Source: Botryllus schlosseri
Taxonomy: Eukaryota
Direction of reading: 5' to 3'
Assembly (NCBI GenBank): GCA_051294905.1
Contig: CM119371.1
Location: 17,176,001 to 17,240,000, forward strand
DNA: 64,000 nucleotides
In this document: positions 1-64,000 of the stretch, one piece after another
Layout: every line of letters starts with the position of its first letter
How positions within the stretch are numbered: the stretch's first letter is position 1
Program-made: the position numbers and the translations under genes
Notes under the pieces: generated by a model
Told to the model about the DNA's origin: nothing
What the model saw: only the letters and a program-made list of their open reading frames with translations
The model's database searches: none

Positions 1-280
1 GCACGCAGGAATATGTTCATGTTCAATTATAAATTACGTGGCCTTCATTTTCCGATACAACAGCTCCATCAGCGCTGCTGGAAAATGTGATTACGTGGGC
101 TGGGAAGATATAAAGTTTATAGCGCCATATATATGTAAATACCACCTACTTTAATTCATGCATTATAGAAAATTTGTGCGCCCAGGACGACCAGGCCACA
201 CAAACTTTGCTGACCATCGAAATCACGCGACGGGGTTCTTGGGGGTGAAGCCTTCACAAGTTTGGTTTATCACGCTATTG
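1..280. repeat. Dispersed repeat, second copy at about 44360-44625
   Basis: Shared text ATATGTTC..AATTAT..TTACG(T/C)GGCCTTCATTTTC...CACACAAACTTTGCTGACCATC...GTTTATCACGCTAT at both sites. Confidence 0.75.
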
Positions 281-306
281 GTGTGCAATACAATCGTGTT
301 CCAGGG

Positions 307-2108
307 CAGTGGTTCTCAACCTTTTTCACCTCGCGGACCGGTAAAATTTCAAAAGATATTTGGGGGACCGGTGGATCTCAAAAAATTGAAATCAACCCCT
401 AAGTGTCGTACTAGATCTTGCGTGCCAACCGTTTTGCTATTCACCGCCGCAATTCGATTACTTATATATGCCCTACGGCCGCGTTCCAGAACACTAGTAA
501 TGATGAACTAATTGGACGCGTAATACCCATGTTAAACTGTTCAGTCCTTGTGTACTTATTCATATCGTCTTACTTTATAGTGGTCATGTTGTGAATAAAT
601 AATTACTGGAATTTCTTCCGATTCATGAATGAATTTCGTCAATAACATTCGTAGTTTCATGTATTACTGTCAAATAGTTATCCTATCTCAGCAAATGCGG
701 TCAGATTCATCGGTAGAGTTGATGTAGTGATTGTTTTCGAAAATGTAGGGCGAGTTATAAAGGATGATGCATCTTCGGGTGGGCCTCCTGTTATTGTAGT
801 CACTTTGTTGCATGTCGTTATTTCTAGACCTCTCATCAGGATTGTCAATATGGCCCAGTGGTTCTCAAACTTTTGAAGACACGCCCCCTTTATGGTAGTG
901 AAAAATATCGCGCCCCTTGATCGTCATATCCCAAAATACAACTAGAATGCTGGTAATCCCAACGGATAGTTTGATGGCATGGAAGGCTATGCCTGTTGAT
1001 AAGAGAATTTTGAAATGTGAAATTCGGACTAGACACAAAGCAACAGCCACGAATAGAAGGCCAATCGCGCCGGGCGCGAAAAACTTTTTCAGTTGACCGC
1101 ACTTTCGCGTCCCCCTTCGGATGCTTCCACCCTCCGGTAGTTCGAGAACAACTGGTATAATGGAAAGATATGGGAATCTCTCAAACGTACTAGAAACATA
1201 TTTCTGTTGTGGGGAGCGCACGATTCCAATTTGGTATTTCTATATGGGGGGCATCATTTCCATCCGCTGTTCGCATCTGTACTGTGAGGCTCAGATTGCA
1301 AACGGCACTACGACTATAGTAAAATCGAAAAATGAAGTCGCATTGAATCGCGCACAGCGCGAAGAAAATTTCAAGATTAATAAAAATATCTCAAAACTTC
1401 TGGAGTCAATTCGTAAATTCGACTATCATGTCGACGGCCGCCAACACATACTAATTGAATTAGGTGTCCACTGTCCACGGCCGCACAAATTTCCTTCTAC
1501 GGTCGCAGGTTGGCCACCCTGTACCAGAGAGAGAGGGAGAGAGAGATTTTGAGGGCTATGATCGTAATTGAATATGTTTATGTTTGTATTCATGTGATTG
1601 TATGGTAGTGTCTGCTGAGTGCTGAGTCGAGGTAAAATTGACTTGCTCAGATAAACATAGGCTAATTTCGTGCCGAAGGCCGTGGATTAACTGACCACGC
1701 CTACTCGAATAATATGCTTCTCTTCGACAATATCCAGAGATGAAGCTTTTAGAGAAGAACCAAGCAGCCTACTACGAGTACAATGCCCCGCACGAAAACA
1801 CCTGGCAACAGTGCTACCTGGCCATCAATAAAATCAATGATTCGAAAATGAATCGTAATCATACTTAGCGAGGCGCTCGTATGTCATCACCGGAAACAAC
1901 TTGAACTGTAAGTCAAATTGAACATGTTTCCGGGACTGATCTTAGGCTAACTCGAGAAGTTCTACATCAGTTTAAAATTTGGCGTTTTATTTATTTTACC
2001 AATGGACAAGCCTTCAACAACTTGCATTTTGAAATTAAGGTATAAAATCTTAATATACCTTGCGGACCGGTAGAAAAGTCGTCACGGACCAGCGGTTGAG
2101 AACCACTG
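307..2108. mobile_element. Non-autonomous hAT element with internal nested fragments
   Basis: Terminal inverted repeats (TIRs) CAGTGGTTCTCAACC / GGTTGAGAACCACTG. 8-bp TSD TTCCAGGG/TTCTAGGG. The 3' part is homologous to about 31640-32257. Confidence 0.8.
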
Positions 2109-2661
2109 TTCTAGGGGGCTGACGAAGTGCTATCACGGCCTTCCCTCATACCCATTGTCTTTATTAGAGTCCTTACAATATGAGGTGGGGGGGCGCTGGA
2201 GCACGAAAATTTTTGAAAGAGGGCGCTGGAGGAAAAATGGTCAAGAACCACTGCTCTAAATGGAAGATATTACGTTAATGCAATGCTGAATATGTCCCAA
2301 TGCTCAGCCATCACTACTATTCTTTGCTGATATTGAATGGTCGTTTTTGACTTTGGGCTAATTTGGACTAATTTTGAATATGGGTGTCTTTTCATCTCAA
2401 AAGTCCTGTTAGTCGCTGTAACCTTGGTTATAGGCACCGATGTAGACAGAAAATATGGGGTACATAATATTACTCGAGTGCAAGATAAATACAAAGGAAT
2501 TAGCCTACTACCAGCGAGTCTTGTCTGCTTATATCTATCATGATACTACGCACCACTTTCGCTATTGTAATATCATCATCGATACCATTGAGCAATTTAT
2601 CAAAGCAAATGATCGAATTTTGTCAATAGAATTGGTATTTGCATCTATTGCAATACCTGAT

Positions 2662-3076
2662 CAAGGGCAAGTTTTTGCAACTTTTGCAACTTTTTTTGCA
2701 GATTCCTAAGTACTCGTAAGATATGTAGAACGCTGTTTTAAGCTGTTTGAAGGAATCTTATAGTGCAACTTTTTGAAACTTTTGTTCATTTTATTTCATG
2801 CAACATTTTGCAAGTGATTCGACTTTTCATGAAAGTATTTTCGATTTTGGTGAAATAGATAGCTAAATTTCACTGAAACACTGTAAATCAGCACCGAAGT
2901 AACGCTTTAACGGGTCTTTCGGGAGCTGAGCCGGAGAATTGACCAATTTTTATGTCAATCTGATAAGTTGACCTTTTTTCTTCAGTCAACCGAGCAAAAT
3001 GTGGTCTTTAAGTGCAACTTTTGTCAAAAATAAATGCAATTTTCCACGGATTTTACTGCAACAAAAACTTGCCCCA
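2662..3076. mobile_element. MITE-like element with GCAAC subterminal repeats
   Basis: GGGCAAGTTTTT / AAAAACTTGCCC inverted ends and repeated GCAACTTTT motifs. TSD unclear. Confidence 0.5.
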
Positions 3077-4088
3077 CTTATGGTACGTTGCCCCAACCTT
3101 TTTTCGATTTTCCATTTTTTTTTTCGCGAGTGTTTGGGAAGAGGAAATAAACTCACGATACTGAGTGTTCTGCTCTTTAGCTCAATCTAACTTAAGAATT
3201 CATAACAGTTTATTAACGGTAAAGCAGCTTTTTATACTACCACCAAAATCTGAGTCTTTGTGGCATCTCACGACCCGAGTTTCGCCCATGAACAGGAATT
3301 CATTTCAAATATGACAGTAGTATAGTATGCTGCGATTTTACGGACATGCATGATATACAGAACGCGCACACCACAATTCTATCCAACACAGCTCTATACA
3401 AAATATGTCTGACGCACGCGATTTCAAATTACGGTGAATTAAATTCCTCTGCGTGTCGCGGTTGTACTACTGTCTACTCAGATTGCAAGAACTGGACTAT
3501 TCCGTGCCTACAACGGAGCATATCAAATTATCCATATCGAATGGTTTGGCCATTCAGCATCGGTCATTTTTTGGCCGAGGTTTTGTCGACGCTTATGTTT
3601 TGGCACCGCATTTTTTCAGGGGTTTGTTGGCCAAAACTTTACGTCTTCATTTTTCTCGACTCAGAAGGGGGTGACCTCGAAATTAATGAGTCTTATAGAC
3701 CTGATCTCGCTCTTTGCACATCCCTAGTCGCTACACTAGTTCATCCCAACGGTATTCGACCATGTTTTCCAGAAAAACCAGTCGGACAAATCTTATCATG
3801 AATTCAAAAGATAAAGCCATATTTTCTGCGTGTCTCACTTATTGGCTACCGTAGGCTATCCAACACCGCAACCCTAGCTTTGTAAAAACTATCGCGTTTT
3901 TTTTTGCAATAAATTCAACAAAAATTACATCTACATTTTTGTTTACATTTAGATTTTTTACATTTACATTAACAGATAGCTCTGGCATCGTTTTAACCCA
4001 AAATTATACCTGTTGCGGTCTATACTTTAACCACCCTTGAAGGGGTAAAATGTGAGTTACAGTAACTTGCAAATGTGACTCTGTAGCT

Positions 4089-5434
4089 CAGTGTTGGGAT
4101 GACTCGAGTCAGACTCGAGTCAACTTTTTCGTGTGACTTGACTTGACTCGAGTCACTTTGCAAAAATGACTTGACTTGACTTGACTCGGTGCTTCAAAAA
4201 TGTGGATTGACTCGTGACTCGGAGCAAAATTTTCGAGTCAATTTCAAGTCATTAAGTAAACGGTGTAAATGACTGTATCTTGTACCTGTTCGGATTATTT
4301 ACGATACGCCAGTGTCACTCGTGAGAGCAACCAGTCATTCACTAATTGTACGTTTCAGTGATCCTCCATTGTGACATCACAAATAAACTTCAACGCAAAC
4401 GAAATGATCACAGCTTGCGTTATCGTTAGAGTAGTAGTAGTAGGTTAATCCTTTGGCAACGAATCACAGTTTATTGGACGGCTCTGTCCTTACATTGCAC
4501 AGCGCTGACCTTTACCAACTCTCTTGTATGATTTAAATCGAACGAATATAGTGTGTGCGTTTACATTCTCACGGATGTGTTGATTAGTTAATAGTTTGTA
4601 CGATATCATTTTCTTCAACTTCTCGAGGCTTCGTATTTGGTCCTCTATTTTGGCCAATAATAACAGAATGTAGCATTCATATTGTATAACTCAGAGTCGT
4701 CAAACTCAACTGACGTCGCGGGCCAGATTCGAATATTCAGATCACTCGCGGTCGCACTAGTCAAATTATTCCTAAATATTATCAACTCTTAACATCATAT
4801 ATGGACTTTTTGCATTCTCAGAATTGGGTGCCAGTGTCAGCGATTTGCTCCTGTTGATGACTAGAAATCACAACTCCGCTGTTGGGTGGCTGTTATGTTG
4901 CCTATGAACATACTCGGCATTTGCTATCTTGATGGAATATTTATTAGAACTATTTCTTACTACAAATTCGAGAAATGTGCTGGATAAAATACAAGCATTT
5001 TTCAATCTATTCTCAGAATTGCTTTGCGGGCCGGATGAAATCATTTGGCCGGCCGTATGTTTGATACCCCTGATGTAGCTATACAGTTATACTGACGTAT
5101 TTTATTAGCAGTTATACGTGTGCGTGAGCGATACAACGCATTTTTGCATGTATATTTAGTTTTATATTCGTTATTTGATTGAAGATAAATGGCCAATTAA
5201 TCTGCCTTTAGCACAGCTAGCAAAATGTAATGACTTTGAATGATCAGTTGATCACTCATACTTCGAAAATTCAATTTGACTTGAATTGTGACTTGACTCG
5301 AGTCACCTCCAAAAAACTAGTGACTTGAATCGACTCGAGTCACCTTCAAAAATCGATTGACTTGACTCGAGTCAAAATAAGCAATGACTCGAGATGACTC
5401 GTGACTCGAAGGTAGTGACTTGATCCCAACACTG
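4089..5434. mobile_element. Non-autonomous hAT element (GACTCGAGTC/GACTT subterminal repeat family)
   Basis: TIRs CAGTGTTGGGAT / ATCCCAACACTG. TSD CTGTAGCT/CTGTAACC. A second hAT MITE appears nested at about 4692-5072. Partial copies at about 41808 and 63238-64000. Confidence 0.8.
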
Positions 5435-6490
5435 CTGTAACCTAATGATGGTATTTACTACTATTCTCGTGCCTCGCACTAATCGAACAGTTATTACGAA
5501 AGTATGATGATTGTTTAGTGAAAGAAAGCGGAAAGTCAATTTGAAATCATTTTTTCATCCTGTCGCAGGCTCAGATAGACTTTGATTATAGTGCGAAAAT
5601 ATTAATTCACTACGGATTGTGAGAGCTACGACTAGTGGTGTGTCGTAAATAAAACAAAATTTTACAGTTGCGTCGTAACACCAAAAGTTACACTGCCCTT
5701 GAATTTCCTATTAGGTTTATTTGAATTATTCCAGGTCAGAAAAATTAACAATTATTATTCACGATTTTCAGTCGCTTTTATCGGGAATATTCATTCGCAC
5801 CGTTCGCACCACCTTCGTCATTCGCACTGCAATTTTTTTCATTCGCACAAGCGCGAACCGTCACACGGTTGAAAAGCACAGGTATAAAGTAAAGCTGACT
5901 TGATCTGAGCCTCATTCCAAGGTGAGCAACAAATATGCCACCTATTTCTACCTATTTATTTTCTGTTTTGAGTTTGACTTGAATCTTCCACGCCACCCCG
6001 ATTTTAAAATACTTCGACGTTCACTTTAACTGATCTGTAAGCTATAGAATACTTTTACGATTCCGATTTTGGTAAAAATAAAGCAATGAATGTAGTTGTG
6101 GAAGCAATACTCAAGTCTAGTACCGCCAAAAATATTTTCCAGTATTTGAAGAAAAGGTACAATGCATCTCAGATTAAGAAACTTAATCTGTTACTTAAAT
6201 ACCGTGGAAGAATATGAGCATCCCGTGCATCAATGGATTTTTGAAGAAGGGCATCAATTTGCGAACCTTGCCCCGATTCCCCCGAGATAGAATCGACAAA
6301 TCTCGTGCTCGACACAGTTCTAACCAGGGCTTTGGAGCAGCCTTAAATTTGCATTGCTCCAGCTCCGGCTCTGGAGCTTTCTTCTATCTTACAATACCTC
6401 CGGCTCCAGCTCCGGAGCCGCAATATTACCACTGCTCCGGCTCCAGCTCCGGCTCCGGCTCTGAAAGCTATCAAAGTTGTCTGTCTATTT

Positions 6491-7191
6491 CAGGGGTGGG
6501 TAACCCGCGGCCTCCAGGCCATATGTGGCCCGCGAGAAGGTTTTGAGTGGCCCGCGAGCTAACTTCCCATTATATTATCGAATTTCTATTATATTATCGA
6601 AACTGAATTGCTCAGATGGTGAGCTTGCAAGGCCAACCACAAATATGATTTGTCTGGCCGCGACACTTGGGATGTTGATGACTAAAATATCAGTTGCTAC
6701 GCATTGGCAGGTCCAGGGTCCAGTCACATTTTTAGTAAATCGTCTTACATTACAATAAACTAAAAAAGTAGTAAAATTTCTCTTCTCACTTCGCGTGTTT
6801 AATTGCCCCACGATTTCTTTCTTTGGAGCCTATCCCGTCCTGAAAATGAAAAAACGCATGATTCAGCAGATTGAGTCTAACTATATATTCGCAATTACGA
6901 GGATAAGTCTCTTCGCGTTTGCGCTCGCACTAAGATCGTCGACGATGAAATGTAGGCAAAAAATCATTGTCGTATATTAGCGTAAATCTTCGATATCGAT
7001 ATGTCCAGATGCCGAATAGTCCTGTCCTTGCAAACTGAGCCCAGCAAGCGGTATACAGTCTAACCGCAATATACCCAAGTAATAATAATATATACTTTGA
7101 ACTTTTAAGCGCCTGGCGTGGCTAGTGGGCAGCACACTCGTTCGTCGATTTCATGTGATCATTTAGCGAGCCGAAAAGGTTGGCCTCCCTG
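6491..7191. mobile_element. hAT MITE nested in composite copy 1
   Basis: CAGGGGTGGGTAACC...GGTTGGCCTCCCTG. TSD GTCTATTT/GTCTATAT. The same insertion is at 33762-35355 in copy 2. Confidence 0.85.
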
Positions 7192-7626
7192 GTCTATATA
7201 GATTACTAATTTACCCGTAGGTTAGTTATCTATAGTAATCAAGAGTCTGTCAGCCGTCAGCAACATCGGATGCATGAAGACATAGGTGCCGCCGTGCCGA
7301 CTTGTGACGACATAATGAGTACTTGTTAATTGTCAATAACATCGTAGTTACACTAGAACGCAATTTACTCCATGCCGATGCCATTGCTGTGTACAGCATT
7401 AAAATTCTGACGCGACGTTTTAACACTGACACTGCACTCGTTAACATTTAGCCTTACAGTTCAATTCAATCTTTAAATGTGCGATTATTATCGAACTGTA
7501 ACTGTAGTAAGAGCAATATGGGCGGATATCACGACCTCATCAATAGAAATTCGATTTGTACCAAATTGTTTAAATGGCTAATGGTTTGACGTTCGGTATT
7601 GGTGCACTCTTTACCAGTCCATCCGG

Positions 7627-9477
7627 TAGGGTTCCGGTTTAAATCATTTTGCCTCTGATTAAAATCGATTTTAATCGAGTAATTAATTCAAATCATGATT
7701 TTTTTGATTTTTTTGGTTTTTTTTACTCATAATAACAACAACAACACGAATAAAAGAAAATGCGATGAATGACGACACTGTCAATCAAGGTTATGAAGGA
7801 TAATGCTTAAACTTTCATAATGTGGGGCTGTGAATCATCAGTTCATCACCCACATAGCTGAAAACGTTTAACCTATGTGGTAATGATGGGTCGTTAGAAT
7901 CATTACTGATCTGTTCTAGTAGCGAGGAACATGTTGATTTATCTCGGGACCATCCATTATAGTTGCATCTTCATCTTGATTGACGGATTGGTCTTTGCCA
8001 GCAAACTGTTGATTCTCCTGAACTCATTATCTGCTTTGTTAGTACCATAGTCCATGAAGTGATCTTTCACTCGCAGCATCACTTCAAGATTTGCCTGTGG
8101 CAGGCAATCACGACTCTTGTTTGCAATTGCGGCTGCACATGACTGATGCCCCTCACAAGATGCAGCATGTGCAACGGACGAAAGGCGAGTCTTGAAAGCT
8201 TTGGAGAACACCGGCATGATCCATCCAGAATATTGCTGGCTGATGAATTAGATATGGTACCGAGATACTCGATTCTGCATCGAAAATTCCTAAAAATCAA
8301 GGGAAGATAAGGGACATTCAGTGTGTGTGGAGTGTACACAATTATGCTCACCAAATTTACAAACATAATCAATCCAATTCATTGTTCGATTATAGGTTTC
8401 CAGCAGACTAATCATTGCATTTTGGTTCCATCTTTGAAAATAATCATTTTGCCAGGTCTCGAACTACTCTTTTTCGATTAATGTCCATTGTCCAAGCCAC
8501 ATCCTCTAACTCGAGGATCTAGAATCCATGAAACTAAATGATGGTGTCCGTCAAGAGTTAATGCTCTTATAGCTGCATCTTTGACAGCATGAGACTTTAT
8601 CGTCCGCACAAAGAGCAATAGTCTTTTTAATCTCGAGCTTGAGCCACATCCAGCTTGATAAGAGAAGGGCACCAGATTGTCCAGAGATGGCTGCAAAATG
8701 CAAGATTTTTAATTTAGACATGCGATTAGTCAAAAAAGTTTTAAAACCACTGGTCTAAATCTTTTCTTTCTATATGTTTTGATGTCGCTATCATTGCTTA
8801 CAGTTATTCTATGTAATTGGAGCTTGCTTGTTCTGAGCACAGCATGCATGTTTAAGTCAAAAACCAAGTGCCGTATTGTCTCTCTTTTTCTGAAGTAAAA
8901 TTAAACGTAAATGGCAATCTTACGAGCTACCATATTTTGGTTAACATATACAAGCGGGATTGCCCAATAGATGTTTGCCAATGGCAAAAGTTATGGCCTT
9001 TGATTGCTCAGCATCTAGCTTGAGGGGGTGAGTCAAGGGTGAGATTTTCACCGAACGTCATGCGCGTGTTCTGATAAATCTAGGGACATGGTGCTTTACG
9101 GTATGCGTTCCTGTTTACGGTACACACAGATTCGTATCTATTTCAATCCATAACCAGTATTCAAGCAGCTACATAAATATGAATCACAGATAATGACATG
9201 GTATCTTACTTGTGTTCACATTCCACTGCTAGTTGGCCCATTGCTCCAGATAAATAGCAGAACCATAACGGTGCCGGTGACGAAATACCACGTCCGGTTA
9301 ATTAAAACGCACATGATTGTCCGATAATAAACCACAGTCACGCATCTCGTCAGAAAATTTAAAAAAATCAAAAAAATCATTAAAATGAAAATGGTGAAAT
9401 TAAAATCAAAAATCAAGGAAAAAAACCTGATTTAAATCACACTGATTTAAATCAGCCTGATTTAAACCAGAACCCTA
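7627..9477 (-). mobile_element. Internally deleted hAT transposon
   Basis: TIRs TAGGGTTC(C/T)GGTTTAAATCA. Perfect TSD CCATCCGG. TGATTTAAATCA subterminal motifs. Transposase relic inside. Confidence 0.88.
7957..8733 (-). pseudogene. hAT transposase C-terminal relic
   Basis: Multi-frame fragments HHLVSWILDPRVRG, SPKLSRLAFR and AASCE...NKSRDCLPQANLE match hAT LDPR and dimerisation-domain patterns. Confidence 0.75.
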
Positions 9478-10888
9478 CCATCCGGTATCGATCAAGCTTA
9501 TCGGAATATTTTCCCGCTTAAACGAATCGAATTAAACAATGCGCCATGCACATTTCGAAAATGCCCATAACGAATTAAACTATGCAGTGTGCAAATTGCA
9601 CAACGCACATGCACATGTACAAGTCACAGTGCGCGATAATCCGTGAATACTGAAGTATCAAGCAGACATCCCGAATGAATTTACGAAACAGATGATTGCA
9701 AATTGGAAATCGCGTATCAAATCAGTAATTTGTCTCCAACATAAAACACCATGGGATCCTTTCATCGCATTGAGTTGCTCGCTGGCTACTCTTCTGCCAC
9801 CCCCTATTTACGCTCGAAAATCCTCACTGAAGTGAATGACAATCATGCGCAGCAATGAATTCCAATTCGCACGCATAATTGCATACACAATAACACTGTC
9901 CAATTTCGCGGCCTGATTAAAGAACGATAACGAAAGAACGAGTATATGTGTTGATCCGATTCATAGCAACGATGAGATGGAATTTCTCGGCTCATGCTCG
10001 TAATATCTACATGCGCAACGAAATCAGGTTTTTATCCTCTCTCCTATTTCGCATAATACATGATGATCGTTATTTTCGAACCGTACAATTGGCCAACAAG
10101 GTTGTGCTGGTGATGAAATTGCGGGTATGCCGAATACCCACAATATTCACAGGCATATTTATCATACCGAGGTTCGGCACTCATGTATGAAAATTGAACA
10201 TTGAACATATGACTGCTCTGCCGTTAAATCCTTAGGAACATGGTCAGTCGGAAAAGGCAGCGCCACAGAGGTAAAGATTCTTAATTTCGCGAAGGCCTGC
10301 TGTTGAATTCTGAACTCAGCAGATATATGGTTGTTGCATGTATAAAATATAATGGCATCTTATGAAATACGTCGGAGCCGGAGCTACCCCCCAAATAACT
10401 CGCTCCAGCTCCAGTTCCGGCTCCGGCTGAATTTTATGTCGAGCTCCGGCTCCGGCTCCAGCTCCGGAAAAAATGAACGGCTCCGGGCTCCGGCTCCGGC
10501 TCCAAAGCCCTGGTTCTAACATTGAAAGAGCGTTTCTATTTGAATAAATCGAGAAACTGCGTCTTTCAATTGTACGACTGAATAAGAAACGCAGTGTTCT
10601 CAATCGAGAAGTTTGTAGAATTTTGTCACTCTATGTCCTCTTTCACTTTTGCCTTTATATGGCAATAATTGATGCTAAGAAAGAGAAAGAAAACCAGGCG
10701 AAGTACGACCGCAATCAGAAGTTTTTATTTCGACATCGATTCGGCAAATCGGACGTACAAAAGATAATTTGACTACCGGTACAGCTGACTTTGCCTAGCG
10801 ATGATTTTTTTATTATTGTATTATTACGTCATACTTTGCCAATTTGGTTTTCGTTTGAATCTCCTTCTGTATGCTTGTTATTGAGTCG

Positions 10889-11312
10889 TTAACTCTCGAT
10901 ATGGTAGGCTTACCATATTTTGGAAATAAAAAAAGAGGACACTTTTTCAGAAATTTTCAACTTGCAAAACCGGAGTAAAATTCTCAAAAACCGGTTAATT
11001 TTTCCCACTTTGTGATCGGTTGACTAAAAAAAGAAAAGAAAAGGTCATCTTTTCGCTCAGAGCTAAAATCACCGTTTTTCACTCCGAAATACCCGTCCGA
11101 GCTTCACTTCTGTGCTAATATGCGGCATATCACTCGCAATTTGCTCTAAATCTGCCTAAATTTTCAAAAACGAGGACAAAATCTCAAAAAAGAGGACAAA
11201 AGGGCGTCCTCCGAGGACACTTTCAAAAAAGTCAAAAAAGAGGACAAATCCTCTTAAAAGAGGACGTATGGTAAGCCTACGATATGGGGCACACGAAAAG
11301 TCTTCGAGTTAA
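10889..11312 (+). ncRNA. Degenerate minimal hammerhead-like motif interrupted by a MITE
   Basis: Removing the MITE gives TTAACTC-TCGATAT-GGGGCACAC-GAAAAGTCTTC-GAGTTAA, homologous to 43402-43440. Confidence 0.45.
10905..11279. mobile_element. hAT MITE (TAGGCTTACC TIR, GAGGAC repeats)
   Basis: TIRs TAGGCTTACCATA / TATGGTAAGCCTA. Perfect TSD CGATATGG. Inverted near-identical copy at 35929-36296. Confidence 0.9.
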
Positions 11313-12626
11313 TAAATTCTTTACTGCAATGAATGTAGTTGTGAAAGCAATGCTCAAAAATAAAGTAGTATGGACTAAAATAAAATGATATTCTGGCGCT
11401 GCAATCCCAGTATGATGTTCACAGATATAATTTTGCCAGTCCGTTCATTGCCCATAATCAGGTGCCTCGAAGTAGATTTACAATTTTGAAATTTGGCCAA
11501 GGGACTCTTCATCCAAACTATACGTATAGCCTACTTGAGTAATATTCAAGTATCATTAGTTGTTTACTATTAGCTGAAGCAGATATTTGCATTGCTTTAA
11601 AATCTGGGTAGAAATTTCCTACACCACTTTAATTTTTACTCGATTACTAACAATGGATGCATTAACCGGTCAACTCGCGGCATGTTGTATTTCGAAGATA
11701 TTTCGGAATTATGAGTATGTCATAGCGGCTTCTTTGTTTGGGTTTTCATAATTCGGGTTCCGAATACATATTGGAATTGTTCATGTTGAAGATAAAATCT
11801 TGCAAGGAGAAAAGCTCGGCAAATACTTGAAACGTCAATTTGTCTAGAGTCAACAGAAGCACCGAACCATTCTGGTATGCTGATAGCCATGGAGCCCGTG
11901 AATCATAAATCGACAGTTTATAACTCTCTGGATATAGCCGTCGACGCCGAAAGAAAAGAAGCTACACTCGCCATTACAACAAAAGCAGGAATTATGTCAG
12001 GTATGTCGGAATTAATGTCACTGATCATACATCATATTCCTGTTTGCCGATTTCAAATAGTTTCGCAAATACTTTTAACCAATCGTCAGTGTCATAAAAA
12101 CTAAAACAAATCATCTCCATGTCTTCGACGACAATCGAATATAAGATTACTTTTGGGCTTACAATCCCATTCTAACTATGGTGCGGCATTCAAATCTTGA
12201 ATGCGGCCCTTGAGCTAAAGAGATTGCCCATCCTTGAACAAATTATATAAACCTGCTTTGATATTCAACAACTCATATTATCGGTGCGGCTATTTGCGAG
12301 GATAGACTGTACTATGTGTGCCCAATTGCACATACACAGCCACCACAGATCTCGCATATTGTTATATTGATTAGAATTTCTGATATCATTCTGGTTAAAA
12401 ACTGGCATCGTGAAATGGAATTCAAATCTGCATAACTGGCTGCTCACAAACTATAACGAGCGCAATTTATTTACCGTAATACTGAAAATGAACCGCGGAA
12501 GATGTGTTGCAGGCTTATGGTATCATAAGATTAAAATGTACAGCATCATCCGAATATTTTGATTTGCAAATAGTTCGCTTAGGTCACGTAAGCGTTTGAA
12601 GACGAAATGGACCGATTGCTGTATCC

Positions 12627-13462
12627 TAGGGGTCACCAACACGCGGTCCGCAAGGTCATATTTTGCGGCCCGCGACCTGATTTGAAATTTCGGAAGAACT
12701 ATTACTAGAGCATAATGAAATGCAGACTCCCTATTTAATAAGAGGTTGAAATTATTCTTGCTACGCGCGGTTCAATGCGAGTTGATTATAGATTTTAACA
12801 TATCAGTGCCCTTTGTAATCCGAGCCTCACAGTGAAAATACGAACAGCAGAAGAAAATGTTGCGCCCCATAAAGAAATGTCAATTTGCAGTCGTGTTCTA
12901 GTCAAAGGGGACTATTAGGAATTGGCCCACCCAAAGATGCAGTAAAGCAATAATAACTTTCCTAAATTTCTTAAAAAACTTCCTGCATTACCTCTTCCGG
13001 TGAATTTGGTGACGTGGGCTAAGAGAGGATAAATATTTGAAACTATACTAATATTAATGACGAAATTCACCCAGTAATAGGAAAAAGTTTTCGCGCTTCG
13101 CGCGACTAGGATAGAAGTCCTGCGGTTGTTCATAGCATTTCGGTGCGCATAGTAAGACAATGTGAGGAAACCGATCAGTCAGGAGCTCACCGGCAATGCA
13201 CAATGGACATGGACACTGGACAGCTTAATGTGGGTATCTGGCCCCCAGTCAGCCCGTTACGACTATGCACTGGAATGCTGCCTTAGCTAACATGGCCGTC
13301 GCCCATGTTGGAGAGAACAGTGTTGTATTGGCGTAGAGTTATAAAAACCTATAGCTGTGATACTGCCTTGCCGAAATATATCTCGATATTAAAGTCATGC
13401 GGCCCGCGGCTTCAAAAATTTTGAAAAGTTTCCCGCGACCCTTTCTGAGTTGGCGACCCATG
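12627..13462. mobile_element. Degenerate hAT MITE
   Basis: TAGGGGTCACCAAC...GTTGGCGACCCATG ends with GCGGCCCGCG subterminal motifs. No clear TSD. Confidence 0.55.
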
Positions 13463-13801
13463 GTCCTAATGCTTTGTAATATGATAATTGCGGTGCATCG
13501 GTGAGGAGGGTCGCGGCTCGCTAATATTTTAGAGCAGCTGGACTCCTGCAAACAAAATTACAGCATTATTTCAGCTCGCAAAAGTGCAACGTAAGACTTT
13601 TAATACGCTTCTTATGTATGTCATTTATTGCAAGAAAGCTCCGCGTATAATCTGTATTTGTGTATATAAAGATCCTAATAAATGGATGCTAGCCGGGTAA
13701 ATTTAAAGAATCGTGATATCCATCCCTCCTGCACACCCTGAAATTCTTGTTGGTTACTTGCCTGCGTGAGTGATATGTAATGTTGTTGTGAAACAAATGC
13801 T

Positions 13802-14889
13802 GGCCCTAAGGTACTGCTGCACTCACAAAATTTTCAAATTGTGATATTTTATAAACAGTAAATCCTAGATTCCTAAAAAATGGTGTGTAAGCTATTCATA
13901 CTCAACTTCATACACAGTATAAATTTCAGCATTTCACAATGATTCCTTGGACCAAAATGGGAGGGGGGGATTGGTGAATCGGACGGTTAGCACGGGGAAA
14001 CGACTGTATCATTAATTGATGCAGAGAGATTCAAAGTAATGCTTTATAAAGTGTCCTGAGGCCTCTACGCACCTGCAGAAATACGTGAAACTTCCGATTT
14101 TTCGAAAATTTTCACGACATATTTGTTTTGTACTAGTACGGTGCCGAATTTTCGATTTTTTTCATAAAATTCAGATAATAAGTACCATACTAAGTACACT
14201 ATACCTCCTATAACAAAAGCAATAGTCTTAGCAGGTAGAACAGTCCTACTGCGTGTACTGAGCCAAGTTTGATTAGGATTGAAGGTATTCTGATATCGAA
14301 ATTTCCTGTTCCCGTGACACAATATTACCCAAAACTAGAAATTAGAAAAAATCAACTTTGAAAATTGAAAAATATTTTGGTGAAAAAGTAGATCAGGTAT
14401 TTGAAATCTGTTGCTTTTAAATGGTGCAGACATGCTATACTTTCTATCATAGTTTTATCTTTGTCCTTATGGTCAGTTAAACGATTAGCTAACAAAATAT
14501 ACCAATGCAATCTTGAAAATATACAATATGACAAACAACACTCATATTATTGAGAGCTTCCAGCTATTCCCCGGTGAGCGAACAGCTGCTGAGTGCTGGC
14601 CTGCTGTCACGCTTCATCGATTACGAATATGGCCCTTCTATTTATTGTATAACATCAGCACGGTAGAGTGATTATAGACAATTTTGAGTGAGTTTAGATG
14701 AATGAAATTGTATGGGGAGGCGGGGGTGACTTTCTACGAAATTGAGGGATTTCAATTCGTATTTAACATACTTCTAATTCGAAATCAGACAAGAGCAATA
14801 AATATTTGAAAATAACTAGTTTCATACTTTAGGATTATGCAATAAAAAAAATTTGGAAGATTTTGTGAGTCCAGCAGTACCTTAGGGCC
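13802..14889. mobile_element. Unclassified TIR DNA element
   Basis: About 40-bp inverted ends GGCCCTAAGGTACTGCTG(C/G)ACTCACAAAAT. Confidence 0.7.
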
Positions 14890-16164
14890 TTAGTGACGAA
14901 TGCCATTATAATTTTTAACCTGTTTTTCATACCAATATTGTTATAAATGTAATAAGAATCAAAGAGTCTTGATCATAACGATCTATATGCGGAGCTGGTA
15001 ATCGAAGTATTCAGAGCATTCCATAGGCGGATGTTCATTGAAAAATCACACCTACTCGAAACTGGTGCTATTAAAGCCTTTTCACAAATTTAAACACCCA
15101 CTATATCAGTGATTTGATTGATCTATCTTGTAGACGTCCAACTGCTTGAGTAACAGAATTGGTATGATGTTATTTCAACAGCGTTTTTAAACGTGAATCG
15201 ATTCGATTTAGATGCGATCAGTTCGACAAACGTCAACTCAACGGATTTACAGGTGAGCGCAGCTATTGGATTTTTACCAATTATTATTACTACCATTATT
15301 ATAGCATTATCTAAGTGGTAAAATGTTCAATATTACTTCAAGTTAAAATATACTACCACGAAAAACGTAGCGATTGTAAACGTAAAAATCTAGACATCAT
15401 ATCCTCCAGTATAGCTCCAAATTACCGACAGCCATAATACGCGTATCAATGCAGTTCGCAGTCGTAAAGATCAGTGGTCATTGATTGAATATGCCATGAC
15501 CAATTTATTATGCATTGTCGATGTCCAGGTTTTACGAACCTGGCGTTTGAATCGTAAAAAAGGTAATTGTTATTGACTACTACCACTACCAGAGTCCGTT
15601 ACCTATATATGGGGGTACTGTGGGACGATATTATAGGGTGGCGTTTAGAACAAACATTAAATGCCCGCAATGTTTTCACTCGACTCGTCGAACTTCGTTG
15701 CAAAGAAAAACAACAACATCAGCTTTTTTACATTCACGTCAATATTATCCGTAGCTGGTCATCCTGAACCACAAAAGCCGCGATCTTGCTGCGCATGTTG
15801 ATTTAGAGGCCTGCATGTCGCACGCCGAGATTGTCTCCTTTCAGTATTGGCCGAGCTTATGCACGTGCTTCGTTGGCAGTTTTTTTAAGCGTAGCGCCAA
15901 ATTGGATAGTGTGTCATGGTTTTTGCCTATGAATTGAAATTCATTCAAGTTCACAAACGTTTACTCCATTATCGATTCGCGAACGTATCGAACGAAATAC
16001 GTATTTTTGGTTACTGAGTCGTAAAATGTTAAGTGCAGGGCGTTGAATGAAGTTCTCAAATATTGATGCACCACCAGATTGTCAGGGGCACTAATTTGGA
16101 GTTTATTCGATTCGTTTGGAGGGGAACCTTCTCTACTCCACTATACTTGAGCGAGCGCTAAAAT

Positions 16165-16475
16165 ATCTAATTTGAAACCAGTTGGTATATTTGGTAAAAA
16201 GTGGATTTCTGCTAATAAGGTCGCGACATGCTACGCCTATTTTTGCAGTTTCTTCAGAACAAATTGCACCATTTCGAGATTGAATTTGCCTGTCTGGCTT
16301 GATAGTGACGAGCGCAAAAATATCGATTTTGAAGCCATTTGGTATAGCCTATTTGGTAAAAGGTGGATTCCTGCTAACAAGGTCGCGACATGCTAAGCTT
16401 ATTTCTCCAGTAACTTCTAAACAAATTGCACTATTTCGAGATTAACTTTGCCTGTCTGGCTTAATATTGACGAGC
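16165..16475. repeat. Two-copy tandem repeat of about 160 bp
   Basis: ATTTGGTAAAA.GTGGATT.CTGCTAA.AAGGTCGCGACATGCTA...TTTGCCTGTCTGGCTT occurs twice. Confidence 0.8.
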
Positions 16476-17549
16476 TAATAATGGTATTAAACATCACGTC
16501 ACTGCTTCAATGCTGTATCATGTTTACAATGTCACATGTAATAGCCCTGAGTAAATTACGTCCTCATGCGGGTATGACGTCATCGACATACGGCACGAAG
16601 TAATTATCACGTCACAGGACTTTACATATCCCCACAAAATGATGGTGCTTCGCCACGGCTACAACCTAACCGTAGTTTCCGGATCCGGAGTACCAATGAG
16701 CTCCGGAGCTTGGAGCTTTTCATCATAGGAGAAAGCTCCGGAACCGTAGCTGGAGCAGTTTACAATTTGCGACTGCTCTAAGGCCCTGCAGGCAAGTATA
16801 TCGCGAGGCCCGTATTTTCATATAACAATCGATATAATTCGGTCGAACTGCCCATTCCATTTTCTGACCTCTTGTTGATATTTTTTCTTTATTTATATCA
16901 TCAAACCTTCAATCCTCAGCAAAATCATCAATTATTCCACTACTTGTGTCATCTGCGAATTTCCTCTTTCAATACAACAGCATATCAAAGGCCGGGGCAG
17001 GTATTGGGGTGATTACGTCATCAATGTACGCATACTTCTGATGATGCGAATACAATTACGATGAATGGAAAATTATTAAGATTACTCACGTTTACATTAT
17101 CTTTTGGCGACGCAAATGTTGAGTAAGAAATTGCGAAGTAACGTTTGGTGTGTGCTCGTTTTTTGTTATGTTTATGGTTGTATGAAAATAAGACATTGGT
17201 TCTTAACCGGGAGTCCGAGAGCGGCTCTCAATTAGATTTCCTTTGGCCCCCATTGACGTTTGAAAAGCCCACAAAAATATTAAAAAAGCAATTTGTAACA
17301 CAAGAATTAAATTAATGTTCAATAAATTACCCTTGCTTTGCTTGGAGTCTGGAGTTTATAATTAAGATTGGAGATCAATTCCTCTGCTCTCGAGTAGCGA
17401 TTCTCTACTCAGCTAGGAATCGTTGTCAATGATTCCGTTACTCAACCGACACAAAAAACCTTACTCACACTCAAATCCACTCGGATCGGTACTCAGCTCA
17501 CAAACCAGATTTAGGTGCAGGTGGTGTTACGTAACAGCACACTTCCAAC

Positions 17550-18042
17550 GGTGTTTGACCATCAAACCAATCGATCATTTGATGCATACAACAGGTTTAT
17601 CAGCAAGTTTATTGATGAGTTCAACCGCCGCATTGACGGAATGAATGCTTTCTTGCCCATGATGAAAATGCTTTCAAATTCTATAGCATATAAGGTGGCC
17701 ATAGCCCCTAGTAATTTGAAACTTGAGTTGCTAGAAATGCAGTCAGATATCGAGCTCAAGCAATTAATAAAAGTGAATACTTAAATTGAATATTTGCGTC
17801 AAATTCCAGAGGCAAAGCATCCGAACTTAATAGCCAATGCCTTGATAAACGATTCTCTATCGTGATGGACTTATGTTTGCGAACCACTTTTTAGCAAAAT
17901 GGTCAGAATAAAAAATCTATATCGCAATCGATTGACCGATTAATACCACCTCAAGCAGCTACTGCGTACCGCATTCTTTGCAATTACGACTCGCTTTGAC
18001 ACACTTATTGAAGCTCGAAGCCAATGCCAAGTTGGATATTAA
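17550..18042 (+). pseudogene. hAT transposase C-terminal relic (GTF2IRD2/EPM2AIP1-like)
   Basis: One frame with stops: APSNLKLELLEMQSDIELK...HPNLIANAL...TYVCEPLFSKMVRIKNLYRNRLTD*YHLKQLLR, a hAT dimerisation domain pattern. Confidence 0.85.
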
Positions 18043-18475
18043 ATTGATTTTTTCTTGTTAGTGTTGCTATTCGTTGATACGCGCTTTTAAGCTTCATAAT
18101 TTCTGTTATGCCTAATGAGTGTTGCTGGTGCGACTCCAAACGTAAGTAGTAGTGTAGATCGCTCGTGACCTGCAATGGTGGCTTATGGGTGCGGTCGCAC
18201 ATCGTATGGAAAACTCGTGGTGGCACATCGTACTTTTTGACCCGCCCTCTCGGTTGCACATCGTAATGCATTCTTATGGGTGCGCTCGAACATCGTACTT
18301 TTAGGCATAGGCGCCGACTTACGAGGTTACGAGGTGGCGCAGCCACCTCGACACCATATTTACGAGGTGGCGGCCACCTCGTAAACGCCCGAGTTATTTA
18401 TGACCCGTAATTTGTAATCAGACGAATCGATGCGACCTCCTTAGAGACATCTTCGTTATTTATACGCGCGTGCAC

Positions 18476-19753
18476 CATGCGCGTAGCCAGGGGGTTCGAA
18501 TCCCCCTGTTTGAAACGCGAAACCCCGTCATTTTGAAATGACCATTTTAACTCCAATATTCAGTAATTCAGTAATTGTGTTATCATTGTTCCGTGCGGCC
18601 AATTTGCGGGAGGCAAGTTTCCAATCAGCGCGAAGAGTCTGTGATGATATCCCGTTGAGATGGTCGCGAAATTAGGCCAGTCATTGCCGTGTGCGTAGCA
18701 ATCGTCGCCAGCCTGATTTATCGCATCTCGAACAAGCCTGATTCCGCTGGTTTGAACAATCGCATCTGGAATAGGCCCAGTTCAAACTATATCATCGTTT
18801 GTTTGCGCAATCGCCTCTGCTTTGGCGGCTTCTGTCTGGTGTGCACGATATCATTGTGTTGATGACTATACGGCATACTCGTATGATAAGCTTGTCAACG
18901 AGTCCGGAAGTGCTGTTAATTAGCGACTCCCTGATCGGTCGTGAACAATTAAATACGCGCGCTTATCAATGAGTCCTACCTCTTATTTAGCGTTGGTGAC
19001 GATTTGCGCAAGTCAAAATGTACGAGTTTATTTGGAATATGCGCTACAATGACGCCGATTTCAGGTGGTTCAAACCTTTCCTCTTTTATAACTGAAGTCT
19101 TATCACAGCTTCTGATGGTTATGTTCAAGTATTAGCGGAAATCAATTACGGATGTACGCACGCGTCGCACATGTTTGCGGACATTCGATGTCATTCAGTT
19201 TCGCGAAGTCACTCTTTAACCACAATCGCTAATCCGCATACACTTAACTGCATTTTATCCAAGCTATCGCCATCGGGAAGTAGGAGCAAAAGCGTGGTAG
19301 GCCCGAGACGCGGTAGTTAGGCTAGCGATATCTTCCGTACTAGGTCTATTGCAGATGCGATTGTTTAGGCCAGCGATGATCTCGTGCGCACCGGGCCTAT
19401 TGCAGATGCGATTATTCAAGCCAGCGGAATTAGGCTTGTAGGTGACGCGATAAATCAGGCTACCAACAATTGCCGAGCGCGGGGCAATGAATGAACTAAT
19501 TTCGCAATTATCTGAGCGAGAAGCCGGGAGATCGTTTCGCGTTACATTGTGCAGTGCAATGCGTACTGACGAATCTCGCTTATTGCCTTTCGTTATTGGC
19601 CGTGCGTAACACTGATAATACGACTGAATTGCAACCGAGTATTACCGTCAGAGCGCTCATTTGAAAAGGGCGGGGTTTCGCCTTTAAGGAGGGGGTATCG
19701 CGCTTCCAAAGGATGGGCTTTCGACCCCCGAAACCCCCTGGCTTCGCGTCTGG
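18476..19753. mobile_element. Nested fold-back MITE-like element
   Basis: CATGCGCGTAGCCAGGGGG / CCCCCTGGCTTCGCGTCTG ends. Internal inverted homology between about 18665-18790 and 19390-19505. Confidence 0.6.
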
Positions 19754-20114
19754 ATGTACTCCAAAAATGCTTCGCGAAGGTAAATCGGGAAATGCACAAC
19801 TGCCGCCAAAATCCCTGTTTTAATCTGCAAACAATTGCCGCGATGCGAGCTTCTCAATGCGAAGCCAGAAACCGCACGAGACAATTGCTGATTAGCTGCG
19901 CGATTTCACGTTTGTAATCATCATTATTGTCGGTTTGAAACCTCATATTCGAGAGTTGTCGTGTGGTAGTTGCGAAGTTGCCATTCCAGTGCGTGGTGTA
20001 TTTCGTTACTCACACGGCGCGTTGATAACATTGATGCAACTTCAAATTCTTCATGACGTAAATTCTGATTTTTGTTCAATGCATTCCGCCTGATGGAATG
20101 CATCGTATACATCG

Positions 20115-20541
20115 CAGAGATGAGCGGATTTGAAATTTCTATGTCCTAATCCAATCCAAATCCGAACCTTCAAATCCAAATCCAAATCCTAATCCATAAC
20201 TTTTTCATATTCAAGTCCATGTCCAATCCTAATCCGATTCCAACTGGAAATTCAGAAAAAATACTAATTTATGCAATGGAGGGATTCGAAAATTTTCTTT
20301 CACAACCAACGATTCACTTGATTCAAGATAACTTAGTAACCATAAGTACATTAATAACTGATCTGAATAAAGTTTGTCGCCATTCGCCACACGACATTTC
20401 AATCTCCCAGAAAATAGTTCAATCCAATCCAAATCCTAATCCGTTCCGGAAAAAATGTCTAATCCAAATCCAATCCAAATCCGACAGAATTTCACAAATC
20501 CTGTTTTTTCAAAACCTAATCCTAATCCATGCTCATCTCTG
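20115..20541. mobile_element. hAT MITE with AATCC repeats
   Basis: TIRs CAGAGATGAGC / GCTCATCTCTG. Perfect TSD ATACATCG. Confidence 0.9.
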
Positions 20542-20944
20542 ATACATCGTCGGACGAATGATCGTACCGTTTTAAGATTCCACTTAGTAACTTGACTGCA
20601 TGGTTTGATAATAATGAGTGCAGAGTCGATATTAAAACGTAACGTAAAACGCAAATGGTTAACGCTGATCAATCAATCAATCAGTGATTGGCATGTAGGA
20701 AAGTGCGTTTTAGTGTGACGATGACGTCATCGACACGGAACAATTATGACGTCACAAGACTTCGCCACCTCGTAAAAAAATAAAAGTCGGCGCCTATGCT
20801 TTCAGGTATAGGCATCTCTCGCATATCGTATTGAAAACTCGTGTTGGCACATCGTACTTTTAGGTATAGGCATCTCTCGCACGTCGTACTTTCGCAAGTC
20901 ATACTTTTGTGTATAGACTGCGTCGGCATGTCGTACTTTCAGCA

Positions 20945-21810
20945 AAAAAGGTGTGAAATAGTTTGCTAAATCTAGGAATCAGTCGCATGGTAAGGTTTTA
21001 GTAACTAGTTTACCACAGAGCCGGCGTAGACGGCGATTCAAATACCAACAATAGCCGCGTTCACATACTAACACTTCGAAAAGGTGTGAACTATTTGTAA
21101 AATCCTACGATCGCTCACAGAATCACTTACAAGGTCACTTACAAGGTAATATTTCGCTCACAGAATCACTTACAAGGTCACTTACAAGGTAATATTTTGG
21201 TAATTAGTTTACCACAGAGCCGACGTAGACGGCGATTCGAATGCCAACAATCGCCGCGTTCACATGCTATCAGTTCAAAAAGGTGTGAAATAGTTTGCTG
21301 ATTCTAGGAATCACTCGCAAGGTAATATTTTGGTAATTAGTTTACCACAGAGCCGGCGTAGACGGCGATTCGAATACCAACAATAGCCGCGTTCACATAG
21401 TAACACTCGAAAAAGGTGTGAAATATTTGTAAAATCTTACGACCACTCACAAGATAACACATCAGAATAGCCATCTCTTGTGGTTTGATGTTACAAAGAT
21501 AGGAATTACGCACAAGTAATATTTTGGTAATTAGTTTGCCACAGAGCCGGCGTAGACGGTGATACCAACAATAGCCGCGCTCACAAACTAACACTTCAAA
21601 AAGGTGTGGAATAGGTTGCAAATCCCACGATCACTCACGAGATAACACCTAAGACATAGCCATCCCTCGCTACTTGTTGTTACATACATTCCAATCGCCA
21701 CAATGTAATATTTTGATAATCGGTATGTCACAGGAACTGGATTTCACTGGTAAAATTTAATAAGTAACGAATAACAGAACCGTCGCAGACGGTGATTCGA
21801 ATACCGACAA
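20945..21810. repeat. Subterminal tandem array (units of about 120-190 bp) of palindrome 1, mirrored at about 26660-27480
   Basis: Recurring AAAAGGTGTGAAATA...TAATTAGTTTACCACAGAGCCGGCGTAGACGGCGATTCGAATACCAACAATAGCCGCGTTCACA. Confidence 0.85.
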
Positions 21811-24800
21811 ATTCTTACTTATTTCTGATCCAACCCTAATCCTCTGTGAAGTTGACGCTTATTCAAAAAGGTGTGAAATAATTGTAAAATCCTGCGTCGC
21901 TGACACGATAATGCATCAGACATAGCGATATAGTTATAGTACGGTGTCGGAATCCATTCGCGAGATGTTCTATAGGTAAATCGAGATAATCCGAAACCAA
22001 ATATTTTGACTTGGTGTAGTGTGAATTGAAATAGGATTTACAAACATGACTACCATCTTTCCCCCCAGTCGCATTTCGATATTATACGCACATTGATTTG
22101 AAACAAGTAACAACTCTATTCACGATCCGGCTTTCCGTTCGTCAAAGAGACATTTTAACATCTTACCATACTCAAAAGAATTATTCACAACATTAATAAG
22201 TGTTCAAAATCTAGTTTTCACTTACTTGATTATATCACAACAACTCGCAAACTTGAATTTATTCATCCCTGCTGTATTCGTATGATCGGTATTTTTTATT
22301 CAATTGTAAAGGTCGTTACTATTCTGAAGACAAAGTATTTACTAGTCGGTGCATATACGACTTGACATGAACATATTATATTTTGAGTATACGAGATTTG
22401 AATGTCTGAACAATAACTGAGAAATAATTTATCACAATTAAATCCGTATATTACAGCGTAAAAGATATTGGAATGTCACCAACTCTGTACAGTCATAGCT
22501 ACTACCACTTTACCTAATTCACCCGACCAACTCGTCATGATCATTCCTGAAATCAACACAAACATGACCACTGACTTGAGTTAACCACAAAACAGCATCA
22601 AGTTTTAAATCCACTTGTAGCTTACGGATTATTTGAATGCTGGTTATTTTTTTGTTGTAATTGAGTGTATGGAAATAGTATTAAGTCTCGACATCTTACC
22701 ATCTTACCATATTCAAAGAGTCAACCACAAAAACATTATCAAGTAAATCCGTTACCCGATCAACTCAAACTGTATCAGTATGAAAAACAGCCAAGCATAC
22801 ACGAGTCCATACAATCACTAAAACCTAAAATCCATAACAAGTTCGCTTGTACCCATATCCCTACGACGCATCATTTTTATTCAACTTGAAGTAGTTACTA
22901 TTCTGTAAGATAAAGGAATTACTACGCGGTATATTCTGCAAGACAAAGTATTTATTACTCGATATATTTTTGTAAGACAAAAGTAATTACTACTCGGTGC
23001 AGGTGACTTGAGATTAACATGATATGTTTGAGTATACGAGATTTGAAAGTCTGACCAACATAGTTCAGAATTCATTTCTTACAATCCAACGCAGGCGTTA
23101 TATCGAAAATTATCATGATGTAAACATAAGGATTGATACATTGCTGCGACATATGTAACAGTTGATCATGACTTGATTATTAAATCATTCGCGTTAATTA
23201 GACCCGGCGTTGTGGTAAAGGTTATTATGACAGCAGCAAACTTTTCAGCACCGTTGTTATTAATTTATTGAGTTGTAAAACTATGCGTGTCTGAAAGGTT
23301 CGTGATTGAAAAATTATTCCACCTTGGTACATATCACTCTGCGTATCGCGGATATCAGAAAATATTTTACAAATGTAATTGTTTCCAGTAACCAAGACTA
23401 AAGATGAAACGACAATATCGGTATTATTACATTGAACAACCAGTACAATTAATAAAATCTATCGTTTGCGATAAACAGCGCTAAAGATGTATTAATTCCA
23501 GTATCCATACATTGAACATCCGAGGCAAAATGCTTTATTATCCCGATTCGCAACGGGTAATTGAAACGACTAAGTGTAGAGTCAGTATATCACAATATCG
23601 TTACTATTGAATCCAGCAATTGATACGATTTATTGTCGGAATTTGTGACAGAAAATTGAAACATACGTACCTTACATAGTGTGAAAATATCACTTTGAGA
23701 ATCGAGTACCGTTCGAAGCTGGCGATCAATTCTTAATCATTTCAGTAACTCTCCATTGTGCGTGCTAAATGTAAAATATCGCGAGGTTATACACTCTAAG
23801 ACTTTGATCATTACAAAAGTAAATTGTGATATATTTGTTAGATGCATCCAATTCAACTAGAAATGTCTAGTGCCCAACACTCGTAATATCGAAAAAGTAC
23901 TTGCTACACTGTTATTTGCTAAACTTGTTTTGCATTGTTCTTCATTTGTAGTATTGATTGAAATTGTTCTTGAACCCTCAAATAATAATTGCCGACATGA
24001 AACCAAGCCGCTGAAAGTCGTTACCATCACGAAGAAACAATGTGTATGATGTTTGTCAAATGTGTTCTATAGTTAGGTGTACTAGAATTATTTGTGTAGC
24101 ACACCGACAAAGAATTCAGAAATTTTTCCGTTGTCATTCGCTAAAGTAAATACCATCACAATACTCAGTCGCTAAAAGACGTTACTTGTATGTGATTGTA
24201 TATTTCATATCCGTCGAGTGACTAAAATTTCTTTGGAGTCCGGTTTAGTGAGTTAATCGCTAGGGGTACAATCACATACAAGTAACGTCTTTTAGCGACT
24301 GAGTATTGTGATGGTATTTACTTTAGCGAATGACAACGGAAAAATTTCTGAATTCTTTGTCGGTGTGTTACACAAATAATTCTAGTACACCTAACTATAG
24401 AACACATTTGACAAACATCATACACATTGTTTCTTCGTGATGGTAACGACTTTCAGTGGCTTGGTTTCATGTCGGCAATTATTATTTTGGGGTTCAAGAA
24501 TAATTTCAATCAATACTACAAATGAACAACAATGCAAAACAAGTTTAGCAAATAACAGTGTAGCAAGTACTTTTTTGATGTTACGAGTGTTGGGCACTAG
24601 ACACTTCTAGTTGAATTGGATGCATCTAACATATATATCACAATTTACTTTTGTAATGATCAAAGTCTTAAAGTGTATAACCTCGCGATATTTTACATTT
24701 AGCACGCACAATGGAGAGTTACTGAAATGATTAAGAATTGATCGCCAGCTTCGAACGGTACTCGATTCTCAAAGTGATATTTTCACACTATGTAAGGTAC

Positions 24801-27800
24801 GTATGTTTCAATTCTCTGTCACAAATTCCGACAATAAATCGTATCAATTGCTGGATTCAATAGTAACGATATTGTGATATACTGACTCTACACTTAGTCG
24901 TTTCAATTACCCGTTGCGAAACGGGATAATAAAGCATTTTGCCTCGGATGTTCAATGTATGGATATACTGGAATTATTACATCTTTAGCGCTGTTTATCG
25001 CAAACGATAGATTTTATTAATTGTACTGGTTGTTCAATGTAATAATACCGATATTGTCGTTTCATCTTTAGTCTTGGTTACTGGAAACAATTACATTTGT
25101 AAAATATTTTCTGATATCCGCGATACGCAGAGTGATATGTATTAAGGTGGAATAATTTTTCAATCACGAACCTTTCAGACACGCATAGTTTTACAACTCA
25201 ATATGTTAATAACAACGGTACTGAAAAGTTTGCTGCTGTCATAATAACCTTTACCACAACGCCGGGTCTAATTAACGCGAATGATTTAATAATCAAGTCA
25301 TGATCAACTGTTACATATGTCGCAGCAATGTATCAATCCTTATGTTTACATCATGATAATTTTCGATATAACGCCTGCGTTGGATTGTAAGAAATGAATT
25401 CTGAACTATGTTGGTCAGACTTTCAAATCTCGTATACTCAAACATATCATGTTAATCTCAAGTCACCTGCACCGAGTAGTAATTACTTTTGTCTTACAAA
25501 AATATATCGAGTAATAAATACTTTGTCTTGCAGAATATACCGCGTAGTAATTCCTTTATCTTACAGAATAGTAACTACTTCAAGTTGAATAAAAATGATG
25601 CGTCGTAGGGATATGAGTACAAGCGAACTTGTTATGGATTTTAGGTTTTAGTGATTGTATGGACTCGTGTATGCTTGGCTGTTTTTCATACTGATACAGT
25701 TTGAGTTGGTCGGGTAACGGATTTACTTGATAATGTTTTTGTGGTTGACTCTTCGAATATGGTAAGATGGTAAGATGTCGAGACTTAATACTATTTCCAT
25801 ACACTCAATTACAACAAAACATAACCAGCATTCAAATAATCCGTAAGCGACAAGTGGATTTAAAACTTGATGCTGTTTTGTGGTTAACTCAAGTCAGTGG
25901 TCATGTTTGTGTTGATTTCAGGAATGATCATGACGAGTTGGTCGGGTGAATTAGGTAAAGTGGTAGTAGCTATGACTGTACAGAGTTGGTGATATTCCAA
26001 TATCTTTTACGCTGTAATATACGGATTCAATTGTGATAAATTATTTCTCAGTTATTGTTCAGACATTCAAATCTCGTATACTCAAAATATAATATGTTCA
26101 TGTCAAGTCGTATATGCACCGACTAGTAAATACTTTGTCTTCAGAATAGTAACGACCTTTACAATTGAATAAAAAATACCGATCATACGAATACAGCAAG
26201 GATGAATAAATTCAAGTTTGCGAGTTGTTGTGATATAATCAAGTAAGTGAAAACTAGATTTTGAACACTTAATAATGTTGTGAATAATTCTTTTGAGTAT
26301 GGTAAGATGTTAAAATGTCTCTTTGACGAACGGAAAGCCGGATCGTGAATAGAGTTGTTACTTGTTTCAAATCAATGTGCGTATAATATCGAAATGCGAC
26401 TGGGGGGAAAGATGGTAGTCATGTTTGTATATCCTATTTCAATTCACACTACACCAAGTCAAAATATTTGGTTTCGGATTATCTCGATTTACCTATAGAA
26501 CATCTCGCGAATGGATTCCGACACCGTACTATAACTATATCGCTATGTCTGATGCATTATCGTGTCAGCGACGCAGGATTTTACAATTATTTCACACCTT
26601 TTTGAATAAGCGTCAACTTCACAGAGGATTAGGGTTGGATCAGAAATAAGTAAGAATTTGTCGGTATTCGAATCACCGTCTGCGACGGTTCTGTTATTCG
26701 TTACTTATTAAATTTTACCAGTGAAATCCAGTTCCTGTGACATACCGATTATCAAAATATTACATTGTGGCGATTGGAATGTATGTAACAACAAGTTGCG
26801 AGGGATGGCTATGTCTTAGGTGTTATCTCGTGAGTGATCGTGGGATTTGCAACCTATTCCACACCTTTTTGAAGTGTTAGTTTGTGAGCGCGGCTATTGT
26901 TGGTATCACCGTCTACGCCGGCTCTGTGGCAAACTAATTACCAAAATATTACTTGTGCGTAATTCCTATCTTTGTAACATCAAACCACAAGAGATGGCTA
27001 TTCTGATGTGTTATCTTGTGAGTGGTCGTAGGATTTTACAAATATTTCACACCTTTTTGGAGTGTTACTATGTGAACGCGGCTATTGTTGGTATTCGAAT
27101 CGCCGTCTACGCCGGCTCTGTGGTAAACTAATTACCAAAATATTACCTTGCGAGTGATTCCTAGAATCAGCAAACTATTTCACACCTTTTTGAAGTGATA
27201 GCATGTGAACGCGGCTATTGTTGGTATTCGAATCGCCGTCTACGTCGGCTCTGTGGTAAACCAATTACCAAAATATTACCTTGTAAGTGATTCAATAAAT
27301 TCTGTGAGCGATCGTAGGATTTTACAAATAGTTCACACCTTTTCGAAGTGTTAGTATGTGAACGCGGCTATTGTTGGTATTTGAATCGCCGTCTACGCCG
27401 GCTCTGTGGTAAACTAAATACCAAAGCCTTACCATGCGACTGATTCCTAAATTTAGCAAACTATTTCACACCTTTTTTGCTGAAAGTACGACATGCCGAC
27501 GCAGTCTATACACAAAAGTATGACATGCGAAAGTACGACGTGCGAGAGATGCCTATACCTAAAAGTACGATGTGCCAACACGAGTTTTCAATACGATATG
27601 CGAGAGATGCCTATACCTAAAAGTACGATGTGCGAGCGCACCCATAAGAACGCATTACGATGTGCGACCGAGAGGGGGGTCAAAAAGTACGATGTGCCAC
27701 CACGAGTTTTCCATACGAGGTGCGACCGCACCCATAAGCCACCATTGCAGGTCACGAGCGATCTATACTACTACTAACGTACTCTGAAATTTGAAATGCG

Positions 27801-29169
27801 GCACTGATACCAGAAAAGGTTGGGAATCACTGAGCTACTTTGTATCTTGTTAATTAGGGAAAGCGTTAGACGGTCTAGCTTCATCATTTACTCCAGAACT
27901 CACGTCTAATATAAAATATGACATTGTGCAAGCTCATTTTAATTGTCAAATTGCCAATCGCCTACTAAAATTCTTGAGTTTGTTGCCAAATCTCTCCCAA
28001 TGAAGACTGAAACCTCGCCACGGAATCCGTTTTCTCCTGTAGTATATATAGATAGCTATACTACTCCAGAATAACGTCGAGGTTAGATCGAGGATAGAAA
28101 TTACTAGAAATTACGTTTTATGTTCATACTCTGTGTCCTCAATTTTGGTGCCATATACGATGCGATCATATGCTCAGACAGTGGTTCTCAACCTTTTTCA
28201 CCTTGCAGCACCCTTTGAAAATTAAAAATAGTTCGTGGGACACTAGCACAGTGGTTCTCAACTTTTTTATCTCACGACACAGGTAAATTACCAGAATACT
28301 TAGCGCTCAGCAACAGCAGTCGTACAGAGGTGGTCCATGATGAAGCACCTTTACCTTTTTGGAGCACCCAAATAGGACTTGCTCTGCCTCAAAAAATAAA
28401 TTATTGTATCTTCGATCGCGGCGAACATGTCACAAATACGTCTACGAATGGTATGATTTGACTTGGGAGTCACTTTAAATCCTTCCGCAGCTTCGGGCCA
28501 CATTTTCTTTTCAATTCTAGCGCATGCCGAAAGAGGAACCTTCTCCGCTTCCGTGTAAGATTTTGAATTTTTAGCTGCTATATCATTTACAACTTAACTG
28601 CGACCTGCTGAGATCTCGTTTAAACTCGTTTAAAATCCAGAAATTTTGTATATGCCAATCCTAATCCTGATCCTAATCAGATGCAAACATGGAATTCCGC
28701 TTAGAAATCCTACATTATATGCATATAAATGTAAAAATAAATGAAATGCTTAATGAATGCCAAAACACATGAAGTAACTTTGGTAGGACGAGAATGGATG
28801 TCGCCATAAGACTTATGACTAGGGTTGTATTTAAAACAAAAATCAGTTCAAAACAAATATGTTCAAAACAAGTCCCTACATCAAAATATGTTGTTCCTTG
28901 TGTTTTTTCTTTTTTTCTAAAGCCATGACGTCAGGAATATTCAATTTTTACGTCATAGTGGATTGACAGTGACAAATGAAAATACAGGGTAAATATAGCT
29001 CCTGTGATGGAATATCTGTACTTCTAATGTTGAACCGACTATTTTGAGGGTTCCAACCATCCCATATCGATATACGTAGGCTATATCTGGTGGTAATTGT
29101 CCGCACGGTAGGGTCGTACAACATGTTTTTTGTAAAGTATTTACATAATCATGGCATAATTATACAACT

Positions 29170-29660
29170 AAAAAGGACAATTCATTTTAAAGGGCCTTTT
29201 TAAAAACCGGTTTCAAACATGCGTTAAACAAAGTGTTACGACACAGTGAAAACGGATGTGAATTTTAGGACAACGCAACTGCTCCATTCATCATGCAAAG
29301 ACGGGCCTCCTGCACTTCAACAAATTATTATTCTGTATGAATTTAAATGCCCCTGTAATTGTGGCTACGTATATGAAAAACGTCGAAGCGTTTGCAGGGA
29401 CGCATAAACCATCTTTTCCCTAGATTAATCAGAACACATGCATCACGCTCGGTGAAAAGCCCACCCTTGACTCATCCGTTTAGGCTTGGTGCTGAGCGTT
29501 TGAAGGCCATGAATCTGTCATTGGCAACCATTCGTTTGATAATTCTACTTGTGACAAAAACTATCGAGAAGACAATTTTCGTGTCATCAGAAGGGGCCGC
29601 TTATCAAAATACATCAGCTCAAGATTTGTTTACGAAAGGAGTTCGTGTACCAGTTTAAAA
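29170..29660 (+). pseudogene. Penelope-like GIY-YIG endonuclease relic
   Basis: Frameshifted FRTTQLLHSSCKDGPPALQQIIILYEFKCPCNCGYV..KTSKRLQGRINH...HESVIGNHSFDNSTCDKNYREDNFRVIRRGR fits the Penelope-like endonuclease pattern. Confidence 0.75.
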
Positions 29661-30584
29661 TAGTACATTGAACGCTGTCCTATTTGAGATCTCATTTCAT
29701 GCTGGTGACGTCATATTTTGTGATATGATTGTTGATATACAATGATTTTTTTCCGATTCTCCACTAGTTACTGACGATTACCAGTGACGAGTGTCAGCCG
29801 AAAATATTCGGGTTCATTTCAATATGAACATACTATTCAATTTCCCCCATACTTCAAATTTATGCTGACGCTTTCGCAAGGACAACAATATTTGGATGGA
29901 TGTTATGGAATGTGACAACTGTGCAATGTGCACGGTATTAGAATGATGTGATCTATGGCGTGAGCAAATCATGGACTATTGGCCAGCGATCACTCTCTAT
30001 TTTAAATAATTTTATAAAAGCAAATCATTTTTTCATAGGTTAGCAGAAAGACGCCCGTCAAAATTTGACGATTGGCAACTTAATAAAAGCGACATTTGCG
30101 ACATGAACGCAATGTCGGGTATTTATTTAATACTGACTCATCCGGGTCGGAGAGGAATGCAAACACTGAGCAATCACTGTACATTACTGTTGGTACTTCA
30201 AATACGTGATTAGAATACTGAATGACACACGATGTATGTCAAGTGCATCATATCATCGCAATAATCACCGGTATGCGGCATGTTTGTCGAATCATTAAGT
30301 GCGTGTCATGGTACAGCAGTAGCGCATGGTACGGTACGCGAAATTTGTGTCTACTGCAGCAATTCCAACAATAGTGTGCTGCCACAGATTCTCTGGTGTA
30401 CCACAGATATTTTTGGAATTTGAGAAAAACTCTATGAATATTTTAAATAAGGAATGCAAACACTGCTTTAACTGCCTCGATATCTGACAAATAAGCACAT
30501 TTGGCCGTGATTACGCAACAGTGACGTGTGGTGAGGTTCATGGTTGGCTGAGCACTGACTATTATATCAATCCGGTCGGACGGG

Positions 30585-30859
30585 TTTGTTTTGTGGTATT
30601 CATGTTTTTTGTCGACTACAATGGTCATTTACATCAGGCCGATATTCTTGCTTCCTATTCCGTAACTGCCGACTTATAGCACGGCCCATTTCTACGCGTT
30701 TTGTAAGACATCACCTACGCGAATTAGATGGCGCGGAGGATCCTTGACAAACCTTCAACACTTAGAGTACAGGAATTCTGAAGTTTAACTCGGTCGGACT
30801 CTCACCCACAATCCATTGCTGTTGCAGCCGCGGATTAAACCACTGCGCTATCTCGTCAC
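30585..30859 (-). mobile_element. tRNA-derived SINE
   Basis: Minus-strand head with A-box TAGCGCAGTGG and a GGCTGCAACA anticodon-like loop. The second copy (split: about 33345-33518 plus 39259-39352) has B-box-like TTCGAGTCC. Confidence 0.75.
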
Positions 30860-30897
30860 TCAGAATCCGGACGGGTTGCATATTCAATTGTCTACTT

Positions 30898-32694
30898 CAG
30901 GGGTGTCAATCCCAACTTGGGTCGCGAGCCGGATTCAAAAGTTTTGATCGCTCGCCTGCCGGACCAGTCAAATGATTTTAAAACGTTACCTCAAAATTCA
31001 TACCTTTGATGTTCACTGGAATTCTTATTATCAACGCTATTCATAATAGTATTACACATTTATTACTGGTCATAAGGGCTCTCTACAAGTATCATCGTTG
31101 TTCGCTAACAATGGAATCGGCAAAACTACGATGATTGGCCGATTGAACACAGTTATTACTTTCTGAAACGGTGGTTCTATTTCTATGCACCCGTTTGTTT
31201 AGTTGTGATGCAGTGTTGACCCTGCGTATTCGTGGTGAGGAATACAAGAGATTGTAAACGCTGACGTTAGAAAATTATTCATTACTTTGATATCATCAAA
31301 TAACCATTCGGGTTTCTCTGGAGACCTGGACTGTGGCTTTTTTGGTCACAGTGTATACATGGTGTGACCGGTGCGACAACTGATATTTGGGTTAGCCTAT
31401 ATTATTCGTGTATTTTACATACAATGGTTTTGCATTGGCGTTTCTGCCTCTGTGAATAACTATTATTTGCTCCATTTTCCAGAAAACTCTAAACTGAGTG
31501 TGCACATTTTTGTGTTCTCAGTCTCAGATTGTAGCGTCAATGTCGGCGACTTGTTCCAGATGGTTACTTGAGTGAAAACCCAATGCTACCGACAGATGCT
31601 CCTAAATTTTTTTGTCGTGGTAGACCCTTTCAACGGTATGATGGTATTGATGTGATTATGCGGTAGTGTCTGCTGAGTGCTGAGTCGATGTAAAACTGAC
31701 TTGCATAGATAGATCAAGATATGATAATTTCGCGCCGAAGGCCTTGGATTAGCCGGCCGCGCCGATTCGAATAATATTCTTCTCTTCGACAATATCCCGA
31801 GATAAAGCGTTTTCGAGTAGAACCAAGCACCTTGCCGAGCTATCCTGCTCATTTTATACTACTACCAGACGAAGCCTACTACGAGTACAACGCGCCGCAC
31901 GAAAACACATGGCAACAGTGATACCTGGCCATCCACAAAATTAATGAATCGAAAACGAATGATCGTACAAATTGCGCGGTTTAGCGAGTCAGCTAGTACT
32001 TAGCGACTCACTCGTATGTCGTCACCGAAGACATCGTGAACTTGAATTTAATTCGAACATGTTTCCGGACCTAATCTTACCTCACCAAGTTCTGCATCAG
32101 TTCAAAATTTGACGTTTTATTTATTTTAACAATGTACATGCCTTCAACATCTTGCATCTTGAACGTAATATTATAAAATCCTAATATACCTCGCGGACCG
32201 GCAGTAAAGTCGTCACGGACCGGCACCGGTCCGCGATCCGGCGGTTGAGAACCACTGTTTTAGAACATTTTGGGAACAATATTAGCGACGATGCATCTTC
32301 CGGTTTGCACTGCATGATCTCTTTGTTACATGCTGTTATTTATTCAACCTCCCATCAGGATTGTAGACATAGTCAAAACCCCAAAATATATATTGGAATC
32401 GCCCCAAATCTACGAAGTAAACCTATATTCGTGAGATGGACACAATTCCGACTTGGTGTTTCTTTATGGAATGCAGCATTTCTCTCTGCAGTTTGCATTT
32501 GTACGGTGAGGCTCAGATTACACTTTGCATGAAAAACTAAAAATCCAATCCACCCTGAATCGCACCAAGCGTGAATAAAATTTTCAAATTTCAATAAAAT
32601 TTCTCGACGATTTTGCAACCAATTTGTTAATTCCAATTGGATACTGATGGTCGCCAACAAACGCGACGCGAAGTCTGCAGGTTGACAACCCCTG
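30898..32694. mobile_element. hAT MITE containing a 3' fragment of the 307-2108 family
   Basis: CAGGGGTGTCAA...TTGACAACCCCTG ends. Region 32260-32694 is homologous to about 735-850 plus 1217-1521. Confidence 0.6.
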
Positions 32695-33761
32695 GCCTGT
32701 TGCAATAAGGATGAAAAATTCTGCAAGGTAATGAAAAAGCGAAGTACTAATATTGACTCGAGGTTACCGGATCACCATCAAGCTAGTGCAAAGTGGTTCT
32801 CAAACAAGACACACCCTGGCTACACCGCTGGACCTGGAACTATATACACTCCTGCAGAAAGAACCAATTCAATATGTCTAAGCTCTCGCGGTGGTTTCCC
32901 TAAGTATTATTATGGACAAATATCGCAATCTGAACACATGTCATCTCCATCCTGCTCTACTCAAAAAGTAACCAAGCATAAGCATTTTGTTATGACATTA
33001 CAAAGGAATGTAGTTTACAAGCTACGTACAGCCGATATGAACATTGTCGGATATTGTACAATCGGTCAGCATTTTCTGAAGTTTAAACTTGAATATTTAT
33101 TGAGATAGCTGATTAGCTAGTCCTTGGTCCATTTTAAAGGTCAACTATATCGACCAAAACAACTTTGGCTCATTCAGTAGAGTTTTCTATGCTGATTCCA
33201 AAAATATACGTTTAGGTATTTTCTGTGATATCAGCAGCAAAAGTCGCAAAATGCCACCACAGACCAAAACGGTAGTAAAATCAATGCACCATGTCGATGA
33301 CGTACTACCAGGAGGATTTCTTGATGCTGCGGCTGTGACGAATGTTCGTTTTTGTGGTATTCATGTTGTTTGTCGACTACCATGGTCATTTACACCAGGC
33401 CGGCTTGTGGCTTCCGTAACTGCCGACTTATAGCACGGCCCACCTCTAGGCTTTATGTAAGCCACCGCTTACGCGTATGAGGTGGCGAGGAGGAGCCTAG
33501 GTAAACCTCCAACACTTAGGCCCGTATTCAAAGAGACGCCTCGACGGAGTAAAGGCTGAGTTCAACTCCATTGGAATAGATCCTTGGTATTCAAAGCAAG
33601 GCTTTGGAGCAGCCGTAAATTTAAACTGCTCCAGCTCCGGCTCTGTAGCTTTCTTCTATCATACATTAGCTCCGGCTCCAGCTCCGGAGCGGCATTATTA
33701 CCACTGCTCCGGCTCCAGCTCCGGCTCCGGGTCTGAAATTATCGAATGGGCCTGTCTATAT

Positions 33762-35355
33762 CAGGGGTGGCCAACCCGCGGGCCAAATGTGACCCGCGCG
33801 AGAGGGTTTTGCGTGGCCCGCGGTGTAATTTCCTTCCCATTATTATCGAAAATGAATTGCTCAGATTGTGAAATTGCAGTGTCAACCAAAAATTGCAATG
33901 CCAACCATAAATTACAAGTTTGGCTGCGACATTTGGGATGATGATGACTAGGGCGTTTTTTTTTTGACATGTCAAAATTTTGTCAAAATTGTAGCGTTAG
34001 GTCAAAATTTGTCAAAATTTTTCATGAAGTCAAAAAATTTTTGACGTCTGCATTTTGTTTGTATCGTAGATTTTGCACTGTTGGTGAACTTATAATTTGA
34101 TATTTTACCGCTGTTAGCCTATTTTATAGGCCTACCGTGGTAAACGGCTAATCGTCTGCTCATTGTGAATCATAAACGGTCAAATAAAACAAATATTAGG
34201 TAGACATGGTGTTATGGTCAACGTACCGCAATATCCTAACTGAAGAAAGACTTCTTGTGCATTGCATCATTCTTATATTAAAAAGCGCAAGATGAAAATT
34301 TGTGATGTAGACAACATTGTCAGAGTGAAGCAACACGGTGTGTCACCAGCACCAGCAGTGTACGCACAACTTGAGTGTTGTCAGCCAACAACTGCTGCTG
34401 TTGAACTTCCTTGCCAGCTTCTTAGTAAGGACGTGCACTTTCTACCCAAGAATGTAGGAAAGTATCTCTCGTTGTACTACAAAATATTTTAATTATTTCT
34501 ACCATAATACATATTGTAACCACTGGAATTCTTCATGGGGCCAGATTTCGTTAAAATATTGTTTTTTTCATGTAAAAAGTTGCCTGTTTCTAAGCCAAAA
34601 ACGCTATTTCAGGCCAAACTACTTCGTTAGGACAGTCAGATCCAACCAGATATGAAGATAAGGGGTACAATTTTAACAATATGTGGGAAAACACCTAATT
34701 TGCATACGTTATGTCAAAATTTGGTCAAAATTCAGTTTTTTTTTGGTCAAAAAAAGTCAAAATTTGGATTTTTTAGGTCAAAATTTTCTTTTTTTTAGGT
34801 CAAAAAAAACCCGCCCTAATGATGACTAAAATATCAGTTCCGACGCATTCGCTGGTCAAGGGTCCAGTCAAATTTTAAGTATCGTCATACATTACAATAA
34901 ACTAAAATAGTAGTGAAATTTTTCTTCACGCTTCGCGTGTTTGATTGTCACATGATTTCTTGCTTGGTAGCCTACCCCCTACTGAAAATGAAAAAAAAAC
35001 GCCTAATTTACCCGATTGAGTATAACTGTATTCGCAATTACGGGAGAAAGTCTTTTCGCGTTTGCGCTCGCATAAAGATCGTAGACGGTGAAATGTAGGC
35101 ACAAAATGATTATCGCGTATTATCGGAGACCTTCGATATAGATGTGGCCACACGCCGAATAGCCGTGTCCTTGCGAACTGAGCCTAGCAGGCGGTATACT
35201 ATACAGTAGACCCGCAATATACTCAATTATTAACATTATTGACCTAGTTTATATATGAACTTTGTAAATTTTACCCGCTTGGCGCGGCAAGTGGACCGCG
35301 CGCTCGATCGTCAATTTCATGTGTCCCTTATAGACCAGAAGGTTGGCCCTTCCTG
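33762..35355. mobile_element. hAT MITE nested in composite copy 2
   Basis: CAGGGGTGGCCAACC...GGTTGGCCCTTCCTG. TSD GTCTATAT on both sides. Confidence 0.85.
33949..34818. mobile_element. hAT MITE with GTCAAAA repeats
   Basis: TAGGGCG...CGCCCTA. TSD ATGATGAC. The empty site is visible at about 6670-6690. Confidence 0.88.
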
Positions 35356-35750
35356 GTCTATATAGATTACTAATCTACCCATAGGTTAGTTATCCATCGT
35401 AATCTAGAGTCTGTCAGCCGTCAGTAACATCCGATGTAGCAACGAAGACATAGGTGCCGCCGTGTCGGCTTGTGACGTCATAATGAATACTTGTCAATTG
35501 TCGATATCATCATAGTTGCACTACAACGCACTTAACTCTATGCCTTGCTGCGCACAGCATTAATATTAAGGCCTGCTGTTCAATTATGATAAATCAGCAG
35601 ATGTGGTTGTTGCATGTATAATAGCATCTTATGAAATACGTCGGAGCCGGAGCTACTCCTCAAATAACGGGCTCCAGCTCCGGCTCCGGCTGAATTTTAT
35701 GTAGAGCTCCGGCTCTGGCTCCAACTCCGGTGAAAATGCCCGGCTCCGGG

Positions 35751-38146
35751 CAGTGGCGGCTCGTGACAATATCAGGTGGTGGGGCAAGGGCTGCAAGCGA
35801 CTTTTTATCAAGATGACGTGACAATGGCGTTTTCCAACGTAAACAAGTAGGTTGTCAAGTCAAGGTTGTCAAGGTTGTCAGTAGGTTATCAAGATGACGT
35901 GACAATGGCGTTTTCCAACGTAAACAAGTAGGGTTACCATACGTCCTCTTTTAAGAGGATTTGTCCTCTTTTTTGACTTTTTTGAAAGTGTCCTCGGAGG
36001 ACGCCCTTTTGTCCTCTTTTTTGAGATTTTGTCCGCTCCGGCGGGTATTTCGGAGTGAAAAACGGTTATTTTAGCTCTGGGTGGAAAGATGACCTTTTTT
36101 TTAGTTATCCACCTAGCAATGCGGGAAGAAAAACGGTACTTTGAGCTCTGAGCGGAAAAGATGACCTTTTTTTTTAGTCAACCGATCACAAAGTGGGAAA
36201 AATTCACCGGTTTTTGAAAATTCTTCTCCGGTTTTGCAAGTCTCAAATTTCTGGAAAAGTGTCCTCTTTTTAGATTTCCAAAATATGGTAAGCCTATGTT
36301 ACGGTAACATGAATTTCCCGACAACAGTGATTTTAACGTATGTGCCACGAGAGGTCTGCCGGTGAGCTGTGACTTGAAGTGTGGTAACTGCGTAAACGGC
36401 GTACGGAACAAAGATTCAACACGGTTCATGTTCGCACTAGACCTGACTAATTATCTGCAGAAATGGAAATGACTATAACTCGAGAGATTGCGTAAGCCTA
36501 ATTGGAAAGGTCAACGAGTTCGGACACCAACGCAATTGTTGTCTCATACATTGGGCCTGTCATATTGAATCCAAAGCACCAGTCTGAAGAACTAAGAATA
36601 GCAGCCTTGGAAATTCGGTCTCGGTACAGCATAGGAGATTTTGGCCTTGAAACTGGAGACTGTAACACGACACATATGGCTTTATTACTGTCTATAGGTC
36701 TGCTGCGAAATCGCATTTGAAAAATATATTACCGAATATATACGTGGATGAAAGCCGTAAACTTAGTACACTGTTACATGACATCATCGAGAAGTAGCCT
36801 CTGCCTCATGGCCCTTTTCGGTATGGTACACTGTCAAAATTAATGCGAACAGACCGAATTTTGCGTAAAATTTACTGAGGAATAGGCTGATCAAGTGATC
36901 AGCTGTTAGCCGCCATCGAAAACGAAATAGCTATCGCGCTTGACAGGGCGTTGTAAGCAAATGGCTTGAAGGCAACAATTTCACGGTGAAATTGACATCG
37001 GAGAATATAATATCAAAGTAAATATTTGAATGCAAATGAGAATGATATCATCATCTCGTCACCTATCTCAGTATGGAACACAGTTAACGTTACCACAGAT
37101 ACACCGGCTTTTGCGTGAAATCCGCAATGCGTTGTAGGCTAAAGTGTCAGATCAGAGCGCATCTCTACCATATTCGACCTTGATAACGAAATTACTGCCC
37201 TAATCATTGAGTGTCAACCTTGAGACTTGGCACAGCGTTCGATACTAAAATCAAAACACACCGTGCAAAAGCTCATGACAGATCTAGGTAAGGAGCATCG
37301 TTAAAATCAATAGAGACCAATACCGGCTTTGCGTAAAATCTGTTCGCGATAAATGACGAGTCGGCTCTCACTCGACTTAGGAAGCGAAATTACCACTAAC
37401 ACAGTTCAGTGACAAACTTAAAACTTGGTACAGCGTTCGATACTAACATTAAGACTTACCGTGCCAAATGTCATAACCTATCTCAGTATTGAACATCGTC
37501 AAAATCAATGGATACCAATACCGGCTTTTGAGTAAAATCTGTTTGCGATACATGACGGATCAGCACACACTCAACTTCGGAAACGGAATTACTACCCTAA
37601 ACTTTAAGTAGAAACCCTGAAACTTGAGGCAATGTTAAATAACACCATCACGACATGACACACCAAGTTTCAAGAGTTTTCATGGTGTGAAACACCATCA
37701 AAATCGACCTATACCAGCAAAGGTCGACTAAACGCATATGACGGTAACCGAGTTCAGATATAGATACGATTGTTACATCACACCTTAGGGGCACAGACCT
37801 ATTGTGCCCCGGTTGCTCGGTAATTTTATGAATAGGAGAGAGTAAATCCCCGTTTCTTTATTGTGCGCGGCTTTGAGAGAATAGACAGTGAAAGCTTGTT
37901 ATGAGCGCTACCGGGGCATGCCCCGGCTAGGCATTCGCAAAGCGAAAACACAGAAGAGAATTCGATTTTCGCAGAGACTTCGCTATACATGGGCATTTAC
38001 AAGCGAAAGGACAAGAAGAATATGATTTTCGCTGTGATTTCGGTATATATAGATTGTTGTGCGTCTATAAATGGTAAAGAATTGTTATTGAACAGAATTT
38101 TAGGTGGGGCAATGCCCCAGTTGCCCTATAGGACGAGCCGCCACTG
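35751..38146. mobile_element. Non-autonomous hAT element with internal tandem repeats of about 190 bp
   Basis: TIRs CAGTGGCGGCTCGT / ACGAGCCGCCACTG. Perfect TSD GCTCCGGG. Diverged ACCGGCTTTTGCGTAAAATC units at about 36850-37720. Confidence 0.88.
35929..36296. mobile_element. TAGGCTTACC-family MITE (inverted copy of 10905-11279)
   Basis: TAGGGTTACCATAC...TATGGTAAGCCTA. No matching TSD. Confidence 0.85.
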
Positions 38147-38402
38147 GCTCCGGGGCTCCGGCTCCGGCTCCAAAGCCCTGATTCAAAGCCATTTTCTAGT
38201 TTGCTCAGTTTCGAGTCTTATTCGACACGTCTGGCATTATTCGCAACTGTGCCCTGAGCGCTCGCTCGGTATGAACTGTTAAGATGCCGGGTTGGAATCC
38301 CGGAACGTTAAGATACGTTAATCTGAATATAGTTGGTGTGCAGTATCACACCGTGTGCACAGTTAGTAGAATCGTTGGTGTACACGAGACACCGATTCCA
38401 TA

Positions 38403-39274
38403 ATGGCAGATAGGTATACGGGATGTGTTTCATCCCTTTCAGATAAAATGGATATTGACATAGATATGTTAGAATATTACATGCAAGTGAATGGAAACAG
38501 GCTGCGGTCAATACGGAAGTACCTTATAGATTTGGATAATCCCGTGGAATACCTCACTGGGGAACTGTTTTCTGATCGCTATAGGCTTACGAAACCCGGT
38601 GTTATGAGATATATGGATGTCCTACAGTGTGACCTTACCAACCCATCCAACAAAGGCCTGCCCTCGCCCCCGTTGTTAAAGTTCCTTGTTGTTTTGCGGT
38701 TTTACGCCACAGGAAACTTTCAAGTTGTTGCTGGGGAACTGGAACGTGTCTCCCATCCCACCGTTAGGAGATTGGTGAAACTGGTCAGCATTGCTATAGC
38801 TCATAAAAGCTTAGCGTACATCAAATTCCCACAGGGTGAAGTCGAAGCTAATGAGGCTACACGATTTTACGACAAATCGGGCTTTCTGGGTGCTGTAGGT
38901 GCCATTGATTGCACGCATATAAAGATACAATCGCCAGGTGGTCACAATCGCCAGGTGGTCCTACTGCAGAGTTGTACCGGAACAGAAAAAGATTCTTCTC
39001 TCTGAATGTGCAAGCCGTATGTGACTCTCATATGAAGTTCACTAACATAGTTTACCGTTGGAGGGGGTCAGTCCGTGATTCCAGGATCTTTCGTTTGTCA
39101 ATGCTTCGAGCTAAATTTGAAAATGGAGACTACACAGGAATTTTACTGGGGGACAATGGCTATGGGTGTGCAGGATACTTGATGACACCATTTGTGGCAC
39201 CCCAAACAGCTGCTGAACGTCCATATAACAAGGCTCTAATATCCTCCAGAATAACTATAGAACCAGAGTTCTGA
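38403..39274 (+). pseudogene. Harbinger (HARBI1-like, DDE_Tnp_4) transposase, frameshifted and C-terminally truncated
   Basis: Motifs LRFYATGNFQ, GAIDCTHIKI, YRNRK.FFSLNVQAVCD, GSVRDSRIF, LLGDNGY, SRITIE. A 17-bp duplication at 38927-38960 causes the frameshift. Confidence 0.93.
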
Positions 39275-39866
39275 CGTCGACCTTGGTCGGACTCGAAACC
39301 GCGCCCATTGGTGTTGCAGCCGCGGATAATACCACTGCGCTATCTCGCCACCCGTGTGGTGAATGCATTGAAGTGGGATAATTTCAACCTCTGCTGAAGC
39401 TGTAGAGTCAACTGATAGCTACACGGTGTCTAGTAAATCTGATACCGACACTATTGAGGAATCCCCATATACAGGTCAGCCATTAAATGTATGTACAATT
39501 ACTTGGACATTACTGGGCGACGAAAGTACCGTGCCGTTTTGTCAAATGATTGGGCCTGCACCTGTAAAACAATTAGTTCACTGTATGCACGTGAGATTGT
39601 GCGGTATGCTGACGATCTAAGCTCGAATACCGATGCATTTGTAATTCATATTGACTTTTCAGAGACGCTCCACCCGAATAGATTCACTCAGACAAAAATT
39701 CAGCTCCGCCGCATGCAATGGATTCGAAGTATTCCGACGTCGCTGATCAGTTCTCACACAGTGTACTACTTCCATTTCATCTTTGTATGCAATAAAATGG
39801 CTTAACCTAAAACCTTTTATAAGGTTCTGATGAATACAGAATCGCATGAAATTTAATGTCATAGAA

Positions 39867-41260
39867 CAGGGGCGGGCAACTTCTCCAGTCGGCGGGCCGG
39901 ATACAGGCAAATTAAGTACTTGGCGGGCCGGATTGCTGAATCGACACATTATTCGCCCATTTATCCAAATACACAAGGAATAAATCGTATTTAATGAATG
40001 GATTTTAACGACAGTAGTGTCACTTCAAAGCCATTTCTCGCCGATAATGACGAGGATATAATGTGGATTTGAGAACAGCATTGTCATACAGGCGCCGCCA
40101 TGTCTGCTTCTCTCTGATCATAGTGTCCTATATGGTGTTGACACAAGCAAATATCACAGCTCAGTGAAATTGGTCTTCGTCACACTTTCCATTTGGTCTA
40201 CGTCACACTTTCCATTTGGTCAAAGGCAATTAGACGGTAGTTTTTGACCGACTTGCCGAGCATTGAATTTGATAAAACGGGGATCAATCGAAAGCTACCG
40301 CGGTGCTGGTTGCGAAAATGTAAATTCTATTCTGCTCGAGGTTCTGGAACCCCCAAAATCAGCCTTGAATGTTGCATTGTAACGGAGTTTTGTATTGTGA
40401 CACAGCCATGCGGTTTACTCTGCTCCTCACCTAATCCCAGACGGCATCGTTGCGCCACAATACCAAACTCCGTTACAATGCAACATTCGAAGCTGATTTT
40501 GGGGGGTCCCAGGACCACGAACCGAATAGAATTTATATTTTCGCAATTATTACCGCGGGAAAGTGAAAGGAAAGTGTGACGTAGACCTATTTCACTGAGC
40601 CGTGAGATTTTCTTGTGTACACACCTTATAGGACACTATGCTGTGCTCAATTAACTCACGGTGCAATCCCGAATTAATATTTCAAGGTGTTCGATAAGCC
40701 CAGTACCCCGAATTTACCAATATATCAATTCATTAGGGCTGAGTAGGTGATGAGATAGCGTCGTTGTCCATCTGTGTGGCCTATTTTATCTCGATATTAA
40801 ATTCATGCGGACCGCGGCATCTATATACGAAATTTGAAGTTGCCCGCGACCCGTTTAGAGTTGGCGTCCCCTGGCATAAGCGGTGTCTTACAAGAGCCAA
40901 CAAGTGTGCCGTGCTACAAGTCGGCGGTTACGGAATAAAAAAATAGAAATATCGGTCTGGTGTAAATGATCCTACTAACACCATGATTACCACAAACGAT
41001 ATTAGGGTTGAGTACATCGTAAATGCCGATAATGCAAACCTTCTCGCTTCGACGAACTTACGTGCAAGCTCCACTCTCACGCTGCGCATACAAATAACAT
41101 TCAGTCACTAAAATTTGACGTAGTAAGCAAGTAGCGGGGTATTTCGGCAGACTGTATCCGCGGGCCACATTATCATATAAGACGGAAAAATGTCCACGGG
41201 CCGGACAAAATCCCTTCGCGGGCCGGATCCGGCCCGCGGGACGTATGTTGCCCACCCCTG
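39867..41260. mobile_element. hAT MITE
   Basis: TIRs CAGGGGCGGGCAAC / GTTGCCCACCCCTG. Perfect TSD TCATAGAA. Same family as 47417-62331. Confidence 0.9.
40119..40640. mobile_element. Palindromic (fold-back) MITE with CATAG termini
   Basis: CATAGTGTCCTATA...TATAGGACACTATG with inverted homology extending to the centre. Approximate 7-bp TSD CTCTGAT/CTGTGCT. The empty site is seen at about 48730-48750 on the minus strand. Confidence 0.8.
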
Positions 41261-41307
41261 TCATAGAAGGAAATCATCTCAATAAATCTGTGTGAATAAG
41301 TCTTTAC

Positions 41308-41723
41308 TAGAGCCAGACCGATATTGGATTTTTAGGCCGATACCGATAGAACCGATATTTACCACCTTCGCCGATAACACCGCTATATACAGCCGATATT
41401 CAAATAAGGTAAAATCTAACTCAAAAGGCGCATTTCCAAAACTCAATAGCATATATTTCAACAGCTTTACAGCCATTGTCATATTCGAACATACAATAAA
41501 CCAGAAAGGCTGCATCTGGTCACCTTAAAAGTGTAAGCTATAAGAAATATAGCAATATGCCCTGTCAAGCTGAGGATTTTAGTTTTCGGAATTCCTACAA
41601 CCATGTTGTGCCTTCACGAAAATGGCCGATATTTTTTCACCTCCAATGGCGGATACCGATAATTCTTTAAAAGTGTGATATCGACTCGATATTATCGGCG
41701 AACCGATAATCGGTCGGGCTCTG
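41308..41723. mobile_element. hAT MITE with CCGATA repeats
   Basis: TAGAGCCAGACCGAT / ATCGGTCGGGCTCTG. TSD GTCTTTAC on both sides. Confidence 0.85.
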
Positions 41724-42463
41724 GTCTTTACACTCCCAAGGTATTTTCAGCGCATTTCCTTTTTTTGATGTTATACTCCAGCATGATGCCCTCAGCCAGG
41801 TTTGTTACAGTGTTGGGATGACTTGAGTCATGACTTGAATCGAGTCACCTTTTTCGTATGACTTGACGATACTCGAGTAGGGGATGTATAGTAGTAGAAC
41901 ATATCCTTAATGAGTATTCAGAGGAAATTAACAATCTACAAAACATGTCGAATCTCGAAATTGTATGTCACGATGCGCGACGATGTTTACTACATATGTT
42001 TTCATAAATGTAGTGGGTTATTATAATTCACGTAAAATGAATTGCGCGTACTTTTAGATCGCCAATTTTCTGTTAAAACAATGCCGTCGGGCTTGCTATA
42101 GGGTGATTTTCAACAAAATGTTTCGAACTAGGTATTATATCCTGCAGCGCACAGCGTGTGGAAATAAAACATGTTTTGAAGCTTTTTGCACGAAATGAAT
42201 AACTAAATATACTTGTATTTGAGAGCTATACAGAATTAAATCGTCAGAATATTTCTTCATGGTATCATAAAGGATGATACTATCTAATGTTGCGGTCCAC
42301 AGCCTCACATGAACGTTATCTAATATGACTTGCCCTGTTTGGAATACATTCATGTTGAAATTAATAACTGGGTACCTACGAATTTCTCATTAGTGCATGT
42401 GTTTCGTGCGAGTAACTGTTTATTTACGAATTGCGTTGCTACTATAGTACCGTATGTCCGTAT

Positions 42464-43264
42464 GGTTGCCAGTAAATTCGGCCCTCGGTAAATTCAGCCA
42501 GTGAATTCGGCCCATGACCTCGGTAAATTCGGCCCTCCGAGAATATTGTATTAAAATGTATTTCCAACCGTTAACATGAATTAATTACATAATTATACTA
42601 TTATTAAGTGATTTGGATGTCAGGGTATGCGTAGATCGCATAATCGTGGGAGATAGCGGGGATATTCACGGGCCCGAATTTACCGATGGCCGAATTTACT
42701 CGGTAAATTCGTCCCCCGGAGAATTTTGTATAAAAATGTATTACCAACTATTAATGTGAATGAATTACATAATTATTTTATTATCGAGTGATTTGAAGGT
42801 CAGGGTATGCGTATATCGTACAGTCACGGGAGATAATGCAGATATTTACGGGGCCGAATTTACTGACCACCGAATTCAATTGGTAAATTCGGCCCTCGGA
42901 GAATTTTGTGTAAAATTGTATTACCAACTCTTAATGTGAATTATATTACATAATTATATTATTATCAAGTGATAGGAGCTTGGGGTTAGGATTAGGTTAG
43001 GGTTAAGGTTAGGATTAGAGTTAGTTAGGGTTATGATTAGGGTTAGGTTAGGGTTTTGATTAGGTTAGGATTAGGGTTAGTTTAGGGTTAGGATTGGGTT
43101 AGGTTAGGGTTAGGTTAGGGTTAAGGTTAGGTAATGTTATTGTAACTGTTATTGTTACCCTGGCCCTGGCCGAATTTACCGGGGGCCGAATTTACCTAAG
43201 GTCGAAGTGATCGAGGGCCGAAGTCACTGGCCGAATTTACCGAGGGCCGAATTTACTGGCAATC
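42464..43264. mobile_element. Non-autonomous Mutator-like element with a telomere-like tract
   Basis: TIRs GGTTGCCAGTAAATTCGGCCCTCGG. 9-bp TSD TGTCCGTAT. About three units of about 180 bp. GGTTA/TTAGGG tract at 42982-43132. Confidence 0.8.
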
Positions 43265-43401
43265 TGTCCGTATACTTGATAGTTTGTTATTGTTGCCAAT
43301 GGTACAATGCGAATTTCATGGTTTGTGATTTTGATTGTTGCGTTATACTTTGCCTTTTTGGTTTTGCTTTTAAATCTGTTTAAATCCCTTTAGTGTGCCG
43401 T

Positions 43402-43440
43402 TAACTCTTGAAAAGAGGCACCCGAAAAGTCTTCGAGTTG
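43402..43440 (+). ncRNA. Candidate minimal type I hammerhead ribozyme variant (U3-A8 core), Penelope-associated
   Basis: TAACTC-TTGAAAA-GAGGCACCC-GAAA-AGTCT-TC-GAGTTG: stem I AACTC/GAGTT, variant core, GAAA, and a UUC cleavage triplet. Confidence 0.6.
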
Positions 43441-45519
43441 TTAAATATTATTATACAATAGATATTGTATTGAAAGCTATAACTGGGTACAGTACTAAAA
43501 TCAATGTGAGCAGATATATGCATCCTATTCTCAGTTGACTTGGTCACACAAAGCACTACAACAAAATCCCATGCCACGATTTTTCCCGCATTGCCAATCG
43601 CAGATGTGAATTCGGGATGGTTCGAACCACCGCGTATGAGACCGTACCGATTGTTGTTATAACAACCTTGATTTTACCCTGAATATACCACATATAAATA
43701 TCATATGTTTTTTTTCTAGTCGAGTGGTCCTCGAGCGAGATTAAAGCGCGAAATATTTCCATTACTTGAGTCCCGAAAAGACCGACTGGACTTTGATCTC
43801 TTACCAGGGCCGAAACTGGTGCAACCCTAACCCCTAATCACTTGGGAGGGGGGGTTCGTAGGATGCCCTAAATTATTTCGGTGAATGTACATAAATCACA
43901 CATCATGTTGTGACGACTCCCCCACGAAAAAAATACCCATAATTATAGAAAATAGAAATAGGCATTTCGGCGTCAGCCATTACCAAGCCACGATGTACGA
44001 AAACATATGAAATTCCGGCCAATATGGGACTCCAAGAAGTATGCCAAAAACATCGTCAGCGAGAAATCCTTAGCCGAAGAGGATTGCACTTTATGTTGAC
44101 CGTAAACTTCGATGTATAGAAGTCTAATTGTCCATAGGTGCTTAAATCTATCGTGCCGAATTATCAGTCGTCGCAATCTGCACCCCAAAAGACAAATAAC
44201 ACCCATCAGAGAATATTTGCCAGCGAAGAAATACCAATTTTCAATCGTGTGCTTACTTTAGTTTAATACGTTTATGTACTTCAATATCTTTTGATTATAT
44301 AGCAGACAAGAGGTAACAAAATAACAACATGTAACGAAGTAATTGTACAAACGGGCACGCCCGAATATGTTCAATTATTATTTACGCGGCCTTCATTTTC
44401 AAAAACAGCAGCTCACTCAGCGCTACTGGTAAATATGATTACGTTGGCTGAGAGGATAAAAAGCTTATAGTGACATGTATATGCAATTATCACCTATTCA
44501 TTCATGCATTATAGACAATTTTGGCACCTAGGGCGACCAGACCACACAAACTTTGCTGACCATCAAAATGACGCGACGGGGTTCTTGGGCGCGAAGTCCC
44601 CAGAAGTTTCGTTTATCACGCTATGTCAATTCATTGATTCAATTTTTGCATTAATGGCTGTTAACACAGCCTGATTAAATTAAGTATCGACGACCGAATA
44701 ATTTCCCTTCTACTGCCGCAGATAGATCATCCCCGGTCTAAAGAATCTATACTTGGGTTTGCTATATGGACACTATACGAATTAGGTCGCACGAAGCCAC
44801 AATGCCGAACTCAGACGCAATGCAGAATTCGCTGCTAATTTGGAGGGATCTAGGGCCGCGAGCGGAATAATCGTAATCCGTACCGCGAAATATTTCGGTT
44901 CCTATACCATGCAAGTTTATCACATTTCGTGCTCGGCAACTCACTCTAAATCCGCAGTCTCGAACACATTGTCCGCGGGCCACACCCGGCCTGTCAGACC
45001 ATTTCATGCGGCCCGGGAAACAATTATAAGTAGAATTATGCAGCTAAACTCTAACATGCATTGAGATTTATAGTTGGAAAACCCGCCATTACATTTACAT
45101 TCTTGAAGGATTATTTACCGTTATTTTCATAGGCCACATTTATTACCATTCTAAAGCGGCATAGTCGGTGTCATTGACAGCCGATTTCCCGAAGGCAAAA
45201 ATGTAAATAGATTTTCACGGAAAAATACAACTCACAGTATAGTTATTCGCAAAAGCGAAAACGCCAATGCGTCCCGTTATATTCAGATTACATGAAAATA
45301 TCTGAGGCCACACTGTCGTATCGATTGTGACTCAGAAGATCGCCGCGGTTGCCAACTCTGAGTTTTTCTACAGTGGCTTGGATACGGATGGATTCGAGTA
45401 TCTCATACCGTAATAACTTCAAGGAACATGCCAATCAATGCAACATCTTAGTGCAACTTTTGTGAATAATTAATGTAACTTTCCGCGGATTCGACTGCTA
45501 GACCCTAATAACATTGGAA

Positions 45520-46322
45520 TCCATTCGCGGGCCGCACTACATAAAATTGGGATGCTTATAGCCATAATTCAATATTGTTATTAGATTATATAGTGACCAA
45601 AAACATAGAAATAATATATGTGCAATTGTATGTATCAAACAGACGAAACAGATTTGATGATAACGTACACGCGTTGGAAATATTAACGAAAATTAATAAG
45701 CTGTTCGTTCTCATTAGCAAAATTATGAAGGAAAATCGGTTGTACCGATCCTTAAAACTGGGAGTAAATTTGAAACTGTTGGCAGCGATCTGTTCATAAA
45801 TTTGCTGATTGTACTTTTGGTTAAACCCCAGAACACACAATGCTGACTCCATCATCACCATGTTACCTTTAAATACGCTTCCACAATATATAAATATTAT
45901 AAATATGAATACTTCTACAATTACCAAAAACGAATCTATCCAACACACTCGCGTATCGGTTTTTTCAAGTACATTACAAACAGTGATAAAGGTGTTCGTG
46001 TTGCCAATCTAAAATCACACTCGTGGTCCGAATTAAGTCATTTACGTTTCACTTTCTGTGACGTTTAGAAATCGAAATCTTTCAAAATGCGTGGACCGCG
46101 AGTTCGGGCTTTCACGCCAGCCATAAAGTAAAAAATGCGATATGGTTAGAATATAACTTATCGTTGAAATAAATATTAGGAAAGATTTTAATTAAGTACC
46201 CACAGTAACTTGACTTTTAGTAAGCATTTCTTCAATATTTCTGCGTTTTGAGGCTTTCACGGCTGCGCAATACAGTGTGGCGGGTCGCATGCGGCCCTCG
46301 GGCCGTCGTTTGCCCACCCCTG
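45520..46322. mobile_element. Degenerate hAT MITE
   Basis: Right end GCGGCCCTCGGGCCGTCGTTTGCCCACCCCTG. Left end is uncertain (TCGCGGGCCGCAC). Confidence 0.45.
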
Positions 46323-49300
46323 CCCTAGCAAACGGTGCTTTAAAAGTAGAAACACCATGGGAATCACTGACTCTAGTTCATTGGAGCTGATCTCGCTGTA
46401 GTGACAGTGTCACGCTGCAAAAAGTCGGCACCCGAGACCCGAAGTGGAATGAATGGCGGACTGAAATAAAGAGTGAAGTGAATGTGAACTACTGCGAAGC
46501 GCTTGAAGAAAGATGCATATGTCAACGATACTGATAAGATACAAAAAAGACAATGATACTGAATTGTACAATATCCATGTCGTGATGCACTAAGCCTAAA
46601 AAAGGCTATAAGCTCAACTGAAATGACTTCATTTTATTTTAATAATAACTTGAGCAATAATGAGGAGCATATGAAATCATGGCTGATGAAAAGAATAACG
46701 GTTAAATGTATAGTAAACCAACAATGGTGACCACAACATAAAAATATGTTGGGGCTCGCGAGTTATGCGTTTTGCGTTGGGACCGTTGAATCGCCAATTG
46801 CAATTTCAACTTCAAGCTGAAACTTGAGGTATTTAGGTGGTACTGTAGTTCACAGAAGAAAAATGCTGATCCACTGCAACATGGTGGACAGAAATAATAC
46901 AAAACGATCTGGAATCGCTTAAAACACCGTTGTATTCTGTTTCAGCAACTGGGGGCGGCCGAGGATGAAACTGCAAGCCACGAAACCGAGTCTTCAAATT
47001 CTTCCCAGTCAGGTAGAGTGATAAACACACCCGCAATTTATCTTTCCATGAGATCCGCGAAATTTTGTTTAAACGAACACGCAGAAGTGATCAACGTATA
47101 GGCATGTCTGATGCTCGAGTTCAGGTAGAAGTAATTCCGTAGTGCATGAGTTTTCAAACTAGGAGACGTGACCCCGTCTGTTTTAAATGTAACCCTACAC
47201 AGGAAACATGCCTACGCCGCGGTCGAATAAGTTATAGATCAGGGGTGGCAAATAGTCCCATGAAATCGAAACTACAGGTAAATGTTTATATGCCACGTTG
47301 TAACCATCCGACAGCGGTATGATGATTTCACTCTAGTCCAGAGGTTACCAACCTTTTTTGGCCGTGGCTCAATTACAGGTTTTAAAATGTTCTGTGGCCC
47401 ATCTCTTAGCCTAGAGCAAGAACGGGCAACATACGGCCCGCGACGGGATTTCGTCCGGCCCGCGGACAGTTTCCCGTTTTCTGTCGAGATTACCCATTAC
47501 TCGGTCAGACGTCAAATTTTAGTGACTGTATGTTATTATATACGCGTGAGCTGTGCATAGCGTGTAAGAGTGGAACTCACGCGTAAGTTCGTCGAAGCGA
47601 AATCATGGTATGCATATCCTCAGTTTGTGTGCATATATATCTTGAGTCGGGGTATTTGCCATAAAAATATCAAGGACAAAAATAAACTACATCGTTTCCT
47701 TTCTTGTATCGTATTCATATTATCATTATGATCATTTGCAATGAGGGTCGCTGAGACATTTTCAACTCTAATTCTATCATCAGACCTTCATTTTTCCTTT
47801 ATCCATATGAATTGAATTCGAGGTACCTGGTCACTTTTCACTTACACAATGATGGCAGCACCACTCACCCACCGTAAAAGTTATTATGTACTCAGGATGC
47901 TGTGTATATTGGTTTGAGTGCGCAACATTTGCTCCTATGTACAATAGGTGCCTTCAAAAACGATATATTTTCTCAAATCGTACTGGCTACTTCTTAAAAC
48001 AGCTAAATAGTATTTACAGTAGGCATCACTATAATAAATAATTGAAGAATTAGTCACCGTAAATACTATTTCATTCATAATCCAAATTTTTCGAAGGCAG
48101 CAACTCGGCCTTCGCTGGATGGAATTGAACCAAATTTGGGGAACATCGCTTCTATGGACAACCTAACACTTTCATGGGGTGAACATAAGATTTTAAATTT
48201 TTTTGTTATTCATTTTTATTCATTTGGTGTGTAGGCTTAAATTGGGTAACCTAACAATTTTATCAAGTAACCAGTACGATTAGGGAAAAAAGTCATTTTT
48301 GAATACCCCTAATGTACAATGATAAAGTTATGCGTGGTGATTATCTAACAAATGCGTTAGCAAATGTCTACGAAGAATTCTCGGTATGTAATCTAAGACT
48401 TAGATGATCGCCACCACTGCACAGCTACATGGGTCGTATTCTTATCCACCGCACCAGCTTAGTTGGATACCCACGTTGGACCCGACATAATCCAACAGAC
48501 ATAGCCTGTAAGTCTATATTAATTCTCCTTGGTACCAAGTTGGCTTACCTGATGGGTACTAACTTTAACTCCATGTGGGTCCCGTGTGGTAGGCCTACCC
48601 AAGTAGTCGTAAGACTTGCATTATCGGCATTTTACTATGTACTCAATCCTAATGAATTGAAATCTTGGTAAATTTGGAGTACCGGGCTTATCGAACGCCT
48701 TGAAATCTTTATTAGTGATTGCACCGTGTGTTAATTGATCAGAGAGAAGCAGAAATGGCGGCGCCTGTATGATGATGCTGTTCTCAAATCCACATTTCAC
48801 TCATCATTATCGGCTTGATCTGGCTTTCAAGTGACATTGATGTCGTTAAAATACATTCATTAAATACGATTTATTCCTTGTATATGTCAATACCTGGGCG
48901 AATAATGTATCGATTCAGCAATCCGGCCGTCATGTTCCTAATTTTCCTACATCCGGCCCGCCGACTGGAGAAGTTGCCAGTAGTTATATAGATGGCTCGT
49001 GATGTGGCAGGGGTTCTTATGGCGGGGTGGCGATTCGCCTGGAAACCCGGGGTGGCGATTCGCCTCTTATCTCTTATGGCGGGGCCGCGATTCGCCATGT
49101 GTTCTTATGGATGCGGTCGTGATTCGCCTTTTCGGATATAGGCTGCGGCGGTGAATCGTATTGAAATACTCGTGGTCGTGACTCGCCTTTTTTGCTATAG
49201 GCTGCGGCGGTGATGCGCCATGTATTCTTACGGGATCTGTGGTGATTCGCCATGTGTTCTTATGGGTGCGGTCGTGAATCGTACTTTTAGGTATAGACAT

Positions 49301-51917
49301 CTCTCGCATATCATACTTTCGGGTATAGACATCACTAAACAGGAAATTCACTAATCCGCAGTGCATTGCGCGATTTTGAAAACCAGATGTTGGCGGTTTT
49401 GTGTGACCCACTAAATACGTCCGTTTTGGAAATTCGGAGCGCGCACTATCGTATCGATTATTCCGCTAATCCGGTAAGTACTATTACATACAGGAGTATT
49501 CAGTATTCAGCAACGACACGAAAAGCGACCAACAAATAACCGCACTCGTAAATTAACACCTAAAAAAGTGTAAAATAGATTGCAAATCCCGCGATCGCTA
49601 ACAAGATAATGTCTCGGGTATAACCATTTAGTGACTTGGTGTTAAAGACATACCGATCGCTCACAAGGTAATATTTCGGTAATTAGTTTGTCACAGAGCC
49701 GTCGCAGACGGTGATTCGAAAACCAGCAATTTGACACTTTCTGGTGGTCGCTATATGTTTTGACACTTCGAACAGTGGCTGACTTTAGTTGCACGCTAAG
49801 AATTATGAGAATATTCAATCAATGTGTCAATTTGTCAACTTGAAATGAAACTTACTACACAACTCAAGTTGATTCGTATCTGAATGTGTTAATTCGGTAC
49901 AATTCTAATTAATTTGAGAAATCTTTTGATTCGACCGTAACCCGAATATTACTGACGCCGACTTTCAGCCGCATCGAATTATTCACACATTCCGCGCCGC
50001 TGTTTTCGCACTTATAGAATCAATACCAACTATAACTCTACAAGAATCAAGAATCACAAGTATGTGCATTATACAGTTATTGTCTTTATCAACACGAAAT
50101 CAAACTCTTAACAAAAACACACATCTTCATGAAAACCATCGAGTCCTTATCATCAAAAATGTTATAGTGCGGCGTCGGAATCCATTCGCGGAGTGTACTA
50201 AAGTTAAATCCAGATAATCCAAAATGAAATATTTGGACTTTGCCATAGTGTGAATTGAAATAGGATTGACAAACATGACTACCAACTTTGATCCAGTCAC
50301 ATTTCAAGATGATACTTTGAAACAAGTAATGTAACATTACAACTCTATTCACGATCCTGCTTTCCGTTTGTCAAAGAGATATTTTAACATCTTACCATAC
50401 TCAAAAGAATTATTCACAACATTAACAATTGTTAAAAATCTAGTTTCACTTACTTGATTATATCACTACAACTCACAAATTTACATTAATTCATCCTGGT
50501 TGGATTCGTATGCTCTATCTTTTTATTCAATTGTAAAGGTTGTTACTATTCTGAAGACAAAGTATTTACTAATCGGCGCATATACGATTTGACTTGGACA
50601 TATTATATTTTGAGTATACGAGATTTCAATGTCTGAACAATAACTGAGAATTAATTTATCTCAATTAAATCCGTATATTACAGCGTAAAAGATATTGGGG
50701 TGTCAGCAACTCTGTACGGTCGTAGTTACAACCACATTAACTAATCTACCCAGGCAACTCGTCATGATCATTCCTGAAATCAACACAAACACGACCACTG
50801 ACTTGAGTTAACCGCGAAACAGCATCAAGTTTTAAATCCGCTTGCAGCTGACGGATTATTCGAATGCATCGATGGAGAATATTATTGAACTCGTCGGTAT
50901 TGTTACTTCAACGAATTACACCGACTGCGAAAGTTAATATCGAATGGTAAGACTTGATCACATATTTGTTGATCACAGACATGACAAAAAAACATTACCG
51001 AGATTTTATAAACTAGTCATATTACTCTACACATCTATCAATATCAAAATGCGAGTCATCCAATTTTTCTACTAAAGTAACATTGCACTTTCGGATTCGA
51101 ATTCGGTATAGTCATACAAATTGTATTAAATCCAACATCAAAACAAAAGGAATTTTTTTAGTTTATTGAAATCAAATCATTCGTCTTCGACTTGTGCTTT
51201 TCTAGATTACCCGCGACAATTCGTTTCGAGTGAGTTGTAACCAAAGGCAAGATATCTTTGTGTCCACAGATATGGAAGATGAATATAGCTAACACAATCA
51301 CGAATCGACGTTTCAGAGTATTTCACGGGTGTAATAAACTTGTTAGTGTCACCTATCTAAAAGTACGCACGCGTTCGATTTCCATACCGACTGTTGCGAT
51401 GTTTAGGATTCACTTACAATAACCACGGGTGAGGATTTAACATCAATGTCGTTACTGTCGGAATTTGCGACAGAGAATTGAAACATATGCACTTTACAGA
51501 GTGTGAAAATATCACTTTGAGTATCGAGTACCGCTCGAAGCTAGCGATCAATTCTTAATCATTTCAGTAACTCCCCATTGTGCGTGCTAAATGCAAAATA
51601 TCGCGAGGTTATACACTCTAAGACTTTGATTATTGTAAAAGTAAATTGTGATATGTTTGTTAGATGCGTCCAATTCAACTAGAAGTGTCTAGTACCCAAC
51701 ACTCGTAATATCAAAAAAGTACTTGCTACACTGTTATTTGCTAAACGTGTTTTGCATTGTTGTTCATTTCTAGTATTGATTGAAGTTGTTTTTGAACCCT
51801 CAAATAATAATTCCCGACATGAAACTAAGCCGCCGAAAGTCGTTAACATCACAAAGAAACAGTTTGCACGATGTTTACTAAATGTGTCCTATAGTTAGGT
51901 GTACTGGAATTATTTGT

Positions 51918-51920
<3 letters not shown>

Positions 51921-51950
<30 letters not shown>
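51921..51950. repeat. (AC)15 microsatellite, mirrored as (GT)15 at 59345-59374
   Basis: Direct reading of the sequence. Confidence 0.95.
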
Positions 51951-51952
<2 letters not shown>

Positions 51953-53739
51953 TCAGAGAAATTGGAAATTTTTCCGTTGTCATTCGCTAAAGTAAATGTC
52001 ATCACAATACTCTGTCACTAAAAGACGTTACTTGGACGTGCTTGAATTCTAGACATAGTTCTGATTTACCCAACACAAGACCCATGGACAACCCTAGTTT
52101 CAACCGAACACAGATATCCAAAATATCACACACTTCGCTATTCCTAAAGCACAAACACACGATACAAAATAATACTTGTTGTGTTGTTGCGGCATCATCA
52201 CTCAACAATATCACCGTCAATACAAATGATGTTTATGTGTAACATGCTATTGATTTGAACCACACCCACCTGACAGAAGAGGATTTACTCAATCTTTACA
52301 AAATGGATATTGACCAACATCACACCACCGGATTGTATCTGTTTCGCTGGATACGAGTTATGTTAGTTTAACAGTAAACAAATTTCACCCTCTTGGATTA
52401 TGAACTCAATGCGTCAGCAGTCATTCAATATTTTGTTTGTGTCAACTAGTTACTTTGTATGTTACCCCACAACTCTTACAAAAGTACGAAGGATATTAAC
52501 ACAAAGTAATTAACTTTACTCGATATTCTCGCATTACGAAACTAAAGAATGGGTGGTTAGACTCTACAAACTGTTTCGATATCACAAGACCTTTATTGTC
52601 TGAATGGGTGTTCATGTGTCTTAAGAACCAAATAGTTCAACACAGCACTAGTACCAACAGAAACATCAGAGTTGGTCACACAAAAGTTTGTATGCGTGCA
52701 GTATGCGAATACCATGTGTAAGTCCAGCACAATTGTGGTATCCATCCGGTTTTAGTTAACACAATTTACGACACCGAGGTCACCTCATCTTTCGTAAGAC
52801 AACAAACCAACCAAGGTTTCAGGATATGTCCGTGTCATAGCAATAAATCAGCTACTCCAACAACAGAGTACATATGTTTTCTAGTTACGGTGCTTACATC
52901 TTACACACAAATCAATCTACTTTGCTAACAAAAAGTGCTGGGTCATCAAGTGATTACCCTAACAACAAAACAGCTAAACGTACTATCATACAAAATGGCC
53001 GTTATAGTCACCAACGGTACATGGTACAAGTAACAAGTCTCGAGAATCCAGTTATTGAAAAAACATGAAAGTGTTTCTCCTGCGCCAAGTCGTTATGTTG
53101 ACGAAAGCGTATATTGTAATATCATGATCGATTTGCATTCGTTGGTCGCAAAATGTCACTACTCTAAATAATTATTTTTCACTCAAACACAAACGCATAC
53201 TTGTCGCCAATCGTTTTTCATCAAGCACGAGTTCAAGAAACCTGCTACGACATGAATTCCGATTTAGTTTTACAAATATTTTATAATTGTTTTTAGTAAC
53301 ACTATATCAATGTCATCAAGTTGAGTGTTTACGATATTAGTGTGTAGGTGTGTGTGTCATACTTGGAGGATCCGTATTACAATTGACTCGAATTGACTAA
53401 ATGTAAGAAGGGTTGAAATGTTTCGAATCGATTCATAAGTGGTCTTCGTTGTGGTTTTCGTCGGGTCATACAGCACGAACTAACTGTAGACTCCTCTCTG
53501 TTGTACAGCTACTCGGTAATCGATATGCATTAACATGTAAACAACGATCTTGTTTCGTCACACCAAAAATATGTTCACTGTCGCGATACGCCGCACAAGA
53601 CGTGCATAGCCTTTTCACACTCGTAATAGTATACCAACGTCAAGCAATAACGTTTAACAAGACCAACGACACTGAACCCACGACGTTTACCTATGTAAAA
53701 TTACCACTTTCACTTGCCAGTCCATCGTTTACCTGACTA

Positions 53740-54425
53740 AACATATTATTTTCCTTTGGAGATCTGCCGTTTACCCAGAGTAAGAAACCATTTTCCCTCG
53801 TAAATATTTTTTTTCCTCGGCTAACAAACCTTTTTTCACTTGGAAATATATTTTTCTCTGGGTAAGAAACCATTTTCATTGGGAAATCTATTTTTTTTCC
53901 CTGGGTAACAAACCTTTTTTCACTTGGAAATATATTTTTTTCCCGGATAACAAACCTTTTTCACTTGGAAATATATTTTCCCCCGGATAACAAACCTTTT
54001 TCACTTGGAAATATATTTTTTCCCTGGGTAACAAACCTTTTTCACTTGGACATATATTTTTTCTCTGGGTAACAAACCTTTTTCACTTGGAAATATATTT
54101 TTTCTTTGAGCAACAAACCTTTTTCACTTGGAAATATATTTTTATCCTACAGCAACAAACCATTTTCACTTGGTAGTCCACCGTTTACCTGAGTAAAAAT
54201 ATCATTTTCCTTTGGAGATCTGGCGTTTACCCATGCTAACAAACCATTTTCACTTGGAAAAATACTTTTACCTAGAGTAACTAATCATTTTCTTTTGGAA
54301 ATATATTTTCTCCCAGGGTAACAAATCCTTTTCGCTTGGAAAACTGTCATTCACCTGAGTACCAATACCGTTTTCACTTGGAAATCTATCTTTTCGCTAG
54401 GTAATAATACCATTTTCGTTTTGAA
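53740..54425. repeat. Minisatellite with a unit of about 39 bp, mirrored at about 56870-57555
   Basis: Unit CTGGGTAACAAACCTTTTTCACTTGGAAATATATTTTTT, degenerate at the edges. Confidence 0.92.
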
Positions 54426-54569
54426 AACTGACACACACACCGGACAATTTGATATTTTTTGTATATTGTTACAACAAACGGTGACAAAATATACACCAGC
54501 AACGACTCCATACATTTGTGTAATCAAATATTCAGTTGCTCTGATGCATCCATCAAAATAATTGGTTAC

Positions 54570-55680
54570 TCACATACAATAACAATGTGCTGTTGTACAT
54601 CGACATGTATGTTTTCGGAATTGGTGAATAAAGGGGTTTCCGATATGTCCGTGATGTCCGGGTTCGTGCTTTAGATTTTCCAGAGTCAAAATGTCTGAAT
54701 AAAACACCTCCTCGACTTTGGTAGCTGGTTGATACACGGATAATGGTGTTCGGAAAACGGATGAATTTATGTTCCCCATCGCGCCGACAACTCCGGGTTA
54801 CTTGTGAGTTTCCTCAGGTCTGTTTACTATATTGTGTCTTTACTGATCAATACATGTCGCTCCAGTCAGCTGAAACCGGATCACTAATACGAGAAAGTGT
54901 GTGGGGGCCTGATCCGGATATTCACTCATGAACCAACGACCAATATTCAAGTAAACATGTTACAGACCGTGTTTTGTCTCCATGAAAAATACCAATGCAT
55001 ACACCATCACATCAAGTACGTCACGATTGTTCACAAGTATTCACGTAGACGAGGTGTACATACAATTTGTCGGTGTACAAACATCATGGAAAACAAATTC
55101 ATGTTCTCAAGTCTCATCATGCGACGACTCTGTACATTCAATGTGGGCATAGATGACACACGGCATGATACAATTGACAGCGCATTATGCATGTTGATAT
55201 ATTCTCAGTCAAATATGCGAACCATACACAATCATATACCCTGATTTTCGCTGAATATCCACAACACCAACAAATCTGTACATTTCTTTTCCCTCAACCT
55301 TGACGATAGAGTTGTCATCCCAATGTACCAGTCGAGTGTATGGTTCATCTGGTGTAAAATCCAAATCAAATGTCACCAAGGTATCGTTTTTCATTTTTAA
55401 TATTTCCACTGCCGCATCTTGTCTGTGTCGTAAAACCACGGCGTGGGGCCAGAGGAATCTATGGCCAGTTACGCGTAGTCCCATATTTACTCGTGGATAT
55501 GGTTAGGTTACGACAACGTTTTCTCAATGGTCTGTGTGGGTGCACCGTTTCAATACGTAGCTGGATCAACTAGACCAAAAGTCTCCAACCGCGTTTTATA
55601 ACGACCTGTAGAATTACGAGATAGCACCCTCTTGCGGTGTGATTAACACGAAATAAGCCTTCAACTCGCAGAGACACACC
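54570..55680 (-). pseudogene. Possible decayed ORF of unknown product crossing the spacer/arm boundary of palindrome 2
   Basis: ORFs 55209-55484 and 54570-54779 are in the same minus frame (starts 705 bp apart). The intervening and upstream translation looks protein-like with scattered stops. Confidence 0.3.
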
Positions 55681-58600
55681 TTGGATTACATTATCTAATC
55701 GTAATCGAACTCGAGATTCGCACACACACAGAGTCCCTGTTTACGATTTCAATCCGGAGTCACTGCTCACGATGTTTATCTGTAGTCGTTATGTGGGAGT
55801 AGCGACATCTCACATATTCATCGCGTGAAAGATTGATAACGATGGTGATCGCCAAATACATTACACCAGGTGAAACACTGCGGTCTCAGCAAAAAAAAAA
55901 ATTCGCAGGTTAGGACGAACAATACGCGGAGGGATTGAGCGAGTTACGCAACCCGATTGTGTCGAAGTCTGGATCACGATACAAGTCTACCTGAGAATCC
56001 GAACAATCTTGCAAAATCAAGGTGTGAATCCGTGAAAGGGCTGTACTCGGGTGAGATTGATTTTTCACAAGTTGGGTGGAGGTCGGTTCAAACTAAGACC
56101 ATGTTACGTCCAAATATGGCTGCTTGTCTCTCTCAAAGTCATCTATGCCCACATTGAATGTACAGAGTCGTCGCATGATGAGACTTGAGAACATGAATTT
56201 GTTTTCCATGATGTTGGTACACCGACAAATTGTATGTACACCTCGTCTACGTGAATACTTGTGAACAATCGTGACGTACTTGATGTGATGGTGTATGCAT
56301 TGGTATTTTTCATGGAGACAAAACACGGTCTGTAACATGTTTACTTGAATATTGGTCGTTGGTTCATGAGTGAATATCCGGATCAGGCCCCCACACACTT
56401 TCTCGTATTAGTGATCCGGTTTCAGCTGACTGGAGCGACATGTATTGATCAGTAAAGACACAATATAGTAAACAGACCTGAGGAAACTCACAAGTAACCC
56501 GGAGTTGTCGGCGCGATGGGGAACATAAATTCATCCGTTTTCCGAACACCATTATCCGTGTATCAACCAGCTACCAAAGTCGAGGAGGTGTTTTATTCAG
56601 ACATTTTGACTCTGGAAAATCTAAAGCACGAACCCGGACATCACGGACATATCGGAAACCCCTTTATTCACCAATTCCGAAAACATACATGTCGATGTAC
56701 AACAGCACATTGTTATTGTATGTGAGTAACCAATTATTTTGATGGATGCATCAGAGCAACTGAATATTTGATTACACAAATGTATGGAGTCGTTGCTGGT
56801 GTATATTTTGTCACCGTTTGTTGTAACAATATACAAAAAATATCAAATTGTCCGGTGTGTGTGTCAGTTTTCAAAACGAAAATGGTATTATTACCTAGCG
56901 AAAAGATAGATTTCCAAGTGAAAACGGTATTGGTACTCAGGTGAATGACAGTTTTCCAAGCGAAAAGGATTTGTTACCCAGGGAGAAAATATATTTCCAA
57001 AAGAAAATGATTAGTTACTCTAGGTAAAAGTATTTTTCCAAGTGAAAATGGTTTGTTAGCATGGGTAAACGCCAGATCTCCAAAGGAAAATGATATTTTT
57101 ACTCAGGTAAACGGTGGACTACCAAGTGAAAATGGTTTGTTGCTGTAGGATAAAAATATATTTCCAAGTGAAAAAGGTTTGTTGCTCAAAGAAAAAATAT
57201 ATTTCCAAGTGAAAAAGGTTTGTTACCCAGAGAAAAAATATATGTCCAAGTGAAAAAGGTTTGTTACCCAGGGAAAAAATATATTTCCAAGTGAAAAAGG
57301 TTTGTTATCCGGGGAAAAATATATTTCCAAGTGAAAAAGGTTTGTTATCCGGGAAAAAAATATATTTCCAAGTGAAAAAAGGTTTGTTACCCAGGGAAAA
57401 AAAATAGATTTCCCAATGAAAATGGTTTCTTACCCAGAGAAAAATATATTTCCAAGTGAAAAAAGGTTTGTTAGCCGAGGAAAAAAAATATTTACGAGGG
57501 AAAATGGTTTCTTACTCTGGGTAAACGGCAGATCTCCAAAGGAAAATAATATGTTTAGTCAGGTAAACGATGGACTGGCAAGTGAAAGTGGTAATTTTAC
57601 ATAGGTAAACGTCGTGGGTTCAGTGTCGTTGGTCTTGTTAAACGTTATTGCTTGACGTTGGTATACTATTACGAGTGTGAAAAGGCTATGCACGTCTTGT
57701 GCGGCGTATCGCGACAGTGAACATATTTTTGGTGTGACGAAACAAGATCGTTGTTTACATGTTAATGCATATCGATTACCGAGTAGCTGTACAACAGAGA
57801 GGAGTCTACAGTTAGTTCGTGCTGTATGACCCGACGAAAACCACAACGAAGACCACTTATGAATCGATTCGAAACATTTCAACCCTTCTTACATTTAGTC
57901 AATTCGAGTCAATTGTAATACGGATCCTCCAAGTATGACACACACACCTACACACTAATATCGTAAACACTCAACTTGATGACATTGATATAGTGTTACT
58001 AAAAACAATTATAAAATATTTGTAAAACTAAATCGGAATTCATGTCGTAGCAGGTTTCTTGAACTCGTGCTTGATGAAAAACGATTGGCGACAAGTATGC
58101 GTTTGTGTTTGAGTGAAAAATAATTATTTAGAGTAGTGACATTTTGCGACCAACGAATGCAAATCGATCATGATATTACAATATACGCTTTCGTCAACAT
58201 AACGACTTGGCGCAGGAGAAACACTTTCATGTTTTTTCAATAACTGGATTCTCGAGACTTGTTACTTGTACCATGTACCGTTGGTGACTATAACGGCCAT
58301 TTTGTATGATAGTACGTTTAGCTGTTTTGTTGTTAGGGTAATCACTTGATGACCCAGCACTTTTTGTTAGCAAAGTAGATTGATTTGTGTGTAAGATGTA
58401 AGCACCGTAACTAGAAAACATATGTACTCTGTTGTTGGAGTAGCTGATTTATTGCTATGACACGGACATATCCTGAAACCTTGGTTGGTTTGTTGTCTTA
58501 CGAAAGATGAGGTGACCTCGGTGTCGTAAATTGTGTTAACTAAAACCGGATGGATACCACAATTGTGCTGGACTTACACATGGTATTCGCATACTGCACG

Positions 58601-59342
58601 CATACAAACTTTTGTGTAACCAACTCTGATGTTTCTGTTGGTACTAGTGCTGTGTTGAACTATTTGGTTCTTAAGACACATGAACACCCATTCAGACAAT
58701 AAAGGTCTTGTGATATCGAAACAGTTTGTAGAGTCTAACCACCCATTCTTTAGTTTCGTAATGCGAGAATATCGAGTAAAGGTAATTACTTTGTGTTAAT
58801 ATCCTTCGTACTTTTGTAAGAGTTGTGGGGTAACATACAAAGTAACTAGTTGACACAAACAAAATATTGAATGACTGCTGACGCATTGAGTTCATAATCC
58901 AAGAGGGTGAAATTTGTTTACTGTTAAACTAACATAACTCGTATCCAGCGAAACAGATACAATCCGGTGGTGTGATGTTGGTCAATATCCATTTTGTAAA
59001 GATTGAGTAAATCCTCTTCTGTCAGGTGGGTGTGGTTCAAATCAATAGCATGTTACACATAAACATCATTTGTATTGACGGTGATATTGTTGAGTGATGA
59101 TGCCGCAACAACACAACAAGTATTATTTTGTATCGTGTGTTTGTGCTTTAGGAATAGCGAAGTGTGTGATATTTTGGATATCTGTGTTCGGTTGAAACTA
59201 GGGTTGTCCATGGGTCTTGTGTTGGGTAAATCAGAACTATGTCTAGAATTCAAGCACGTCCAAGTAACGTCTTTTAGTGACAGAGTATTGTGATGACATT
59301 TACTTTAGCGAATGACAACGGAAAAATTTCCAATTTCTCTGA

Positions 59343-59377
<35 letters not shown>

Positions 59378-62300
59378 ACAAATAATTCCAGTACACCTAA
59401 CTATAGGACACATTTAGTAAACATCGTGCAAACTGTTTCTTTGTGATGTTAACGACTTTCGGCGGCTTAGTTTCATGTCGGGAATTATTATTTGAGGGTT
59501 CAAAAACAACTTCAATCAATACTAGAAATGAACAACAATGCAAAACACGTTTAGCAAATAACAGTGTAGCAAGTACTTTTTTGATATTACGAGTGTTGGG
59601 TACTAGACACTTCTAGTTGAATTGGACGCATCTAACAAACATATCACAATTTACTTTTACAATAATCAAAGTCTTAGAGTGTATAACCTCGCGATATTTT
59701 GCATTTAGCACGCACAATGGGGAGTTACTGAAATGATTAAGAATTGATCGCTAGCTTCGAGCGGTACTCGATACTCAAAGTGATATTTTCACACTCTGTA
59801 AAGTGCATATGTTTCAATTCTCTGTCGCAAATTCCGACAGTAACGACATTGATGTTAAATCCTCACCCGTGGTTATTGTAAGTGAATCCTAAACATCGCA
59901 ACAGTCGGTATGGAAATCGAACGCGTGCGTACTTTTAGATAGGTGACACTAACAAGTTTATTACACCCGTGAAATACTCTGAAACGTCGATTCGTGATTG
60001 TGTTAGCTATATTCATCTTCCATATCTGTGGACACAAAGATATCTTTGCCTTTGCCTACAACTCACTCGAAACGAATTGTCGCGGGTAATCTAGAAAAGC
60101 ACAAGTCGAAGACGAATGATTTGATTTCAATAAACTAAAAAAATTCCTTTTGTTTTGATGTTGGATTTAATACAATTTGTATGACTATACCGAATTCGAA
60201 TCCGAAAGTGCAATGTTACTTTAGTAGAAAAATTGGATGACTCGCATTTTGATATTGATAGATGTGTAGAGTAATATGACTAGTTTATAAAATCTCGGTA
60301 ATGTTTTTTTGTCATGTCTGTGATCAACAAATATGTGATCAAGTCTTACCATTCGATATTAACTTTCGCAGTCGGTGTAATTCGTTGAAGTAACAATACC
60401 GACGAGTTCAATAATATTCTCCATCGATGCATTCGAATAATCCGTCAGCTGCAAGCGGATTTAAAACTTGATGCTGTTTCGCGGTTAACTCAAGTCAGTG
60501 GTCGTGTTTGTGTTGATTTCAGGAATGATCATGACGAGTTGCCTGGGTAGATTAGTTAATGTGGTTGTAACTACGACCGTACAGAGTTGCTGACACCCCA
60601 ATATCTTTTACGCTGTAATATACGGATTTAATTGAGATAAATTAATTCTCAGTTATTGTTCAGACATTGAAATCTCGTATACTCAAAATATAATATGTCC
60701 AAGTCAAATCGTATATGCGCCGATTAGTAAATACTTTGTCTTCAGAATAGTAACAACCTTTACAATTGAATAAAAAGATAGAGCATACGAATACAACCAG
60801 GATGAATTAATGTAAATTTGTGAGTTGTAGTGATATAATCAAGTAAGTGAAACTAGATTTTTAACAATTGTTAATGTTGTGAATAATTCTTTTGAGTATG
60901 GTAAGATGTTAAAATATCTCTTTGACAAACGGAAAGCAGGATCGTGAATAGAGTTGTAATGTTACATTACTTGTTTCAAAGTATCATCTTGAAATGTGAC
61001 TGGATCAAAGTTGGTAGTCATGTTTGTCAATCCTATTTCAATTCACACTATGGCAAAGTCCAAATATTTCATTTTGGATTATCTGGATTTAACTTTAGTA
61101 CACTCCGCGAATGGATTCCGACGCCGCACTATAACATTTTTGATGATAAGGACTCGATGGTTTTCATGAAGATGTGTGTTTTTGTTAAGAGTTTGATTTC
61201 GTGTTGATAAAGACAATAACTGTATAATGCACATACTTGTGATTCTTGATTCTTGTAGAGTTATAGTTGGTATTGATTCTATAAGTGCGAAAACAGCGGC
61301 GCGGAATGTGTGAATAATTCGATGCGGCTGAAAGTCGGCGTCAGTAATATTCGGGTTACGGTCGAATCAAAAGATTTCTCAAATTAATTAGAATTGTACC
61401 GAATTAACACATTCAGATACGAATCAACTTGAGTTGTGTAGTAAGTTTCATTTCAAGTTGACAAATTGACACATTGATTGAATATTCTCATAATTCTTAG
61501 CGTGCAACTAAAGTCAGCCACTGTTCGAAGTGTCAAAACATATAGCGACCACCAGAAAGTGTCAAATTGCTGGTTTTCGAATCACCGTCTGCGACGGCTC
61601 TGTGACAAACTAATTACCGAAATATTACCTTGTGAGCGATCGGTATGTCTTTAACACCAAGTCACTAAATGGTTATACCCGAGACATTATCTTGTTAGCG
61701 ATCGCGGGATTTGCAATCTATTTTACACTTTTTTAGGTGTTAATTTACGAGTGCGGTTATTTGTTGGTCGCTTTTCGTGTCGTTGCTGAATACTGAATAC
61801 TCCTGTATGTAATAGTACTTACCGGATTAGCGGAATAATCGATACGATAGTGCGCGCTCCGAATTTCCAAACTGGACGTATTTAGTGGGTCACACAAAAC
61901 CGCCAACATCTGGTTTTCAAAATCGCACAATGCACTGCGGATTAGTGAATTTCCTGTTTAGTGATGTCTATACCCGAAAGTATGATATGCGAGAGATGTC
62001 TATACCTAAAAGTACGATTCACGACCGCACCCATAAGAACACATGGCGAATCACCACAGATCCCGTAAGAATACATGGCGCATCACCGCCGCAGCCTATA
62101 GCAAAAAAGGCGAGTCACGACCACGAGTATTTCAATACGATTCACCGCCGCAGCCTATATCCGAAAAGGCGAATCACGACCGCATCCATAAGAACACATG
62201 GCGAATCGCGGCCCCGCCATAAGAGATAAGAGGCGAATCGCCACCCCGGGTTTCCAGGCGAATCGCCACCCCGCCATAAGAACCCCTGCCACATCACGAG

Positions 62301-63237
62301 CGATCTATATAACTACTGTTGCCCGCCCCTGGCCTAGAGTCATAGTTTTACTTACTGTGTGGTAATCGCCGGCGCCAGTATGCCGATTTCTTTAAAATAT
62401 GCCCGTTATTTACTACCATTCATAACGACATGAAATTTCGTGAAGAAAATTTTCCCATTCCTTAAATCTTTCCCGGGAGCGACGAACGAAATACTTAATA
62501 GCTCTCTGTTCGCAGAGCGGCAGTGACGGATCCGGTTAGCCCGTATAGCTCTTGTGTATATTATTCCTGCCCGCGGTTCCAGGAACTTCGTGAAACACAA
62601 TGATCGAATTCGTGCATCCACGAACGAAGTTTGCGTTATTAGTATTTTTCCTCCACTATATGATTAAATAAATATTATACTGTGATAACGAAACGATTTT
62701 AAGCCCGCTTGAAACAATTCTTAACGTGATTTCGGTGAATGAAATACTACATAGTTGTGGAGAGAAAAATGGTTATTATATGCACATGCACACTGAAATC
62801 GCGATGTCAGAATATTAAATCCAATGGCGCCATCAATTTATGCCACACTTACATTATGTCCAACGATTTCACGGCTAGACATTTCAGATCGACTATACTA
62901 AGGTTAATGAGCTGCGCTGATTCCCTAATCTTTTATGATTCATTGCTGTGGTACCGTATACTTCCACGGGGATTGGATAATTAATTGCGAATATGGCTAT
63001 TTTATTGTTATTACAATACGACCTCACTAAGTACCGTGAATATACATCAAATATGATTCAGTCTGAGTTTAATACACTTTCTGTTGAGGGCATTACCAGA
63101 TATGACCTTGCTGGCTACTCAGCATTACCTTCAAGTTATTAAATACTCAAAATTATTTTGTTGCGATAAGCTGTACGTTGTCATCGTAAGCATAGCCGGG
63201 GAACACAAGACACTGTGGCTATTTGATGGTGTGAACC

Positions 63238-64000
63238 AGTGTTGGGATGACTCGAGTCACTTTATCGTAATAGAAATAGTTTGTGAATAACTGCTTGTCG
63301 CCAAACCGTATCGTAGGCTTTATTGATGTCGATGAACACTGCGATTGTGACTCGAGTCACTTTGCTAAAATGGCTTGACTTGACTTGACCTGGCGTATCA
63401 GAAATGTGGATTGACTCGTGACTCGGAGCAAAATTCACGAGTCAATTTTAATTCATCAAGTAATCGGTGTCGCTAAAAATCACTGTATCTTGCATATGTT
63501 CGGATTGTCCGCGCAACGCTGATGTAACCCGTGACAGCGATCAATCATCCAATGATCGTGCGTGTTACTGAGCCTCCATTGTTCTCTCACAAATATATTG
63601 ATAGCAAACGAAGTGATCGAAGCTGACATACTACGTTGTCGTTAACTATAGTATAGTAAAGTAATTTGATAGCAAAATGTCTATTTCTGTTTTGTGTTCT
63701 TAACTTAACCGAACCTCTTGTTATATTGAAATTGAATTCGAAAATAGTTTATATAGTCCTCAACCGTTGGCGCAAGCTCGAATTGTATCATATCAATTTG
63801 CAAAAGGGTAATGCATTGCATCTTATCAATTCGTTTCTCTATTCTCTATTTTGGCTGGTAACTATAAACTGAGGCTGTGCAATTAATTACGTGGTTTATT
63901 AGCTCTACTTATACGTGAGCGATACAGCGGCTTACTTGCGTGTATAATAAACTCTATATTCGTTCATCGGTTCCAAATCAATGACCACTCAAACTGTATT
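63238..64000. mobile_element. GACTCGAGTC-family hAT element, running off the window end
   Basis: CAGTGTTGGGATGACTCGAGTC start. Collinear with about 4089-4430 and 5090-5170. Confidence 0.75.

Follow-up and report, generated by a model that had tools for sequence, protein, structure and literature searches.

Positions 18145–27775 of the window, the 64,000 nucleotides of Botryllus schlosseri DNA analysed here, are occupied by a real palindromic mobile DNA insertion. With moderate confidence, this element is read as a palindrome of about 7 kb with Maverick-type ends, copied by the proteins of a helper and shortened by fold-back from a family member of 13–16 kb.

Architecture and gene content of the insertion

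The element is a single insertion with the termini AGTAGT..ACTACT. It is bracketed by AACGTA, a perfect 6 bp target site duplication (TSD) present at 18139–18144 and 27776–27781; the chance that two random 6-mers from the window are equal is 0.0004. The unit extends over about 7 kb, or 9.6 kb including later insertions, and consists of two inverted arms of 3.5 kb enclosing a 66 bp loop (24201–24266), which has little structure of its own and is adjoined by a perfect stem of 101 bp. The left arm, on the forward strand, is made up of two pieces. The outer piece (18145–18305) starts with AGTAGTAGTGTAGATCGCTCGTGA, an (AGT)n end of the Maverick type, contains short subterminal repeats and differs from 27616–27775 by 5 substitutions in 160 columns, while the inner piece (20807–24200) holds 133/188 bp subrepeats at about 20945–21733. 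The right arm (24267–27775, reverse strand) is uninterrupted over its 3,509 bp and terminates in CACGAGCGATCTATACTACTACT.

The interruption of the left arm is an insert of 2,493 bp (18306–20798) with the ends CATAGGCGCCGAC and GTCGGCGCCTATG, whose empty site is retained by the right arm. Elements of the hAT type are recognised by an 8 bp TSD and short terminal inverted repeats (TIRs). Both are found here, the TSD being CTTTTAGG (18298–18305) and CTTTCAGG (20799–20806) with 7 of 8 positions matching. The preliminary description had named a hAT insert of about 2.5 kb; the left-only insertion stands, but the hAT label is given by TSD length only, and what it covers is at least three short inverted-repeat elements nested together. 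One nested element (18475–19753) has 22 bp arms that are 86% complementary and lacks a clear TSD, and a second (20115–20541) has the ends CAGAGATGAGC and GCTCATCTCTG and a perfect 8 bp TSD, ATACATCG (8/8). The longest stop-free frame of the insert is 130 aa, and a Pfam scan of one of its nine stop-free frames of at least 55 aa gave no match below E 0.04 and none that was relevant.

The element as a whole appears to hold no recognisable gene. In the right arm and loop the longest stop-free frame is 97 aa, for which the ESM Atlas gave no usable match, and the best Pfam match among 8 of the 17 frames of at least 55 aa was unrelated (E 0.038). None of 26 frames from both palindromes of the window and the insert reached a curated Pfam cut-off, and among the frames of the element that were scanned no match to pPolB, integrase, ATPase, protease or capsid was found. 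The conserved blocks show no codon periodicity (p 0.35 and 0.31), and Rfam returned 0 matches to E 0.5 over 18100–27800. Searches of collections were equally empty of true relatives: in metagenome contigs neither the apex pattern nor a conserved arm 20-mer was matched (0 each), viral contigs likewise held no match to the 20-mer (0), and an alignment of the 91 aa ORF of the second palindrome yielded 51 pattern matches in viral contigs with 0 confirmed relatives. The terminal 16-mer had a single match in viral contigs, within an ORF of a phage-like contig that is unrelated, and this was rejected as chance. A literature search found no description of a palindrome family with Maverick-type ends.

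Kinship with a longer palindrome and the origin of the apex

A same-family copy, element 2, lies at 48979–62317. Its arms of 6.18 kb are 99.8% alike (12 differences in 6,179), its 980 bp loop contains the 91 aa ORF (55209–55484, reverse strand), and its TSD is GTTGCC, of which a single copy marks an empty paralogous site at 39875–39880. Several copies of the family are dispersed, each with intact ends and a TSD of its own, as seen for two of two in the window, and both of these are palindromic, in agreement with the earlier proposal that palindromic architecture is a family trait. The terminus TAGATCGCTCGTGA, described as shared with its AGTAGT start, is exact at three of the four ends and carries one change at the left end of element 2. 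Separate insertion within one family is borne out by the shared ends, the differences fixed between the elements and the distinct TSDs. The flanks of the two elements do not align to each other, which is compatible with the claim that the host differs as well as the TSD. A motif in the left flank of 18145–27775 suggested the terminal part of a hAT transposase in decay, a reading discarded when none of six flank frames matched a transposase family.

Element 2 is a distant subfamily. Two blocks, 21933–22640 and 23630–24200, are 86–87% identical to it, and a comparison of all four arms over 1,266 columns gave 1,128 identical columns, 119 fixed between the elements and 0 with arm-specific sharing. 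A further 18 columns differ between the arms of the shorter element (12 changed in the right arm and 6 in the left, all private) and 1 between those of element 2. With every shared difference fixed between elements and none specific to an arm, the arms of each element must have been identical at the start, which is also what copy-back or snap-back formation calls for.

The match between the arm of 18145–27775 and the 6.2 kb arm of element 2 is confined to the outer 3.07 kb of the latter, and the two are colinear up to the apex of the shorter element. The inner 3.1 kb, the 980 bp loop and the 91 aa ORF are absent, and 52100–56200 of element 2 gave no blastn or tblastx match to the shorter element. 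The preliminary description had spoken of an independent palindrome: the insertion is separate, but independence is overstated for an arm colinear with the outer half of another. Instead, the colinear arm, together with a weak continuation of homology in the reversed loop, is more in keeping with a longer palindrome having been shortened than with an origin of its own, and the element is likely, as judged from its sequence, to be a longer palindrome that folded anew, or lost sequence, closer to its ends rather than a separate invention.

That continuation is a weak, gapped alignment of the reversed loop with the continuing arm of element 2, at about 52046–52128. The reversed loop outscored 97.5–98.8% of 808 control positions in the element 2 arm under all four scoring schemes, and the forward loop showed no such excess in the same anchored test. 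The match gives p 0.012–0.025 per orientation and 0.047 by shuffling; with two orientations tried, the corrected value is about 0.025–0.05, or 0.09 by shuffling. The signal arose only when the comparison was fixed to the homologous position, as the locally best loop matches elsewhere in the window, scoring 27–29 against 28–44 for shuffles, were no better than shuffled sequence.

These observations suggest a route by which the element probably arose. A helper Maverick would provide the polymerase and integrase that copy and insert a gene-less palindrome; dependence on such a helper is suggested by the Maverick ends, the TSD and the absence of genes. One arm would be templated on the other when the element inserted, or not long before. 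A strand folding back about 3 kb from its end and copying itself would create a new apex, and the 66 bp loop would be the leftover of a one-sided arm, marking either the junction of this fold-back (copy-back) or a deletion across a hairpin stem. The event could have preceded integration, in a free replication intermediate, or followed it, in the chromosome. Independent breakpoints are computed to fall within 66–83 bp of symmetry in only 2–5% of cases, which points to a hairpin intermediate. Counting against this route are the lack of any Maverick gene or helper within the window, the lack of a true relative in the viral and metagenome collections, and a loop match that is weak, gapped and to a distant subfamily. 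Furthermore, the available text of PMC3855049 holds that the spacer affects palindrome stability and that long inverted repeats are fragile and rearrange, so that reduction of a 1 kb loop to 66 bp would lower stability in the chromosome.

A somewhat doubtful alternative keeps the dependence on Mavericks but takes the 7 kb form with its 66 bp apex to be a mobile subfamily descended from an old fold-back. High identity to element 2 stops about 12 bp before the apex, a coincidence unexpected for a random late deletion, and this fits an old, inherited apex. In addition, the right part of the loop is multi-copy, with variants in all four short-read runs, from three samples. A variant base at 24258, with the loop joined to the arm, occurs in 35 contigs of run X1 and 9 of X2, and also in X5 and X7; the many variant contigs joining loop to arm are compatible both with a longer-armed subfamily and with a short apex held in common. 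Depth in X7 is 24.7 for the loop contig and 48.8 for a nearby arm contig, the 1:2 ratio expected of an apex, but X1, X2 and X5 do not show this ratio, and summed contig depth gives no copy number. Moreover, in X7 the end of the loop contig seems to lie about 6 bases beyond the expected apex break, assuming 31-mers.

The runs also speak to abundance. X1 contributed 68,636 contigs on 24201–29600, by far the deepest over the arm, and depth near the apex is 169–520 times flank depth, a ratio that, being of summed depths, is read only as many copies. No strand-change joint occurred among the 15 of 228 joints listed, nor any apex or element-flank junction among these, 24 of 2,333 listed loose ends and 32 of 83,197 listed pieces. 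Runs X5 and X7 bear other organism labels, with word shares of 0.13 and 0.11, and no claim on host range is drawn from them.

Separate ageing of the two arms

The arm alignment proposed by the preliminary description gave 47 substitutions in 3,498 aligned columns (1.34%), a count from which the region of the duplication and the second TSD copy of the 2,493 bp insert are excluded; a cruder alignment retaining the duplication region gave 52 differences in 3,507. The arms are about 7 times more diverged than those of element 2. An apparent unevenness of substitutions along the arm (p 0.003) was discarded because the count includes misaligned duplication sites. The left arm alone also carries a gain at 21111–21197 (forward strand), earlier described as a short left-arm-only duplication at about 21110–21190. 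It is indeed confined to the left arm but is compound rather than simple, comprising a 43 bp tandem duplication that contains a 12 bp duplication, together with a 9 bp difference, for a net 46 bp more than the right arm. Eight of 35 listed variant sites in the arm, from short-read contigs, coincide with arm-to-arm differences, and at all eight the other copies carry the left-arm base, in a list able to show right-arm changes alone. The substitutions, the changes private to each arm and the left-only insertions confirm that the arms are real and ageing separately. The further claim of stable integration holds only in the sense of a copy that lasted long enough for 1.3% arm divergence and several insertions.

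It is unlikely that the element is instead a foldback cut-and-paste transposon of the FB/Tetris/Galileo kind, or a member of another DDE superfamily with 6 bp TSDs, whose arms are kept alike by gene conversion. The foldbacks covered in the available text of PMC4079207 (Drosophila FB, Tetris and Galileo), most of them assigned to Mutator and Galileo to P, share with it long non-coding inverted arms with tandem subrepeats, here of 133/188 bp, and a small middle, and the lack of a Maverick gene suits this reading. In that text, however, TSDs are Mutator-like at 8–10 bp, and Tetris TIRs reach 1,735 bp, whereas both window elements have 6 bp TSDs, AGTAGT ends and arms of 3.5–6.2 kb. The arm differences in the four-arm comparison are private and unrepaired, 18 of 18, and the 2.5 kb insert and the 46 bp gain persist in one arm, which argues that ongoing gene conversion is weak at this element.

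Very improbable is a chromosomal accident, in the form of two family copies lying head to head or of a break repaired by fold-back in place. The fragility of long inverted repeats described in the available text of PMC3855049 would allow such rearrangement, but the whole unit sits within a single perfect TSD, its palindromy ends precisely where the element does, leaving the flank out, and element 2 is built in the same way. An assembly artefact from fold-back reads is scarcely credible: no read spanning both arms was seen in what were short-read contigs only, but the substitutions polarise to both arms, the left-only insertions have TSDs of their own, a TSD surrounds the unit, and right-flank pieces of 206–277 bp match run contigs with 0 differences.

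Arm divergence dates each insertion, as that of LTRs does, and a repeat with 3.5 kb arms and a 66 bp spacer persisting in an animal germ line offers a natural case of palindrome stability.

Comparison with Mavericks and copy-back genomes

The ends and TSD of the insertion make Maverick/Polinton its likely family, as far as sequence can tell. The replication model for Maverick/Polinton elements, a free single strand with protein priming, was inferred from gene content. Gene-less palindromes whose arms are identical at the start and whose apices lie at varied distances would be the expected leftover of such a single-strand intermediate, and the palindrome family makes the model testable from sequence and extrachromosomal DNA. 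The family carries most of the interest; the shortened element adds a possible fold-back junction.

A broader proposal can be offered tentatively: animal Mavericks may give rise to inherited snap-back satellites whose arms are regenerated one from the other at replication, with new fold-back points giving rise to new size classes. The element at 18145–27775 would then keep such a junction, consisting of 66 bp of arm from one side, immediately behind which the longer relative has a short inverted match, and it would form a mobile 7 kb class of its own. If true, this would show directly from sequence that Mavericks replicate through a single-stranded, self-priming intermediate.

In the available text of PMC8097293, Mavericks, a group reportedly described by Kapitonov and Jurka in 2006, are defined by (AGT)2//(ACT)2 or (AG)3//(CT)3 ends and a perfect 6 bp TSD. 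The insertion has the first type of end and, like element 2, a perfect 6 bp TSD, and it shares long terminal inverted repeats with the family. The proportions are very different. In the accessible portions of two preprints, Maverick TIRs of 100–1,500 bp flank 13–25 kb of genes (bioRxiv 10.1101/2023.08.22.554363) or measure about 2 kb and enclose genes (bioRxiv 10.1101/2025.02.07.637071). Against TIRs of about 0.1–2 kb around a 13–25 kb gene block in autonomous Mavericks, the insertion has 3.5 kb arms around a 66 bp middle, and inverted repeats make up 99% of its unit of about 7 kb.

An anatomical likeness is also found in copy-back and snap-back genomes as presented, mainly for RNA viruses, in the available text of PMC13506859. 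There, as here, duplication of one end yields an almost complete palindrome closed by a small loop. Such genomes are non-coding and depend on a helper, and the insertion is likewise non-coding and probably dependent on one. Unlike those mostly transient RNA virus genomes, the insertion consists of DNA, has integrated within a TSD, is inherited and belongs to a repeat family.

Structure and family identity of the short-loop element

The palindromic insertion at 18145–27775, here called the short-loop element, is genuine, an older and shorter member of a palindromic Maverick-type family. Its comparison palindrome in the same window, element 2, spans 13.3 kb (48979–62317) with arms 99.8% alike. 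Self-comparison of the window returned two giant inverted repeats, 20799–27623 and 48978–62318, and paired an outer piece, 18140–18312, with 27609–27780. The short-loop element starts with AGTAGTAGTGTAGATCGCTCGTGA, finishes with TCACGAGCGATCTATACTACTACT, and is bracketed by the TSD AACGTA (18139–18144 and 27776–27781). A perfect stem of 101 bp lies beside its 66-bp loop (24201–24266), and its right arm measures 3,509 bp. The left arm alone carries a 2,493-bp insert (18306–20798) with an 8-bp TSD matching at 7 of 8 bases, whose empty site is retained in the right arm, and a compound change at 21111–21197 adding a net 46 bp; minus both, the element is about 7.08 kb. The preliminary description was right in its account of the ends, the TSD, the loop, the left-arm insert, and the left-arm duplication, all of which were recovered. 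Two smaller inverted-repeat elements, one with a perfect 8-bp TSD, are nested within the insert, making three nested non-coding inverted-repeat elements in all; inside the middle one lies a 171-bp inverted repeat (18650–18820 and 19351–19521, 76%). The outer arm contains 133/188-bp subrepeats (20945–21733 and 26735–27477) built on AAAAGGTGTG and ACCACAGAGCCG motifs, with a shorter version in element 2 at 49528–49730; this region is a possible protein-binding array.

Vertebrate Mavericks have been mapped by 5'-(AGT)2//(ACT)2-3' ends and perfect 6-bp duplications, according to excerpts of PMC8097293. The short-loop element has both the end motif and a 6-bp TSD, and element 2 has the same features with a different TSD, GTTGCC. 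No Maverick gene was found among the stop-free frames of the right arm and loop, the longest of which is 97 aa; a Pfam scan of 8 of the 17 frames gave nothing relevant, and an Rfam search of the element gave 0 matches. Codon pattern was absent from the substitutions of the conserved blocks, and the viral and metagenome contig collections held no true relatives. Because Maverick ends and TSD occur here without a Maverick gene, the short-loop element appears, from its sequence, to work like a non-autonomous Maverick derivative dependent on a putative helper, an autonomous Maverick presumed to supply enzymes such as polymerase and integrase. An autonomous Maverick was itself rejected as an identity for the element, no Maverick gene having been found. 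Flank frames at 17515–18035 and 28354–28593 resemble, by their motifs, decayed hAT transposase pieces; Pfam gave them no support.

Arm comparison and reality of the locus

The short-loop arms differ at 47 of 3,498 columns (1.34%), aligned in three separate pieces that exclude the duplication region and the insert TSD's second copy, a divergence about seven times that of element 2. With element 2 as outgroup, two blocks 86–87% identical yielded 1,266 columns common to all four arms. The arms agree throughout at 1,128 columns, while at 119 the two arms of each element match each other but differ from the other element's pair. Within-element differences number 18 in the short-loop element and 1 in element 2; all 18 are changes confined to a single arm, 12 to the right and 6 to the left (imbalance not significant, p 0.24), and no arm-wise difference in these columns is shared between elements. 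Since the two arms of an element resemble each other but not those of the other element, we infer that one arm must have been copied from its partner by the time of insertion.

The short-loop element is not an artefact. Short contigs of four public runs (X1, X2, X5, and X7) were aligned to 24201–29600, and right-flank pieces of 206–277 bp showed 0 differences from X1 and X2, so the organism of this locus is present in both runs. Eight of the 35 listed arm variant sites differ between the short-loop arms, and other copies carry the left-arm base in 8/8, in a list able to show right-arm changes only. Among the pieces listed from these short contigs, none bridges the apex (the palindrome center at the loop) or the element and its flank. 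In the right flank, a short repeat (28880–29240) reaches a summed contig depth as high as the arm's in all four runs.

Origin of the short loop

Of element 2's 6.18-kb arm, the outer 3.07 kb runs colinear with the short-loop arm, and the final block common to both stops at the short-loop apex. Nothing in the short-loop element matches element 2's 52100–56200, comprising most of the inner arm and the 980-bp loop, by blastn or tblastx. Both element 2 arms contain an (AC)15 run as well as a 41-bp unit arrayed in 15 copies, and its loop contains a 91-aa ORF (55209–55484, minus strand); the short-loop element has none of these. Three relatives of the ORF, at 95, 75, and 70% identity, lie on loop-sized contigs (about 1 kb), and no match was found in Pfam, Atlas, or viral contigs. 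The host repeat of element 2 has a paralogue with a single GTTGCC at 39875–39880. This second copy (39875–40120 and 40566–40745), its GTTGCC site empty, seems to be split by another insertion, ~40120–40640, which holds an imperfect 260-bp palindrome (40298–40558). The window also holds a frameshifted DDE_Tnp_4 (Harbinger/PIF-type) transposase remnant (38370–39274, plus strand, E 1e-16) and a degenerate interstitial GGGTTA/GGTTA telomere-like array (42983–43132) adjoining a 180-bp tandem repeat (42519–42973).

Read inward from the right arm, the loop carries on along element 2's arm in a weak gapped alignment. This orientation outscores 97.5–98.8% of 808 control positions in all four scoring schemes, the opposite one scores below average, and a shuffle test gave p 0.047. 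Because two orientations were tried, the match to element 2's continuing arm (p ~0.025–0.09) is graded as a hint only. Just past the stretch that matches, element 2 has the sequence ATCACAC, which resembles the short-loop arm start TACAATCACATAC and, spotted post hoc, may be a candidate priming site.

Two independent breakpoints falling within 66–83 bp of symmetry are, by computation, expected in only 2–5% of cases, which makes a hairpin intermediate likely, whether during replication driven by the helper or at a later time in the chromosome. The history that we somewhat favor is one in which fold-back would have shortened a longer family member, the helper's integrase would have inserted the shortened form, and ageing would then have brought arm divergence to about seven times that of element 2. 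A 7-kb subfamily with an apex of its own is a rather doubtful alternative, to which several observations nonetheless point: the high-identity block stops ~12 bp short of the apex, which is rare for a late random event, and many variant contigs, in each of the four runs, carry the loop's right part attached to the arm. Run X7 also shows the 1:2 loop-to-arm depth expected for a shared apex, but the other three runs do not, and contig depth is no reliable copy number. A short spacer adds to a palindrome's fragility (passages of PMC3855049), and selection for stability therefore does not explain the shortening.

Comparison with known systems

A literature search outside most subscription papers and supplements turned up no account of a gene-less Maverick that is palindromic over nearly its whole length. 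Repbase has non-autonomous Polinton entries. A prior description may exist there, in Kapitonov and Jurka 2006, or in subscription papers or supplements. The nearest published forms, as partial texts present them, are polintons with gene-bearing TIRs of ~2 kb and active forms lacking polB (bioRxiv 10.1101/2025.02.07.637071), along with TIR-only insertions in C. elegans. Foldback transposons share with the short-loop element a layout of long arms with subrepeats, although the foldback Tetris has TSDs of 8–10 bp (in extracts of PMC4079207) rather than 6 bp. The proposed fold-back shortening also has a counterpart in copy-back genomes, where the polymerase quits its template and turns back along the strand it has just made (portions of PMC13506859); their anatomy would match that of the short-loop element if its loop is a one-sided leftover of the arm.

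Follow-up and report, generated by a model that had tools for sequence, protein, structure and literature searches.

The window analysed here is a stretch of 64,000 nucleotides from Botryllus schlosseri (assembly GCA_051294905.1, contig CM119371.1, positions 17,176,001 to 17,240,000 of the forward strand). It is repeat-rich, has a G+C content of 40% and contains twenty-one ORFs of at least 100 aa, none of which exceeds 200 aa. Two long palindromes lie within it, designated element 1 and element 2, and the question that they raise is how each came to possess two nearly equal arms. The original prediction was that both are collinear from the terminus and fold back at different points of one template, their arms being regenerated from one end by template switching or homogenised through a panhandle intermediate during replication.

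Both palindromes were identified as insertions, with AGTAGT..ACTACT at four of four ends and 6-bp duplications at two of two elements. AGTAGT and ACTACT form the ends of element 1 (18145-27775), a palindromic insertion of 9,631 bp, or 7,130 bp without a nested insertion and its duplication, while element 2 (48979-62317) starts with AGTAGT, stops with ACTACT and has GTTGCC on either flank. The window contains a 24-base end motif at each of the four element ends and nowhere else, and this motif was absent from 100 shuffles; the first 225 bp of the arm of element 1 show 64% identity to the terminus of element 2. The differing duplications (AACGTA and GTTGCC) show these to be two separate insertions of the family in the window. 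Element 1 had been thought to start at about 20800, but its true start is at 18145, 2.6 kb further left; the palindrome appears to start late because a nested transposon, presumably hAT-like (18306-20798), splits its left arm. The terminal inverted repeat of this transposon starts CATAGGCG, and an 8-bp duplication flanks it (CTTTTAGG/CTTTCAGG at 18298-18305 and 20799-20806). One empty site matching its position is present in the right arm of element 1. The coordinates of all features are collected in Table 1.

Table 1. Features of the two palindromic elements in the window
Feature	Position	Strand	Remarks
Element 1	18145..27775		palindrome, AGTAGT..ACTACT ends
Element 1 target-site duplication, left	18139..18144		AACGTA
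Element 1 target-site duplication, right	27776..27781		AACGTA
Element 1 left arm, outer piece (terminus and subterminal repeats)	18145..18305	+	95% to 27609-27780, opposite strand
Nested transposon, left arm of element 1 only	18306..20798		2,493 bp, 15-bp terminal inverted repeat
Element 1 inner left arm	20807..24200	+	43 substitutions in 3,347 columns against right arm
Shared block 1, within 133/188-bp repeat zone	21564..21827	+	matches 49528-49743
Shared block 2	21933..22640	+	matches 50161-50867, 86.5%
Element-1-only module, in both arms	22641..23629	+	989 bp; includes degenerate partial copies of block 2
Shared block 3	23630..24188	+	matches 51452-52034, 87%
Further arm bases of element 1	24189..24200	+	12 bp; pair with 24267-24278; missing at the equivalent place of element 2
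Spacer at fold of element 1	24201..24266		66 bp; no match in element 2 or rest of window
Element 1 right arm, no interruption	24267..27775	-	3,509 bp
Element 2 target-site duplication, left	48973..48978		GTTGCC
Element 2 target-site duplication, right	62318..62323		GTTGCC
Element 2 left arm	48979..55157	+	6,179 bp; 12 substitutions and one 1-bp indel against right arm
Element-2-only module, identical in both arms	49740..50160	+	no counterpart in element 1
Element-2-only module, slot of 22641-23629	50868..51451	+	junctions bridged by contigs from other runs
Element 2 inner arm, no counterpart in element 1	52035..55157	+	3,123 bp
41-bp tandem array, inner arm of element 2	53780..54417	+	units 76% alike
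Unique loop of element 2	55158..56137		980 bp
91-aa orphan ORF in loop (P0001)	55209..55484	-	conserved full length
Element 2 right arm	56138..62317	-	mirror of left arm

Ends of the form (AGT)2//(ACT)2 or (AG)3//(CT)3 together with 6-bp duplications are described as the Maverick signature in the accessible part of PMC8097293, where intact vertebrate Mavericks are given terminal inverted repeats (TIRs) of 46-1,447 bp. As far as excerpts of that paper and of the description of the anole element (PMC3014272) go, Polintons/Mavericks resemble both elements in their ends, 6-bp duplication and TIRs, and element 2, at 13 kb, is near their size range of 12.7-24.6 kb. They differ in that elements 1 and 2 are both without an ORF for polymerase, integrase, ATPase, protease or capsid, and in that the TIRs, at 3.5 and 6.2 kb, make up 98% and 93% of elements 1 and 2, respectively. 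The longest stop-to-stop frame in the elements is of 132 aa. A search for core Polinton genes among fifty of the sixty-one frames of at least 55 aa gave no PHROGs match and one Pfam match below the cut-off; the remaining eleven comprised two that start in flanking DNA, five from the 41-bp array, three that enter the mirror arm and one that leaves element 1. Rfam analysis of the window gave no match. In butterflies, polintons without polB and others with 2-kb gene-bearing TIRs are reported in the available text of a preprint (bioRxiv 10.1101/2025.02.07.637071). As presented there, they resemble elements 1 and 2 in being mobile without a polymerase of their own and in having enlarged TIRs, and differ in that core genes are kept.

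Cut-and-paste foldback transposons of another superfamily, with long TIRs and no Polinton kinship, would be a very unlikely identity for the two elements. The subterminal and internal tandem repeats (the arms hold 133/188-bp, 33-bp and 41-bp arrays) recall the TIRs of Foldback and Galileo, and no remnant of a Polinton gene was found; however, the AGTAGT..ACTACT ends and 6-bp duplications at both elements are the Maverick motif. Duplications of the Foldback/Galileo type are of 7-11 bp, and such duplications and the corresponding ends are absent here, 6-bp duplications and Maverick-type ends being found instead. In the sections of PMC3573991 drawn on here, Galileo/Foldback of Drosophila shares with the two elements long, internally repetitive TIRs, TIR extension from internal sequence and chimeric subfamilies, and differs in belonging to the P superfamily, in cut-and-paste movement, in its other ends, in TIRs of hundreds of bases and in the host repair proposed for it. 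The same sections give 98-100% identity between the TIRs within a Galileo copy, propose conversion and TIR extension, and cite a 2007 review for expanded inverted repeats in Polintons.

Comparison of the two elements showed that they have three blocks in common, in the same order and orientation and mirrored in both right arms, as originally predicted. Block 1 aligns with gaps (173 of 214 columns, 81%), and several of its repeat units fit one stretch. Within the shared blocks, differences between the elements amount to 9.5-11.4% and those between arms of one element to 0-2.2%, which agrees with the earlier claim that the former are far more frequent. Elsewhere in the window no match to any piece of either arm was found (E < 0.001); the blocks therefore did not reach the two elements as independent repeat insertions, a possibility that had been named as fatal to the idea. 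Collinearity from the terminus was borne out for the shared blocks and not for what lies between them, where unrelated modules intervene. At one such place element 1 has 22641-23629 and element 2 has 50868-51451, two segments without relationship to each other (local score 24, against shuffles with a mean of 23.3 and a maximum of 30). The private modules, including 49740-50160 of element 2, are mirrored within their own element, with 11/988, 2/584 and 0/421 differences between arms. The arms of elements 1 and 2 are mosaics, with unrelated modules between shared blocks. Beyond these blocks element 2 continues for 3,123 bp (52035-55157), in keeping with the estimate of about 3.1 kb.

For blocks 2 and 3, all four arms were aligned with one another (1,253 ungapped columns). 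The alignment contained 1,114 constant columns, 120 that group by element, none by side, none crosswise and 19 private to one arm; thus 120 of the 139 variable columns follow the element and none the side. The terminal block showed 55 columns by element and none by side. A tree of the four arms (blocks 2 and 3) joins them by element with a bootstrap value of 100, so that, for the two copies compared, left arms do not cluster with left arms and the predicted pairing is confirmed. Of the seven indels in blocks 2 and 3, every one is present in mirror image in the opposite arm; one of them, a 24-base difference, involves an (AC)15 tract that has the same length in the two arms of element 2. The 41-bp array of element 2 differs between arms at two of 638 positions, although its units are only 76% alike. 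As the changes that separate the lineages are mirrored in register, each was copied to both arms. The hallmark of copy-back, one end copied onto the other with equal arms as the result, is seen in this site pattern, leaving aside when and where the copying occurred. Near-identical halves within elements about 10% apart are likely the trace of how these elements are copied, one arm probably being remade from the other in helper-driven replication before insertion. Judged by sequence comparison, the pattern is compatible with equalisation before insertion as well as with occasional gene conversion after it.

Over whole arms, left and right differ at 12 of 6179 positions in element 2 (0.19%) and at 48 of 3507 in element 1 (1.37%), and the divergence in element 1 is the higher (Fisher p = 6e-12). 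The 99.8% identity of the arms of element 2 could be read as an assembly or long-read fold-back artefact. This is scarcely credible in view of the distinct flanking duplications, the unique centres of 66 bp and 980 bp, the nested insertion in one arm with its own duplication and the 1.37% arm divergence of element 1. At each of the eighteen positions of blocks 2 and 3 at which the arms of element 1 differ, the change is private to a single arm and the other arm has the state of element 2; the left arm of element 1 alone carries 46 extra repeat bases. Along its inner arm, 39 mutation events are evenly spread (KS p = 0.42), with 10, 3, 5, 5, 5 and 11 events in successive sixths and no thinning towards the fold. 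The private differences, even spread and one-arm insertion together fit arms that were equal at insertion and drifted afterwards; occasional conversion between arms may also be compatible with this pattern.

The whole is best explained, with a confidence slightly above even, by non-autonomous Polinton offshoots whose arms were equalised before insertion, element 1 being a shortened derivative. The elements would be non-autonomous offshoots of Polintons/Mavericks, with a postulated helper supplying protein-primed polymerase and integrase in trans. Elements 1 and 2 represent two sub-lineages of one large family, about 10% apart and with modules swapped. During a free replicating phase, the displaced single strand would fold into a long panhandle, or the polymerase would switch to the displaced strand. 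One arm would then template the other and the new copy would integrate with matching arms; the matching arms are observed, while the route to them is a proposal. After insertion the arms would drift apart in the manner of proviral LTRs, making element 2 young (0.19%) and element 1 older (1.37%), and element 1 would have lost its loop and inner arms almost symmetrically. A racket-like single-stranded intermediate has been proposed for Polintons from bioinformatics, according to the available portion of PMC4196379, and the panhandles of adenoviruses are a precedent in a protein-primed replicon (PMC9863843).

It appears rather unlikely that the host instead equalises the arms, by gene conversion within the element or by break repair, and that the centre of element 1 was lost after insertion through palindrome instability. 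Long, close inverted repeats have been proposed, in the parts of PMC3573991 that concern Galileo, to attract conversion and TIR extension. Against this, one arm of element 1 has retained the 2.5-kb insertion, the 46 repeat bases and 48 substitutions, and divergence does not fall towards the fold.

Public contigs were mapped onto positions 48900-53650 only, that is, 4.75 kb of one arm, excluding the 41-bp array and the loop. The number of contigs mapped was 92,367 of 23,782,245 for run X1, which may be the window's own sample, 5,709 of 4,240,129 for X17, and 857 of 28,758,917 and 622 of 9,427,027 for X19 and X5, whose organism labels differ from that of X1. All thirty bins of the segment were covered in four of four runs. 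On these contig counts, the family appears to be large and of high copy number. A contig of X19 spans block 2 into the element 2 module (50755-50972, two differences) and one of X5 spans this module into block 3 (51165-51486), which indicates that the module arrangement of element 2 is not confined to that copy. An X5 contig also crosses 52034, with 30 letters on its short side, one below the bridging rule. Loose ends upstream of 52567 were found in at least thirty-two contigs of X1 and at least two of X19 (24 of 2,204 loose ends listed). No strand change occurs among the fifteen joints listed of sixty-six or the 24 loose ends listed, the contigs being short, so that these reveal no fold point in another copy. 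Seawater and other metagenome runs share 27-38% of words, which is no evidence of habitat. The terminal motif had no match in viral contigs. A 16-base terminal motif was found at 58 loci in metagenome contigs, but none of the 58 had further similarity to the window and these matches were attributed to chance; the block-3 end motif had no match in metagenome contigs.

Element 2 looks like a standard family member, with a fixed, ORF-bearing loop of about 1 kb. Relatives of the protein encoded by the loop ORF were identified, three of three candidates being full-length (91 aa; 95, 75 and 70% identity, no gaps), and the protein forms a single 50% cluster. Five of the six sequences in the clusters of these relatives are contigs of 965-1,192 bp, near the 980 bp of the loop. 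Such sizes would fit a collapse of the arms in short-read assembly that leaves the loop as a unit; the relatives might instead sit in autonomous elements. The protein belongs to no Pfam or PHROGs family and gave no usable Atlas match (recognition value low, 1732). No longer relatives were present among 403 candidates, none of 51 pattern matches in viral contigs was confirmed, and the AlphaFold model has a mean pLDDT of 34. A conserved ORF in the centre of element 2 points to a fixed loop and not to an arbitrary turn, and it represents a small orphan protein kept in an element otherwise without genes.

Element 1 was originally described as turning around right after AAAGACGTTACTTG. Twelve more paired bases and then a 66-bp spacer were found there, and homology to element 2 stops at 24188/52034, 12 bp ahead of the fold. 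Comparison of the centre of element 1 (90 bases, 24189-24278) with element 2 gave a score of 26, which was equalled by 14 of 100 shuffles. A 16-base likeness of this centre to the end of the loop ORF, noted by eye, was dropped, as the best match lay within the shuffle range. When fold points are mapped onto the longest member, as had been suggested, the fold of element 1 has no equivalent in element 2. Element 1 is furthermore no collinear subset of element 2, since its 989-bp module and 90-bp centre are private. The end of homology at 24188/52034 may be a module border adjoining the fold, and the loose ends near 52567 suggest that block 3 is followed by a further variable module.

These observations make it improbable that the two elements belong to a nested copy-back series from one template, in which each member has its own fold point. 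Such a series would be consistent with the common order of the blocks, counted from the terminus, with the distances of 3.5 and 6.2 kb between end and centre and with arms that pair by element. However, the last 12 arm bases and spacer of element 1 are missing from element 2, unrelated modules lie between the blocks, the loose ends at 52567 indicate that other members reach the inner arm of element 2 from a different upstream sequence, and a conserved ORF occupies the centre of element 2. With mosaic arms, an unmatched 90-base centre and an ORF-bearing loop, the idea of one template with different fold points is left unsupported. The wider suggestion of template switching or a panhandle survives in part: arms do pair by element, and Polinton-type ends make such a route plausible, whereas the nested fold series does not stand.

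Because the centre of element 2 bears a conserved ORF, element 1 is judged to be the derived form. The reading that suits it best is that of a shortened derivative, with a nearly symmetrical loss of the centre. If element 1 was derived from a longer form, about 3 kb per arm was lost in addition to the loop, leaving an asymmetry of 66 bp. By simple arithmetic, two breakpoints assumed to be independent and uniform would fall within 66 bp of symmetry in about 2-4% of cases; chance symmetry being so rare, the loss was probably guided by structure. A switch of the polymerase from the template to the displaced strand gives exactly the shape of element 1. Hairpin cutting or slippage in the chromosome could produce it too, and cruciform cutting at the centre of the palindrome would likewise yield symmetry. 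The greater age of element 1 (1.37% against 0.19%) leaves time enough for deletion by the host, but reduction of a 1-kb loop to 66 bp would move towards a less stable palindrome. A chromosomal palindrome becomes less stable as its loop shrinks, and for this reason a fork-coupled template switch (copy-back) is slightly favoured over later chromosomal deletion. It is possible, if doubtful, that element 1 arose as a second-order product of copy-back and then became integrated. It would be a defective derivative of a Polinton satellite, formed by a strand switch of the helper polymerase at 3.5 kb from the end and still in possession of both ends.

Comparable products are known from other replicons: yeast killer plasmids, for example, give rise to hairpin derivatives, and phi29 yields palindromic ones in vitro. 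In RNA viruses, copy-back defective genomes have one end copied onto the other, depend on a helper and form a panhandle; in comparison, the elements described here are DNA, are integrated and have a conserved loop in the longer form, and no nested series of break points has been shown for them. Template switching by the phi29 polymerase has been described to yield subgenomic molecules (Murthy 1998, as cited in the portion of PMC4974454 available). As summarised there, these molecules are like element 1 in being shortened, in keeping a genome end and in deriving from a protein-primed linear replicon. They are transient, unintegrated, direct copies of the parent end, whereas elements 1 and 2 are integrated, long-lived, mosaic and 10% diverged.

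A literature search that excludes the founding Polinton papers and Repbase entries found no wholly palindromic Polinton-ended elements, and the accessible parts of 10.1101/2024.01.15.575659, PMC9341512, PMC6431247 and PMC5499653 contain nothing on such an architecture. Gene-depleted Polintons and enlarged TIRs are already in print; what is new here is that two diverged copies have been subjected to a site-pattern test, that the limits of element 1 have been corrected and that a shortened copy has been described. Repbase reportedly lists a non-autonomous Polinton of zebrafish, Polinton-2N1_DR, in which TIRs take up most of the length; if this is indeed so, the palindromic architecture is already on record.

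With multi-kilobase arms that are reset to identity, genome sequences alone suffice to test the panhandle or racket model, and the shortened element 1 opens the question of copy-back to testing as well. The model predicts that arm divergence tracks the age of insertion, that nested insertions acquired before a jump are present in both arms, and that refolded copies occur at several sites. Arm divergence could date insertions, as LTR divergence does. If element 1 is indeed a second-order product of copy-back, the family would preserve a fossil trace of strand-displacement replication in Polintons, in which equal-armed births provide an insertion clock and rare refolded copies mark the sites at which the polymerase jumped.

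The private module of element 1 (22641-23629), found only in this palindromic Polinton-ended element (18145-27775) and in both of its arms, repeats parts of block 2 in degenerate form; block 2 is one of the stretches common to both elements (21933-22640 in element 1). These copies lie at 22690-23085 (Table). A 33-bp tandem is also present in the module, and the right arm mirrors all of these block 2 copies as well as the tandem. The insertion interrupting the left arm (18306-20798) itself holds a further element (18476-19752), with degenerate terminal inverted repeats of 19 bp and, by window self-comparison, an internal inverted pair (18650-18820/19351-19521, 76%).

The arms of element 2, the second such palindrome (48979-62317), differ at thirteen positions in total, three of which are bunched in 10 bases (51240-51249/60047-60056) as a 1-bp indel and two neighbouring substitutions; a second doublet occurs at 49423-49424. 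The minus-strand orphan ORF of its loop (55209-55484, 91 aa) shows 70-95% conservation across three relatives; it was assignable to no family and its structure model was not usable.

Table. Repeats and other features in the window
Feature	Position	Compared with	Match	Remark
Degenerate block 2 copy	22974-23085	22327-22438	79%	
Degenerate block 2 copy	22690-22730	22149-22190	81%	
Two-copy tandem repeat, 162 bp	16152-16475			
Two-copy tandem repeat, 198 bp	37210-37592			
Longest ORF of window, 200 aa	38403-39005			outside both elements
Imperfect palindrome, 261 bp	40298-40558			close to 39875-40745
180-bp tandem repeat	42519-42973			adjoins GGGTTA array
GGGTTA array, telomere-like, degenerate	42983-43132			adjoins 180-bp tandem repeat

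Window self-comparison also revealed an older inverted match between 39875-40745 and 48640-48978 (85-87%). Because this match stops exactly at the left boundary of element 2, the element seems to have landed inside another repeat.

Follow-up and report, generated by a model that had tools for sequence, protein, structure and literature searches.

The stretch of Botryllus schlosseri DNA analysed here (the window, 64,000 nucleotides) contains at positions 48979-62317 an insertion of 13,339 bp, which consists of two inverted arms and a loop and is very probably a non-autonomous hairpin element derived from Polintons/Mavericks of the same genome. The assignment is based on ends shared with a co-resident Polinton, a collinear subterminal array, a 6-bp target-site duplication, up to 1 kb of common subterminal DNA (86-89% identity) and elements with integrase genes between ends of the same family type. 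Since the palindrome has Polinton ends but none of the Polinton genes, the family probably spreads by borrowing Polinton enzymes. Its shape is inherited within a family that numbers hundreds of members. The first-pass annotation had read the element as non-autonomous and possibly a snap-back defective genome or satellite mobilised by a helper Polinton; the non-autonomous Polinton origin is supported, but the window copy itself is not a snap-back event. A full-text literature search found no paper describing palindromic non-autonomous Polintons. New here are a conserved open reading frame (ORF) in the loop, the other fold-back point of a second palindrome, and a typical length of about 0.75 of that of the putative helper Polinton.

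The features of the window copy are listed in Table 1. Its inverted repeats (6.18 kb each) make up 93% of the element and, with 12 mismatches and one 1-nt indel between them, are 99.79% identical, so that the near-identical arms of about 6.18 kb and the 980-bp spacer of the first-pass annotation are borne out by measurement. Copies of the 10-mer GCGATTCGCC (at most 1 mismatch) lie 52, 77, 109, 141 and 264 nt from the element end and form a candidate protein-binding array. Between subfamilies, the subterminal short repeats switch in concert. In the left arm and loop (48979-56137), Tandem Repeats Finder detects only the arrays at 49089-49281 (32-bp period) and 53780-54417 and one short dinucleotide run. 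No ORF that overlaps the element exceeds 115 amino acids, and of 27 stop-to-stop arm ORFs of at least 60 amino acids none stays open and alike in diverged copies. Searches of the arms by tblastn with the Polinton's ORFs revealed no Polinton protein remnants, and no genes for protein-primed polymerase B (pPolB), rve integrase, ATPase, protease or capsid were detected in them, in agreement with the earlier claim that Polinton genes are missing. An Rfam search gave 0 matches at E <= 0.1.

Table 1. Features of the palindrome and its insertion site, in window positions.
Feature	Position	Strand	Remarks
Interrupted host repeat (MITE-like)	48736..48978	.	interrupted at 8 nt from the end of the 26-nt string with its match at 39867
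Left target-site duplication copy	48973..48978	.	6 bp, GTTGCC
Left arm	48979..55157	+	6,179 nt; starts with the (AGT)2 end motif AGTAGT
Subterminal short-repeat array	49030..49281	+	10-mer GCGATTCGCC, at most 1 mismatch; mirrored in right arm
41-bp tandem array	53780..54417	+	15.4 copies, within left arm; mirror image 56878-57515
Loop (spacer)	55158..56137	.	unique, 980 bp
Loop ORF	55209..55484	-	91 codons + stop (MGLRV...GSHI); start, stop and length conserved
Right arm	56138..62317	-	6,180 nt; reverse complement of left arm; ends ACTACT
Right target-site duplication copy	62318..62323	.	6 bp, GTTGCC

The termini are of the 5'-AG...CT-3' type and show a short reiteration, (AGT)2//(ACT)2 in this element, and the flanks read GTTGCC-AGTAGT...ACTACT-GTTGCC, exactly the termini and duplication first proposed. 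In this copy the inverted repeat extends one base further out (C...G), and taken alone it could also be read with a 4-bp duplication. The 6-bp reading stands because the extra base is non-complementary in the other copies, all of which have a 6-bp duplication. Joining the flanks and removing one copy of the duplication gives a 26-nt string whose reverse complement occurs exactly at window position 39867, at the end of an uninterrupted paralogue of the host repeat (39875-40120); the left flank matches 40120-39875 at 87%. The insertion was thus precise and the palindrome inserted as a unit, in line with the first-pass annotation, in which removing the element restores the host MITE end.

The same architecture is found across the 495-Mb genome. 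The end sequence AGTAGTNNNNTAGATCGNTCG has 515 forward and 513 reverse exact matches (control 0/0), and more than 500 end pairs are spread over all large contigs. All nine full-length copies that were read are palindromes. Perfect 6-bp duplications accompany AGTAGT...ACTACT ends in 13 of 13 end pairs, the outcome predicted for a check suggested in the first-pass annotation; with the sequenced Polinton and a second palindrome in the window the count becomes 15 of 15 elements. The distance between paired ends is 12.9-14.6 kb in 24 of 36 pairs, and the median of 13.7 kb corresponds to 0.75 of the 18.3-kb Polinton. By a rough estimate, the family makes up about 1% of the genome (about 515 pairs of about 13.7 kb, with the Polintons themselves counted in). 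Within 3 mismatches, the 60-nt end of the window copy is matched by only 4 elements. One 24.3-kb copy has long ORFs (755 and 450 amino acids, no Pfam match), but these lie within a 9.9-kb nested insertion and therefore do not represent an autonomous form of the palindrome family.

The second family palindrome in the window is shorter and has a different turn-around point. One arm is about 66 nt longer than the other, arm identity is 97.3%, and the element carries a perfect 6-bp duplication. The 10-mer GCACATCGTA, which is that of the sequenced Polinton, occurs in it 7 times at matching positions.

This Polinton (contig 1, C1:5923771-5942033) has 18,263 bp, inverted ends of 442 bp that are 99.5% alike, and the duplication GCCGAG. 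It encodes pPolB (ORF of at least 1,118 amino acids, PF03175, E 4e-8), an rve+chromo integrase and an A32-like ATPase, and is thus autonomous, with ends of this type, as the first-pass annotation had suggested looking for. Its ends are AGTAGTGTAGTAGATCGCTCGTG, those of the palindromes AGTAGTTATATAGATCGCTCGTG; 19 of the first 23 nt are common to both and the subterminal repeat arrays are collinear. Further inside, the Polinton segment 16770-17814 recurs in the arms of two palindromes with 88.8% identity, and the segments 628-1116 and 3971-4144 recur in a third with 86%. At six further places, located by coordinates, an integrase gene that is intact or nearly so is enclosed by family-type ends; one of these elements, C5:885676-904217, combines the exact 21-nt end of the window family with integrase and pPolB genes. 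Potential helpers are plentiful: protein searches of the genome gave 41 matches to pPolB, of which 36 are free of stops, and 113 to integrase, of which most are; a genome search with Pfam PF03175 returned 0 matches, a false negative in view of these 41.

Several observations count against derivation from a Polinton. Beyond the first 23 nt the window copy resembles the sequenced Polinton weakly (69% over about 200 bp), and its 10-mer is GCGATTCGCC where the Polinton has GCACATCGTA. The first 60 nt of the C5 element differ from those of the window copy by more than 3 mismatches, and about 4.5 kb of each arm could be traced to no source. Three of the four pPolB genes on contig 1 lack a nearby end that matches the degenerate pattern, so many Polintons in this genome have other ends.

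The loop is conserved over its full length, at 92-97%, at no fewer than 39 other places in the genome among the matches listed. It carries a conserved 91-codon ORF, so the window element is not quite gene-less. This ORF is under moderate purifying selection, and TATAAAA stands about 110 nt upstream of it, at 55593-55599; the small protein that it encodes has been kept by selection. Over the Walker-B half of the Polinton ATPase the protein is 27% identical (pairwise E 2e-5; tblastn E 0.007), but an origin as ATPase fragment was rejected, as Pfam yields nothing and both structure models are all-beta. The Pfam search gave no domain, with TriTu at E 0.13. Confidence in the AlphaFold models is low, with pLDDT values of 58.7 and 62.0. 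A Foldseek comparison with PDB and BFVD gave 0 matches at E <= 0.001, the best being small heat-shock-protein-like beta sandwiches at E >= 0.009, and the ESM Atlas gave no usable match. A profile search against 1.8 billion representatives returned only one family member and one WD40 repeat protein, the latter taken to be a repeat artefact. Six raw RNA reads were found, each lying only partly on the stretch.

In the favoured explanation, the palindromes keep at both ends what Polintons require in cis, with all Polinton genes lost. One such part would be the (AGT)2 terminal reiteration, of the kind used by protein-primed polymerases for jumping-back initiation; the other would be the subterminal array of about 5-8 short repeats, probably bound by integrase, terminal protein or a packaging protein. 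An integrase supplied by a co-resident Polinton would insert the palindrome and generate the 6-bp duplication, and the terminal protein and polymerase of this helper probably copy it as linear DNA. We infer mobilisation by the helper from the ends and duplications, and replication and packaging would likewise be its work. The palindrome most likely arose as a copy-back (strand-switch) product of one element end and is now inherited. As expected of a copy-back product, it duplicates one genome end in inverted orientation on either side of a turn-around point, and the different turn-around point and arms unequal by about 66 nt of the second palindrome also favour such an origin. A displaced single strand could fold into a 6-kb stem with a 1-kb loop and so maintain the similarity of the arms, for which gene conversion at the chromosomal site could equally account.

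A more far-reaching reading is possible, though rather unlikely: the palindromes would be heritable satellites of an endogenous virus, that is, snap-back, defective-interfering-like Polinton genomes that are replicated by the terminal protein and polymerase of the helper and integrated by its integrase, fit its capsid because they have about three quarters of its genome length, and by now outnumber it several-fold. A hairpin with a 6-kb stem would re-homogenise the arms in each round of replication, the concerted switch of the 10-mer between subfamilies would reflect helper specificity, and the 91-amino-acid protein would be a factor of their own.

The main alternative accepts mobilisation by Polintons but has the host maintain the palindrome, by intrachromosomal gene conversion between the close inverted arms after insertion. 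Gene conversion keeps the large palindromes of sex chromosomes and the inverted repeats of plastids alike. The arms of the window copy differ by 0.2%, as against about 3% to its nearest relatives (loop at most 97% alike, best arm segment 97.1%, among the matches listed); in 8 other palindromic copies the arms are 96.7-100% identical, while copies differ from one another by 8-30%. A single master copy would not produce this pattern without conversion, and ordinary conversion can explain the arm identity of the 8 copies with no need for a hairpin intermediate. On that view the divergence between arms would understate the age of the copies, whereas the perfect duplications in 15 of 15 elements argue for young insertions. 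Moreover, one copy at 96.7% and the short palindrome at 97.3% indicate that arms can drift, and a second turn-around point arises more easily by a hairpin or copy-back event. On balance we lean slightly away from host conversion.

It is improbable that the main effect of the palindromes is to be a source of hairpin RNA. Silencing by hairpin RNA has a precedent in Mu killer, and read-through transcription of near-perfect 6-kb inverted arms could yield long double-stranded RNA, and from it small RNAs against Polintons with shared subterminal sequence, of which some family members contain 0.2-1 kb. This shared sequence is non-coding end DNA, short in the window copy, and such a role explains neither the copy number nor the conserved ORF.

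A foldback cut-and-paste transposon of another superfamily (FB/MuDR-like, P/Galileo-like or hAT-like), with Polinton-like ends by chance, is very improbable. Foldback-type superfamilies make duplications of 7-9 bp, and the FB/MuDR type combines a duplication of about 9 bp with arms that are largely tandem repeats. The window element has neither. As described for Drosophila FB, Galileo and sea-urchin TU, such elements share with the palindrome long inverted arms with internal tandem arrays, a small central region and, for FB or Galileo, almost no coding capacity. The palindrome differs in its mostly unique arm sequence and its Polinton-type end motif and duplication length (6 bp in 15 of 15); the ends, the collinear array and as much as 1 kb of subterminal sequence that the family shares with the sequenced Polinton, and the integrase genes inside family-type ends, speak against chance.

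That one arm is a false fold-back of the other in the assembly is not credible: although none of the public reads and contigs aligned (the contigs being pieces of 66-351 nt) spans both arm-loop junctions, every other full-length copy that was read has this architecture with such ends and duplications, end pairs occur on all large contigs, each copy has its own sequence, flanks and perfect duplication, the window arms differ at 12 positions, and other copies have nested insertions confined to one arm.

Among known systems, autonomous Polintons are alike in their (AGT)2//(ACT)2 ends, 6-bp duplication, terminal inverted repeats and, for the co-resident one, collinear array, but carry the pPolB, integrase, ATPase, protease and capsid genes, all five of which the palindrome lacks. 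The inverted repeats are 6.18 kb in the palindrome and 442 bp in the contig 1 Polinton, and the palindromes number hundreds of copies. In the sections on termini of Barreat and Katzourakis (2021, PMC8097293), (AGT)2//(ACT)2 ends with 6-bp duplications are the commonest end type reported for vertebrate Mavericks, the inverted repeats of which measure 46-1,447 bp (mean 402 bp), and a jumping-back role of the terminal repeats is described. A preprint on Lepidoptera (10.1101/2025.02.07.637071) reports, in its part on element ends, autonomous Polintons with inverted ends of about 2 kb that contain hexon and adenain genes; Polinton ends can thus reach kilobases, but those of the palindrome are 6 kb long, non-coding and nearly the whole element.

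Helper-dependent adenovirus is similar as a protein-primed, linear, helper-dependent replicon, and the median palindrome length of 0.75 of the Polinton invites comparison, packaging of the palindrome being presumptive. Natural defective adenovirus genomes have long inverted repeats. As far as described in PMC4189039, helper-dependent genomes shorter than about 75% of the wild type undergo rearrangement, and a 15-kb vector was packaged as direct or inverted dimers. These are laboratory vectors in virions, neither integrated nor inherited, and their dimers join at a junction, without the unique, gene-bearing 1-kb loop of the palindrome. Snap-back or copy-back defective viral genomes, as outlined in PMC13506859, share the reverse-complement duplication of one end over nearly the whole length and the loss of helper coding, but are mainly from RNA viruses and transient. 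The palindrome is DNA, integrated in the germ line, diversified into a family, and keeps an ORF.

For animal Polintons/Mavericks, protein-primed linear DNA replication and virion formation are still unsettled, as stated in the passages of PMC8097293 on this subject. A gene-poor hairpin family makes part of this question testable. Retention of only the Polinton ends points to (AGT)2 and the array of about 5-8 repeats as the sequences required in cis, the narrow length distribution near 0.75 of the helper hints at an adenovirus-like packaging limit, and arm homogeneity is a possible read-out for single-strand hairpin intermediates. Near-perfect palindromes of 13 kb are also likely sites of replication stalling and rearrangement. 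If the derivation from Polintons is true, the family would be an unusually clear example of an element that parasitises a virus-like transposon, and if the satellite reading is true as well, it would represent virophage-like three-level parasitism in an animal germ line.

The first-pass annotation had described the large palindrome of the window as two inverted arms of about 6.18 kb with few differences, enclosing a 980-bp spacer, and alignment of the two halves bears this out. A repeat finder run on the window returned two abutting inverted-repeat blocks, together spanning 48978-62318, and global alignment of 48979-55157 with the reverse complement of 56138-62317 showed that the arms of 6,179 and 6,180 nt are 99.79% identical (12 mismatches and one single-base indel). 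The spacer, or loop, measures 980 bp. The flanks read GTTGCC-AGTAGT...ACTACT-GTTGCC, as proposed earlier; a reading with a 4-bp duplication, in which the repeat is extendable by one complementary base, is excluded by other copies. In silico excision of the palindrome and one copy of the duplication yields a 26-nt string. Its exact reverse complement is found at one other place of the window, 39867, where a paralogous repeat that matches the left flank at 87% ends. Because the excision string recurs at this repeat end, the palindrome entered the host repeat as one unit, in agreement with the initial reading. No ORF longer than 115 aa overlaps the palindrome, and an Rfam search with it gave no match.

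The ends define a large family in the 495.5-Mb assembly (219 contigs, of which C1 carries the window). With the terminal 300 bp as query, inverted pairs 13-24 kb apart were found on many contigs. In the whole assembly the 21-nt end occurs, with at most three mismatches, 434 times in forward and 429 times in reverse orientation (control 5 and 3), and AGTAGTNNNNTAGATCGNTCG occurs exactly 515 and 513 times (control 0 and 0). Among the first 100 listed ends 36 pairs could be formed, of which 24 have lengths of 12.9-14.6 kb, with a median of 13.7 kb. Ten copies besides the window copy were fetched, and arms were compared in all longer ones except a 22.9-kb copy on C14. All six copies of 13-15 kb are palindromes in which each window segment matches both halves at mirror positions, as are three of the four longer copies, the fourth being the C14 copy; palindromes thus make up nine of nine arm-tested full-length copies of 13-24 kb, window copy included. 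The palindromic architecture is inherited within the family. Arms within one copy are 96.7-100% identical, as against 70-97% between copies, where similarity is mosaic and the nearest relative differs by segment. Perfect 6-bp duplications, the length first claimed for the window copy, flank 13 of 13 end pairs, and 15 of 15 if the second palindrome and the Polinton described below are added. AC is present at duplication positions 2-3 in nine of the 15 (e.g. TACGTC, CACGTC, AACGTG), which may indicate a weak target preference.

The surplus length of long copies consists of nested insertions. A 24.3-kb copy on C5 carries a 9.9-kb insert in one arm, and an 18.2-kb copy (C9:18233425-18251579) has an insert of about 2 kb inside the loop. 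The 9.9-kb insert, with ORFs of 755, 450 and 131 aa (fetched pieces L047 7153-8999 and L048 3-2267) that gave no Pfam match, is a mobile element without Pfam-recognised ORFs. The C9 copy is flanked by exon-like ORFs (L044 3-626, L045 9059-9577) matching 3-hydroxyacyl-CoA dehydrogenase and enoyl-CoA hydratase, and is probably located within an intron of a gene for fatty-acid oxidation. A 3.5-kb member (L043, C6:12114500-12117997) is not palindromic; its inverted ends are about 320 bp long and it has about 600 bp in common with the arms, in a single orientation only.

An autonomous element with the same kind of termini, as envisaged in the first-pass annotation, lies on the contig of the window, 11.2 Mb upstream (C1:5923771-5942033, referred to as the sequenced Polinton). 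It is 18,263 bp long and has inverted ends of 442 bp that are 99.5% alike, AGTAGT...ACTACT termini and the 6-bp duplication GCCGAG. Its genes stand in a row on a single strand: that of a pPolB polymerase (PF03175 E 4e-8), with an ORF no shorter than 1,118 aa and a small ORF upstream of it, and those of a chromodomain-bearing rve integrase and a P-loop ATPase of A32-like type. The palindrome had been said to lack Polinton genes, and the Polinton ORFs indeed found no match in its arms. About 4.5 kb of each arm is without recognisable origin, and none of the 27 arm ORFs tested is conserved across diverged copies.

The two kinds of element are tied by sequence. Their ends match at 19 of the first 23 positions, and the short-repeat arrays behind the ends are collinear in the sequenced Polinton and the window palindrome (see table). 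Repeats within one element have switched in concert (GCACATCGTA type versus GCGATTCGCC type), as expected for binding sites co-evolving with a protein, which makes the arrays candidate protein-binding sites. Beyond the first 23 nt the window copy resembles the sequenced Polinton weakly (69% over about 200 bp). Two palindromes have in their arms, at 88.8%, the right subterminal kilobase of this Polinton (16770-17814, beyond its own inverted repeat), and a third has left-end pieces 628-1116 and 3971-4144 at 86%. With at most three mismatches, the 60-nt end of the window copy occurs in four elements only, and the C5 Polinton listed in the table is not among them.

At six further places, known by coordinates only, family-type ends enclose an integrase gene that is intact or nearly so. 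In a protein search of the genome, pPolB was matched at 41 places in addition to that of the query itself, with 92-95% identity, and 36 of the 41 are without stops; integrase gave 113 matches, the majority without stops. The main integrase group is at 92-100% identity, and two further groups of intact ORFs, at about 66% (384 aa) and about 54% (about 339 aa), probably belong to other Polinton or integrase-bearing lineages. A PF03175 family search of the genome returned zero matches though at least 41 pPolB genes are present, this route being insensitive to Polinton polymerases. On contig 1, no end of the form searched for lies near three of the four pPolB genes, and therefore many Polintons here have other ends. 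Judged from these gene sequences, potential helper Polintons are plentiful in the genome.

Positions of features in the palindromes and the sequenced Polinton, and of the elements (from end to end) with integrase genes inside family-type ends
Feature	Location	Position	Strand	Remark
91-codon loop ORF	window	55209-55484 including stop	-	start, stop and length conserved
GCACATCGTA (at most 1 mismatch)	sequenced Polinton	62, 88, 121, 153, 185, 211, 243, 322 nt from end		
GCGATTCGCC	window palindrome	52, 77, 109, 141, 264 nt from end		
Left arm	second palindrome	1-168 plus 2655-6056 (element coordinates)		
Right arm	second palindrome	9631-9465 plus 9479-6123 (element coordinates)		
Integrase	C1	38196562-38211497		by coordinates
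Integrase	C1	34868426-34884932		by coordinates
Integrase and pPolB (C5 Polinton)	C5	885676-904217		18.5 kb; exact 21-nt end of window family; by coordinates
Integrase	C15	~6997506-7011833		by coordinates
Integrase	C8	22158842-22177984		by coordinates
Integrase	C4	12062538-12077395		by coordinates

The end search also matched window positions 18145 and 27775, the limits of a second palindrome, 9,631 bp long, which has (AGT)3 at its ends and is flanked by the duplication AACGTA. Its arms of about 3.55 kb are 97.3% alike, apart from 2,486 bp inserted into the left one alone (window 18313-20798, local G+C about 47%), and the 10-mers of its subterminal array are those of the sequenced Polinton. The arms correspond to the outer half of each arm of the large palindrome, with the turn-around about 3 kb earlier; the loop, without the ORF-bearing segment, is 66 nt, the extra length of one arm. 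Mirror-symmetric loss around the axis is hard to obtain by random deletion in duplex DNA and natural for a new copy-back event or hairpin-tip processing, and this symmetry is the main reason why we favour a hairpin intermediate.

The loop of 980 bp recurs at full length and 92-97% identity in at least 39 other places among the genome matches listed. More diverged copies have an alternative loop type with only two patches in common with the window loop, the larger of which is a 91-codon ORF, preceded by TATAAAA about 110 nt upstream. The window and nine other copies agree in its start, stop and length; an internal stop is present in a single copy, and in one more the available sequence ends within the ORF. 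At nucleotide level the two loop types are 70-73% identical, and the ORF frame shows pN/pS of 0.46-0.53 without stops (Fisher p 2e-4 to 1e-3; dN/dS about 0.3 after Jukes-Cantor correction), the other five frames having 2-10 stops. Differences fall 28:14:33 on the codon positions, and constraint is therefore moderate. Public data hold five further relatives of the protein (P0001-P0005; 90-93 aa, 63-95% identity). We consider it likely that the ORF is a real protein-coding gene. The contigs of these relatives, 671-1,075 nt, are about as long as the loop, as expected if short-read assemblies break at inverted arms. Searches for the function of the protein in Pfam, with a profile against 1.8 billion representatives, in the ESM Atlas and by fold gave nothing reliable, and two models are all-beta with low confidence (pLDDT 58.7 and 62.0). 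The protein is weakly similar to the ATPase of the Polinton in the Walker-B half of the latter; given the Pfam result and the all-beta models, the reading as an ATPase fragment was rejected, and the similarity is probably due to chance.

As judged from its ends, duplications and partners, the window palindrome belongs to the Polinton/Maverick elements as a non-autonomous derivative, although it has none of the gene content by which autonomous members are recognised. It is similar in look to foldback transposons, but the duplication length of that group differs from the 6 bp of the window family. In vertebrate Mavericks, according to passages of PMC8097293, the commonest end motif is (AGT)2//(ACT)2, duplications are 6 bp and inverted ends measure 46-1,447 bp, so that the longest reach about 1.4 kb as compared to arms of 6.18 kb here. 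Excerpts of a preprint on butterflies (10.1101/2025.02.07.637071) report Polintons with gene-bearing inverted ends of about 2 kb. We found no account of a palindromic Polinton derivative with few genes in the full-text literature searched, including parts of PMC6431247 and PMC5499653, most subscription journals and Repbase reports being outside its scope.

The comparisons establish a family of hundreds of copies with precise 6-bp duplications, palindromes that lack Polinton genes, Polinton-type ends common to gene-bearing Polintons, arms that evolve together and a conserved loop ORF. In the mechanism we propose, a Polinton integrase would insert the palindrome, and the terminal protein and polymerase of a helper would start at the (AGT)n reiteration, for which passages of PMC8097293 describe a role in jumping-back initiation in vertebrate Mavericks, and replicate it in the form of linear DNA. 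A polymerase that changed to the complementary strand while copying one end would have given rise to the architecture. The displaced strand would fold into a 6-kb stem, in which arm mismatches could be corrected. Equally well, the arms, inverted and close to each other, may be kept alike by gene conversion once the palindrome is integrated, in keeping with the window copy, whose nearest relatives differ by about 3% and whose arms differ by 0.2%; against this stand the 15 duplications, none of them imperfect, and two elements whose arms are about 97% alike.

The length distribution of the palindromes is narrow and lies near 0.75 of the helper's length. This recalls adenovirus, for which parts of PMC4189039 report that helper-dependent genomes below about 75% of wild-type length rearrange and that vectors of 15 kb are encapsidated as dimers in direct or inverted orientation; by analogy, it may point to a packaging constraint on palindrome length. 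What the analysis adds for these elements is a sequence-level tie to a Polinton, integrase-bearing elements delimited by family-type ends, 10-mers that switch in concert, an ORF in the loop, another turn-around point and the length ratio to the helper.
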